Origin: an uncultured Enterobacterales bacterium
GTDB lineage: Bacteria > Pseudomonadota > Gammaproteobacteria > Enterobacterales > GCA-2746155
Reading direction: 5' to 3'
NCBI GenBank assembly: GCA_964559635.1
Contig: CAZLIR010000001.1
Location: 1 to 38,485 of the forward strand
Length of the DNA stretch: 38,485 nucleotides
Shown here piece after piece: positions 1 through 38,485 of this stretch; the stretch's first letter is position 1, and each line of letters opens with the position of its first letter. Under the pieces are notes generated by a model, which was not told the origin of the DNA, searched no databases, and saw nothing but the letters and a program-made list of their open reading frames with translations. Both the position numbers and the translations under genes were made by a program.

Positions 1-3
1 CTT

Positions 4-1776
4 ATGGCAAATAGTGTGAACTTAGTTAGCACGCTCAGAGTACGATTGATCTTATTGATCTCAATACTCATTGGTGCGCTATTGCTTTTGTCATATTATT
101 TAGACCAATCAATCAACCAAAGACTCTACGACGCCAAAGTACTTAATTTGGCAGGCAAACAATCAGCCCTCACTCAGGCAATGGAAAAAATCTTGGTATC
201 AGGCTATACGCCGAGTAACCGAGAATCTTTGCAACTGATCACCGATGAGTTACTTGCCAATCAGCGATTTCTCAACGCCCAACACTCAAATAGTATCGAT
301 ATTGTACTGAACCGAGCCTACTCAGAAGGCAGTCCGAACATTAATGCTTTGGTCAGAGAGAACGCTTCAGACGCCATGGCTATTTTTGATGAATCGCTCA
401 CCACTGCAGAAGTTAATAATTTACTCGAGCGGCTAGAGTATACGTATGTCCGATTAGATGATGCAGTCATCACTTTACAGAAAGCCTCTTCATCTGAGAT
501 GAAGAATATCCTGCAATTTGTCCATGCTGAAATTGCAATCATGATCGGGATTACGTTCCTGCTAGTATTGATTATTTATCTGCCAATGGAGAGAAAAATT
601 GGTAACTTCCTGAAAGACATTATCAGACATAAGGATAATTATCAGAATGTACTTGAGAGTATGCCGGATGCTGTTGTACGCATAGACGAATTTAATAACG
701 TCACACATTTTTCAGATAGTGCCGAAGCACTCTGGGGATATAAACGGGAGGAAGTGCTAGGAAAAAATGTCTCTATGCTGGTGCCTAAGTCAATCAGAGG
801 AGAGCATGATGACTACATTCGACGGCACAGGGAAACCGGCGTTAATCACATTATTGGCTCTTCAAGAGAAGTTAACATATATACCCAGAATAATGAGCTT
901 AAGCATTGCATTCTTTACATTGCCAAATCACTGGAGCCTAATGGCAAGATTGTATATACCGGCTTTATTCGTGATATTACCGAATATAAGAAGCGCACCT
1001 TCCAATTAAAGGCAGCACGAGAAATCGCGACTATCAAGACCCGTCTTGCATCAATCGGCGAATTGGCTGCTGGTGTTGCACACGAAATTAATAACCCATT
1101 AACGATTGTTACCGGCAGAATTCATCTATTAGAGCTAGCCCAAATGTCTGGTAAGTTAAGTGATAATGAATTAGCCAATGGCCTAAAAGACATCAAAGAC
1201 GGTGCACAGCGCATCGAGAACATTGTGCGCTCCATGAAAAAGACCACGCAAATGACGGGTAATAAAATAGACTTACACCCTGAGGATATCACTACCTTGT
1301 GTGAGCAGACGGTGCATATGTTAAAAGAATTACATAAGAACAAAGACATACCCATCAATCTGAAATATCACGAGCACTACATGGCACTTGCTGAACCCAC
1401 TGCTATGCAACAGGTAGTCATTAATCTGGTAAACAATGCCGTTGATGCGCTTCAAAATACGACTGACCCAGTGATTAATGTATCCGTTTATCGTCGCGAT
1501 GATGATGTTGTCGTTACAGTGGATGATAATGGTGAAGGTATTGAGCAAGATAGAATAGGATTGATCTTCAAGCCACTACATACCTCAAAATCTGATAGCA
1601 ATGGTACTGGTTTAGGATTATCCATCGTCAAGCGACTGGTTGAGAATATGCAAGGAAGCGTTAAGGTGCAGAGTATCATCGGAAGGGGTACAGAATTCAG
1701 TGTTCATTTGCCACTGTGCACGCCAGAGCAGGCAGCAATGGCAGATCAACCTAAGTCGGCCGTTAACTCCATCTAG
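4..1776 (+). CDS. Membrane sensor histidine kinase (periplasmic helical sensor, TM, PAS, HisKA, HATPase_c)
   Basis: 590-aa ORF. N-terminal TM (LRVRLILLISILIGALLLL) is followed by the helix LNLAGKQSALTQAM, which from memory resembles the PilJ/NarX-type sensor motif. A second TM (IAIMIGITFLLVLIIYL) and a PAS-like segment (MPDAVVRIDEFNNVTHFSDSAEALWGYKREEVLGKN) follow. Kinase boxes are present: H-box AAGVAHEINNPLT, N-box NLVNNAVDA, G1 DDNGEGI, G2 GTGLGLSIV. Confidence 0.85.
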   Translation: MANSVNLVSTLRVRLILLISILIGALLLLSYYLDQSINQRLYDAKVLNLAGKQSALTQAMEKILVSGYTPSNRESLQLITDELLANQRFLNAQHSNSIDIVLNRAYSEGSPNINALVRENASDAMAIFDESLTTAEVNNLLERLEYTYVRLDDAVITLQKASSSEMKNILQFVHAEIAIMIGITFLLVLIIYLPMERKIGNFLKDIIRHKDNYQNVLESMPDAVVRIDEFNNVTHFSDSAEALWGYKREEVLGKNVSMLVPKSIRGEHDDYIRRHRETGVNHIIGSSREVNIYTQNNELKHCILYIAKSLEPNGKIVYTGFIRDITEYKKRTFQLKAAREIATIKTRLASIGELAAGVAHEINNPLTIVTGRIHLLELAQMSGKLSDNELANGLKDIKDGAQRIENIVRSMKKTTQMTGNKIDLHPEDITTLCEQTVHMLKELHKNKDIPINLKYHEHYMALAEPTAMQQVVINLVNNAVDALQNTTDPVINVSVYRRDDDVVVTVDDNGEGIEQDRIGLIFKPLHTSKSDSNGTGLGLSIVKRLVENMQGSVKVQSIIGRGTEFSVHLPLCTPEQAAMADQPKSAVNSI

Positions 1777-1808
1777 TCCAGTTAACTAGACAAACTAAGC
1801 AGTAATGA

Positions 1809-2528
1809 CTAGGCCCGTTTCTTGCCAAAAAAGCCAAGTATTTTATCTTTGTTACTGACCTTAACCTCTATTTGAGGCACCTCGACAGAAGAGTCCGTTT
1901 CTTTGTTCCAGCTATTGAGCAGATGAGTCAGTACAAAGGCCTGACCAGCCAGGCTGTCTAATTCTTCAGCTGTATTACTCTCACCCGTGTAACGATCGAC
2001 ACTATGCTGTTTTTTAGCCAGCCGGTGTTCAGGATATTGCGCCTGATATTTAGCCAGTTTGAAGCGGATATTATTGATCACAACTCGTAATAAACTCACC
2101 TTGGTCTGTAATTTGATCTCAGAAAAATCATGTAAGTCACCAAACACTCTGAAATCAGTGGCAATTACCTGAGTTTTCTCTGCAGCGAAGCCAGTTGATG
2201 CTGCCAGCGTGGCTGTTCTGGGCTGATCATTGATAATACTCAAGGCACCGATAATTTCACCCGTGGTTAACTGATTGAGTGCTTTGTCACCAGGTTGGGC
2301 CTCAGAAAATACATCTAAGTGGCCGCTGCCTAAAAAATAAATCTTTTTACCGACCTTGCCTTTATGCAGTAATACTTCACCCGGATTGAGGGTAATTAGC
2401 TTACTGTGCGCCAATAACAGGTTGAATTGTCCATAGTCACTAAGCTTGAGTTCTTTAAGGTAGGGGATTCTATCGATGAATTCTTTTTCCTCGGCGGCAC
2501 TCAAGCTACTGATGTCTCTCATTTTCAT
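1809..2528 (-). CDS. Cyclic-nucleotide-binding domain protein with no recognisable HTH
   Basis: 239-aa ORF with an ATG start. It has a cNMP-binding beta-barrel pattern (KIYFLGSGHLDVF ... GEIIGALSIINDQPRTATLAAST, a phosphate-binding-cassette-like G-E...R-T-A). The C-terminal 90 aa show no Crp/Fnr-type helix-turn-helix by eye. Confidence 0.7.
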   Translation of the reverse strand: MKMRDISSLSAAEEKEFIDRIPYLKELKLSDYGQFNLLLAHSKLITLNPGEVLLHKGKVGKKIYFLGSGHLDVFSEAQPGDKALNQLTTGEIIGALSIINDQPRTATLAASTGFAAEKTQVIATDFRVFGDLHDFSEIKLQTKVSLLRVVINNIRFKLAKYQAQYPEHRLAKKQHSVDRYTGESNTAEELDSLAGQAFVLTHLLNSWNKETDSSVEVPQIEVKVSNKDKILGFFGKKRA

Positions 2529-2675
2529 GTAGATGTTCTCTCATTCTAAATGGCAGCTTCATATGAGCTGGTTTTATCGAATCGACATGACTAAACCACT
2601 TGTCTATACTCTTCGGATATCTATATAAATTATAGGCCCTATCGGTAAATAAACACGGTACTACTTCACATTACG

Positions 2676-3797
2676 ATGAACTTAATTCTGTTTGCCATAC
2701 CTTTCTTCATTGTTTTAATCGCAATGGAGTTAGCTGTCGATCGCTATCGTGGCACCGGTTATTATCGTATCAACGATTCAATCTCTAGTCTAAACGCCGG
2801 TATATTCAGTCGTGTAACCATCATATTTTGGCGTCTGGCACCGGTGGCGGTCTATTACTACGTTTATCAAAACTGGTCAGCGACAGAATTACCTGTTAAT
2901 GGCATAACCTGGGTTGTCGCCTTCGTCAGCTATGACTTTTTTTATTACTGGTATCATCGTATAAGCCACGAGCGAAACCTGTTTTGGGCCGCGCATGTAG
3001 TCCACCATTCCAGTGAAGAATACAACCTGACAACAGCCTTACGCCAGAGCTCGGGTTCATTGTTAAATTGGATTTTTTATTTGCCGATGGCTCTGGTCGG
3101 TATTGACCCGGTACAAATGGCAACCGTTGCTGCACTCAACTTGCTATACCAATTTTGGGTTCACAGCCGTCATATCCCAAAGCTTGGCTGGTATGAAAAC
3201 TGGTTTGTGACACCATCTAATCATCGCGTGCATCATGCCATTAACGACCAGTACATTGATAAAAACTATGGTGGTGTATTTATTATTTGGGATCGGATGT
3301 TTGGTACATTCCAAGAAGAGCAGGCTGAAATACCTTGCGTCTATGGTATCAGAAAACCACTGAGTAGCTGGAACCCGGTCTGGACCAACTTGCATCATTA
3401 TGCCCTGTTGATGAAAGATACATGGTATACCAAGCGATGGTCAGACAAGGTGGGTCTGTGGTTTGCTAAAACCGGTTGGCGTCCACAAGATGTGTCAGAG
3501 CAATACCCGCTTCAGTCGTTCAACATAACCACGTTTAAAAAATTTGATACTGAACTATCACCATTTATCAAAGCCTATGCTTTATCTAATCTGTTGCTGA
3601 TCATCGTAGGTCTGGGATATTTCATGCTGCAGAGTAGGGTGATAACAACATCAGAAATACTCTCTTATGGTGCCATCATCTATGGCAGTTGCTTCTCACT
3701 CGGATTAATTCTAGAAAACAGACGGTGGGCATTACCTGTTGAGATAGCCCGACTCGTTATTATTGGCATTTTCTTGCAACACAGTTCAATCGCTTAA
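2676..3797 (+). CDS. Fatty acid hydroxylase / sterol desaturase superfamily membrane di-iron oxygenase (alkylglycerol monooxygenase-like)
   Basis: 373-aa ORF with multiple TM segments. Histidine boxes are HRISHE, HVVHHSSEEYNLTTALRQ and HRVHHAIN. The HHSSE-YNL-TALRQ block is characteristic of the sterol-desaturase/AGMO branch. An extra C-terminal region of about 120 aa is hydrophobic. Confidence 0.75.
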   Translation: MNLILFAIPFFIVLIAMELAVDRYRGTGYYRINDSISSLNAGIFSRVTIIFWRLAPVAVYYYVYQNWSATELPVNGITWVVAFVSYDFFYYWYHRISHERNLFWAAHVVHHSSEEYNLTTALRQSSGSLLNWIFYLPMALVGIDPVQMATVAALNLLYQFWVHSRHIPKLGWYENWFVTPSNHRVHHAINDQYIDKNYGGVFIIWDRMFGTFQEEQAEIPCVYGIRKPLSSWNPVWTNLHHYALLMKDTWYTKRWSDKVGLWFAKTGWRPQDVSEQYPLQSFNITTFKKFDTELSPFIKAYALSNLLLIIVGLGYFMLQSRVITTSEILSYGAIIYGSCFSLGLILENRRWALPVEIARLVIIGIFLQHSSIA

Positions 3798-3898
3798 CTC
3801 CACAGGCTGCCGTTCGTGTAAATAGGTAAAATGTAACTGAAAATGTACATGTTTCAAGAATGTCATAATTAGGCAAAAAAAAGTCCAATAAAATCAAT

Positions 3899-3921
3899 AA
3901 TATTCTATTTAATAGAATATT
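3899..3921. promoter_or_regulatory. Perfect 11-1-11 palindrome, candidate operator upstream of the opsin gene
   Basis: AATATTCTATT-T-AATAGAATATT lies 85 nt upstream of the opsin ATG. It sits just upstream of a possible -10 element (TATAGT, 3933-3938) in an AT-rich intergenic region. Confidence 0.35.
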
Positions 3922-4005
3922 TTATTCTAAATTATAGTATGTTCGATTTATCCGATAGTTCGTAAGAACTAGCTCAATAATAAAATTCGAGGAGAATCGA
4001 AGATA

Positions 4006-4719
4006 ATGGATAAAATGCTCATGCTAAATCCTAACGACTATGTTGGGGTTACATTCTGGATCATATCCGCTGCTATGGTAGCAGCTACCTATTTCTTCAC
4101 AGTCGAGCGTGACCGTGCTGTTGGGAAATGGAAAACATCATTAACCGTCGCAGCAATGGTTACAGGTATTGCCGCGATCCACTACTTCTATATGAGAGGC
4201 GTTTGGGTTTCAAGCGGTGAGAGTCCTACTACATTCAGATATGTAGATTGGTTACTCACAGTACCTCTACAGATAGCAGAGTTCTACTTAATCCTGGCAG
4301 CAATCGCTGTTGTTCGCGCTGCACTATTCTGGAAATTACTCATTGCTTCATTAGTAATGTTAATTACTGGTTTTGTCGGCGAGCTAGACGGTGGTGCTTC
4401 TAACACTACTTGGATTATGTTTGTTGTATCTTGTGCTGCTTGGTTCTACATCATCTACGAAATCTTCGCAGGTGAAGCAAGCAAGATTAACGCCTCTGAA
4501 GGTACAGCCGCGTCTAAGAAAGCATTCTCAGCATTGAGAATCATTGTTACATTCGGTTGGGCCATTTATCCATTAGGCTACCTATATGGATACGCCGGTG
4601 GTGGTGATGCCAATATGTTAAACATCATCTACAACCTTGCAGATTTTGTTAACAAAATTGCATTCGGTGTAATCATTTGGGCAGCAGCTACTTCTAGCAG
4701 TTCTCAAGATAACGCCTAA
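4006..4719 (+). CDS. Proteorhodopsin (light-driven proton-pumping microbial rhodopsin), predicted blue-absorbing
   Basis: 237-aa, 7-TM ORF with RBS GAGGAG at 3989-3994. It is near-collinear with canonical green proteorhodopsin: FFTVERDR..KWKTSLTV, IHYFYMRGVW, RYVDWLLTVPLQIAEFYL, FGWAIYPLGY, IYNLADFVNKIAFGVIIW. Local D81/T85/E92 correspond to D97/T101/E108, H59 to H75, K217 to the Schiff-base K231, and Q89 to tuning position 105. There is no cleavable N-terminal signal peptide. Confidence 0.95.
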   Translation: MDKMLMLNPNDYVGVTFWIISAAMVAATYFFTVERDRAVGKWKTSLTVAAMVTGIAAIHYFYMRGVWVSSGESPTTFRYVDWLLTVPLQIAEFYLILAAIAVVRAALFWKLLIASLVMLITGFVGELDGGASNTTWIMFVVSCAAWFYIIYEIFAGEASKINASEGTAASKKAFSALRIIVTFGWAIYPLGYLYGYAGGGDANMLNIIYNLADFVNKIAFGVIIWAAATSSSSQDNA

Positions 4720-4730
4720 TCTGGTCACAT

Positions 4731-4755
4731 GAGTGCCTGCCTTGTGCAGGCGCTC
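4731..4755 (+). terminator. Stem-loop between the opsin gene and crtE (possible partial terminator or attenuator)
   Basis: GAGTGCCTGC-cttgt-GCAGGCGCTC forms a 10-bp stem (one G-U pair) with a 5-nt loop, starting 12 nt after the opsin TAA. The downstream T-tract is weak and displaced (atcagCTTTT). Confidence 0.4.
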
Positions 4756-4763
4756 ATCAGCTT

Positions 4764-5786
4764 TTGGAGTTACAGGTGAGAAATCCTGATGTAAATAACA
4801 ATAAAAATAAACAATTTGTCACTCATCAAAACCTGACAAACAAACACCTATTAGAAAAATTAATCTCAAGCATTCAAACAACCATTCCAAAACCGCATCA
4901 TCCGCTACACGAAGAAGCACAATTACATTTCGAACGACCAGGTAAACACTTAAGAGGATTGACCTCACTTCTCCTATCACAGGCACTCGAGTTACCTGTT
5001 AAGCCGTCACTAGACTGGGCCGTAGCTGTTGAGCTAATGCATAATGCCTCTCTTGTCCATGATGATATATGTGATAAAGATACGATGCGACGCGGTCAGA
5101 CATCAGTCTGGCTAAAATTTGGTACAGATAAGGCACTGTGTCTGGGTGATTGGCTTGTCGCTCAATCATTCAAAGCAGCTGCGAAATCATTTAAAGATTC
5201 AAAAGCTTCTGCGATGGCAATTGCATCACTCGCAGAGGCCATGGCGACCCTATGCGCGGGTCAAGCCAGAGAGTTTGATAGAAAACCAGTACTCGACTGG
5301 TTCACCTATGACCGGATTGTCACTGAGAAAACTACCCCACTTCTGAAGGCATCCGTGCTTGGTCCCTTGCACATGGCCGGTGAAACGACACTCATCAAAC
5401 CACTCTCAGAGCTATTCACAAAAGTGGGTCTTGCTTATCAGATGGCCAACGATTTACAGAATGTCATGATCGATGACGGCCACGAAGACAGTTTTTCTGA
5501 TTTAAAACGCGGTGCGCCTAATGCCGTGATTGTCAGTTATGTGGCACAGGTGGTCATGGAACAACACAACGAATTTCTAGACTGGTACGAGACTCGCTCG
5601 GACAGTCAATTTTCATTCTGGAAGCATGGGATCATTGAATCTGAAGCTATCCACAACACATGTGCGCGACTCAACCACATGATCAATGACATCGATAAGA
5701 CGATATTATCCTTGCCTAATCACATCAGTGAGAGCCTGATGCCAATGATCAGTTATTTGCAACAAATTCGGGTGGTTGCAAAATGA
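4764..5786 (+). CDS. crtE: Geranylgeranyl diphosphate synthase (polyprenyl synthetase family)
   Basis: First Asp-rich motif LVHDDICDKDTMRRG is canonical, and GKHLRG is present near the N-terminus. The second motif region is GLAYQMANDLQN...SDLKRG. The track start is TTG 4764; GTG 4776 with GGAG at 4766-4769 is an equally good or better start. The stop overlaps the crtI ATG (ATGA). Confidence 0.85.
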   Translation: MELQVRNPDVNNNKNKQFVTHQNLTNKHLLEKLISSIQTTIPKPHHPLHEEAQLHFERPGKHLRGLTSLLLSQALELPVKPSLDWAVAVELMHNASLVHDDICDKDTMRRGQTSVWLKFGTDKALCLGDWLVAQSFKAAAKSFKDSKASAMAIASLAEAMATLCAGQAREFDRKPVLDWFTYDRIVTEKTTPLLKASVLGPLHMAGETTLIKPLSELFTKVGLAYQMANDLQNVMIDDGHEDSFSDLKRGAPNAVIVSYVAQVVMEQHNEFLDWYETRSDSQFSFWKHGIIESEAIHNTCARLNHMINDIDKTILSLPNHISESLMPMISYLQQIRVVAK

Positions 5787-7327
5787 GTAATGTCGAGCAC
5801 ATTCCCGGTTCAGCCGACATGAGTACCGATATCGTGGTGATTGGTGGTGGTTTCGGTGGTATTGCCAGTGCTTTACGATGTCGCGCATTAGGCATGTCAG
5901 TGTTATTAATCGAACGACTCGATGAGATCGGCGGCAGAGCCCAGGTTTTTAAAAAAGACGGCTTCACACACGATGCCGGTCCAACAGTAATCACAGCACC
6001 ATTTCTCTTCACTGAGCTCTACGAACTCTTTGATGAAGACATAGACGACCACTTGATATTCAAACACCTTGAGCCATGGTATCGCTTTTACTTCCACGAT
6101 GGACGTAACTTCGATTATGGTCATGATCTGGAAAAGATGAAGCAACAAATTGCGCAATTCAGTCCGGCTGATGTCGATGGTTATGACAAGCTGGTGAGTC
6201 ACTCCCATGAAATTTTTAATGTCGGATTTACTGAGTTAGCCGATAAGCCATTTCACAAATTCCTGACCATGGTACGACAAATACCTGCACTGCTAAAACT
6301 GGGAGCATATCGAACGGTCAGCCAAATGGTTGCCAAGTATATAAAGCATCCTTTGCTACGCAGAGCATTGTCGATACAACCTCTGCTGGTTGGTGGGAAC
6401 CCTTTCACTACAACTTCAATCTATAGTCTAATCCACTATCTTGAAAGAGAGTGGGGCATTCACTTTTGCATGGGCGGTACGGGTAAACTGGTGTCAGAGA
6501 TGCGTAAACTGATGGAGCGTCAGGGCGTTGACATTCTCACTGGTCAGGATGTTGGACAGATCACCTTGGATGGTGATCGGGTTAATGCTGTTCATCTCAG
6601 TGATGGGCGAGTTATTCAAGCAAACCATGTGATCTGTAATGCTGATCCGCCGACAGTCTATCGTGAGATGCTCGATCGATCCTCACCCTATGCAACCAAG
6701 CCCAAACGCATCATCCCTGAAAGTATGACGCAATATTCCATGGGTTTGTTTGTGCTTTATTTCGGTACCACGAAACAATATCCCGATATCGCACACCACA
6801 CCATTTGGCTGAGCGAGCGGTTTAAAGAATTACTCCATGACATCTTTACCGCAGATCAACTCAGTGAGGATTTCTCGCTGTATTTGCATCGTCCAACAGC
6901 CACGGATCCAAGTTTTGCTCCAGAGGGTTGTGACAGTTTTTATGTTCTTTGCCCAGTGCCTAATCTTCAGGCCACCAATATCGACTGGGAGCGTGATGGT
7001 CCATTATTGAGAGACCAAATTGTCAAGGCACTCAGTGACACCATAATGCCTGAATTGGAGCAAACAATAACCGCTGACTTTTACATGACTCCACAAGAGT
7101 TTAAACAGGACTATCGCTCGACCCATGGTGCGGGATTCTCGATTGCCCCCATTTTCAGACAGTCGGCCTGGTTCAGATACCACAACCAAGATCCGCATAT
7201 CGACAACCTGTACTTTGTCGGCGCAGGGACCCACCCCGGAGCGGGTGTACCGGGTGTGCTGAGTTCAGCAAAGGTAGTCGAAAATATCATACGTGAAAAA
7301 ATAATAAAATTAAGAGAGGTAGCTTGA
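5783..7327 (+). CDS. crtI: Phytoene desaturase (phytoene to lycopene)
   Basis: 514 aa with the N-terminal FAD dinucleotide fold DIVVIGGGFGGIASALR...IERLDEIGGRA. The C-terminal signature is LYFVGAGTHPGAGVPGVLSSAK. Position within the crt operon supports the call. Confidence 0.93.
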   Translation: MSNVEHIPGSADMSTDIVVIGGGFGGIASALRCRALGMSVLLIERLDEIGGRAQVFKKDGFTHDAGPTVITAPFLFTELYELFDEDIDDHLIFKHLEPWYRFYFHDGRNFDYGHDLEKMKQQIAQFSPADVDGYDKLVSHSHEIFNVGFTELADKPFHKFLTMVRQIPALLKLGAYRTVSQMVAKYIKHPLLRRALSIQPLLVGGNPFTTTSIYSLIHYLEREWGIHFCMGGTGKLVSEMRKLMERQGVDILTGQDVGQITLDGDRVNAVHLSDGRVIQANHVICNADPPTVYREMLDRSSPYATKPKRIIPESMTQYSMGLFVLYFGTTKQYPDIAHHTIWLSERFKELLHDIFTADQLSEDFSLYLHRPTATDPSFAPEGCDSFYVLCPVPNLQATNIDWERDGPLLRDQIVKALSDTIMPELEQTITADFYMTPQEFKQDYRSTHGAGFSIAPIFRQSAWFRYHNQDPHIDNLYFVGAGTHPGAGVPGVLSSAKVVENIIREKIIKLREVA

Positions 7328-7328
7328 T

Positions 7329-8270
7329 ATGAATGCTCACAACATCATTCTGGAGAAGGCTACAGACTGTATTACCTCTAATGAAGTATTGCGTAATCAT
7401 GGACGTTCATTTTACTGGGCGCGATTCTTTTTGGGTGAACAAGCGGCCGAGAATGCCACACGTCTGTATTCATTTTGTCGTTATTTAGACGACGTAGCTG
7501 ATGGTGACATCGCCGGTGGTTTACCACGCTTACAGTCACTTAGAAAACAGCTCAATGGCAATGAAAAAATTCAAGACAGAAGATTATTGAATTACTTATC
7601 GTTGTACGAGGATAAGCAGGCTGCCAAAATTTATGCCTTAAATTTACTTGAGGGCCTCATTTCTGATCAGGGTTTAGTCAATCTGACAAACGATGAGGAA
7701 CTCATTCGCTATGGCTATTTTGTTGCAGGAACAGTGGGTCTGATGATGTCACCTTTTCTTGGTGTGGCTGATGCTAAAGCTTTGCCTTTTGCCATCGATC
7801 TTGGCGTGGCTATGCAACTTACCAACATCTGTCGTGATGTACTAGAAGATGCCGAGTCCGGCCGGCGCTATATTCCGGTTGCGTTAACCACTGAGCAAAT
7901 CTGTATGGCATCCGAGGATCCAGAATCTGACCATGCCAGGCTTATAGCAGAGGAAATCAATCGCATATTGGATATTGCCGATGGCTACTATCAATCAGGC
8001 TTAGAGGGCTTATATTTCTTATCGCCGCAGTCGCAGAAAGCGATTGCTGTCACAGCCATGGTGTATCGCCAAATTGGCATTAAACTGCGTGAAAACAACA
8101 CTGACTGGTTTAATGGCCGCACGGTGGTTTCATCATTTGAAAAGATCTCACCAACCATGAAAGCCCTGTTCTCAGTCAACGAGTGGATCAGAAATGAGCC
8201 ATCTCACAAGGTCGATTTACATACCCATCTTCGAGACTTACCCGGTGCCAATGGGCTGAGCCACCTTTGA
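7329..8270 (+). CDS. crtB: Phytoene synthase
   Basis: 313 aa with squalene/phytoene synthase motifs YSFCRYLDDVADG and QLTNICRDVLEDAESGRRYIP. It starts 1 nt after the crtI stop. Confidence 0.93.
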   Translation: MNAHNIILEKATDCITSNEVLRNHGRSFYWARFFLGEQAAENATRLYSFCRYLDDVADGDIAGGLPRLQSLRKQLNGNEKIQDRRLLNYLSLYEDKQAAKIYALNLLEGLISDQGLVNLTNDEELIRYGYFVAGTVGLMMSPFLGVADAKALPFAIDLGVAMQLTNICRDVLEDAESGRRYIPVALTTEQICMASEDPESDHARLIAEEINRILDIADGYYQSGLEGLYFLSPQSQKAIAVTAMVYRQIGIKLRENNTDWFNGRTVVSSFEKISPTMKALFSVNEWIRNEPSHKVDLHTHLRDLPGANGLSHL

Positions 8271-8276
8271 TGCACC

Positions 8277-9410
8277 ATGCAAACAATACCAAACGCCAAA
8301 GATGCTGAAATAGCGATTGTTGGAGGTGGACTTGCCGGCCGGCTTTTAGCCTACCGATATATCAGTGAAACGCGCAAAAGCGTCTGTTTGATTGACCCAT
8401 CAAACCAGCGAGAAGATCACATATTTGGCTTCTTTGACGATGGTCGTGACAGCATCAAGCTACCCCGCTCACTCGCCAGTCATTCATTTAATCGCTGGAC
8501 CATCAATAACGCACAGATCCGAACCACACATACCCCCCGTGCTCACTGGTATCGACTGATTTCCGCCTCTGATTATGAGCAACATCTTTTAAACCACTAC
8601 CAGAGCTCCGAGCGATTTACGCTCATCCGTGATTGCGTCGAGAATCAAGAGTGCATGGGTGATATTACGCAGCTTAGATTGCACAGTGGTGCAATAATAG
8701 GTGTAAAGCAATGCTTCGACTCGAGAGCCAATATTGCCAATGGCGATTACCTGATGCAGCACTTTCTCGGACAGTATGTCAGAGTTGAAACACCAACCTT
8801 TAATCCAAACTCCGTTGAGCTGATGAATTTTAGTGTTGATCAGAGTGCGGGCATGCATTTTATGTATGTATTACCGTTCTCAGAAACAGAGGCATTAGTA
8901 GAATCAACGGTGTACTCAACAGAAACTCACGATGCTGATTGGTACAAAGCACATATCACTGAGTTTTTATTGAAGAATTACTCACTAGCTGACTATGAGG
9001 TATATAACACTGAGCAGGGTGTGATCCCCCTGACTTATGATAAACCTCATGACTCATTTGGAACCGCTGTTGGGCTACGTGCGGGGGCATTGCGAACCTC
9101 AAGCGGCTATGCCTTTAGCCAAATTCATGATCAAGTGTATCGCATCAATTTAGGCAATCCGCAAAAGATAGCCAAATCACATACCCAAGTTGAGCGTTGG
9201 ATGGATGACATCCTGCTGCGAGTTTTGAGAAACTATCCCGATATTGCCCCGGCAGTATTTAATAAAATGGCGCAGGTGCTCGATGGTGATCAATTTGCAA
9301 CATTTATGCTGGGTAGGTCACCTTTGTGGGATAAGATTCGATTAATTCTCAGGCTACCGAAACAACCTTTTCTGCACCAGACCTTGCTTGGTAAGAGGAT
9401 GACACAATGA
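8277..9410 (+). CDS. crtY: Lycopene beta-cyclase
   Basis: 377 aa with N-terminal IAIVGGGLAGRLLA. CrtY-type blocks are present: QHFLGQY, FMYVLPF, EQGVIPL, GALRTSSGYAF. Confidence 0.9.
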   Translation: MQTIPNAKDAEIAIVGGGLAGRLLAYRYISETRKSVCLIDPSNQREDHIFGFFDDGRDSIKLPRSLASHSFNRWTINNAQIRTTHTPRAHWYRLISASDYEQHLLNHYQSSERFTLIRDCVENQECMGDITQLRLHSGAIIGVKQCFDSRANIANGDYLMQHFLGQYVRVETPTFNPNSVELMNFSVDQSAGMHFMYVLPFSETEALVESTVYSTETHDADWYKAHITEFLLKNYSLADYEVYNTEQGVIPLTYDKPHDSFGTAVGLRAGALRTSSGYAFSQIHDQVYRINLGNPQKIAKSHTQVERWMDDILLRVLRNYPDIAPAVFNKMAQVLDGDQFATFMLGRSPLWDKIRLILRLPKQPFLHQTLLGKRMTQ

Positions 9411-10201
9411 TCCTCAGCACCTTGATTCCGATAAGTTTAATTCTCATTGCTGGCATGCCACATGGTGCCGCTGACGGAGCACTGGCTGTTTCTCGGTATC
9501 AGGCAACCATGCAACGACTGGCATTTTTTCTGGCCTATATTGGAGCTGCCATTATCGGCTATCTGCTTTGGATGCTGGCACCCACGGCCATGTTGGTGGT
9601 ATTTCTGGTTATGACCGTGTTCCACTTTGGCTCTGGAGATGCACGTTTCTTTAATCACTCCAGCACAGCAAAGTTAGCCGCAATCGCCCATGGTGCGACC
9701 CTGTTGATTTTCATGAGTATTGCGCACCCAACAGAGATATCTCGTCTTATCGCCATACTTATTGGCGCAGAGCAGACTGCCCATGTGGTGATGTTCATGC
9801 AGTGGTCGGTCGTTGTCTGGTCCATTGCCGTGCTGCATACTCTGGTTCAGAGTCAGGAAAAATTGCCGTTTGTGCTAGAAATCGCTGCCATCATTGCGCT
9901 CTCTGTGGTGCTAGAGCCACTATGGAGTTTCTGTATTTACTTTTGCTTAATACATTCAATGCGGCATTTTCGAAACATCTACCCAGTGCTTAAACAGTCT
10001 CGCTACACCACTCATTTGACGATTTTACTAACGCTTTTGGGTCTGGTACTGGTAGCAATACTGTACCTCTTCAGCGAAAATATCGTACTGAGTGATGCAC
10101 TATTTCAATCAACCATAATCGCGTTGTTCATGTTGACCATACCGCACATGATATTCATCGATTATCTTAAACCGGTAAAACGTTATGCAAATGATCGTTA
10201 A
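9407..10201 (+). CDS. blh: Beta-carotene 15,15'-dioxygenase (Brp/Blh family), makes retinal
   Basis: 264-aa polytopic membrane protein with the four conserved His contexts of Blh: GMPHGAADG, VFHFGSGD, LIHSMRHF, IPHMIFID. Its ATG overlaps the crtY stop (ATGA). Confidence 0.85.
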   Translation: MILSTLIPISLILIAGMPHGAADGALAVSRYQATMQRLAFFLAYIGAAIIGYLLWMLAPTAMLVVFLVMTVFHFGSGDARFFNHSSTAKLAAIAHGATLLIFMSIAHPTEISRLIAILIGAEQTAHVVMFMQWSVVVWSIAVLHTLVQSQEKLPFVLEIAAIIALSVVLEPLWSFCIYFCLIHSMRHFRNIYPVLKQSRYTTHLTILLTLLGLVLVAILYLFSENIVLSDALFQSTIIALFMLTIPHMIFIDYLKPVKRYANDR

Positions 10202-11219
10202 TCGCAAGAATCAACATCTTGATTTGGCCGCTGATGACCGGTCACAATCGCAAACAAGCTCAGATTATGACCGGGTAAATTTTGTCCACAATGCACTGCC
10301 GGAATTATCATTAGATACGATCAATAGCTGCTGTGAAATGTGGGGCGCAGAGTTCTCAATACCCTGTATGATCGGTGCCATGTCAGGGGGCACGGGGCGT
10401 GGTGATGCAATGAACGAGGCGCTTGTTCAAGCGGCAGAGAAGGTAAAAATCCCGTTCGCTCTGGGCTCGCAGCGCGCCAGTATCGAATCCGATACAAGCC
10501 AAAAAAGGTTACGACAATTAGGACCTAACGCCTTCATCATCGGTAACTTGGGTGGAGCGCAGATTATCGGACAAAAAGGGCTTGATCTGGCTAGGCGTGC
10601 TGTCGATGATGTTGAAGCCAACGCCCTGATGATCCATTTGAATCCATTACAAGAGGCGATGCAACCAGAGGGTAATACCAACTGGCGCGGCGTGAGTGAT
10701 TCGCTTGAGTCTCTGGTTGAGCAGTTAGACATTCCGATCATCGTAAAAGAAGTCGGTGCCGGACTGTCAGTCAGCGTTATCAAGCGCTTGTATGATCTGG
10801 GGATCCGTACAGTAGAAACAGCGGGTATTGGAGGTACTAATTGGACTCGTATTGAAGCACTACGTCACCAATATGAGGATAATCCACTCAACTGCTACTT
10901 GGAGTGGGGAGTCAGAACCGTTGACACCCTCATAGAACTTAGGCAATGCAGACATGAACTACCAACATTGAATGTTGTTGCTTCAGGGGGTATTCGGCAT
11001 GGTCTGGACTGTGCCAGAGCGCTCTGGCTTGGTGCTGATATGTGCGCCATGGCACAACCGTTTCTACTCGCTGCTCTGGATAAAGAAATGGATGATGCAA
11101 TTGATGCTGTGGCAACATTGGTGTCTGATACGAAAAAACAACTGGAACTGGCCATGTTCCTGACAGGTTGTGCTGATTTAGAAACATTTCGTGAGCAGGC
11201 AGAAGTGGTCATCAAATAG
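10185..11219 (+). CDS. idi: Isopentenyl-diphosphate delta-isomerase, type 2 (FMN-dependent)
   Basis: 344 aa with N-terminal NRKNQHLDLA. TIM-barrel FMN motifs are IIVKEVGAGLS, AGIGGTNW and ASGGIRHGLDCARALWLGAD. It overlaps the blh 3' end by 17 nt. Confidence 0.9.
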   Translation: MQMIVNRKNQHLDLAADDRSQSQTSSDYDRVNFVHNALPELSLDTINSCCEMWGAEFSIPCMIGAMSGGTGRGDAMNEALVQAAEKVKIPFALGSQRASIESDTSQKRLRQLGPNAFIIGNLGGAQIIGQKGLDLARRAVDDVEANALMIHLNPLQEAMQPEGNTNWRGVSDSLESLVEQLDIPIIVKEVGAGLSVSVIKRLYDLGIRTVETAGIGGTNWTRIEALRHQYEDNPLNCYLEWGVRTVDTLIELRQCRHELPTLNVVASGGIRHGLDCARALWLGADMCAMAQPFLLAALDKEMDDAIDAVATLVSDTKKQLELAMFLTGCADLETFREQAEVVIK

Positions 11220-11365
11220 GTTATTTACCTGCGCCCTTAACGACATAGCTCTCGTTAATCAGTCTTATAGAAAGATACTGTTACAAACATCCTTACTCTA
11301 GTCTTTATTTAATTCAACATCATCCCAATATTCATTGATAACTAAAGTATATCGGAGTCAGTCAT

Positions 11366-11989
11366 TTGAAAACGGATGCACAATTTTGGGATGGAGTTTC
11401 AAGCAAATATTCCGCAAAGCCAGTTCCTGATGAATCTATCTATGAACAAAAATTAGCGATCAGTCGCAAATATCTCAAGCCTGATCATCAGGTCATGGAG
11501 TTTGGTTGCGGTACCGGAACAACAGCATTGAAACACGCAGGTGATGTGGAACACATCATTGCTTATGACTTTTCACCCGAGATGATTAAGATTGCAAAAA
11601 GTAAACAAGCGGCGCAGGGCAATGCTGATAATGTTGAATTTAAAATTGCCGCTGTTGAAGATATCGATTTTGGTAACGACCAGTTCGATGCCATCATGGG
11701 ACACAGTATCCTCCATCTTACATTTGACAACGAAGTAACGCTCAAAAAAATATTCAAAGGCTTAAAACCCGGTGGTGTATTTATATCGGGCTCCGGTTGT
11801 CTAAAAGAGATGAACCCACTGATCCGCATGGCTATTCCCATTATGCAGTTTTTTGGTAAGGCACCCGCGGTTAATGCGTTCTCCTCTATCGAATTAGTGA
11901 ACCTTCACACAGCCTGTGGATTTAAGATTGTTGAGCGTTGGGATTATAAAAAAGGCGAACTCTATCTGGTTGCACAAAAGCCTGAATAA
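11366..11989 (+). CDS. Class I SAM-dependent methyltransferase
   Basis: 207 aa with motif I VMEFGCGTGT and post-I/motif II-like AYDFSPEM...FDAIMGHSILH. TTG start with GGAG 9-10 nt upstream. Confidence 0.75.
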   Translation: MKTDAQFWDGVSSKYSAKPVPDESIYEQKLAISRKYLKPDHQVMEFGCGTGTTALKHAGDVEHIIAYDFSPEMIKIAKSKQAAQGNADNVEFKIAAVEDIDFGNDQFDAIMGHSILHLTFDNEVTLKKIFKGLKPGGVFISGSGCLKEMNPLIRMAIPIMQFFGKAPAVNAFSSIELVNLHTACGFKIVERWDYKKGELYLVAQKPE

Positions 11990-12110
11990 TTCGGATAAAA
12001 ACCGAACAATAACTACTGGCGGCTAATCAATATTTGAATGTTGATGTCTGTGGTATAGTCTTATGCGATGTATTAAACACTAATTGCATAATGCCTCAGG
12101 AGGTTAGCCA

Positions 12111-13820
12111 ATGAAAACAGTAGTCTCCATTATCACAATAGCTTTTTTCTTAATATCTTGTAGCGATGAGCCCATTGACTACGCCGATAAAATCTATCAA
12201 AACGGCACGATCATCACGATGGATAATAGTAATCCGCTTGCGGCTGCTCTGGCGACAAAAAATGGCTTAATTCAGGCAGTCGGTACTAAAGAGGCAATTC
12301 AAAAGCTCAAGGGCCCCGAAACTGAGGTGGTCGATCTGGCTGATAAGACGTTAGTGCCAGGCTTTATTGATGCGCATAGTCATTTCGCCGGCGTCGGTGT
12401 GCAATCCATTGTTGCTAACCTGTTACCAGCACCTGATGGCCCGGTGAATAGCATCGAGGATTTACAGCGAGTACTGAAAGAATTTCACCAAAACTCATCA
12501 ATTGCCAAAGACTATGGCGTGATTATTGGTTTTAATTATGATGATTCACAGCTAAAAGAGCAGCGCCATCCAACGCGACAAGAACTTGATGTCGTGAGTA
12601 CCGAATTGCCGGTCGTTGTTATGCATCAATCAGGTCATCTGGGAGCCTATAACTCAAAAGCGCTCGAACTGATGGGGATTACATCTGAGTCCGTCGACCC
12701 TCCCGGCGGCGTGATTGAGCGCGAGGCCGACGGTAAAACACCGAGTGGCGTGATGCAGGAAAATGCCCATTTCATGTTGTTCTTTAAATTACTGCCACAG
12801 TTTAGTGCTGAAGATATGGTGAAATCGTATCAGGCAGGAGAACATAGTTATGTTTCTAATGGTTTTACCACCGTTCAGGAAGGAAAATCTGATCTGGCAA
12901 CATTACAAAGCCTACCGCAAATTGCGGCCGAGGTTGGTTTTAGTATCGATATTATCTCATACCCAGACTTTAAGGTTCTGAGTGACCATGCCATATTGCG
13001 CAGCGATCTGATGTCCAGTGAGTATCAAAATGGTTTTCGAATTGGTGGTGTAAAGCTCACCTTTGATGGCTCGCCTCAGGGTAAGACTGCCTGGTTCACC
13101 GAACCTTATCTGGTCCCGCCAGCTGGTCAGCCAGCTGACTATGCCGGATATCCGGCATTTGAAGATAAGGAGGCCTACGACCTGTTGCAACTGGCTTACC
13201 AAAATAACTGGCAAATCATGGTACACACCAACGGCGATGCAGCGGTTGATCAGTTATTGCAGCTCGTTGGCAAAATAGCGGAAGAAAGGGCGCTTGGTGA
13301 CCATCGCACAGTGATGATCCATGGCCAGTTCACTCGAGAGGATCAGGTTGCGCAACTAAAGGCACTCGGTATTTTTCCGGCACTGTATCCGATGCATACT
13401 TTTTACTGGGGAGATTGGCATCGAGATTCGGTTGCTGGTCCAGAGCGAGCTAATAATATTTCACCTACGGGCTGGATGTTGAGGGAAAACATAAAATTCA
13501 GTGTTCACTCCGACGCGCCTGTGACATTTCCAAACTCAATGCGTCTGCTGGATAGTGTTGTTAATCGCACGACCAGAACAGATCAGGTACTTGGTGAAGA
13601 GCATCGTGTTACACCCATGCAGGCACTCAAAGCCATGACCATATGGCCCGCCTATCAACACTATGAAGAGAAAATTAAAGGATCCTTAGAGGTTGGTAAG
13701 CAGGCAGATTTCGTCATCTTAGACCGCGATCCGCTTACGATTGAGCATCGGGAGCTGAAAAATATCAAAGTACTGCAAACGATCAATAATGATCAACTAA
13801 TCTATGACGCAGATCGTTGA
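12111..13820 (+). CDS. Amidohydrolase-family metal-dependent hydrolase, lipoprotein
   Basis: 569 aa with RBS AGGAGG. The signal peptide has a lipobox (FFLISC). The HxH metal motif GFIDAHSHF is present, followed later by MVHTNGD, MIHGQF and SVHSDAP blocks typical of the Amidohydro_3 family. Confidence 0.75.
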   Translation: MKTVVSIITIAFFLISCSDEPIDYADKIYQNGTIITMDNSNPLAAALATKNGLIQAVGTKEAIQKLKGPETEVVDLADKTLVPGFIDAHSHFAGVGVQSIVANLLPAPDGPVNSIEDLQRVLKEFHQNSSIAKDYGVIIGFNYDDSQLKEQRHPTRQELDVVSTELPVVVMHQSGHLGAYNSKALELMGITSESVDPPGGVIEREADGKTPSGVMQENAHFMLFFKLLPQFSAEDMVKSYQAGEHSYVSNGFTTVQEGKSDLATLQSLPQIAAEVGFSIDIISYPDFKVLSDHAILRSDLMSSEYQNGFRIGGVKLTFDGSPQGKTAWFTEPYLVPPAGQPADYAGYPAFEDKEAYDLLQLAYQNNWQIMVHTNGDAAVDQLLQLVGKIAEERALGDHRTVMIHGQFTREDQVAQLKALGIFPALYPMHTFYWGDWHRDSVAGPERANNISPTGWMLRENIKFSVHSDAPVTFPNSMRLLDSVVNRTTRTDQVLGEEHRVTPMQALKAMTIWPAYQHYEEKIKGSLEVGKQADFVILDRDPLTIEHRELKNIKVLQTINNDQLIYDADR

Positions 13821-13830
13821 GCAACTGGGC

Positions 13831-15126
13831 TCAACTACTTTGGTTTATTTCTTTGGCTGCCCGAATACCCGATTCAAGTGCACCCTGAATCCAGCCCTCG
13901 TAGTTTGAAGCATGTTCGCCGGCAAAATGGATCCGCCCTTCAGGCTCACTCAGTGATGCCTTAAGATTCGATTCCTGACTGTCTGTCGGCGACGCATAGG
14001 CAGCGCCTGTCCACTCCTGCTTACTCCAGGCAAAAACATAATTGTTGACGATATAGTCATCCAAATCAGGCATAACAGTTCGCCAGCGGTTATGCACTGA
14101 TGCCACTTGCTCTTGCGGTGTCATGGAATCAAATACTTCTGCTGCTAATTCTCTGAAATAGCTTTGTATAATCCCGCCATTACCGGTTTGATTCCAGGTG
14201 GGTTGCCATACCTCCTCAAATTCCGTATTTCCCCAACCATTGAGGTTGTCGAATTGCCAGAAGCGCTCAGAAAATTGGGTGTATAAACGCGAAGATTCAA
14301 CGTAGTTATACCCACCATTGCTCGCCACTTGTTTGTCACTGGACAAGGCTGGTTGGAATTCGATTTTGTTAAGTACCGGAACAGGCACTGTGCATAATAC
14401 CCGATCAGCAACATATATCTCATCATCAGCCGTTGTGACCGTTACGCCGTTATCGTCTTGCTGAATTAAAGTAGCAGCCACTGAGAATTCAATCTTGGAT
14501 AACATCACATCACGCATTGCGTTAGGTAAGCCAGACATACCTCCAACAATTTTTTGGTAGGCATTACGATTCACAGAGCCAGGCCAGGGTGGTTGACTAA
14601 TATACTCGGCAGCATTAATTCTCTGAACCTGATTGCCCACTAAGTCAAAATAATCACCAGAAGTTGAATAAAACGGCTCAAGTGACAGACCAAAATGCTC
14701 GGCATAATCGAGTGTGTATTGATGATTTGAGGGGATCCGCGATGCTCCAGATTCAGTAAATTGTCCCTCCGCAAATGGTGAAAAAAGTGTATTCACTCGT
14801 CCACCGACCCGGTCTCGGGCTTCTAAAATAGTCACCTCATGACCGACTTGTGATAACTCATAAGCGGCTACCAAACCGGCCATCCCAGCACCAATAATGA
14901 CAATACTCTGAACACCATTGCCTGTGGTGAGTACCTGACCCGGACGATCAGTTGTCGTTGGTGGTGGCGGAGGAGGCTCGGGATTAACCTGTGATGAACC
15001 GCCACAGCCATATAGAGATAGGGCCGTTGAAGTTAATAATGACTTGGCAATAAATTGTCGGCGATTTAGATTGTTAGATCTAATTCGGGCTCGAGGGTGT
15101 TTTATAAAAGAGTCACTCACACACAC
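13831..15126 (-). CDS. Flavin-containing amine oxidase / L-amino-acid-oxidase-like, Tat-signal lipoprotein
   Basis: 431 aa with a twin-arginine motif NRRQFIAKS followed by the lipobox-like SLYGC. A poly-Pro linker (PEPPPPPPTT) follows. FAD fold IVIIGAGMAGLVAAYEL...ILEARDRVGGR and C-terminal FAGEH are present. GTG start. Confidence 0.75.
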   Translation of the reverse strand: MCVSDSFIKHPRARIRSNNLNRRQFIAKSLLTSTALSLYGCGGSSQVNPEPPPPPPTTTDRPGQVLTTGNGVQSIVIIGAGMAGLVAAYELSQVGHEVTILEARDRVGGRVNTLFSPFAEGQFTESGASRIPSNHQYTLDYAEHFGLSLEPFYSTSGDYFDLVGNQVQRINAAEYISQPPWPGSVNRNAYQKIVGGMSGLPNAMRDVMLSKIEFSVAATLIQQDDNGVTVTTADDEIYVADRVLCTVPVPVLNKIEFQPALSSDKQVASNGGYNYVESSRLYTQFSERFWQFDNLNGWGNTEFEEVWQPTWNQTGNGGIIQSYFRELAAEVFDSMTPQEQVASVHNRWRTVMPDLDDYIVNNYVFAWSKQEWTGAAYASPTDSQESNLKASLSEPEGRIHFAGEHASNYEGWIQGALESGIRAAKEINQSS

Positions 15127-15256
15127 AATCTACCGAATATATGCATAGTTATCCAACCTTTGATTGTTACAAAAGGTATGTCTTCGGTTAGTCATGGAGT
15201 TGAATAAACAACAAGTTGTCCTATCCTTTAATAAGTATTTTTCGTGGAGGTATAGA

Positions 15257-15745
15257 GTGTTTACTAAACAAAAAGGTTTCACATTAATCGAAGTGATGGT
15301 CACAGTAGTGATTGTTGCGGTGTTAGTAGCGATTGCATTACCCATGTACCAAAATTACCGTGTACGTGCAGTAGTGTCCGAGGCATTGGTATTCGCCGAG
15401 GAACAAAGAATCCGCGTTGAAGAATACTACGAATCAACCAGCCAAATGCCTCAGGATGCAGCGCAAGCGGGCATAACGCAATATCCAGGAATTCATTTAA
15501 TTAGCCAGGTAAGGTGGAATCCCGGTGTTGTTGGCCAGCCGAGCATTGATAAGGCGAAGGTAGGCCAGCTATCAATCGTGATGGACCTGACAGATTATGG
15601 CTATGACGGCGAATATATTTTTACACTAGTTTTAGTAGCTGAAGCAAAATCAGGTGGCCAACTTCATTGGCGCTGCACTAATGCTTCGCCAAATTCCCCG
15701 AGAGTCGCAGATAAACATTTACCGCACAGTTGTCGCGGTAATTAA
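15257..15745 (+). CDS. Type IV (IVa-like) pilin
   Basis: Prepilin leader and cleavage motif (M)FTKQKG/FTLIEVMVTVVIVAVLVAIALPMY with Glu+5. A C-terminal Cys pair is present (WRC...HSC). I place the start at GTG 15257, preceded by GGAGG at 15246-15250. The track ORF start at 15164 adds 31 implausible residues. Confidence 0.85.
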   Translation: MFTKQKGFTLIEVMVTVVIVAVLVAIALPMYQNYRVRAVVSEALVFAEEQRIRVEEYYESTSQMPQDAAQAGITQYPGIHLISQVRWNPGVVGQPSIDKAKVGQLSIVMDLTDYGYDGEYIFTLVLVAEAKSGGQLHWRCTNASPNSPRVADKHLPHSCRGN

Positions 15746-15789
15746 GCACTCGAACTTATCACCCAAGCTCAGGAAACCAAAACTTTTTC

Positions 15790-17970
15790 ATGCATGACTC
15801 GTTAAACACACAGCGTTCAGATCCACTGAAGCATCTTTATAAGGCCTACTATGGTCGGTATGCACCGCATGTCGATGTGATTTATCCATCATCCATTAAC
15901 GATCTCAAAGCGTTGTGGGATCTGTTGCAGAGAAAGTTAAGCACAGACAAGCAAACCATTGCGAATAACATTGCTGAGTTAATGATCCTCGACGTATGCA
16001 GTGAAATTAATGATGTGCCCAGAGATATAGTACAATTACTGTCATCAAAAAAAGCGATCGAGCATTTTGCCATTCCGATTGCCAAAGATGGCAAAGGTTT
16101 TGTCCAAGTGGCGATTGCCAATCCCTTCGACGAAGAATTAATCAGCCACCTTGGCTTTGTCTTTAATCAGCACTTTCAACTTTTGATAGCACCACCTGAT
16201 GACATTGAGCTGGCGATATCCAAGTACTATGAATCGATAGACGGTGATGAGGTTGTTGATGCCCTTAATTTGGACAAAGCAGGTGATGAGCAGGCTAATG
16301 GCATACCAGAATTAGCACAGAAAATATTCATTCAGGCTATTGACCTGAATGCCTCTGATATTCACATCCAACCGTTTATCGATGGTTCAGCCGTGCGGGT
16401 TCGTACCGATGGTGTGCTCAGACGTATCGCCATTCTTCCAGAGTCCGTATCCAAATCCGTTATCCGCTATGTAAAAAATCAATCAGGCATGGACTCGACC
16501 ACCACATTCATCCCACAAGATGGCCGCATGGCGGTGGAATATAAAGGGCAATTAATAGATGTCCGTTTATCCGTGTTGCCGGTGGCTGGGCGCAAAGAAA
16601 AACTGGTCATTCGATTGCTCCATCAATTAAAAGACTACAGTTTAAATACCATCGGTTTATCGCTTAAAGACGTGCAAACACTGCGACGTTTACTGACTTA
16701 TCCATCCGGAGTGGTATTGGTGTGCGGTCCAACAGGCTCTGGTAAAAGTACGACCTTGTATGCAGCACTCAGTGAACTAAATAAAGAGTCTGTATCCATA
16801 GCAACAGTCGAAGAGCCGGTGGAGTATAAAATGCCGGGCTTAGCTCAAACCGATGTCAATCCAAAAACCGGTCTGACGTTTGCTGGTGCCTTACGCTCGG
16901 TTCTGCGGCAAGATCCGGACATTGTCTTAGTCGGTGAAATCAGAGACCAAGAAACAGCCACCACCGCAATGCAGGCTGCATTAACAGGTCATCTCGTGTT
17001 ATCAACGCTACACACCAATGATGCCATCACTGCGATCCCCAGATTACAAGATCTCAATATTCAATCATCAATCATGGCTGAGGCATTAAACGGTATTATC
17101 TCTCAAAGACTGTTTCGCAAGCTTTGTGACCATTGTAAATTACCTAATGAAGGTAATCTGTCCGGACTGGATGCCATTTTCGAAAAGATTACCCATGTCA
17201 GACCACCCTATCATGCCAACGGTTGCGAAAAGTGTTATCAAAGTGGTTACAAGGGGCGCATACCAATCACAGAAATTATCGAAATAAACACTAAAATGCG
17301 CACGCTTATACATCAGGAAGTCTCCGATGTGACGAAACTAATCACCTGTGTTAACGATAACTATAGTAATTTATCAATGACAACTTCACGTCGAATTATC
17401 TCCGGTGAGACTTCGGTCGAAGAGGCGATTAAAGTCATTGGCCATGTGTTTATCAGCCACATTGCACAGGGGTATGACAGTGATGTTGATAACTCCAGTG
17501 AGTTATTAAATAGCATGCCGACAGTCACTAATTCTGGGGCTGGTGTTTTAATTGTCGGTGATGTAGATATTGTCCCTGATAAACTAAAGACGCTCCTAAG
17601 TAATGCTTGGTATAGAGTGAATTACGCCAGCACCCCTAAACAAGCGGAAACCATGCTTAAAACAAACTCTAATATCAGTTTGGTTGTACTTGCGATTTCT
17701 GAGCAGCAGACTGAGCAGCAGGCCGTCAGTCTAACGGCTGACTATCGAGAGGCATTGGCATGGAGTCGCTTACCGGCCTTAATCTTTTTACAATCAACCA
17801 TCAAAGACTATGCCCAAGGTTTGGTTGAGCATGGCGCAACATCAAAAATTGTCGCCAGCGATCAGCCCAACTCACTTCATTTAGAGCTCATCCAGAGTGC
17901 TATCGAGCACAATGATGATTTCAATTGGGGAATAGTCTCTAACAGTGACCAGATTACATTCGAACATTAA
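15790..17970 (+). CDS. PilB/GspE-family secretion/pilus-assembly ATPase with a C-terminal extension of about 175 aa (receiver-like)
   Basis: 726 aa with a T2SSE_N-like N-domain (FAIPIAKDGKGFVQVAIANPFD). Core motifs are Walker A GPTGSGKSTT, Asp box VEEPVEY, Walker B DPDIVLVGEIRD, His box TGHLVLSTLHTND and the tetracysteine CDHC...CEKC. The core ends near residue 551 (EEAIKVIG). Residues 585-705 have an alternating beta/alpha receiver-like pattern (VLIVGDVD ... SLVVLAIS ... ALIFLQS ... GATSKIV). Confidence 0.85.
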   Translation: MHDSLNTQRSDPLKHLYKAYYGRYAPHVDVIYPSSINDLKALWDLLQRKLSTDKQTIANNIAELMILDVCSEINDVPRDIVQLLSSKKAIEHFAIPIAKDGKGFVQVAIANPFDEELISHLGFVFNQHFQLLIAPPDDIELAISKYYESIDGDEVVDALNLDKAGDEQANGIPELAQKIFIQAIDLNASDIHIQPFIDGSAVRVRTDGVLRRIAILPESVSKSVIRYVKNQSGMDSTTTFIPQDGRMAVEYKGQLIDVRLSVLPVAGRKEKLVIRLLHQLKDYSLNTIGLSLKDVQTLRRLLTYPSGVVLVCGPTGSGKSTTLYAALSELNKESVSIATVEEPVEYKMPGLAQTDVNPKTGLTFAGALRSVLRQDPDIVLVGEIRDQETATTAMQAALTGHLVLSTLHTNDAITAIPRLQDLNIQSSIMAEALNGIISQRLFRKLCDHCKLPNEGNLSGLDAIFEKITHVRPPYHANGCEKCYQSGYKGRIPITEIIEINTKMRTLIHQEVSDVTKLITCVNDNYSNLSMTTSRRIISGETSVEEAIKVIGHVFISHIAQGYDSDVDNSSELLNSMPTVTNSGAGVLIVGDVDIVPDKLKTLLSNAWYRVNYASTPKQAETMLKTNSNISLVVLAISEQQTEQQAVSLTADYREALAWSRLPALIFLQSTIKDYAQGLVEHGATSKIVASDQPNSLHLELIQSAIEHNDDFNWGIVSNSDQITFEH

Positions 17971-17999
17971 TGTCATCTGTTGCCAGTGCCGAGCGATGG

Positions 18000-19664
18000 T
18001 TATTTAACACGAATAGGGTCGGCCCAATCTCCGCGATAAATTAGTTGTTCATCGTGAATGGTCTTAACAAATTTTCCATAGCGTATTTCAGTACCGACAT
18101 AGAGCCCTAATACTGGACTTTGCTCAGGAATCTCATAGGTATCGGTCAGGGTTTGTGTTGCCATATTCGGATCAATTGCCCAACGTTTTTGTTCTCCTCG
18201 AGACCAACCAATATGTACCGCATAAAGGTATCTCACCTCATCAGATAACGTGAATATACCGTTGTTGGTGAGCGCTAATTGTGTTGTGATCGTGGGGTTG
18301 TCATTCAGATCAGTCATTTCTGATGCAAACGTGACAGTCGGCCACTCGATATCATTTTCATCAGTCAGAATCACGATGCCCTCAAGTTTAAGCAAAGCAT
18401 TATTTTTGTCATAAAACTCAAAGATAAGCTCACGATCAGTTAAACCCTGACCGGCAAATGAAATTGTGTCAGCCAGATGACTCTCAGCGATATTATCTTT
18501 GCTGTAGATAACCCTGTCTTTGTAAATGACTCGCATGCTGCTGACATCCGGCTGTAAGAAGATATCTATCGGCACTTCATTTTTGTAGAACGTTTGGTTT
18601 TTAGGTGAGCTTATTATGGCCTTGTTGTACTGTGTGAGTGCATGCCATACCGGGCGTGGGTAGCCAATAGTATCATCACCATCTTGATAACCCCAAAACC
18701 CGAACCATTCCTCTGGCGTGTCATCATGATCGGCAGGTGAGGTACCGGGTGGGCCTTTCCACCAGCCGTCAGCATAATAAAATGGACTTGCACCTGAGGC
18801 TCCGGCATCCAGTAATTGCCGGTAGTACCATGGCAGCATAGTCATCTGTTCAATCAAGGTATTACCGCCATATCGGTCTTCGCCCTCATCACGAGACACC
18901 GAATAGCCAAATTCCGTAATGAAGAGCGGTTTTCCCTGACCATTCATTTCAGGCAGGATCTTCGCTGCGTTGGTGTAACCATGCGAGTAGTTAAAGCCGT
19001 CATAGTCGTAGGCATTGTAGGCGTAGACATCAAACAGATTCATATTGACGAACTCGGTAATCGCTGAATTACCGCTGATGGTGACAGGAATACCTGGGTG
19101 CTCCTGATGAATGATGTCACGCATTTGTGTCCACAAATCGACCGTTGCCTGCGCACCGACTTTTTTGATGTGCAAGGGCATCGGTTCATTCATGACCAGA
19201 TAGCCGATCACGCAGTCATAGTCCTTCGAGTAGCTTAATACCCGTCTCACTGAGGCTAGATTCTTGGCCACAATTTCAGGATCAGAGAAATCATCCTTTG
19301 GATTGACCGCAATCCCCAGGATTATTTTCAATCCAGATTTTTGCACTTCCTGTAATTCTTCTTCCGATAACTCTGCCCAAGTTCGGACTGCATTAAATCC
19401 AGCCTGTTTGATAACTTTTAAATCATTGCTAACGCGTTCGGGGGAGTATTCTCTGTTTTCGTAGGGATGTTGGCCAGGACGTGCAGAAATTTCATAACCA
19501 AGCGCATTAATGAATGTCTTAACACCATTGATATAAAACCAGCCATCCTTCACCTCGAGTTGTGTTTTAGGCTGCTCGATATGGTTAGTTGTTTCTTGTT
19601 GCGAGCAAGAAGTCGCTGTTATTAAGGCAACTAGCACAGATGCCAAAACAAAAACCTTATTCAT
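18000..19664 (-). CDS. Clan GH-A (GH5-like TIM-barrel) glycoside hydrolase, lipoprotein, with a C-terminal beta-rich domain
   Basis: 554 aa with a signal peptide and lipobox (LITATSC). The candidate acid/base is YLVMNEP and the candidate nucleophile is LFITEFGYS, about 90 aa later. The C-terminal 200 aa are unassigned. The family assignment is approximate. Confidence 0.55.
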   Translation of the reverse strand: MNKVFVLASVLVALITATSCSQQETTNHIEQPKTQLEVKDGWFYINGVKTFINALGYEISARPGQHPYENREYSPERVSNDLKVIKQAGFNAVRTWAELSEEELQEVQKSGLKIILGIAVNPKDDFSDPEIVAKNLASVRRVLSYSKDYDCVIGYLVMNEPMPLHIKKVGAQATVDLWTQMRDIIHQEHPGIPVTISGNSAITEFVNMNLFDVYAYNAYDYDGFNYSHGYTNAAKILPEMNGQGKPLFITEFGYSVSRDEGEDRYGGNTLIEQMTMLPWYYRQLLDAGASGASPFYYADGWWKGPPGTSPADHDDTPEEWFGFWGYQDGDDTIGYPRPVWHALTQYNKAIISSPKNQTFYKNEVPIDIFLQPDVSSMRVIYKDRVIYSKDNIAESHLADTISFAGQGLTDRELIFEFYDKNNALLKLEGIVILTDENDIEWPTVTFASEMTDLNDNPTITTQLALTNNGIFTLSDEVRYLYAVHIGWSRGEQKRWAIDPNMATQTLTDTYEIPEQSPVLGLYVGTEIRYGKFVKTIHDEQLIYRGDWADPIRVK

Positions 19665-19788
19665 CCAATTGATCCTTATGACATTAAATACAAAACTGGT
19701 TTTACGGAGTGTGCGACTGGCGGTCGTTTATAAAATTAACACACTCTAAGGCAATTGTTTAGATGAGCAGTATTTTTCACAGCACGGA

Positions 19789-20502
19789 TTAAAATGTTTT
19801 TAGTATTTCGGTGACTATTTCCAAACCGAGGCTGATGGCTGCGAGATATATTCCCAGAGTAAATAGATTGATCAGAAAACTTTTAATCCAACTCACCTGA
19901 TAAAAGCGTTTAATGGCAATCAGCTGATAAATCAGAAAATACACCAGTACCACGAGCCCTACATAGCCAATATCGGGTAGATAGTTACTAAAGGATTGCA
20001 GTAGCAGAAAGAAAATAAATAACAAATACCAAAACGTATGAATATGTACTGCAAAAACCAAGTTAAAAATATATCGGGAGCTTGGTTGTGTCATCTGCAA
20101 AACTGACGCATAAAATGGCAGTAGCACGAAAATAATTTTCGGAATCTGCTCGAGTACTCCACTGGGTAAAATTAAAAAAGAAATGAGTTCTTTACCCTCT
20201 GAATAGTCGGTCTTTATCATAGACATAATGAAAAACAGCAACAGGGATGTTATGAGATACATCCGCAGCGGTGGTGTGAAACTGACTCGCTTACCAGCAC
20301 GATAATTTGTGGTTAAGTTGCCGGGTTGAAATAACAATGTCTTCAATGTGGTCGTTAATCTGCCATCAATATCCAGCAGTTCATAGAGCGATTCTGAAAT
20401 CAGTTGTTTGAAGGGACGATTAAAATCTTTCCTGCTTTGTCCGCAGCATGGGCAATATTGGGCTTGCTCAGGGAATTCGTTACTGCAGTTATGACATTTC
20501 AT
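19789..20502 (-). CDS. DUF3667-like zinc-ribbon membrane protein
   Basis: 237 aa with an N-terminal CxxC...CxxC ribbon (CHNCSNEFPEQAQYCPCCG). The FQPGNLTTNYRAGKRVSFTPPLRMY block follows, then 4-5 TM helices. Confidence 0.55.
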   Translation of the reverse strand: MKCHNCSNEFPEQAQYCPCCGQSRKDFNRPFKQLISESLYELLDIDGRLTTTLKTLLFQPGNLTTNYRAGKRVSFTPPLRMYLITSLLLFFIMSMIKTDYSEGKELISFLILPSGVLEQIPKIIFVLLPFYASVLQMTQPSSRYIFNLVFAVHIHTFWYLLFIFFLLLQSFSNYLPDIGYVGLVVLVYFLIYQLIAIKRFYQVSWIKSFLINLFTLGIYLAAISLGLEIVTEILKTF

Positions 20503-20850
20503 GATTTTAATAAGGTAGATATGGCTATGTGTGTCGATTCTGAACGATTATACACGGCATAAGCCGGGTGCTAATAACGATAAGTTCAGTCATTGCCACT
20601 CATCAGCCGCTATTAATTGTTCCAAAGTGTAAAATTGTCAAAAATTGATAATTTTTTGCTCAGTTTTTGCACAATTCTCGTATATTGTTTATACAAATTC
20701 ACTCTAATTATATTTCCACTCTCAAGTGGTACCCATGAGCCAATTTGTTGATGACAACCGAAAGCTTGTTCGGTTGGTTTCAGTTCTAGCGCTAATAATA
20801 AATTACATATTAATAAACAATAACTAATGATCTGGACCTGAGGAGTTTCT

Positions 20851-23097
20851 ATGGCACAAGCAAATCATAAATCAACAAACCTATTTCAAAGAACACAACT
20901 AGCAATGGCTCTTGCTGCAGCCATTAGCACCATCTCATTACCACTCATAGCTGAAGAGGCCGAGGAAGAGGAGGCCACTAAAGCAAATGATTCGTCAGTG
21001 ATAACGGTCACAGCAACCAAGCGTGAACAGGCAATCTATGAGGTGCCAATTGCGATCAGTGCCTTTTCTGGTGACGAAATTGATGAGCAAGGAATAGTGA
21101 GCATAACCGATGTTGGCAAATTTGTACCAAATCTGAATATCACCGGATTTTCTGCCGGACATACATCATCGGCCAACCCCTTTATTCGTGGTATTGGATT
21201 ACAAGACCATCTGATCACTACGGATCCAGGCGTGAGTGTATACGTCGATGGTGTCTATCTGGGGCGACAGGTTGGACAGAACTGGAACTTGCAAAATATT
21301 GACCGAATCGAGGTACTCAGAGGACCACAGGGCACACTCTATGGTCGTAACTCCATTGGTGGTGCGATTAACATTATCACCAAGCAGCCTGATCAGGATG
21401 CCGTAACTAAGGTGACCGCTGAAGTGGGAACACGTGGACGTTTGAGAACCAATGTCTTTACTAATCAAGGTATTAGCGATAATTTGGCATTTAACTTCAG
21501 TATTGGTTTTGATCGCAGAGATGGCCTTGGTGAATTCTATAATTTGCCACTCGCAGAGTATGATGTCGGTGAAACGCAGGAATTTAATGGTCGTGTGTCA
21601 TTAAAATATGACAACGGTGACGATTTTAGATTGGTGTTCACTGCTGATGCCAATGACGGCCGTGGTGGTTTGCGCCCCTATACCACCTTGATTGATGAGA
21701 TTCCTAACGGACGTCTATATGCTGCTCGAGGTTTGCGTAACAGCGATGTTGCTGCTGACAGGTTCGATAACGCGACTGGTACGATTGAGTCAGCAGGAGT
21801 CTGGAATAAAGCCCGTGGCATTTCAATAACTGCAGATTATGATATCAGCGATACCTATGGTCTGAAATTCATCGCCAGCAATCGCTCGTCGAAATATAAG
21901 GCAGGTTTGGATGATGATGGTACCGTGGTCAGACTTGATCACTATCCAGAGCGAGGCTCAGCTGATCAAACCTCAATCGAGTTACAACTGACAGCTCAGT
22001 ACGATCAGGTCGATTTTGTTTCCGGTATTTACTGGTTTAATGAGGAAGGTAAAAATCGTCAGGATCCATCAGAAGCTAGTTTCGATGGTGGTCCAACACG
22101 ACTGGATTTGGATCAGGAAACCACCAGCTTTGCGATGTACATCAACGTCGGATATGACGTGTCTGAGGACCTCCGTATAACCGGTGGCTTACGCTATACC
22201 GAAGATGAGAAAGATGCCTCAACTAACGTGTTTGATCCAATCGGTACCATTTACGACAGTCGAGATTGGGACGAGTTATCCTGGGAAGTGGCCAGTAACT
22301 ACACTTTTGAGAGTGGGCTAAACTGGTATGCAACCATTCAGACCGGTTATCAGTCTGGGCAGTACCCGGCCAGACCTTACTTTTTGATCGGTCAGTTCTT
22401 TGGTGAGGGTGGCTTTGGCAACCCTGATGCTGCTGCGGCTGTACGAGCCAATAATGGTTTCAAGGCAGGTGACAACATTGGCGCGATTAACTATGAGACA
22501 GGTTTCAAAGGACGATTGTCGGATGAGTTAGTCATGAGCGTGGCATTGTTTAATACTATGTATGATGACTTGCCATATCAGGTCAGTGTCGTGACCGATT
22601 CAGGATTTGATACTAACAACCTCATCGTTGAGCAGACATCCCGTGGTGTTGAACTGGAAAGCACCTATTCACCAACAGAAAGCTTCCGCTTGCATGCTAG
22701 TGTTGGTCTGATAGATGTTGATGTTGATGAGCAAAATGGTGTCAAACCGGTCGCGCCTTTAACACCAGAAGTGACCGCAGCCATTAGTCCATCTTACACG
22801 GCAGAGCTAGATGGTGGGGCATTACTGACCACACGGGTTGATCTATCATATCGCGATGGTATGTATGGTGAACCTAGCTCAGATCCACTGCGGCTGACAC
22901 AGATTAGTGACAGAACTACAGTGAACTTTAATATGACTTATGAGCCACCGAATGCCGACTGGAGCGTGTCATTTTATGGTCGTAATATCACTGACGAGCG
23001 TTATGAGGATGCGCGTTTGAATACTGGTGATTACATTCTGGTCATACTTAACAACGATGCCAGTGAATTTGGCTTCCGTTACAACGCAACCTTCTGA
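20851..23097 (+). CDS. TonB-dependent outer-membrane receptor
   Basis: 748 aa with RBS GAGGAG and a signal peptide. An acidic linker is followed by the TonB-box region SVITVTATKRE. Plug motifs are RIEVLRGPQGTLYGRNSIGGAINIITK. The barrel ends in a terminal aromatic residue (RYNATF). Confidence 0.9.
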   Translation: MAQANHKSTNLFQRTQLAMALAAAISTISLPLIAEEAEEEEATKANDSSVITVTATKREQAIYEVPIAISAFSGDEIDEQGIVSITDVGKFVPNLNITGFSAGHTSSANPFIRGIGLQDHLITTDPGVSVYVDGVYLGRQVGQNWNLQNIDRIEVLRGPQGTLYGRNSIGGAINIITKQPDQDAVTKVTAEVGTRGRLRTNVFTNQGISDNLAFNFSIGFDRRDGLGEFYNLPLAEYDVGETQEFNGRVSLKYDNGDDFRLVFTADANDGRGGLRPYTTLIDEIPNGRLYAARGLRNSDVAADRFDNATGTIESAGVWNKARGISITADYDISDTYGLKFIASNRSSKYKAGLDDDGTVVRLDHYPERGSADQTSIELQLTAQYDQVDFVSGIYWFNEEGKNRQDPSEASFDGGPTRLDLDQETTSFAMYINVGYDVSEDLRITGGLRYTEDEKDASTNVFDPIGTIYDSRDWDELSWEVASNYTFESGLNWYATIQTGYQSGQYPARPYFLIGQFFGEGGFGNPDAAAAVRANNGFKAGDNIGAINYETGFKGRLSDELVMSVALFNTMYDDLPYQVSVVTDSGFDTNNLIVEQTSRGVELESTYSPTESFRLHASVGLIDVDVDEQNGVKPVAPLTPEVTAAISPSYTAELDGGALLTTRVDLSYRDGMYGEPSSDPLRLTQISDRTTVNFNMTYEPPNADWSVSFYGRNITDERYEDARLNTGDYILVILNNDASEFGFRYNATF

Positions 23098-23140
23098 TAT
23101 GTCTTAGCGCCAGACAATGGCGTAGCGATGTCTTAGGATA

Positions 23141-23172
23141 AAAGCCGGTTGATTACCTCAATCGGCTTTTTT
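23141..23172 (+). terminator. Rho-independent terminator after the 748-aa TBDR gene
   Basis: AAAGCCGGTTGA-ttacc-TCAATCGGCTTTTTT forms a 9-bp stem (one G-U pair) followed by T6. Confidence 0.65.
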
Positions 23173-23276
23173 GATTCTCAGAGAACATTTGCTTTCATTG
23201 ACACAATTGAGCATGCTTAATACATGATACTCTCGACTAATAATTAGCAACTAATAACTAGCAATAAGCAAGCAGT

Positions 23277-24500
23277 ATGGATAGGCGCACAGCACTAAAA
23301 ATCATGGCCGCGTTGTCAGCGACAGCCCTCTCTCCGATGAGATTCGCAAGGAATCAACCAAAGGTGACGGTCATTGGTGCGGGAATTATTGGTGCTGCTT
23401 GTGCTTATTATCTCAGTCGTGCAGGAGCAAAAGTCACGATCCTTGATCAATCGGGTCCTGCGACACATGCAAGTCGGGGCACTTTTGCCTGGTTGAATGC
23501 CACTTGGGCCAAGCAACCGCAAAGCTATCATTATTTAAATCAAGTAGGGCTTCAGGTATGGAAAGAAGTTCAGAATGAGTTAGCCATACCTATTACATGG
23601 CAGGGCTCGCTGGAGTGGTTTGGTAATCAAGCGCGTAATACAAAGTTGATTGATCAAATTAAAGAGCAGCAATTATGGGGTGAACCCGCCAGAATGATAA
23701 CGTCTGATGAGGTTAAGCAATTAGAGCCGCATCTTGTCGTAAATAATCCGACACTCACCGCTTACTCACCCAATGATGGTGCACTGGACCCGGTCCAAGC
23801 TACACATACGATGCTGCAATATGCTCAAGCGCGTGGTGCTAAAGTCATCTCGCCCTGTAAAGCATTGCAGCCAGTATTTAAAAAACAACAACTAGTCGCT
23901 GTAGAGACTAGTATGGGTCGAATTGCCTCAGATAAGATTGTGCTTGCGACTGGGGCTGCACCAGATGCCAGTAAAATATTTAGCGATGTTTTCATTCCCC
24001 AGAGAAGCACACCGGGCATCATAGTCATAACTAAACCACTTATTAAACCCATTGTTAACAGAATTATTGCCGCGCCGGGAGTGCATTTACATCAGCGCAG
24101 TGACGGCAGAGTGGTGTTAGGTGAGCAGGATGGACCTCCTGAGGGTGAAGCACATGAAACGCGACTACAAGCTCGACCGAATGACTTCCCAACCAAGGCT
24201 CTGGCAACTGCGCATGGCAATCGTATTCTACAGACTGCGACAGAGTACTATCCGGCCTTGGCTCAAGCTGAAGTAGAAGATGTATACATCGGCTGGCGTC
24301 CATTGCCACTGGATGGTCACCCGGTGTTGGGAGTCAACCCTGAGCGACCAGATATTTACATAGCAATCATGCACAGCGGAGTAAGTTTGGCGGCACTCGT
24401 GGGTAAATCTGTCACCAAGGAGTTGTTGATGAGCGAGGCGTTAGATGAGTTAGCTGCCTATAGACCTGTACGCGAGTTTAGCCGCGTTAAACGTTACTGA
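23277..24500 (+). CDS. FAD-dependent oxidoreductase (DAO / D-amino-acid-dehydrogenase-like family) with a Tat signal
   Basis: 407 aa with an N-terminal MDRRTALKIMAALSATAL twin-arginine leader. The dinucleotide fold is VTVIGAGIIGAACAYYLSRAGAKVTILDQ. Confidence 0.8.
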   Translation: MDRRTALKIMAALSATALSPMRFARNQPKVTVIGAGIIGAACAYYLSRAGAKVTILDQSGPATHASRGTFAWLNATWAKQPQSYHYLNQVGLQVWKEVQNELAIPITWQGSLEWFGNQARNTKLIDQIKEQQLWGEPARMITSDEVKQLEPHLVVNNPTLTAYSPNDGALDPVQATHTMLQYAQARGAKVISPCKALQPVFKKQQLVAVETSMGRIASDKIVLATGAAPDASKIFSDVFIPQRSTPGIIVITKPLIKPIVNRIIAAPGVHLHQRSDGRVVLGEQDGPPEGEAHETRLQARPNDFPTKALATAHGNRILQTATEYYPALAQAEVEDVYIGWRPLPLDGHPVLGVNPERPDIYIAIMHSGVSLAALVGKSVTKELLMSEALDELAAYRPVREFSRVKRY

Positions 24501-24538
24501 CAAAAAATATGCTCCCGTCCCTGGGAGAGAGAGGTGCG

Positions 24539-24859
24539 CTAAAGTTCGAGGCGCATTGACTCTCCGTTACGCTCAGCTTTTAACCTGACGAGCCAAGAAT
24601 AATTATTCTTCTCGGCATCGTAAAAAACACACACGGTAATAAACACCATGAGTAAGACAGCTAGGTGTGCGATCATACTAAGCCCGGTCACAATAACACT
24701 GCCTATTGATAGGCCGAATGCGATTGACCATAGCCATGCAAGTACGGTCATAATCCAAAATCGTGCCATCGGGTCCGGTATGTTCCTGAGAGGATTGCTA
24801 TTGTGATCCATTATGTTTTTGTAGGATTCATAACAGCTATATAAAGCGTTCTTGATCAT
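24539..24859 (-). CDS. Hypothetical small membrane protein (2 TM)
   Basis: 106-aa ORF with a good RBS (GGGGAG 7 nt upstream of the ATG). It has two hydrophobic helices (FWIMTVLAWLWSIAFGLSIGSVIV and MIAHLAVLLMVFITVCVFY). I recognise no family. Confidence 0.45.
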   Translation of the reverse strand: MIKNALYSCYESYKNIMDHNSNPLRNIPDPMARFWIMTVLAWLWSIAFGLSIGSVIVTGLSMIAHLAVLLMVFITVCVFYDAEKNNYSWLVRLKAERNGESMRLEL

Positions 24860-24982
24860 AAATGTGCTCCCCTAAGTTGATTGAACGATTAACGCATAAT
24901 CACGAGACTGTTCAAAAAATGTACGGCCAGCAAAGTTTGTTAGATCAATAATTCATTATGTGCACAAGATTTAGGTGAGGAA

Positions 24983-25387
24983 TTACTCAATGGTAATCGT
25001 GATTTTTTTCGACATTACAGGCACCTTGTGGGGCACGTGAGCATAGTCTCCTAATAACAATTGAAGCGTGTGAGTACCTTTGGGAAGATCAAGTATTGTT
25101 TCAGTCTGACCACCGCCAAAATGCTTGATATTGTCGGTTGCAGGTAGAGATGAGGTCATATCAGGTAATTCTGTTAGGTTGATGAGCAAATGATGATGTC
25201 CGGTGTTGGGTCTTTCCACGCCCGCGGGTGCTACACCCATGCCTTTGAGGCCAAATTTAACTATGATAGGCGATGTTAATTTGGCACCGTCAATTGGCGC
25301 TATAAAATACACTGATTTTTCGCTTGCAGAGACAGTTGCGAAGCTCAAAACAAGCCACAAACCCACAAATATTTTTAAGTATTGCAC
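24983..25387 (-). CDS. DUF4399-family secreted protein
   Basis: 134 aa with a GTG start and GAGGA RBS, plus a signal peptide (VLSFATVSASE). Characteristic blocks are SPIIVKFGLKGMGVAPAG, TGHHHLLIN, HFGGGQTE and GTHTLQLLLGDYAH. Confidence 0.6.
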   Translation of the reverse strand: MQYLKIFVGLWLVLSFATVSASEKSVYFIAPIDGAKLTSPIIVKFGLKGMGVAPAGVERPNTGHHHLLINLTELPDMTSSLPATDNIKHFGGGQTETILDLPKGTHTLQLLLGDYAHVPHKVPVMSKKITITIE

Positions 25388-25700
25388 AAGATTATCCTCA
25401 ATTTTTCTTCATGATAAGCGATTACGTCTCTGTAACCAAACTAGATTAGGCAACGATAGTTTTCGTTTTCTGCTCCATGCATATTGAATTATCGCTCAGA
25501 AACAGTTGAGTAACAGACGAGCATTGAAGACATATAAGTTGATGATTTAAGTCACTAACTGAATAGCGTATCTGAAGTTTGTTAGCTGGCGCAATAATGG
25601 ACAAATTGGTCATAATCAACTAGCTTTAATAAAGAGAAATCTGAATTATCGGAGTTTAGACGTTACTTCAGAAATTTTGGACACTCATAATTAAGAAGTA

Positions 25701-26141
25701 ATGAGGGATCAGATGAGCATGTTTTCAACTAATAAATATAAATTCCTAGTTTATGTCAGCCGAAAAAGTGATGGGTTAAACTCTGACATGATTGCAGATA
25801 TCATATCTAAAGCTGTCATCAATAATGCTATGAATGACATCACTGGGATACTTCTGATTAAAAGGAACTATTTCTATCAGTTTATCGAGGGGACAGAAGA
25901 GGCCGTCGATGCCCTGTATGCAAAATTACAATGTGATAAGCGCCATGATGATTTGCACATACTCATGACTGGTTATGAGAACAAGCGAGTTTTTCCTATC
26001 TGGGATATGCATCCAATCTATTCAGACACGCCTGACCAACAATTCTACGATTTCGTCAAACAATGTCAGATACCGGAAGTTAAAGATAGTCTTCAGCAAT
26101 TTTGTATTAATGATAAGCCGCTGGTCGAAGCGTATCATTAG
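25701..26141 (+). CDS. Short stand-alone BLUF-domain blue-light photoreceptor
   Basis: 146 aa with the BLUF pattern FLVYVS...NNAMNDITGILL...YFYQFIEGTEEAVDALYAKLQCDKRHDD...RVFPIWDMH. Tyr18, Gln60, Trp101 and Met103 have exactly the spacing of AppA Y21/Q63/W104/M106. The start could instead be ATG 25713 or 25719 (GAGGGA at 25703-25708). Confidence 0.85.
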   Translation: MRDQMSMFSTNKYKFLVYVSRKSDGLNSDMIADIISKAVINNAMNDITGILLIKRNYFYQFIEGTEEAVDALYAKLQCDKRHDDLHILMTGYENKRVFPIWDMHPIYSDTPDQQFYDFVKQCQIPEVKDSLQQFCINDKPLVEAYH

Positions 26142-26186
26142 ACACTACTCTACTGGTGTAAGTCTCCGGGTGTTACTCTCTGGGTA

Positions 26187-26762
26187 CTACTCTCCAGGAA
26201 CTACCCAATCCAGAATTAAATGCACAGCATCTTGATCACCATCATTTCTGATCCTGTGTGACAGTTGATTATTGATTTCAACTATCTCGCCTTCCAGCAG
26301 GTTAAGAGTCATCTCGCCAATATCAAAAAACACATCATCATTCGTGCGCAAAGGAATATAAATTCGATGTGCGTGTTGCATAGAGAATTCATCATCCCTA
26401 TGAGATGGAATAGTCACTTGTGAGCAAACTTTTTCAATGCTGGCTCTAATAAAGTAGCCGCGCTGTTTATCTTTAAAATACTCAGACCACTTGGGTGAGG
26501 TCTCATAGTAGTCTGCGATTTTAACGAGTGCAGGCCTAATTGATTCAGCAAATTGTTGCAATGCTGCAAGCTTAGTTGGCATATTGTGACGGAGTTGCTC
26601 ATCCCAGACGAGCGGTATGCAATGAATTCCTGCCATAGATGCGTCATGCAATGTATGTGAGAATTGCGTTTGCCACATATGGTTCTCAAGACTTTCCACC
26701 TGTGCTGATAGTTGAGATACTTCCATATCTCCAATGTGTAGGTATTCACCTGCAAAATTCAT
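26187..26762 (-). CDS. Aspartyl/asparaginyl beta-hydroxylase-family (cupin, Fe/2-oxoglutarate) oxygenase
   Basis: 191 aa. The C-terminal half matches the family pattern: PSHRDDEF..HAHRIYIPLRTNDDVFF...LLEGEIVEINNQLSHRIRNDG...VHLILDW. There is no signal peptide. Confidence 0.7.
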   Translation of the reverse strand: MNFAGEYLHIGDMEVSQLSAQVESLENHMWQTQFSHTLHDASMAGIHCIPLVWDEQLRHNMPTKLAALQQFAESIRPALVKIADYYETSPKWSEYFKDKQRGYFIRASIEKVCSQVTIPSHRDDEFSMQHAHRIYIPLRTNDDVFFDIGEMTLNLLEGEIVEINNQLSHRIRNDGDQDAVHLILDWVVPGE

Positions 26763-26779
26763 CTATATCACTCACTGTT

Positions 26780-28378
26780 TTAGTTATAGTGCTGCATATT
26801 TAGTATTTGTTTTAACCACACATCATGCGGTGGTAACTTTGATGGCGCAGCTTGCAATCGACGCGCGACATTAGGATGCACCTGTGTGTGATGACGAGAG
26901 TTCCCATGGCGTTGCGCCATCTCATCACCCATGAAATCCATACCGAACATAATCGCCTCATAACTGGTAGCGGGGAATATATTTCCGGTATCGACTGGTT
27001 GCCGAATATCACTGAAGCCTTCCGGTCTCTGTGCACCTGAATTCGGTGTCGTAGGAAAGTGTTGATCTTCAAAGTCAGTATCAGTGGGTGCTTTGTGCTG
27101 CCAGAATTCCAGTTTCGCCTTCAACCGCTCAGTGATGCGTTCTGATTTTTGTACCTCTCGCCAGAATTCGCTGTCTTGTCGCTTGGTGAGGCAATAATGT
27201 AAATTGATAAAATCAAGAATCTCATGGAAGCGGTTATAGATGATGCGATTGTAGCGATATGCCAGCTGCTCCATGTCATCGCTCATGGGGAAATATTCTC
27301 TGAGCATAACCGCGGCCAGATCGCTCAGATACAGTCCGGTCGATTCTAGTGGCTCAATAAATCCTGCCGATAATCCAATCGCGACACAATTCCCGACCCA
27401 CGCTCGTTCTCGATACCCTACCTTGAATTTTACCAGGCGTGTATCAAGGTCATGGCTATGGTCACCCTCGTAGGTGCGTAATTCTGCTTCAGCCTCATCA
27501 CGAGAAATAAAGTCACTGGCGTGAACATAACCCACGGCGCGTCTATTTTGTAATCCGATATCCCATATCCAACCACTCGATAGGGCGGTTGCAGTTGTGT
27601 ATGGCTTCACTGTACCGGGGTAGTAATGCTCATAAGGAATTTTCATCGTTAATGCCTGATCACAGAGTAGCCACTGTGATACATCAACGAATTTAACGCC
27701 CATAGCTTTTTCAATCAAAAGAGCTGCAAAGCCAGTACAATCAATAAATAAATCCGCCTCCAGAACCTGTCCTGATTGACACTTAACCGCTTGAATATTG
27801 CCGTTGTCTTTCACCAATACTTCATCGACGTGATCGAGGTAGTGCGATACACCCCTAGCGGTACTATGCTGCTGTAGGAAATGCGCAAACTTTGTCGCAT
27901 CCATATGAAATGCGTACTTCAGTGGCGCGCCAAAATCCCAGGGCCCCATCATCATCGGAGACAAATTCATTTCGCATATTTTGGGCTGTATCGATACCGT
28001 TTCCATAAACGGAATGCTGCGATCGCTGTTAAACCAATCTGCTCCGGTATGATCAATCGGTGCCTCTCTGAAGCGCTGAAATGAATGGTGGTATGACTCG
28101 CCCTGATTATGCAACCAGTTACTAAATTTAATTGACTGCTTGAAGGTAGCATCTGTGGCTTTCATGAATTCAATCAGGTCAACACCAATAACACTAAGTA
28201 TGTGATTGATACTTGGGATGGTTGCTTCACCCACGCCGATGATCGGCACGTCGGGTGATTCAACCAGAGAGATCTCAGCAACCTGTCTGCCGGGGCGATT
28301 CAAGGCGGCATTCAGGTAGGCGGCGGTCATCCAGCCAGACGACCCTCCACCAACAATTAATACTTTTCTCGGCTTCAT
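26780..28378 (-). CDS. Flavin-dependent halogenase family protein (tryptophan-halogenase-like)
   Basis: N-terminal KVLIVGGGSSGWMTAAYL is followed by GVGEATIPS, then the Lys-containing ATFKQSIKFSNW. Other blocks are CTGFAALL, GWIWDIGL (a variant of WxWxIP) and GFIEPLESTGL. I prefer ATG 28378 (GGGGA 8 nt upstream) over the track TTG at 28393. Confidence 0.85.
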   Translation of the reverse strand: MKPRKVLIVGGGSSGWMTAAYLNAALNRPGRQVAEISLVESPDVPIIGVGEATIPSINHILSVIGVDLIEFMKATDATFKQSIKFSNWLHNQGESYHHSFQRFREAPIDHTGADWFNSDRSIPFMETVSIQPKICEMNLSPMMMGPWDFGAPLKYAFHMDATKFAHFLQQHSTARGVSHYLDHVDEVLVKDNGNIQAVKCQSGQVLEADLFIDCTGFAALLIEKAMGVKFVDVSQWLLCDQALTMKIPYEHYYPGTVKPYTTATALSSGWIWDIGLQNRRAVGYVHASDFISRDEAEAELRTYEGDHSHDLDTRLVKFKVGYRERAWVGNCVAIGLSAGFIEPLESTGLYLSDLAAVMLREYFPMSDDMEQLAYRYNRIIYNRFHEILDFINLHYCLTKRQDSEFWREVQKSERITERLKAKLEFWQHKAPTDTDFEDQHFPTTPNSGAQRPEGFSDIRQPVDTGNIFPATSYEAIMFGMDFMGDEMAQRHGNSRHHTQVHPNVARRLQAAPSKLPPHDVWLKQILNMQHYN

Positions 28379-28399
28379 TGATGAGATCCCCAATCGCTA

Positions 28400-29188
28400 T
28401 TACTCATAGCCTAATAACTTACGCAGTCCCGGGGCGGCATAGTCGACCATTTGTTTGTTAATTTCGGGCAGTTCATTGGGAACTTCTAACCGAAGATCTG
28501 CCAGATTCTCTCGTGCTGTGCCACTCTGTTTACGATCAGAGCCAATGATGACGCGTTCTTTCCAGTCTGAAGGCAATTCATCAAAACCGCAGTCACTCAA
28601 CAGGTCAGCAAAATAGGTTTCCGCTTCAGGAGTATCAATATTTTTAACGTGTTTAACCAGGTCCTCAAAGTGAACCAGTTTAATACCTGTGCCTAACCAG
28701 GCTATTGCATTATTTGTATAAAATTCTTCCATAGTAGGAGCAACCTGATAGATACCAAAGATCATCAAACTGAGCACCTGCTCAATGGTGATTTTCCCTG
28801 ACCGGAGTTTTTCCATAGAACCATCGAAGTTTTTAGATAACATAAATCGCGCACGGGCAAGAACCCAGCTGTAAGGATCTCGTACGATCAAAACTTGATT
28901 AACCCCATGGGTTGCCATGGCGGAATCATCGGAAAATAACAGGTGTCCCCAACTCAGTTTAGGAGTTTTGGTATCAAAAGCAGCCAGATGATCCTGCAGC
29001 ATGGGAAGTTGGATAAACATATCATGGTATTGCTGTTCTACCGGAACAAACATCCGAAAAATGTTACGAATAAGATGGGTACCGCATTTCGGCACAGAAT
29101 TTAAAAATAGCGGGCTTGAAAGAGGGACCTGTTCAAACTCTAGATTCCGATCATTTAAATTATCTCTGTTAACTACAATTCTTGGCAT
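28400..29188 (-). CDS. Sulfotransferase-family protein (PAPS-dependent type)
   Basis: 262 aa with a 5'-PSB-like loop LNSVPKCGTHLIRN and a 3'-PB-like block VLIVRDPYSWVLARARF. There is no signal peptide. Its stop lies 21 nt before the halogenase start. Confidence 0.65.
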   Translation of the reverse strand: MPRIVVNRDNLNDRNLEFEQVPLSSPLFLNSVPKCGTHLIRNIFRMFVPVEQQYHDMFIQLPMLQDHLAAFDTKTPKLSWGHLLFSDDSAMATHGVNQVLIVRDPYSWVLARARFMLSKNFDGSMEKLRSGKITIEQVLSLMIFGIYQVAPTMEEFYTNNAIAWLGTGIKLVHFEDLVKHVKNIDTPEAETYFADLLSDCGFDELPSDWKERVIIGSDRKQSGTARENLADLRLEVPNELPEINKQMVDYAAPGLRKLLGYE

Positions 29189-29260
29189 GGAATACTCGAC
29201 GCTGTATTTTTAAAGGTGGCTATTATAGACCAACCAGAATCAGATACATATCTCACATCG

Positions 29261-29280
29261 ATTGTTAATGGCTTAACAAT
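29261..29280. promoter_or_regulatory. 8-4-8 perfect inverted repeat, candidate operator upstream of the sulfotransferase-halogenase-hydroxylase genes
   Basis: ATTGTTAA-tggc-TTAACAAT lies 73 nt upstream (minus-strand sense) of the sulfotransferase ATG. It is downstream of the TBDR terminator. Confidence 0.3.
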
Positions 29281-29346
29281 GTTACGAAATTTTTTTTCAT
29301 GAATGTCTAAAGGGGCAGCGTAAGAGGTGAGAAAATACCTTGGCAA

Positions 29347-29376
29347 TAAAAAAGGCCGAACTAGTCGGCCTTTTTA
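29347..29376 (-). terminator. Rho-independent (bidirectional-type) terminator after the 995-aa TBDR gene
   Basis: AAAAAAGGCCGA-actag-TCGGCCTTTTT. On the minus strand the GC stem is followed by U6. It starts 21 nt after the TBDR stop codon. Confidence 0.7.
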
Positions 29377-29396
29377 TGTCATCTGCTAATACTGTA

Positions 29397-32384
29397 TTAG
29401 AAGTTGTAAACAATGTTAGCAAATACTCTACGACCAATGAAATCATACTGGCTGTAGAAGGCAGCGTTACCGCCACCGTGTGCACCGGCACTTTGAGTTA
29501 ACCAGTTAGGCTGGTAACTTAAGCTTGGAGGTGCTGTGTCGAGCACGTTAGCAACACCAGCTGACCACATGATACTGTCGTCATACTGCTGTGTTACAGA
29601 GAGGGTATGATAGAACTGCTCACCAGCATAGTTGATAACATCATATTCAGTACCACGATATACGATAGTAGAACCACCGTCTTCACGTACGTTAGATGCG
29701 CTACCAATGTAGTTGACGTTCCAGTTGTATACCCACTCATCAACTGACAGTTGTGCACTGAACGTAGCGGTTAACTTAGGATCACCCAGATTACCGTTAC
29801 GGTCTTCGATCGTACCCTCAAATAAACCCACTTCATCCTTAACCTGATAAGTGTGACGTGATTCCAGACGTAAGGTACCAAAATCAAGTTCCATATCGTA
29901 GTTAATCGCTAAGTCGTAACCCGCATTTTCCTGAGTGTTAATGTTCAGGAAGCTGGCTGAGACAGTCTCAATGCGTTGGTCAATTGCGTTACGATCAAAC
30001 TGGTTACAAAGTGGTTCATTCGGGAAGAAGTCCGAATTATAGCAACCATAAACGATACTTCCTGCTGATAAAGTAGAAACCTCGTCGTTGATAACGAAAT
30101 CGAAGTAGTCTAGCGACATAGATAGACGGTCATTACCAAAATCAGGCGTCCATACGATACCAGCTGTTTTTGCAACAGAAGTCTCTGGTCTTAGAACACC
30201 CAGGCCACCACCGGTTACAACTGTAGCATCGATAGAACCACCAATGTAATCACCAGCAATGCCATCTGCAGCACAGTTGTCTGCGATTTTCTGGCTCGTT
30301 CTACCAGCAGCTAGTTCTTCTGCCCAGTTTACACATGGGTCAAGATTTCTCTGTCCAGTGAAACTTGTTTGGTCAGCAAGATACAACTCGAACAATGCCG
30401 GAGTACGGAATGAAGTACCACGTGATGCACGGAATTTCAGATCATCAGCTATATTCCAGGTCAAACCTACTTTATAGGTCGTGTCATCGCCGATATCTTT
30501 AACATCGGTATAACGCGCAGATACTTTTAATTCAACATCTTCGATAACTGGGACGATTGCTTCAAAGAACCCTGCATAGGTAGTACTCTTACCTGCAGTG
30601 ATGCCAGCCGAAGTTGAACCCCAAGAGTTACCATTACGTGTATGGAAACCCGGTGTGTCATTGATTTCGTCAGTACGGTAATGGAAACCAACAGCCATAT
30701 CAACTACACCAGCAGGTAATTCAAACGCTTCACCAGCGAAGACACCTTCGATGCCATTTTGTTTGTAGACTGTGTTACCCAAATCCGTTCCGAATAGGTA
30801 GTCACGGACTTCCTGACTCACATTGCCACGCATCATTTCCTCGTCAAACCAGTTGATATCCATACAAGGTTGGTTTGAATATTGATGCGTAATACCTACA
30901 CATGAATCAGTCAGGAACTCCTGATCATAGATTACATCTGCGTAGATGATTTTAGTCAGGTAGTCACCGTCAGAGCGTGAAGATTGCATGTGAATATCGT
31001 AGTACCAACTGGTGTCACCGATATCACCTGTAACACCTGCAACTGCACGAGTGTAGTCTACAGTGATAGTGCCACCAGCATGATCAGTAATTGGTGTCGG
31101 ACTGAAGAAAACATCACCACCCCAACCATAATCTAAGGCATTACCACCTGCTGAGCCATCCCAGAAGTCCCAAGAATTACCAAAGGTACCGAATGTGTAG
31201 TATTGACGGTAACCATTAACAATAGTTTCGCGGCGGTTCATTAATAATTCACCGTAGGCTTTAGTTTGGCTGTCCAGGTCGTAATCACCGGAAACAAATA
31301 CAGTTGTTTTTGTTACTTCAGGACGTAATGTTTGTAAGTCCTGGAAAGGGTGATCCTGGTTAGTTACTGCATCTGACGCACGGTCATAAGCAACTTCGTA
31401 CCAACCTGGAGGTGCGACTAGGTTTCCTGGCTGGCCTGATGGGTTAGCTGGAATGTAGTTACCCAGGTCGCCATCGTAGTCGTATTGGAACAGGATAGTA
31501 CCTGTACTAAATATATTGGTCGTCGCAGGATCCTGGTAATCATAAACCCAGTTGTGTCCCCAGGTCACATCACCACAGGCAAATTTGCCAGTACGTGGGT
31601 CAATATTATCCGCTCGTTCACCAGTGTCTTTATCAAAGATCATATCTTCACTACAGTCGAAGAAATCACGGTCACCACGAGCCAATTCACTGTCTTTAGA
31701 GTAGTCAGCTGTAACTAATAAACTACCGTTTTCAAAGGTCTTACCCCATGTAGCACTAATTCGGGCCTGTTCACCACCGCTTTCAAACGGCGCAGACATG
31801 AAGGCTTCGATAGTAGCAATATCAGTTGATTTAGTGATCAGGTTCACAACACCAGCAACTGCATCAGAACCGTATAAAGACGAAGCACCGTCTTTTAAGA
31901 TTTCAACACGTTCAATGGCTGAGAGTGGAATGACGTTTAAGTCGAAAGATGAAACCTCACCTCGAGTACCAGCAGCACCGGCACGACGACCGTTGACAAG
32001 AACCAGAGTTCTAGCAGCACCCAGACCACGCAGCGAGATGGTATTTGCACCAACACCACCAGCAGTTACATCTTCAGATGAGATAGCAGAAGTCACCTGA
32101 GGTGAACCGGAGGCGATAGTAGCCGCACGTAATAATTCACCTACTGATTCCATGCCCTGAAAGCGAGCATCATCAGCTGAAATGATTTCAATTGGTTCAT
32201 CATTATCAAAACCATCTCGTCTAATTCTTGAGCCGGTGATGATGATTGTACTCTCTTCATCGGCCTCTTCACCTTCTTGTGCTTCAGCAGCATTAAGGTT
32301 TAACGCTAGTAAACCTGTGGTTGTTAGTAATAATCCTCTCATTGCTGATGCAAGAGGATTCAACCTTTGTTGTTTTTCAATCAT
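29397..32384 (-). CDS. TonB-dependent outer-membrane receptor (large, 995 aa)
   Basis: Signal peptide, then an acidic linker (AEAQEGEEADEES) and the TonB-box region TIIITGSRIRR. Plug motifs are IERVEILKDGASSLYGSDAVAGVVNLITK. A long beta-barrel ends in the aromatic NIVYNF. RBS GGGGA. Confidence 0.9.
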   Translation of the reverse strand: MIEKQQRLNPLASAMRGLLLTTTGLLALNLNAAEAQEGEEADEESTIIITGSRIRRDGFDNDEPIEIISADDARFQGMESVGELLRAATIASGSPQVTSAISSEDVTAGGVGANTISLRGLGAARTLVLVNGRRAGAAGTRGEVSSFDLNVIPLSAIERVEILKDGASSLYGSDAVAGVVNLITKSTDIATIEAFMSAPFESGGEQARISATWGKTFENGSLLVTADYSKDSELARGDRDFFDCSEDMIFDKDTGERADNIDPRTGKFACGDVTWGHNWVYDYQDPATTNIFSTGTILFQYDYDGDLGNYIPANPSGQPGNLVAPPGWYEVAYDRASDAVTNQDHPFQDLQTLRPEVTKTTVFVSGDYDLDSQTKAYGELLMNRRETIVNGYRQYYTFGTFGNSWDFWDGSAGGNALDYGWGGDVFFSPTPITDHAGGTITVDYTRAVAGVTGDIGDTSWYYDIHMQSSRSDGDYLTKIIYADVIYDQEFLTDSCVGITHQYSNQPCMDINWFDEEMMRGNVSQEVRDYLFGTDLGNTVYKQNGIEGVFAGEAFELPAGVVDMAVGFHYRTDEINDTPGFHTRNGNSWGSTSAGITAGKSTTYAGFFEAIVPVIEDVELKVSARYTDVKDIGDDTTYKVGLTWNIADDLKFRASRGTSFRTPALFELYLADQTSFTGQRNLDPCVNWAEELAAGRTSQKIADNCAADGIAGDYIGGSIDATVVTGGGLGVLRPETSVAKTAGIVWTPDFGNDRLSMSLDYFDFVINDEVSTLSAGSIVYGCYNSDFFPNEPLCNQFDRNAIDQRIETVSASFLNINTQENAGYDLAINYDMELDFGTLRLESRHTYQVKDEVGLFEGTIEDRNGNLGDPKLTATFSAQLSVDEWVYNWNVNYIGSASNVREDGGSTIVYRGTEYDVINYAGEQFYHTLSVTQQYDDSIMWSAGVANVLDTAPPSLSYQPNWLTQSAGAHGGGNAAFYSQYDFIGRRVFANIVYNF

Positions 32385-32781
32385 TTATTTCCCCATTTTC
32401 CTTTTAGGTTCATATTTTTCTATTTCCCGTGCTGAGCAAGTAAATACTCAGTCAGCAATCGGAAAGCGGGAAGGTATCACAAAGCAATCACTAATCGAGG
32501 GAATGGAATGAAATGTTACATTTAGAAAGATGGCGTCATAAAACTGTGCTGAAGTGTGTCTGTAACCAACCAAAATGTAATCTAATCTGTTTGTAAGTGA
32601 GACGACTTATGTGGCAGTTGATACCCAAAGAATCTCTAATTGTATAAATAACGTACAGTGACAGGATTGCCGCTTTGAAGGTGTGTTAAATTATTGCTAA
32701 TTCAGTTTGTTATTTGACTGCCTCAGTCAAGTTGTGAAAGTATCCCACCCTGAAATTAATGACAGACATACAGACAAGACT

Positions 32782-33507
32782 ATGGAATTTTTAGAGACCT
32801 TACATTCGCGAAGAAGTATTCGGGCATTTACTGACCGCGAGGTTGATCAGGAGACGCTCAATGCTATTTTATCTGATGCCATCGAATCGCCATCAAGTTC
32901 AAATACTCAGCCGTTCAAGTTGGCGGTAGCGACAGGGGATACATGCCGGCAGATTGGCGAGGATTTATTAAGTAACTACAAGGTGATCAATAAATTTCAA
33001 CGTCAGCCTACACTCTTAAAGTTGTTTAACTTCCTCACCAGTAAAGCCAGACCAGACGGCGACTATGTGCCAATACTTGGCAAGTATCCGGGTATTTTTC
33101 AGGAACGACGCATACACACCGGCCGAGGACTTTATGAAATTTGGGGTATCAAACGCGGTGATCGCAAAGCCAGGGATGCCTCACTAGCTAGAAACTTCAC
33201 CTTCTTTAACGCGCCAGTGGCGATATTCGTATTTCTGCACACCGGTATGAAGCATACCGCATTCATTGACACAGGAATCATGATGCAATCGCTCATGTTA
33301 TCAGCAACCGCACGTGGACTGGGTACCTGCGCACAGGGTAGTCTGGGTATGTGGCGCTCGCCATTGGAAAATCACTTTAATATTCCGCAAGGTTATAAAT
33401 TAGTGTGTGGAATTTCCCTCGGTTATCCAGATGACTCCGATCCAGCCAATGGCTATCGCCCCAAGAAAATCTCACTGGATGAACTGCTCATCGAGAGTAA
33501 ATCATAA
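32782..33507 (+). CDS. Nitroreductase-family FMN oxidoreductase
   Basis: The N-terminal MEFLETLHSRRSIRAFTDREV is the classic nitroreductase start. SSSNTQPFK and a C-terminal GISLGYPD are present. I start at ATG 32782; the track TTG at 32707 adds 25 unlikely residues. Confidence 0.8.
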   Translation: MEFLETLHSRRSIRAFTDREVDQETLNAILSDAIESPSSSNTQPFKLAVATGDTCRQIGEDLLSNYKVINKFQRQPTLLKLFNFLTSKARPDGDYVPILGKYPGIFQERRIHTGRGLYEIWGIKRGDRKARDASLARNFTFFNAPVAIFVFLHTGMKHTAFIDTGIMMQSLMLSATARGLGTCAQGSLGMWRSPLENHFNIPQGYKLVCGISLGYPDDSDPANGYRPKKISLDELLIESKS

Positions 33508-33628
33508 CAATCATTAGCTGCTATAACGGTTGATATGCTACCTGATTAATATTAGCCAATACATCAATAGATTATTAACAAACAACATATTAGTATCTAG
33601 CTACATTCATTTAATAGAGGTGTGCCGA

Positions 33629-34279
33629 TTGAACGGTCCGGATCCAAATGACAAAGAGCCAATCAGAGGCGTTCCTCAGGTTGGTTTCTTAAAAAACTAC
33701 ATAAATAATGACAACATCAATGTTGGTGATTACACCTATTATGATGATCCTGATGGTCCGGAGAGATTTGAGCAGAATGTGCTCTATCACTTTCCATTTA
33801 TCGGCGATAAACTCGTTATAGGTAAATTTTGCGCCATTGCCAAAGATGTAAAATTCATCATGAATGGTGCAAATCACAAGACTTCAGGATTTTCTACATA
33901 CCCATTTTATATCTTTGCCAATGGTTGGGAGAGTGTGACCCCTCAACCTGGGGAGTTGCCTTACAAAGGAGATACAGAGATAGGTCATGACGTTTGGATT
34001 GGTTATGATACAACTATCATGCCTGGTGTGAGTATTGGTAGTGGTGCTATCGTAGCCAGTAAGTCGGTCGTAACAACAGATGTCCCTGCCTATAGCATCG
34101 TTGGTGGTAATCCAGCTAAAGTCATTAAGTATCGCTTTGATGAGTCGACTATTGATTCCCTTCTTGCAGTTTCATGGTGGGACTGGGATATACAGGTCAT
34201 AACAGACAATTTAGAAGCAATCACTAACTGCGATTTAGAGCACTTAAAAACAGCTTATCAAGCGCATTCAAAGTCATAA
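33629..34279 (+). CDS. Vat-like xenobiotic (streptogramin A type) O-acetyltransferase, hexapeptide-repeat family
   Basis: Collinear by eye with Vat(D)/XAT proteins: GPDPN...VGDYTYYDD...[47 protein letters not shown]...GWE...[73 protein letters not shown]. The likely start is TTG 33629 (GAGG 8 nt upstream) or GTG 33620. The track start at 33530 is too long. Confidence 0.85.
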
Positions 34280-34463
34280 TCACCTGATTAGTGCGTACTT
34301 ATCCTGAGTTTCTATGTTCCAAATTTGATGGGTCATATGCGAACGAGTGGCACGTGCATGTCGCATAAATATAACTTTAATGTTGGACATTTCAGTATCT
34401 AAAATATAGGTTGTCTATATCTATTACGAAAATCAGAAGCTATTCTGATAAGGATACAAAACC

Positions 34464-35555
34464 ATGACAATCCTCCGTAGTACTCAAACATGCACCTCGC
34501 GTTTGCTTCTATTATGCCTCTCCCTACTCTTATTACCGGCCTGCTCTGATACTGAAGAAGAGGTTGCTGAGGTAAAGCCACGCATGGTTCAAACGCAAGT
34601 GATCAACTTACGTCAGACGGATAATTATCTCGAATTTCCCGGTCAAGTCAGTGCCTCACAAACCGCTCAATTGGGTTTCCGCATTGCCGGTAAATTATCA
34701 CAGATGAATGTCAGAGAGGGCGAGGAAGTTGCTAAAGATACACTTCTAGCCGCATTAGATGATACGGATTATGCCATTCAACTAGAAGCTCGACAGGCTG
34801 ATTACGACCGAGCGAATGCTGACTTCACCCGCGGCAAACAACTCATCGAGAAAAACCTGCTTGCCAGAGCCGATTTTGACAAGTTAACCGCTCAGCGAAC
34901 CTCTGCGCTCTCAAGCCTCAATGCTGCAAAACAGAACATGATTTATACCCAGCTCAAAGCGCCTTTTGATGGCATTATCGGCAAGCAGCATGTTGAGAAT
35001 TTCGAAGATGTTAATGTCATGCAATCGATATATACCATTCAGGATCTTTCCATTTTGAAGATTAAGGTCGCTTTACCTGAAACTGTCATGATTTCGGCAA
35101 GAGAGGGTAAAAATGCCAGAGTGCGAGCATTGTTTGATTCAATACCCGGCAGAGAATTTCCCCTTGTCGTTGATTCCGCATCAACGGAGGCTGATCCTGG
35201 TTCCAAAACATTTGAAGTAACGTTTACTATGCCAAGCGTTGAGGGTGTGAATATATTACCGGGTATGTCTGCAACCGTTCGAGCAACACCCTCTGTCGCG
35301 GAGGAGGAAACCAATATCATTGTACCTGCACATGCAGTCATTGCGGATACCTTCGGCAAGGCGGTGTTCGTTGTTGAAAATATTCAAGACAATCAAGGGA
35401 CAGTTGTCAGACGGTCGGTTGAAACCGGCTTATTAGGTGACTCAGGTATCGTTATTTTGTCAGGGCTCAACGAGGGTGATCATGTGATCACCGCAGGCAT
35501 GAGTCGAGTCAATGAGGGCCTCGTTGTTCGTTTGAGCAAGGAATGGACTAAATGA
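34464..35555 (+). CDS. RND efflux periplasmic adaptor (membrane fusion protein), lipoprotein
   Basis: 363 aa with a lipobox LLLPACS. Biotinyl-lipoyl-like GKLSQMNVREGEEVAKDTLLAALD and a coiled-coil region are present. YTQLKAPFDGIIG is the typical HlyD_D23 hairpin return. The stop overlaps the permease ATG (ATGA). Confidence 0.85.
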   Translation: MTILRSTQTCTSRLLLLCLSLLLLPACSDTEEEVAEVKPRMVQTQVINLRQTDNYLEFPGQVSASQTAQLGFRIAGKLSQMNVREGEEVAKDTLLAALDDTDYAIQLEARQADYDRANADFTRGKQLIEKNLLARADFDKLTAQRTSALSSLNAAKQNMIYTQLKAPFDGIIGKQHVENFEDVNVMQSIYTIQDLSILKIKVALPETVMISAREGKNARVRALFDSIPGREFPLVVDSASTEADPGSKTFEVTFTMPSVEGVNILPGMSATVRATPSVAEEETNIIVPAHAVIADTFGKAVFVVENIQDNQGTVVRRSVETGLLGDSGIVILSGLNEGDHVITAGMSRVNEGLVVRLSKEWTK

Positions 35556-38485
35556 ATATCACCAAGCTTGCGATTGACAATAATCGTCTCACATTAATTG
35601 CTTTTCTATTAATCTTTCTGGGTGGTATTCAGGTATTTAATCAAATGCCGCGGGATTACGATCCCGGCTTTATTGTCCGTGCGGCACAGGTAGTGACTTA
35701 TTTCCCGGGAGCCAGTCCTGAGAGGGTAGAACAATTAATATCATCAAAAATAGAAGATGTCGCAAAAGAAATACCTGAGCTGGACTTTGTGACCAGTGAG
35801 TCAAGAACTGGTGTCTCTGTTGTCATTGTGAACATCAAAGAAAGCTATACTGAAATGCGCCCAATCTGGGATAACTTACGCCGAAAGATTGAGGATATTG
35901 AGGCAGATTTACCGTCAGGTACCGTAGGTCCTTTTGTGAACGATGAATTTGGCGATGTCTATGGCATTGTCATGACGGTCACCGGTGATGGCTTAAGTTA
36001 CGCTGAACTTGAAAACATCACCGAGGATGTTAAAACCCAGCTGCAGTTTGTCTCCGAAGTGGCAAAAATTGACATTCTGGGCAAGCAGGACGAGATCATT
36101 TATGTCGAATACAATAACAGCCGTCTGTCTGAATTAGGATTATCCTCTAACCAGCTGTCACAGATTCTCTCAGCACGCAATATTGTCCTTTCCGGTGGTT
36201 CAGTGAATCTCGGCAAGGAAACCATTGCCCTCGAACCCACGGGTAACTTTGAGTCAATCGAGGATATTGGCAACACCGTTATCAAATCGCCCAAGACCAA
36301 TCAGGTCATACTACTGCGCGATATTGCCACCATTAAACGCGACTATGTTGACCCGCCCAAGTCATTCGTAAACAGTTCAGGCCAAAGAGCGCTGGCTGTT
36401 GCCATTTCAATGCGTGAGGGCGGTAATAATATTCTGCTTGGGGAGATGGTCAAAGCCGAAATTGAGAAATTTGAGCAGCAATATCCGATTGGTATCGAGT
36501 TTGATTTGATTAACTTCTCACCAGCTGAAGTTGATGCCAAGGTAAAGGATTTTGTCAATAATCTGCTGCAAGCGGTACTTGTTGTATCGGCTGTTATGTT
36601 GGTCAGTCTTGGAGTTCGCACCGGGATTATTGTCGCCATCCTGATCCCAACCACCATGCTATTGTCGCTAATTGTCATGGATCAGTTCTCAATTGGTTTG
36701 GATCAAATTTCTCTGGCTGCGTTGATCATTGCGTTGGGGATGTTGGTTGATAATGGCATCGTGATGTCTGAGAACATTATGGTGGAAATGAAAAAAGGTA
36801 AATCGGCGATTCAGGCCGCAATTGATTCAGCTAACGAATTAAAAACACCACTCATGACGGCATCGCTGACAACGTCGGCAGCGTTTTTACCCATATTTCT
36901 CGCCGAGTCTAGTGTCGGTGAATTTACTGCATCCTTGTTTAAGGTAGTGACCATCACCTTGATCTGTTCATGGGTTATCTCATTGACGATTATTCCGTTG
37001 CTGTGTGTTTATTTTATGAAGGTGACGCCGGTAGAAGATAAGTTTGATACGCCCATTTATGAGCGCTATAAAAGTCTGCTGCACTGGTTGCTGAAAAATA
37101 GAAGCATCACACTTGTTGGCACTCTGGTGATATTCATAATCGTGATTAAAGCAGCTACGTCGTTGCCGAGCATGTTTTTCCCGCCATCAGACAGGACCTA
37201 CTACAAGATTGAAGTGACCATGCCAACCGGCAACTCGCTTGAGGATACTCAATCAGTGCTTCAGGATATGGAGCGCTATATTGATGCCGAACTAAAAATA
37301 AATGACAACCGAGCAGAGGGGATTACTAGTTACATTACATACATTGGTAATGCAGGACCGCGCTTTGTGTTGTCCCATAACCCTAAGCCCTCCACAAACA
37401 ACTATGCGTTGATCGTCGCGAATGTTACAACCGCTGAAGTTATCGATGAGTTGATGACTTCGATGGATGGCTATGTCAGTGATCGGTATCCCGATATGAT
37501 CCTCAAGCAAAAACGCATTGAGAATGGACCATCGGTAGATAATCCGGTTCAGGTCAGATTGTCAGGTGAGCGCTCAGAGGCACTATTTGCCGCCGTGGAA
37601 GATTTGCGTCAGCACATGCAAACAATTCCGGAATTGATGAGTATCAGTGATGATTGGGGTCAGCAAATTAAGAAATTAGAGATCGATATTGATCAGATCC
37701 GTGCACAAAGAGCCGGCTTGACTAGTCAGGACATCGCTCTGTCATTACAAACCAGTTTGAGCGGCTTGGAGCTGACAGAATATCGTGAGGGCGAAGATAG
37801 TATTCCGGTGTTGATGCGAACAGAAAATAGCATGGATTATGATATCAATCAGGTGCGCTCTCTGTCTGTGTACTCACAATCCACAGGTGACGCTGTGCCG
37901 CTTAAGCAAGTGGCTGACGTGAAATTGGTGTGGGACCTCTCAGTGATCTTCCGTCGCGATGGTATTCGCACGGTCACATTGGGTGCCCAGATCCTTGGCT
38001 CAGCGAGTGTCGCGGATATTGTCGCTCAATTAGACCCCTGGTTGCAGGACAAGCAGGCCAATGATTGGGGAGCCAGCGTTGATTTTACCTATGGTGGTGA
38101 AACCGAGAGTTCATCAAAAGCAAACCAGTCAATCATGGATAAACTTGGCATTGCAGGAATGATTATTCTGTTAGTGTTAATTAGTCAATTTAATAGTATT
38201 CGTAAAGCCGGTATTGTTTTGATGACTATTCCGTTGGGTTTGATTGGCGTCATCATTGGCCTATTACTGACGAACTCATACCTTGGTTTCATGACCCTGC
38301 TCGGGATTATTTCTCTAGCTGGTATTGTGATTAATAATGCCATTGTATTGCTCGAGCGAATTCAGTTAGGTCTCGAGGCGGGCATGACACAGGTCGAAGC
38401 GATCATCGACTCCTGTATCCAACGTGCACGACCTATTTTACTGACCACAGCTACAACCGTGTTGGGATTGATTCCACTGTATCTC
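35552..38485 (+). CDS. RND efflux permease (AcrB/HAE1-like), 3'-truncated by the window edge
   Basis: Not in the supplied ORF track because it has no in-window stop. I translated the start by hand: MNITKLAIDNNRLTLIAFLLIFLGGIQVFNQMPRDYDPGFIVRAAQVVTYFPGASPERVEQ. I also spot-checked two later stretches in this frame: one near 36700-36760 gives ...SLAALIIALGMLVDNGIV, and the window end gives ...TTATTVLGLIPLYL. If the frame stays open throughout, that is 978 codons; I did not translate every codon. Confidence 0.9.
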   Translation, partial: MNITKLAIDNNRLTLIAFLLIFLGGIQVFNQMPRDYDPGFIVRAAQVVTYFPGASPERVEQLISSKIEDVAKEIPELDFVTSESRTGVSVVIVNIKESYTEMRPIWDNLRRKIEDIEADLPSGTVGPFVNDEFGDVYGIVMTVTGDGLSYAELENITEDVKTQLQFVSEVAKIDILGKQDEIIYVEYNNSRLSELGLSSNQLSQILSARNIVLSGGSVNLGKETIALEPTGNFESIEDIGNTVIKSPKTNQVILLRDIATIKRDYVDPPKSFVNSSGQRALAVAISMREGGNNILLGEMVKAEIEKFEQQYPIGIEFDLINFSPAEVDAKVKDFVNNLLQAVLVVSAVMLVSLGVRTGIIVAILIPTTMLLSLIVMDQFSIGLDQISLAALIIALGMLVDNGIVMSENIMVEMKKGKSAIQAAIDSANELKTPLMTASLTTSAAFLPIFLAESSVGEFTASLFKVVTITLICSWVISLTIIPLLCVYFMKVTPVEDKFDTPIYERYKSLLHWLLKNRSITLVGTLVIFIIVIKAATSLPSMFFPPSDRTYYKIEVTMPTGNSLEDTQSVLQDMERYIDAELKINDNRAEGITSYITYIGNAGPRFVLSHNPKPSTNNYALIVANVTTAEVIDELMTSMDGYVSDRYPDMILKQKRIENGPSVDNPVQVRLSGERSEALFAAVEDLRQHMQTIPELMSISDDWGQQIKKLEIDIDQIRAQRAGLTSQDIALSLQTSLSGLELTEYREGEDSIPVLMRTENSMDYDINQVRSLSVYSQSTGDAVPLKQVADVKLVWDLSVIFRRDGIRTVTLGAQILGSASVADIVAQLDPWLQDKQANDWGASVDFTYGGETESSSKANQSIMDKLGIAGMIILLVLISQFNSIRKAGIVLMTIPLGLIGVIIGLLLTNSYLGFMTLLGIISLAGIVINNAIVLLERIQLGLEAGMTQVEAIIDSCIQRARPILLTTATTVLGLIPLYL

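Follow-up and report, generated by a model that had tools for sequence, protein, structure and literature searches.

The seven co-directional open reading frames (ORFs) on the + strand between positions 4006 and 11219 of the analyzed DNA (38,485 nt, referred to as the window) raise the question whether a complete light-driven proton pump, including the supply of its chromophore, is encoded at this locus, and how such a system would be expressed and was acquired. Judged by its sequence, the cassette is an intact copy of the already known PR-crtEIBY-blh-idi photosystem (PR, proteorhodopsin), comprising seven genes:

4006-4719, + strand: proteorhodopsin, 237 aa, DTE motif; Pfam PF01036 (Bac_rhodopsin), 7e-45
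4776-5786, + strand: crtE, trans-polyprenyl diphosphate synthase, 336 aa from GTG 4776; PF00348 (polyprenyl_synt), 4.9e-39
5783-7327, + strand: crtI, phytoene desaturase, 514 aa; TIGR02734 (crtI_fam), 2.2e-168, 561 bits vs cut-off 238
7329-8270, + strand: crtB, phytoene synthase, 313 aa; PF00494 (SQS_PSY), 4.6e-50
8277-9410, + strand: crtY, lycopene beta-cyclase, 377 aa; PF05834 (Lycopene_cycl), 1e-35
9407-10201, + strand: blh, Brp/Blh beta-carotene 15,15'-dioxygenase, 264 aa, membrane protein; TIGR03753, 3.3e-46, 158 bits vs cut-off 95; PF15461, 4.3e-39
10185-11219, + strand: idi, type-2 (FMN-dependent) isopentenyl-diphosphate isomerase, 344 aa; TIGR02151 equivalog, 1.8e-100, 336 bits vs cut-off 281

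Profile searches, suggested as a check by the initial annotation, matched all seven ORFs to the expected families with E-values ranging from 1e-21 to 1e-168, confirming the gene set proposed there. With high confidence, the photosystem combines a blue-tuned H+ pump with six retinal-making enzymes and is encoded on the chromosome of an uncultured marine/estuarine Alteromonadales bacterium. Nothing was found against the core reading of a PR H+ pump next to a full IPP-to-retinal pathway, which the sequence supports.

The cassette is biologically important, though previously described. It had rightly been called not novel, the order PR-crtE-crtI-crtB-crtY-blh being known from dozens of genomes and found across Alpha- and Gammaproteobacteria, Planctomycetota, and Methylophilaceae. 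NCBI MAGs already include annotations of these exact proteins. In E. coli, seven proteins of the Station ALOHA fosmids HF10_19P19 and HF10_25F10 proved both necessary and sufficient to make retinal and, in the light, to drive acidification and photophosphorylation (Martinez et al. 2007 PNAS, as summarised in PMC8049014). The same seven predicted functions (PR, crtE, crtI, crtB, crtY, blh, idi) form one co-directional cassette here, but in another host lineage (an Alteromonadales MAG). Furthermore, the BACs MED66A03 (Mediterranean) and RED17H08 (Red Sea) carry crtEIBY-blh operons linked to PR (Sabehi et al. 2005, PMC1175822), with which the present cassette shares the crtE-I-B-Y-blh order beside PR as well as an IPP isomerase gene within the operon. 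Among the 79 non-self loci retrieved, only one has a type-2 idi behind blh, the idi-containing form thus representing a minority among the closest relatives of the opsin.

Gene junctions and the hairpin behind the opsin gene

The genes had been described as tightly packed, translationally coupled, and transcribed as a single unit. This can be maintained for the six enzyme genes, whose junctions proved to be exactly as reported: 4-nt ATGA overlaps (crtE/crtI and crtY/blh), a 17-nt overlap (blh/idi), and gaps of 1 nt (crtI/crtB) and 6 nt (crtB/crtY). It does not extend to the step from the opsin to crtE, where a gap hosting a conserved 12-bp hairpin is located. The gap measures 44 nt up to TTG 4764, the start of the mechanically defined ORF, and 56 nt up to GTG 4776, the start in public gene calls (336 aa); the latter, with a GGAG 6 nt upstream, is the likely start of crtE. 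No terminator-like hairpin was detected within the 146 nt following idi. The elements around the opsin gene are:

3899-3921, no strand: perfect 11-1-11 palindrome AATATTCTATT-T-AATAGAATATT, an inverted repeat (100% complementary) overlapping the predicted -35 hexamer
3909-3938, + strand: sigma-70-like promoter candidate (TTAATA, 18 nt, TATAGT), ~70 nt upstream of the opsin ATG, 9/12 consensus matches
3989-3994, + strand: Shine-Dalgarno sequence GAGGAG, 11 nt before the opsin ATG
4729-4757, + strand: post-opsin stem-loop with a GC-rich 12-bp stem (11 Watson-Crick pairs and 1 G-U), a 5-nt loop, and a weak U tail (CAGCUUUUGG)

The palindrome is, speculatively, a candidate operator; the window contains no second good copy of it, and sister strains keep only the core ATTCTATT-T-A[A/T]TAGAAT with variable outer bases. 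The promoter candidate is a consensus match only, such sites being fewer in this region than in shuffled sequence. Except for a few positions, the promoter region is invariant over nine strain variants, and the Shine-Dalgarno sequence is the same in all variants.

The hairpin region (4715-4785) folds with -25.8 kcal/mol (z -2.7). Its stem is identical in nine strain variants, most of them having the tail CTCTTGG, and a terminator scan misses it because the T-run is too short. Comparable hairpins behind the opsin were present at 76 of the 80 distinct PR loci; of the 53 related loci in which crt genes follow, 52 had one. A U-tract follows the hairpin in 13 of these 53 loci compared with 5 of 26 loci without downstream crt genes; since it is not rarer when crt follows, a tuned read-through finds no comparative support beyond the ubiquity of the hairpin. 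We infer that the hairpin may serve as a leaky terminator or 3'-end stabilizer, suggesting attenuated read-through between opsin and crtE rather than simple coupling. As the stem ends only 18 nt before GTG 4776, there is no space for a promoter downstream of it, and consequently every crt transcript must cross the hairpin. Polymerase would either start at one promoter upstream of the opsin and read through the hairpin, or be recruited within the opsin 3' end and transcribe across it. Both routes would reduce crt expression relative to the opsin, with the six enzyme genes probably being translationally coupled via their overlaps or 1-6 nt gaps.

Instead of one attenuated unit, two transcription units are conceivable, i.e., a monocistronic opsin and a separate crt-blh-idi operon with its own promoter, which we regard as possible but doubtful. 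Such an arrangement would fit the strong hairpin immediately 3' of the opsin stop, the near-universal occurrence of post-PR hairpins including the full U-tracts in 13/53 loci with crt downstream, and, within the 3' end of the opsin gene (4649-4676), a sigma-70-like site that has an extended -10. However, it is opposed by the missing promoter room in the 18 nt after the stem, by the weak U tail (TTTT; CTCTT in most strains), and by the promoter scan, which yields fewer sites than shuffled sequence.

Probable lateral acquisition and the question of present mobility

All metagenome and MAG contigs bearing the identical opsin (10/10) display the same synteny. A 1054-aa BNR/sortilin gene takes the place of positions 4006-13820 in a sister lineage whose anchor genes (cNMP-binding, FA hydroxylase, amine oxidase) are 72-75% identical. 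Alphaproteobacteria provide the nearest opsin (81%) and the nearest crtI (66-68%); Pseudoalteromonas and Colwellia follow with 71-74% (opsin) and 51-52% (crtI) and a different crtE type. This difference in the sister-lineage slot, in combination with the closest cassette relatives belonging to other bacterial classes and phyla, points to a past lateral acquisition. Comparison with three strain variants, chosen for their identical opsin protein, resulted in dN/dS values of 0-0.15, placing all seven genes under purifying selection; the zero nonsynonymous changes of the opsin reflect this choice of variants. The cassette was most likely acquired laterally in the past and appears to be fixed in the chromosome today, maintained by purifying selection.

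The term "transferable" in the initial annotation is therefore appropriate historically, in view of the sister-lineage slot and the distant closest relatives, but not for the present state, with no mobility genes in the window and no close relatives found among plasmids, phages, or IMG/VR contigs. That the cassette belongs to a currently mobile genomic island, able to move as a unit now, is improbable. The differing slot between FA hydroxylase and amine oxidase in the sister lineage, an FA hydroxylase whose C-terminus lacks ~30 residues precisely at the cassette's left edge, and the transposases flanking the PR clusters of Vibrio campbellii (PMC3380642) would be in line with an island. Against this, the 38.5-kb window is devoid of integrases, transposases, tRNAs, and flanking direct repeats, and searches of plasmids, phages, and IMG/VR contigs yielded no close homologues. 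Furthermore, the cassette has a GC content of 45.8% versus 43.7% for the rest, with GC3 inside the flanking-gene range, and its context is identical in 10/10 contigs.

Vibrio campbellii BAA-1116 and Vibrio sp. AND4, carrying PR and crtEIBY-blh, likewise represent classical gammaproteobacterial heterotrophs with laterally acquired clusters (PMC3380642; PMC2860489). The V. campbellii cluster lacks idi, and transposases flank its PR, a green-tuned (L105) protein with a signal peptide (PMC3380642); the cassette described here, in contrast, is predicted to be blue-tuned and has no mobility genes.

Predicted supply of retinal

The claim of a complete IPP-to-retinal pathway beside the opsin is supported by the family assignments, for crtE at family level. 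Considering family membership and operon context, type-2 Idi would balance IPP and DMAPP, CrtE would deliver GGPP, CrtB would convert two GGPP into phytoene, CrtI phytoene into lycopene, and CrtY lycopene into beta-carotene, which Blh would cleave with O2 into two all-trans-retinals. Blh from the PR-linked BAC operons was shown to cleave beta-carotene to all-trans-retinal (PMC1175822).

The catalytic motifs of CrtI, CrtB, CrtY, and Blh as well as the first motif of CrtE are intact. CrtI contains the FAD motif GGGFGG at residue 21 (dN/dS 0.02), and CrtB the Asp-rich motifs DDVAD (54) and DVLED (170) (dN/dS 0.04-0.09). CrtY has GGGLAG at residue 16 (dN/dS 0.12-0.15). In Blh (dN/dS 0.04), H19, H73, H183, and H187 match the spacing of the four iron-ligand histidines in characterized Blh; idi has a dN/dS of 0.09-0.12. 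CrtB and CrtY are supported at Pfam level, with the top NCBIfam matches of CrtB being CrtB equivalog models, yet below cut-off, and CrtY scoring below cut-off for TIGR01789 and TIGR01790.

CrtE is assigned at family level (PF00348) and, from its operon context, presumed to be a GGPP synthase. Its first Asp-rich motif is DDICD (96-100), preceded at positions -5 and -4 by Ala-Ser, a pair also seen in longer-chain synthases. The second motif is degenerate (NDLQN, 225-229), its first Asp being replaced by Asn. The best PDB matches are the archaeal GGPPS 1WY0 and 5JFQ, in whose alignments NDLQN lies opposite DDxxD, but scores against all NCBIfam GGPPS equivalogs (65-106 bits) stayed below the cut-offs (460-500). 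The earlier naming as GGPP synthase is to be read as presumptive.

In characterized prenyltransferases, the Asp that opens the second motif is important for catalysis. NDLQN in place of DDxxD could hence indicate a decaying relic with an inactivated crtE, in a cell that needs retinal from outside or GGPP from elsewhere. We consider this very improbable: the N-type motif occurs in 27 of the 48 crtE genes linked to PR, spread over many phyla, showing it to be an old, conserved variant, crtE is constrained (dN/dS 0.04-0.08), the tight crtE-crtI coupling is retained, and Asn remains able to bind Mg2+, as it does in the NSE motifs of terpene cyclases.

Opsin residues and predicted color

The Bac_rhodopsin match (7e-45) assigns the 237-aa ORF to the microbial rhodopsin family, as proposed initially. 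Over the whole 7-TM core, it matches Med12 (4JQ6; 1.2e-82, residues 7-231), the HOT75 BPR (4KLY, 4KNF), and green PR (2L6X, 4e-78; 7B03) with E-values from 1.2e-82 to 1e-72. With ~57-60% identity to these solved blue and green proteorhodopsins, it is not a near-copy of any of them, and it differs by the absence of an N-terminal signal peptide, seen as a 16-residue gap relative to green proteorhodopsin (GPR). Global alignment to GPR confirmed the pump residues named before, D81/T85/E92 (D97/T101/E108), H59 (H75), and K217 (K231), and added R78 (R94) and D213 (D227). By analogy, K217 would form the Schiff base with retinal, D81, paired with H59 and with R78 and D213 as counter-ions, would be the proton acceptor, and E92 the donor. 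Upon illumination, the pigment would move H+ outward, thereby contributing to the proton-motive force.

Photocycles of blue-tuned PRs are slower than those of green ones, which once led to the proposal of a sensory role. Despite this slower photocycle and a BLUF blue-light sensor gene also within the window, a sensory or non-pumping photoreceptor, or crt genes mainly making beta-carotene as photoprotectant, is very improbable, given the full DTE motif with the H75, R94, and D227 equivalents, no transducer gene adjoining the opsin, the closest solved relative Med12 (4JQ6) being deposited just as "Proteorhodopsin" and named BPR in the literature, and the presence of a strongly constrained blh (dN/dS 0.04), arguing for retinal and not beta-carotene as end product.

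Kin4B8 and KR1, antenna-binding (fenestrated) xanthorhodopsins/proteorhodopsins, are likewise DTE proton pumps of the PR/XR superclade; their residue at XR position 156 is Gly, while GPR has Phe at the fenestration site (bioRxiv 10.1101/2022.08.24.505090). The opsin has Phe as well (F139, aligned with GPR F152), and no crtZ-type hydroxylase is present in the cassette; binding of a carotenoid antenna is therefore not expected. F139 predicts a non-fenestrated opsin with retinal as sole chromophore.

At GPR position 105, the spectral-tuning position, the opsin carries Gln (Q89), as does Med12, which predicts a blue-absorbing pigment (~490 nm). This blue tuning via Q89 had not been part of the initial annotation.

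Composition of the cassette and properties of its opsin

Seven open reading frames on the plus strand between 4006 and 11219 were listed at the coordinates proposed by the initial annotation, and profile searches placed each of them in its predicted family. The opsin gene adjoins crtE, crtI, crtB, crtY and blh, together with idi, all in the same direction, i.e., the composition of a proteorhodopsin (PR) photosystem cluster.

Features of the cassette
4006-4719, + strand: opsin (Bac_rhodopsin PF01036, 7e-45, 153.7 bits against a cut-off of 24.6)
4729-4757: post-opsin hairpin, 4729-4740 pairing with 4746-4757 (12-bp GC-rich stem, 5-nt loop, within the 56-nt opsin/crtE spacer)
4776-5786, + strand: crtE, from the GTG start (polyprenyl_synt PF00348, 4.9e-39)
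5783-7327, + strand: crtI (TIGR02734, 2.2e-168, 561 bits against a cut-off of 238; FAD motif GGGFGG at residue 21)
7329-8270, + strand: crtB (SQS_PSY PF00494, 4.6e-50, 171 bits against 26; DDVAD at 54, DVLED at 170)
8277-9410, + strand: crtY (Lycopene_cycl PF05834, 1e-35, 124 bits against 23.4; dinucleotide-binding motif GGGLAG at residue 16)
9407-10201, + strand: blh (Brp/Blh TIGR03753, 3.3e-46, 158 bits against a cut-off of 95.25)
10185-11219, + strand: idi (type-2 IPP isomerase TIGR02151, 1.8e-100, 336.2 bits against 281.3, full length 6-342)

The individual junctions were found as described, with ATGA overlaps at crtE/crtI and crtY/blh, a 17-nt overlap at blh/idi and gaps of 1 nt (crtI/crtB) and 6 nt (crtB/crtY). 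The characterization of the whole array as tightly packed fails at opsin/crtE, where a spacer of 56 nt hosts a strong hairpin. No canonical terminator was found downstream of idi. The gene order, with or without idi, is common to about 50 related loci. In comparison to three strain variants encoding an identical opsin, dN/dS amounted to 0.02-0.15 for the six enzymes and to 0 for the opsin, the latter partly by construction because these loci were retrieved by their identical opsin protein. As a side observation, opsin dS toward the same variants (L001, L002, and L003) was 0.025-0.031, i.e., 3-10 times below that of every neighbouring gene (0.08-0.28). Retrieval of the loci by their identical opsin protein could account for this as an ascertainment effect; alternatively, codons may be under selection due to high expression of the gene, or one allele may have swept recently.

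The assessment of the cassette as a known PR photosystem, not novel today, was appropriate, as the same cluster was reported by Sabehi et al. 2005 and Martinez et al. 2007. The former study (PMC1175822) described crtEIBY-blh operons linked to PR and including an IPP isomerase gene, and proved the function of Blh. According to a review (PMC8049014), the seven proteins were necessary and sufficient for photophosphorylation in E. coli (Martinez et al. 2007), and retinal synthesis plus phototrophy from the cassette alone in a heterologous host have been shown for the prototype only. The exact proteins of the window are already contained in NCBI, JGI, and ENA records, annotated as bacteriorhodopsin-like, polyprenyl synthetase family protein (geranylgeranyl pyrophosphate synthase at JGI) and Brp/Blh dioxygenase. 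The finding is sound and of biological significance, yet it had been described before. As a minimal module converting light into proton-motive force, the cassette accounts for the additional energy available to a heterotroph; the present copy brings no new principle. It adds a predicted blue-tuned, non-fenestrated, idi-containing example within an Alteromonadales population of many metagenomes.

The opsin clearly belongs to the microbial rhodopsin family, with 153.7 bits for PF01036 and residues 7-231 aligning with the Med12 blue PR (4JQ6). The latter is also its best solved relative (1.2e-82), followed by green PR (2L6X and 7B03, about 5e-78) and the HOT75 blue PR (4KLY, 1.3e-72). Global alignment to green proteorhodopsin (GPR) confirmed the pump residues named previously, H59, D81, T85, E92, and K217 corresponding to H75, D97, T101, E108, and K231, respectively, and revealed two further matches beyond these, R78 (R94) and D213 (D227). 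The opsin carries both the Schiff-base lysine with its counter-ion aspartate (K217 and D213, equivalent to K231 and D227) and the complete D97/T101/E108 (DTE) motif of light-driven H+ pumps along with the H75 and R94 equivalents. No GPR-type signal peptide was recognized in this alignment.

Spectral tuning depends on position 105 (leucine or methionine in green, glutamine in blue pigments), which is occupied by Q89 in the window opsin, by L105 in GPR and by glutamine in Med12 PR (4JQ6). Based on this residue, the pigment is predicted to be blue-absorbing, a point absent from the initial annotation. Residue F139 aligns with F152 of GPR. In GPR 31A08, a phenylalanine is reported at the position of xanthorhodopsin Gly156, the “fenestration” site, where it blocks binding of a carotenoid antenna (bioRxiv 10.1101/2022.08.24.505090). 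Given F139 at this site and no carotenoid hydroxylase in the cassette, the pigment is expected to use retinal alone as its chromophore.

A stand-alone 146-aa BLUF-domain protein, i.e., an FAD blue-light sensor, is encoded 14.5 kb downstream of the opsin (25701-26141, + strand; PF04940, 3.7e-25) and is a possible light-sensing partner of the blue-tuned PR. In four related loci, a tandem second rhodopsin gene (28-29% identical) directly follows the PR gene (L053 2494-3159, L072 4568-5221, L081 10833-11492, L086 1014-1673), standing before the crt genes where the contig sequence allows; these lineages comprise MAGs of Saprospiraceae, Emcibacteraceae, Methylophilaceae, and Flavobacteriaceae.

Among the enzymes, the catalytic motifs of CrtI, CrtB, CrtY, and Blh are intact. 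Equivalog models remained below cut-off for CrtB (140 vs 480) and CrtY (TIGR01789, 65.5 vs 215). Within Blh, H19, H73, H183, and H187 follow each other at spacings of 54, 110, and 4 residues, presumably matching the four essential iron-ligand histidines of the characterized marine 66A03 Blh.

The post-opsin hairpin and the second motif of CrtE

Within this cassette, only two features deserve experiments: the hairpin seen after nearly every related opsin gene, and the Asn-type CrtE. At the opsin/crtE junction, a mechanical ORF call starts crtE at TTG 4764, while public gene calls use GTG 4776 (336 aa), preceded by GGAG 6 nt upstream. The local fold of this junction reaches -25.8 kcal/mol (z -2.7). 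The tail following the stem is CAGCTTTTGG in the window and CTCTTGG in most sister strains; owing to this weak tail, the hairpin does not represent a canonical intrinsic terminator and was not flagged by the terminator scan. Only 18 nt lie between the end of the stem and the crtE start, and purifying selection on the crt genes is strong; therefore, their transcription must cross the hairpin. From this combination of a non-canonical structure and the crt transcription crossing it, we infer a leaky terminator and/or a 3'-end stabiliser favouring opsin mRNA over enzyme mRNA.

Comparison with other PR loci fits a functional element. Of 80 distinct related PR loci, 76 have a strong hairpin within 90 nt past the opsin stop, with or without crt genes downstream, including 52 of the 53 loci in which crt genes come next. 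Across these loci (L012-L090), the median dG was -23.9 kcal/mol and the median z -4.9 versus shuffles, and the hairpin sequences are unrelated between loci. The hairpin, present here and in about 95% of the related PR loci from many phyla, may be a functional, convergently maintained expression-ratio device, which would hold opsin mRNA far above the retinal-enzyme mRNA made from the same promoter. The idea that the U-tract is missing specifically when crt genes follow was unsupported, with U-tracts in 13 of 53 loci with and 5 of 26 loci without crt genes.

CrtE is the sole atypical enzyme of the cassette. Its assignment to the polyprenyl synthases stood, whereas the initial designation as GGPP synthase did not hold at equivalog level: the match remains on family level (PF00348), and all GGPP-synthase equivalog models stayed far below their cut-offs (NF041003, 100.5 vs 500 bits; NF045685, 65.6 vs 460; NF045549, 98.3 vs 475). 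The first Asp-rich motif, DDICD at residues 96-100, conforms to DDxx(xx)D. The second deviates from DDxxD, reading NDLQN at residues 225-229 (window 5448-5462), where the solved GGPP synthases 1WY0 and 5JFQ have DDvlD and DDllD, respectively. A function as GGPP synthase with a C20 product is assigned by operon context, as crtB is adjacent.

Among 48 aligned PR-linked crtE genes (L012-L090 and the window), the second motif begins with asparagine (NDxx[D/N/G/P]) in 27, the window copy included; all 48 carry Ala-Ser at -5 and -4 relative to the first motif. The window crtE showed a dN/dS of 0.04-0.08. Given its presence in more than half of the PR-linked genes and this low ratio, the Asn-type motif is an old, conserved variant and no lesion. 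Enzymes of this clade may be unusual in their Mg2+ or product properties. The joint proposal of the hairpin as a widespread expression-ratio device and the Asn-type CrtE as a distinct functional clade is tentative and, in our estimation, somewhat improbable as a whole; even if true, it would be of modest interest. Neither feature was found described in the literature searched.

Chromosomal setting and origin of the cassette

The cassette had been termed transferable, which is supported with regard to past lateral acquisition, seen from its chromosomal slot and nearest relatives, but not with regard to present-day mobility. The 38.5-kb window contains no integrase, transposase or relaxase and no mobility Pfam domains, no tRNA or tmRNA, and no match to any Rfam family; direct repeats flanking the cassette were not found. 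The cassette GC content (45.8% vs 43.7% for the rest) is unremarkable. Mobility genes, tRNA or att-like repeats and compositional anomaly, the hallmarks of a mobile genomic island, are all missing. A 17-nt inverted match (3793-3809 / 11910-11926) was judged to be chance, being partly inside the methyltransferase gene, with a left arm unconserved between strains. Searches with the PR yielded no close relative on plasmids (best 34% identity), zero matches in phages, and in IMG/VR only two giant-virus contigs (46-50%).

At least 23 contigs encode an identical opsin, among them some of MAGs bearing the label Alteromonadales or Gammaproteobacteria. All 10 loci examined with this opsin share one synteny: PAS-histidine kinase, cNMP-binding protein (- strand), FA hydroxylase, cassette, methyltransferase, amidohydrolase, and amine oxidase (- strand). 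The cNMP-binding, FA hydroxylase, and amine oxidase genes persist at 72-75% amino acid identity in a sister lineage without the PR cassette (L092 and L093 10001-15754, set against window 1809-15126), in which a 1054-aa BNR/sortilin-domain gene replaces window 4006-13820, i.e., cassette, methyltransferase, and amidohydrolase. The interval between FA hydroxylase and amine oxidase is a variable chromosomal slot, and the sister lineage with another gene in it provides a clean natural contrast for how such modules settle into chromosomes.

The FA hydroxylase/sterol-desaturase family gene directly upstream of the opsin (2676-3797, + strand) encodes 373 aa in comparison to 401-415 aa in all relatives. 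The shortfall affects about 30 C-terminal residues exactly at the left cassette edge and may be the scar of an insertion or replacement event. Regarding phylogenetic affiliation, the nearest relatives are alphaproteobacterial (opsins up to 81%, CrtI 66-68%), and other close opsins (75-78%) originate from MAGs of Gammaproteobacteria, Planctomycetota, and Myxococcota. In contrast, the copies of Pseudoalteromonas and Colwellia are more distant and carry a DD-type crtE instead of the Asn-type. The differing slot in the sister lineage, the shortened FA hydroxylase, and the alphaproteobacterial affiliation of the nearest opsins and CrtI point to a history of lateral acquisition, in agreement with published conclusions for PR clusters (PMC3380642).

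Neighbouring elements were considered as well. The FA hydroxylase does not qualify as a CrtZ-like carotenoid hydroxylase of the cassette, its relatives being Alteromonadaceae sterol-desaturase/alkylglycerol-monooxygenase proteins; cassette membership was rejected, as these relatives occur without PR and the gene is missing from other PR loci. The PAS-histidine kinase (4-1776) was dismissed as a LOV photosensor, lacking an NCRFLQ-type cysteine motif. A perfect 11-1-11 palindrome at 3899-3921, AATATTCTATT-T-AATAGAATATT, overlaps the predicted -35 element of the opsin promoter. Only its core is conserved among strains while the outer bases vary, and no second good copy exists in the window; on both grounds it remains only a weak candidate for part of a regulon.

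The left boundary of the cassette is polymorphic for an indel: in two strain variants (L002 8769-8863, L005 6727-6821), about 95 additional nt separate the FA hydroxylase stop from the conserved region upstream of the opsin. Further away and unrelated to the cassette, a tryptophan-halogenase family gene (26780-28393, - strand; PF04820, 1.2e-130) is accompanied by genes for a 995-aa TonB-dependent receptor and an Asp/Asn beta-hydroxylase-like protein as well as a 262-aa ORF without Pfam match.

What the first reader, a model, noticed from the sequence alone, without database searches (positions are those of the whole stretch)
26187..32384. TonB-dependent receptor linked to three cytoplasmic tailoring enzymes (sulfotransferase, flavin halogenase, Asp/Asn beta-hydroxylase); substrate unknown
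All four genes are on the minus strand: a 995-aa TBDR, then a sulfotransferase, a tryptophan-halogenase-family flavoenzyme and a cupin Asp/Asn beta-hydroxylase-family oxygenase. The enzyme genes are separated by gaps of only 17-21 nt.

To my knowledge, pairing of TBDRs with 'tryptophan halogenase' and cupin/hydroxylase genes recurs widely in Alteromonadales, Xanthomonadales and Caulobacterales. No imported substrate or enzymatic product has been established for it. Here the set additionally includes a PAPS-type sulfotransferase.

None of the three enzymes has a signal peptide. The logic looks like import of a compound through the outer membrane followed by hydroxylation, halogenation or sulfation in the cytoplasm, or alternatively production of a small modified metabolite. 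No NRPS, PKS or RiPP precursor gene is visible, and no inner-membrane transporter is encoded in the locus. I consider this the best candidate in the window for a genuinely uncharacterised system.
Basis: partly seen in the sequence, partly recalled or inferred. Interest (0 to 1): 0.7.

Follow-up and report, generated by a model that had tools for sequence, protein, structure and literature searches.

The report
Receptor–sulfotransferase–halogenase cassette, function unknown
The four genes are real and belong to a widespread, uncharacterised cassette in which an outer-membrane TonB-dependent receptor gene is almost always followed by a terminator, a cytoplasmic sulfotransferase and usually a flavin halogenase; what these enzymes modify is still unknown.

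Summary
A 995-aa TonB-dependent receptor (TBDR), a 262-aa sulfotransferase-fold protein (ST), a 532-aa flavin halogenase (HAL) and a 191-aa 2OG/Fe cupin lie on the minus strand. The gaps are 208, 21 and 17 nt, and none of the enzymes has a signal peptide.

- In 72 species-level loci, the TBDR sits directly upstream of ST on the same strand in 59 and within two genes in 11 more.
- HAL is adjacent or nearby in 52 of 72 loci. The cupin is nearby in only 6 of 74.
- The window's cupin is a truncated, divergent copy that lacks its family's Cys-rich tail.
- A canonical hairpin terminator separates TBDR from ST in 38 of 51 loci, including this one.

ST has no Pfam hit. It does have a sulfotransferase fold and invariant PAPS-loop Lys, His and Arg-Asp-Pro residues. 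HAL keeps its catalytic Lys and Glu.

No Fur box, riboswitch, precursor peptide, NRPS, SapC or conserved transporter accompanies the cassette.

Related TBDR–HAL–SapC trios sit in sugar-utilisation loci with unrelated receptors, so the enzymes probably do not process the cargo.

The general theme was described by Iyer et al. 2010. The ST-centred cassette is a new variant, and its function remains unknown.

The parts
29397..32384 (-). TonB-dependent outer-membrane receptor, 995 aa, with a signal peptide and a TonB-box-like IIITGSR
   Evidence: It has Pfam Plug (E 2.3e-18) and TonB_dep_Rec_b-barrel (E 1.2e-20) hits. The N-terminal hydrophobic segment is shown. Orthologues share a median 49% identity and sit next to ST in 70 of 72 loci.
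29344..29372 (-). Intrinsic-terminator-like hairpin (AAGGCCGAC-TAGT-TCGGCCTT) plus TTTTATTG, about 25 nt after the TBDR stop
   Evidence: The sequence was read directly, and RNAfold gives -11.8 kcal/mol. A similar GC-rich hairpin plus T-run occupies the same position in 38 of 51 loci, mostly of the form GCCGRC-loop-GYCGGC + TTTTATTT. The consensus scan did not list it.
29222..29227 (-). Perfect TATAAT hexamer 33 nt upstream of the ST start; a possible weak internal promoter with no good -35
   Evidence: This comes from direct reading only. The promoter scan did not report it. The evidence is weak.
28400..29188 (-). 262-aa cytoplasmic PAPS-type sulfotransferase-fold protein (ST), the constant partner of the receptor
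   Evidence: It has no Pfam, NCBIfam or PDB sequence hit. The AF2 model has mean pLDDT 79, and the top 49 Foldseek PDB hits are all sulfotransferases. K34/G36/T37, G81/H82, R103/D104/P105 and S222 are invariant down to 25% identity. Distant relatives hit PF00685. The family has 2985 clusters.
26780..28378 (-). 532-aa flavin-dependent halogenase (Trp_halogenase family)
   Evidence: PF04820 hit at E 1.2e-130. The closest structure is 9lu2 (E 2.5e-99); RebH and PrnA score about 1e-83, and BrvH/Xcc4156 about 1e-67. GGGSSG, the FK lysine (100% conserved) and EPLES are present. WIWDIG replaces WxWxIP, the only such case among 64 cassette halogenases.
26187..26762 (-). 191-aa 2OG/Fe(II)-type cupin (PF05118 family), a truncated and divergent lineage-specific add-on
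   Evidence: PF05118 hit at E 3.6e-9. The AF2 model has pLDDT 86.6 with a double-stranded beta-helix fold, and the best Foldseek match is L-proline cis-4-hydroxylase 4p7w (E 7.5e-9), ahead of AspH. H121/D123/H169 are retained. It lacks the family's roughly 35-aa Cys-rich tail and has Ala where 10 of 13 relatives have Arg. This family lies near ST in only 6 of 74 loci.

Best explanation
This is one copy of a self-contained, laterally mobile cassette. A receptor gene of about 1000 aa is followed by a strong hairpin terminator and then by genes for a cytoplasmic PAPS-dependent sulfotransferase and a flavin-dependent halogenase. In this species a truncated 2OG/Fe cupin has been appended.

I propose that transcription of the receptor leaks through the terminator. 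A weak internal promoter could do the same job. Either way, the enzymes would be made at a low level whenever the receptor is made.

I propose that the enzymes do not process the imported cargo. Instead they decorate an electron-rich acceptor that the cell makes itself. The simplest candidate is a tryptophan/indole- or tyrosine-type small molecule. The steps would be ring halogenation by HAL, hydroxylation where a cupin is present, and O-sulfation by ST. The product would be a small halogenated sulfate ester whose role is tied to the receptor, as a ligand, co-ligand or signal.

Shown: gene content, orthology and synteny, the terminator, intact catalytic residues, and the absence of signal peptides (hence a probable cytoplasmic location). 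Inferred: read-through coupling, the identity of the acceptor, and the role of the product.
For: Synteny: the TBDR is directly upstream of ST on the same strand in 59 of 72 species-level loci and within two genes in 11 more. HAL is directly downstream in 40 and nearby in 12 more. The flanks are otherwise housekeeping genes that differ between genera.

Orthology: all three proteins are orthologous across orders. Median identity is 49% for TBDR, 62% for ST and 58% for HAL.

Terminator: it is present after the TBDR in 38 of 51 loci. It is also present at four TBDR-HAL junctions of the SapC type.

ST: it has a sulfotransferase fold and invariant Lys, His and Arg-Asp-Pro residues. A distant relative sits beside an APS kinase.

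HAL: the catalytic Lys and Glu are intact. Its nearest sequence relatives include the free-tryptophan halogenases RebH and PrnA.

Cupin: its nearest structures are free-amino-acid hydroxylases. In L088 a cupin is followed after 8 nt by a second sulfotransferase, which fits hydroxylation followed by sulfation.

Cargo argument: HAL neighbours unrelated TBDRs in loci for agar/galactan, alpha/beta-galactosides, sucrose/fructan and cellulose/xylan. This argues that the cargo is not the enzymes' substrate.

Precedent: Iyer et al. 2010 reached a similar biosynthetic reading.
Against: - No scaffold-forming enzyme, exporter, importer or regulator travels with the cassette.
- 20 of 72 loci have ST but no nearby HAL, so halogenation is dispensable.
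- TBDR sequences do not differ between HAL+ and HAL- loci. That is odd if the receptor recognises the halogenated product.
- There is no rationale for why sugar-uptake receptors elsewhere would need such a metabolite.
- The terminator could equally mean that the units are independent.
- No halogenated or sulfated metabolite is known from the carrier genera. This is to my knowledge, and the literature searches found none.
Confidence: 0.35

Rival explanations
1. Protein modification. ST, HAL and the cupin modify side chains of a ribosomally made protein in the cytoplasm before export. Candidate marks are Tyr or hydroxyl sulfation, Trp halogenation and Asp/Asn hydroxylation. The most economical substrate is the co-encoded receptor itself. 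This would parallel enzymes such as Aah, TibC and HMW1C, which modify the adjacent outer-membrane or secreted protein (that parallel is from my own knowledge).
For: - The receptor is the only constant partner, and the module needs nothing else.
- HAL, SapC and cupin genes accompany unrelated TBDRs with different sugar cargoes. That points to the receptor, not the cargo, as the common factor.
- Distant ST relatives, and a ST-cupin fusion (c96, in loci L062 and L076), carry TPR protein-binding repeats.
- BrvH has an open, MibH-like active site and rejects free Trp.
- All three enzyme families have protein- or peptide-modifying members (Iyer 2010).
- Low-level read-through expression would suit a modifying enzyme.
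Against: - There is no precedent for halogenated or sulfated bacterial outer-membrane proteins.
- No TBDR alignment column, Trp or otherwise, distinguishes HAL+ from HAL- loci.
- The nearest structural and sequence neighbours of all three enzymes are small-molecule enzymes.
- More distant ST relatives lie in glycan-biosynthesis clusters.
Confidence: 0.25
2. Import then modify. The receptor imports an aromatic or peptidic compound, which is then hydroxylated, halogenated and sulfated in the cytoplasm.
For: The receptor and enzymes are adjacent. Carrier lineages such as Idiomarina, Kangiella and Woeseiaceae are, to my knowledge, proteolytic. Secreted S9 or S15 peptidases flank the cassette in about 10 of 80 loci.
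Against: No inner-membrane importer or catabolic gene is conserved with the cassette. PAPS-dependent sulfation and halogenation are costly biosynthetic steps, not catabolic ones (inference). In related cassettes the cargo is sugar, which is not a halogenase substrate.
Confidence: 0.12
3. Halogenated siderophore-like metallophore with its cognate receptor (the specific prediction of Iyer et al. 2010).
For: The architecture is that of a receptor next to cytoplasmic tailoring enzymes. Iyer et al. found the linked receptors closest to siderophore receptors.
Against: - No convincing Fur box lies upstream of the receptor; there are 4 weak matches in 50 loci.
- There is no NRPS or NIS synthetase, exporter, periplasmic binding protein or ABC importer.
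- No enzyme that would make a chelating group is present.
- NCBIfam siderophore-receptor models match only far below their cut-offs.
Confidence: 0.08
4. ST acts on a glycan or envelope component, for example by sulfating LPS or a surface polysaccharide, and the receptor linkage is indirect.
For: Relatives at 32-34% identity sit in glycan-biosynthesis clusters with glycosyltransferases, NDP-sugar enzymes and an APS kinase. The PF05118 family includes the lipid A hydroxylase LpxO (own knowledge).
Against: No glycosyltransferase or sugar-nucleotide gene accompanies the cassette in 80 loci. The strict TBDR adjacency and the halogenase partner are left unexplained.
Confidence: 0.1

Closest known systems
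TonB receptor / tryptophan-halogenase / SapC / JOR-JmjC (or Syn9-gp52-like 2OGFeDO) neighbourhood of Iyer, Abhiman, de Souza & Aravind 2010 (PMC2938197)
   Same: An outer-membrane TonB-class receptor sits next to 1-3 flavin halogenases with an intact catalytic Lys, plus a double-stranded beta-helix oxygenase. The enzymes are cytoplasmic, there are no scaffold genes, distribution is sporadic and lateral, and the product is unknown. Iyer et al. mention sulfotransferases in some versions. Seven annotated examples were confirmed here.
   Different: There is no SapC and no JmjC-like cupin in the window or in any of the 85 ST loci. The constant partner is a 262-aa sulfotransferase-fold protein placed between receptor and halogenase. 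The cupin is of PF05118 type, rare, and truncated here. The receptor is unrelated beyond the plug domain to the sampled SapC-type receptors. The cassette stands alone rather than inside a sugar-utilisation locus.
Orphan proteobacterial flavin halogenases BrvH and Xcc4156
   Same: They belong to PF04820 with GxGxxG and the catalytic Lys and Glu. They come from marine or plant-associated Proteobacteria without natural-product clusters. BrvH is active in vitro on indole and prefers bromide. Their native substrate is unknown.
   Different: The window enzyme is closer to 9lu2 (E 2.5e-99) and to RebH/PrnA (about 1e-83) than to BrvH/Xcc4156 (about 1e-67). It carries WIWDIG instead of WxWxIP. It has not been assayed.
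PAPS-dependent small-molecule and peptide sulfotransferases (cytosolic SULTs, plant SOTs, glycopeptide Teg12; RaxST from own knowledge)
   Same: They share the fold, with Foldseek probability about 1.0 for 49 top hits. They also share the 5'-PSB Lys-x-Gly-Thr loop, a candidate catalytic His and the 3'-PB Arg-Asp-Pro motif.
   Different: Sequence similarity is below detection for Pfam, NCBIfam and PDB. TM-scores are only 0.4-0.5. Ala sits where I place the 3'-phosphate Ser by spacing from SULT1E1 (Arg130/Ser138, recalled from memory and not aligned). The acceptor is unknown. The gene is strictly receptor-linked.
Siderophore biosynthesis loci with a cognate TonB-dependent receptor
   Same: A receptor gene lies adjacent to cytoplasmic enzymes that would make its ligand.
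   Different: There is no Fur box, NRPS/NIS synthetase, exporter or ABC importer.
Proteobacterial carbohydrate-utilisation (CUT/PUL-like) TBDR loci
   Same: The receptor is large, about 1000 aa. Halogenase genes are common passengers in such loci.
   Different: No glycoside hydrolase, regulator or inner-membrane sugar transporter is conserved with this cassette.

Membership tests
PAPS-dependent sulfotransferase superfamily (Sulfotransfer_1-like) | Match to the family profile at the curated threshold | tested here: not met
   The window protein has no Pfam or NCBIfam hit even at E<=10. Relatives at 25-33% identity do pass PF00685, and a few close homologues carry a precomputed PF00685 hit.
PAPS-dependent sulfotransferase superfamily (Sulfotransfer_1-like) | Sulfotransferase fold | tested here: met
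   The AF2 model has pLDDT 79. The top 49 Foldseek PDB hits are all sulfotransferases, with E down to 5.6e-5 and TM 0.34-0.50.
PAPS-dependent sulfotransferase superfamily (Sulfotransfer_1-like) | 5'-phosphosulfate-binding loop (PKxGT) with the catalytic Lys | tested here: met
   The loop reads NSVPKCGTH. K34, G36 and T37 are invariant in both close and distant alignments.
PAPS-dependent sulfotransferase superfamily (Sulfotransfer_1-like) | 3'-phosphate-binding motif (Arg ... Ser) and a catalytic His | tested here: inconclusive
   R103-D104-P105 and G81-H82 are invariant. The position eight residues after the Arg, where I recall SULT1E1 having Ser138 after Arg130, is an invariant Ala111 among close homologues. 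Residue equivalence was inferred from spacing against remembered SULT1E1 numbering, not from a structural superposition.
PAPS-dependent sulfotransferase superfamily (Sulfotransfer_1-like) | PAPS-dependent sulfotransfer activity | not testable with these tools
   The only indirect support is a 34%-identical relative that sits next to an APS kinase.
Flavin-dependent (tryptophan-type) halogenase, PF04820 | Profile match, GxGxxG FAD motif, catalytic Lys (PrnA K79 equivalent) and Glu (E346 equivalent) | tested here: met
   PF04820 hit at E 1.2e-130. GGGSSG is present. The FK lysine is 100% conserved in 64 cassette halogenases, and EPLES is present in all 64.
Flavin-dependent (tryptophan-type) halogenase, PF04820 | WxWxIP motif | tested here: not met
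   The window has WIWDIG. The other 63 cassette halogenases have Pro at this position.
Flavin-dependent (tryptophan-type) halogenase, PF04820 | Residues that hold free tryptophan (RebH Y454/Y455/E461/F465 loop) and halogenating activity | not tested
   The C-terminal 100 residues align poorly to solved structures. No residue mapping was done.
Asp/Arg beta-hydroxylase-type 2OG/Fe(II) oxygenase, PF05118 | Profile match above the curated cut-off and a double-stranded beta-helix fold | tested here: met
   The score is 37.1 bits against 22.6, covering residues 90-187 only. The AF2 model has pLDDT 86.6. Foldseek finds 4p7w at E 7.5e-9, proline 3-hydroxylase, and AspH from rank 13.
Asp/Arg beta-hydroxylase-type 2OG/Fe(II) oxygenase, PF05118 | HxD...H iron triad | tested here: met
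   H121, D123 and H169 are conserved in the family alignment.
Asp/Arg beta-hydroxylase-type 2OG/Fe(II) oxygenase, PF05118 | Conserved Arg before the last strand (R-[VI]-H-L, the presumed 2OG carboxylate binder), and full family length | tested here: not met
   The window has Ala178 where 10 of 13 relatives have Arg. It also ends exactly before the family's 8-Cys tail. The copy may therefore be impaired.
Iyer-Aravind TBDR/halogenase/SapC/JmjC neighbourhood | TonB-class receptor adjacent to a halogenase with an intact Lys | tested here: met
Iyer-Aravind TBDR/halogenase/SapC/JmjC neighbourhood | SapC gene and JOR/JmjC-type cupin | tested here: not met
   A SapC HMM and a cupin-like query from L094 found nothing in the window or the 85 loci.
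Siderophore locus | Iron (Fur) regulation, an NRPS/NIS synthetase and ABC import | tested here: not met
   Only 4 of 50 upstream regions have even a weak Fur-like match, with 6 mismatches. No such genes occur in the loci.
RiPP cluster | Precursor-peptide gene conserved with the tailoring enzymes | tested here: not met
   No small ORF of 15-90 aa is conserved beyond a single genus.
Riboswitch-controlled TBDR (B12, TPP and similar) | Rfam riboswitch in the leader | tested here: not met
   The window has no Rfam hit at gathering thresholds.

The most novel reading that the evidence does not exclude
The sulfotransferase, halogenase and cupin, and by extension the SapC/JmjC partners of other TBDRs, would be a receptor-maturation system. 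They would post-translationally sulfate, halogenate or hydroxylate the co-encoded TonB-dependent receptor, or another exported protein, in the cytoplasm before Sec export. That would be a class of outer-membrane protein modification not known in bacteria. It would explain why halogenase genes shadow unrelated TBDRs whatever their cargo.
Probability: 0.22. Interest if true: 0.9.

Novelty: new variant of a known kind. Interest (0 to 1): 0.6.

Why it matters
'Tryptophan halogenase' genes next to TonB-dependent receptors are common in marine and plant-associated Proteobacteria. No function has been assigned to them since the pairing was noted in 2010.

This cassette is the most stripped-down form found here: receptor, terminator, sulfotransferase and an optional halogenase, with nothing else conserved. 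It is present in cultivable genera such as Kangiella, Pseudidiomarina, Idiomarina, Alteromonas, Marinicella and Kordiimonas. That makes the question directly testable with three knockouts and mass spectrometry.

It also identifies a large protein family that current profile libraries miss. The family has about 3000 clusters at 90% identity, occurs in 316 GTDB species, and is about 62% identical across orders. It appears to be a receptor-linked sulfotransferase.

Either outcome would be new biology. One possibility is a new halogenated sulfate-ester metabolite tied to outer-membrane transport. The other is covalent modification of an outer-membrane receptor.

Tried and rejected
- Pfam and NCBIfam on ST at E<=10, and a PDB sequence search with a profile, gave nothing.
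- The Rfam scan of the window gave nothing, so there is no riboswitch.
- The Fur-box scan and 8-mer enrichment on 50 receptor upstream regions showed no shared operator.
- A search for conserved small ORFs (a RiPP precursor) around the cassette in 80 loci found only genus-level DNA conservation.
- The test for receptor alignment columns conserved in HAL+ but not HAL- loci found none. It therefore supports neither a halogen-specific binding site nor a halogenated Trp.
- SapC and JmjC searches in the loci found none.
- ST against the plasmid collection gave no match.
- Genes replacing HAL downstream of ST in HAL-less loci are heterogeneous, or are spurious ORFs in high-GC genomes, and gave no consistent alternative partner.
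- The nitroreductase, hexapeptide acyltransferase and RND pump next to the receptor were considered as system parts (flavin reductase, exporter). I rejected them because they co-occur only in this species.
- Reverse sulfotransfer for sulfur scavenging was considered. I rejected it by inference, because seawater sulfate is abundant.
- My recollection that Blanvillain et al. 2007 discusses halogenase, SapC or Pass1 was wrong for the main text.
- No paper combines halogenase, TonB-dependent and sulfotransferase.
- No functional study of TBDR-linked halogenases was found in 10 literature searches.

Full report
**Observation**

- The 995-aa protein (29397-32384) has Plug and TonB-dependent beta-barrel domains and a signal-peptide-like N-terminus.
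- The 537-codon ORF 26780-28393 is a Trp_halogenase-family protein (PF04820, E 1.2e-130). Its likely start is the ATG at 28378, giving 532 aa.
- The 191-aa ORF (26187-26762) matches PF05118 Asp_Arg_Hydrox above the curated cut-off, over its C-terminal half only.
- The 262-aa ORF (28400-29188) has no Pfam or NCBIfam match, even at E<=10.

The inter-enzyme gaps are 21 and 17 nt, each with a short purine-rich stretch before the ATG. None of the three enzymes has a hydrophobic N-terminus or a TM-like segment.

The window matches a marine Alteromonadales MAG at 100% identity. Several metagenome contigs carry the same gene order.

**Is the 262-aa protein a sulfotransferase?**

Profile libraries and PDB sequence search are silent on it. 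Four other lines of evidence support the call.
- An AlphaFold2 model (mean pLDDT 79) finds only PAPS-dependent sulfotransferases among its top 49 Foldseek hits. These include SULT7A1, SULT1A1/1A3, plant SOTs and Teg12, with modest TM-scores of 0.34-0.50.
- The family alignment shows an invariant NSVPK-C-GTH loop, WGH, and VRDP.
- Relatives down to 25% identity were added, some of which do pass PF00685. The invariant residues that remained were K34/G36/T37, G81/H82, R103/D104/P105 and S222. These correspond to the 5'-phosphosulfate loop Lys, a candidate catalytic His and the 3'-phosphate Arg.
- A 34%-identical relative lies beside an APS kinase.

I accept it as a probably active PAPS-type sulfotransferase. 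One caveat is that Ala111 sits where I place the 3'-phosphate Ser by spacing from SULT1E1 numbering recalled from memory.

The family is large and strongly conserved. It has 2985 clusters at 90% identity and occurs in 316 GTDB species. Identity is about 62% across gammaproteobacterial orders and some Alphaproteobacteria.

**Synteny survey**

I fetched 80 species-level loci around ST homologues. I called ORFs, clustered them, and labelled TBDR, ST, HAL and cupin with HMMs.

| Relationship to ST | Loci |
|---|---|
| TBDR directly upstream, same strand | 59 of 72 |
| TBDR within two genes (additional) | 11 of 72 |
| TBDR a few genes away (the remaining two) | 2 of 72 |
| HAL directly downstream | 40 of 72 |
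| HAL within four genes, sometimes 2-3 paralogues (additional) | 12 of 72 |
| HAL absent | 20 of 72 |
| Window-type cupin within five genes | 6 of 74 |

The flanks are housekeeping genes that differ between genera, such as glnS, dnaK/dnaJ, sucBCD, recN and polB. The cassette is therefore self-contained and has been relocated repeatedly.

The receptor, ST and HAL are each orthologous across loci, with median identity to the window of 49%, 62% and 58%.

The core is therefore receptor plus ST, with HAL as a frequent third member.

**The cupin**

Its homologues are about 225 aa long and end in a conserved eight-Cys tail, CCCxxKxHPxxxCxPQACxETDxLxxPCxCF. The window copy stops exactly before that tail. 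It is at most 51% identical to any relative and has Ala where 10 of 13 relatives have Arg in R-V-H-L. It keeps H121/D123/H169.

The model is confident (pLDDT 86.6). It is closest to the free-amino-acid hydroxylases L-proline cis-4-hydroxylase and proline 3-hydroxylase, with AspH appearing from rank 13.

In the nearest relatives the cupin lies convergent to TBDR-ST-HAL. In Pleionea sediminis it is elsewhere in the genome. The tight 17-nt coupling seen here is lineage-specific, and this copy may be impaired.

In L088 a cupin is followed after 8 nt by a second sulfotransferase. In L062 and L076 a 656-692-aa protein fuses a sulfotransferase-like domain, this cupin type and TPR repeats. Both arrangements are independent evidence that hydroxylase and sulfotransferase work together.

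**The halogenase**

It keeps GGGSSG, the catalytic lysine (the FK lysine, 100% conserved among 64 cassette halogenases) and the EPLES glutamate. It is the only one of the 64 with WIWDIG instead of WxWxIP.

Its closest solved relative is 9lu2, a putative Trp halogenase (E 2.5e-99). RebH and PrnA follow at about 1e-83, and the orphan indole brominases BrvH and Xcc4156 at about 1e-67.

**Transcription architecture**

About 25 nt after the receptor stop lies AAGGCCGAC-TAGT-TCGGCCTT followed by TTTTATTG (29344-29372; -11.8 kcal/mol). A similar GC-rich hairpin plus T-run sits in the same place in 38 of 51 loci, from Kangiella to Woeseiaceae, mostly of the form GCCGRC-loop-GYCGGC + TTTTATTT. Hairpins with T-runs also follow the receptor at four TBDR-HAL junctions of the SapC type.

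The receptor is thus set apart from the enzyme genes. Conserved order across a terminator suggests attenuated read-through: high receptor expression and low enzyme expression. This is inference, and a weak internal promoter is also possible (a TATAAT at 29222-29227).

**What does not accompany the cassette**

- No Rfam element.
- No convincing Fur box or shared upstream motif.
- No small ORF conserved beyond one genus.
- No NRPS or PKS, no conserved transporter or regulator.
- No SapC or JmjC-type cupin.

The nitroreductase, acyltransferase and RND pump beside the receptor in the window are confined to this species.

**Wider context**

Iyer et al. 2010 described conserved neighbourhoods of a TonB-class receptor, 1-3 tryptophan halogenases, SapC and JmjC or classical 2OG dioxygenases, with sulfotransferases in some versions. 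They predicted a halogenated siderophore-like metabolite.

I sampled seven annotated loci from plasmids and chromids of Catenovulum, Pseudoalteromonas, Hirschia, Sphingobium, Niveispirillum and Asticcacaulis. All seven pair a TBDR with a halogenase, five with SapC and one with a cupin. All lie in glycoside-hydrolase-rich loci of different specificity:
- agarase with beta-galactosidase;
- alpha/beta-galactosidase with an SLC5 transporter;
- GH68 with LacI and an MFS transporter;
- GH9, GH43 and GH3;
- GH2 and GH3.

Those receptors resemble the window receptor only in the plug domain. Halogenase genes therefore shadow unrelated receptors whose cargo is sugar, and sugar is not a flavin-halogenase substrate.

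It also argues against 'import then modify the cargo' and against 'the enzymes synthesise the cargo'.

BrvH is active on indole but not on tryptophan. Its native substrate is unknown, and its open active site resembles that of the peptide halogenase MibH. No experimental function for any such cassette was found in ten literature searches.

**Mechanism**

I commit, at about 0.35, to a receptor-coupled tailoring module. Cytoplasmic ST and HAL, plus a cupin where present, would be expressed at low level with the receptor. They would decorate an endogenous electron-rich acceptor, most simply a Trp/indole- or Tyr-type small molecule. The product would be a halogenated sulfate ester whose role is tied to the receptor.

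Supporting points:
- The nearest neighbours of all three enzymes are small-molecule enzymes.
- A cupin-then-sulfotransferase gene pair occurs in L088.

Points against:
- There are no scaffold or export genes.
- HAL is absent from 28% of loci.
- Receptors are indistinguishable between HAL+ and HAL- loci.
- Nothing explains why sugar receptors elsewhere would need such a product.

The main rival, at about 0.25, is that the enzymes modify a protein, most economically the adjacent receptor, before export. This rival best explains the receptor as the hub, the self-sufficiency of the module and the TPR fusions. It is unprecedented, however, and gained no support from the HAL+/HAL- comparison.

Import-then-modify (0.12), a siderophore-like metallophore (0.08) and glycan or envelope sulfation (0.10) are less likely.

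**Novelty and verdict**

The finding is real and non-random, and the system is uncharacterised. The general theme was already published in 2010. What is new here:
- the ST-centred cassette (receptor, terminator, ST, then HAL) as a distinct, SapC-free variant;
- the recognition of a large sulfotransferase family that profile libraries miss;
- the conserved terminator;
- the evidence that the cupin is peripheral and truncated in this window.

I rate it a new variant of a known kind, with interest 0.6.

Noticed in passing
window 4006-11219 (+): A proteorhodopsin gene (PF01036) is followed by polyprenyl synthase, phytoene desaturase, phytoene synthase, lycopene cyclase, beta-carotene 15,15'-dioxygenase (Blh) and an FMN-dependent dehydrogenase. 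This looks like a complete retinal/proteorhodopsin light-harvesting cluster.
   Followed up: partly
window 25701-26141 (+): A BLUF blue-light sensor protein lies convergent with the cupin, 45 nt from its stop. Together with the rhodopsin cluster, it marks this as a light-responsive marine heterotroph.
   Followed up: no
alignment A2; loci L086-L089: The PF05118-type cupin family carries a conserved C-terminal 8-Cys tail, CCCxxKxHPxxxCxPQACxETDxLxxPCxCF, of unknown role. It could be a metal site or a substrate-like tail. The window copy lacks it.
   Followed up: partly
L076 10893-12863 (+) and the equivalent gene directly downstream of ST in L062: A 656-692-aa fusion protein combines an N-terminal sulfotransferase-like domain (HKTGGQT, RNPWDW), a PF05118-like cupin (HTD...H...RIHLIIDW) and C-terminal TPR repeats. 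It sits directly downstream of ST.
   Followed up: partly
L097 2288-3797 (IMGVR_UViG_3300032282_001230); L098 5941-6768: On a phage contig with DNA polymerase A, a PD-(D/E)XK nuclease and an SNF2 helicase, a 36%-identical ST relative overlaps the start of a 2OG-FeII_Oxy_5 oxygenase gene. A second viral contig has an ST relative among structural-like genes. These are sulfotransferase-oxygenase pairs without any receptor.
   Followed up: partly
L090, L091, L093, L094 (TBDR-HAL junctions): Strong hairpins followed by T-runs lie immediately after the receptor stop in SapC-type cassettes from Catenovulum, Pseudoalteromonas and Sphingobium. This mirrors the terminator in the ST cassette.
   Followed up: partly
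L039 (NZ_JBGQOM010000007.1, labelled Flavobacterium sp. W21_SRS_FM6): This contig shares cassette flanks (clusters c87, c88, c52, c53, c54) with a Paraglaciecola MAG (L068). The Flavobacterium label is probably a contaminant contig or a mislabel.
   Followed up: no
L007, L009, L013, L039, L042, L046, L010, L051, L068, L027, L089: Secreted S9 prolyl-oligopeptidase or dipeptidyl-peptidase genes, and one S15 peptidase gene, flank the cassette in about 10 loci. This is a weak hint that the receptor's cargo could be peptidic.
   Followed up: partly
L008, L016, L038, L057; L088 1632-2564; L099 1440-2411: Additional sulfotransferases lie near the cassette in several loci. Some are TPR + Sulfotransfer_3 proteins of 460-600 aa, and others are stand-alone 310-323-aa proteins.
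   Followed up: no
window 32707-38485 (+): A nitroreductase-family flavoprotein, a hexapeptide-repeat acyltransferase and an RND efflux pair lie divergent from the receptor. They could supply reduced flavin or export, but they co-occur with the cassette only in this species.
   Followed up: partly
window 20851-23097 (+): A second, unrelated 748-aa TonB-dependent receptor is followed by a DAO-family FAD oxidoreductase (23277-24500).
   Followed up: no
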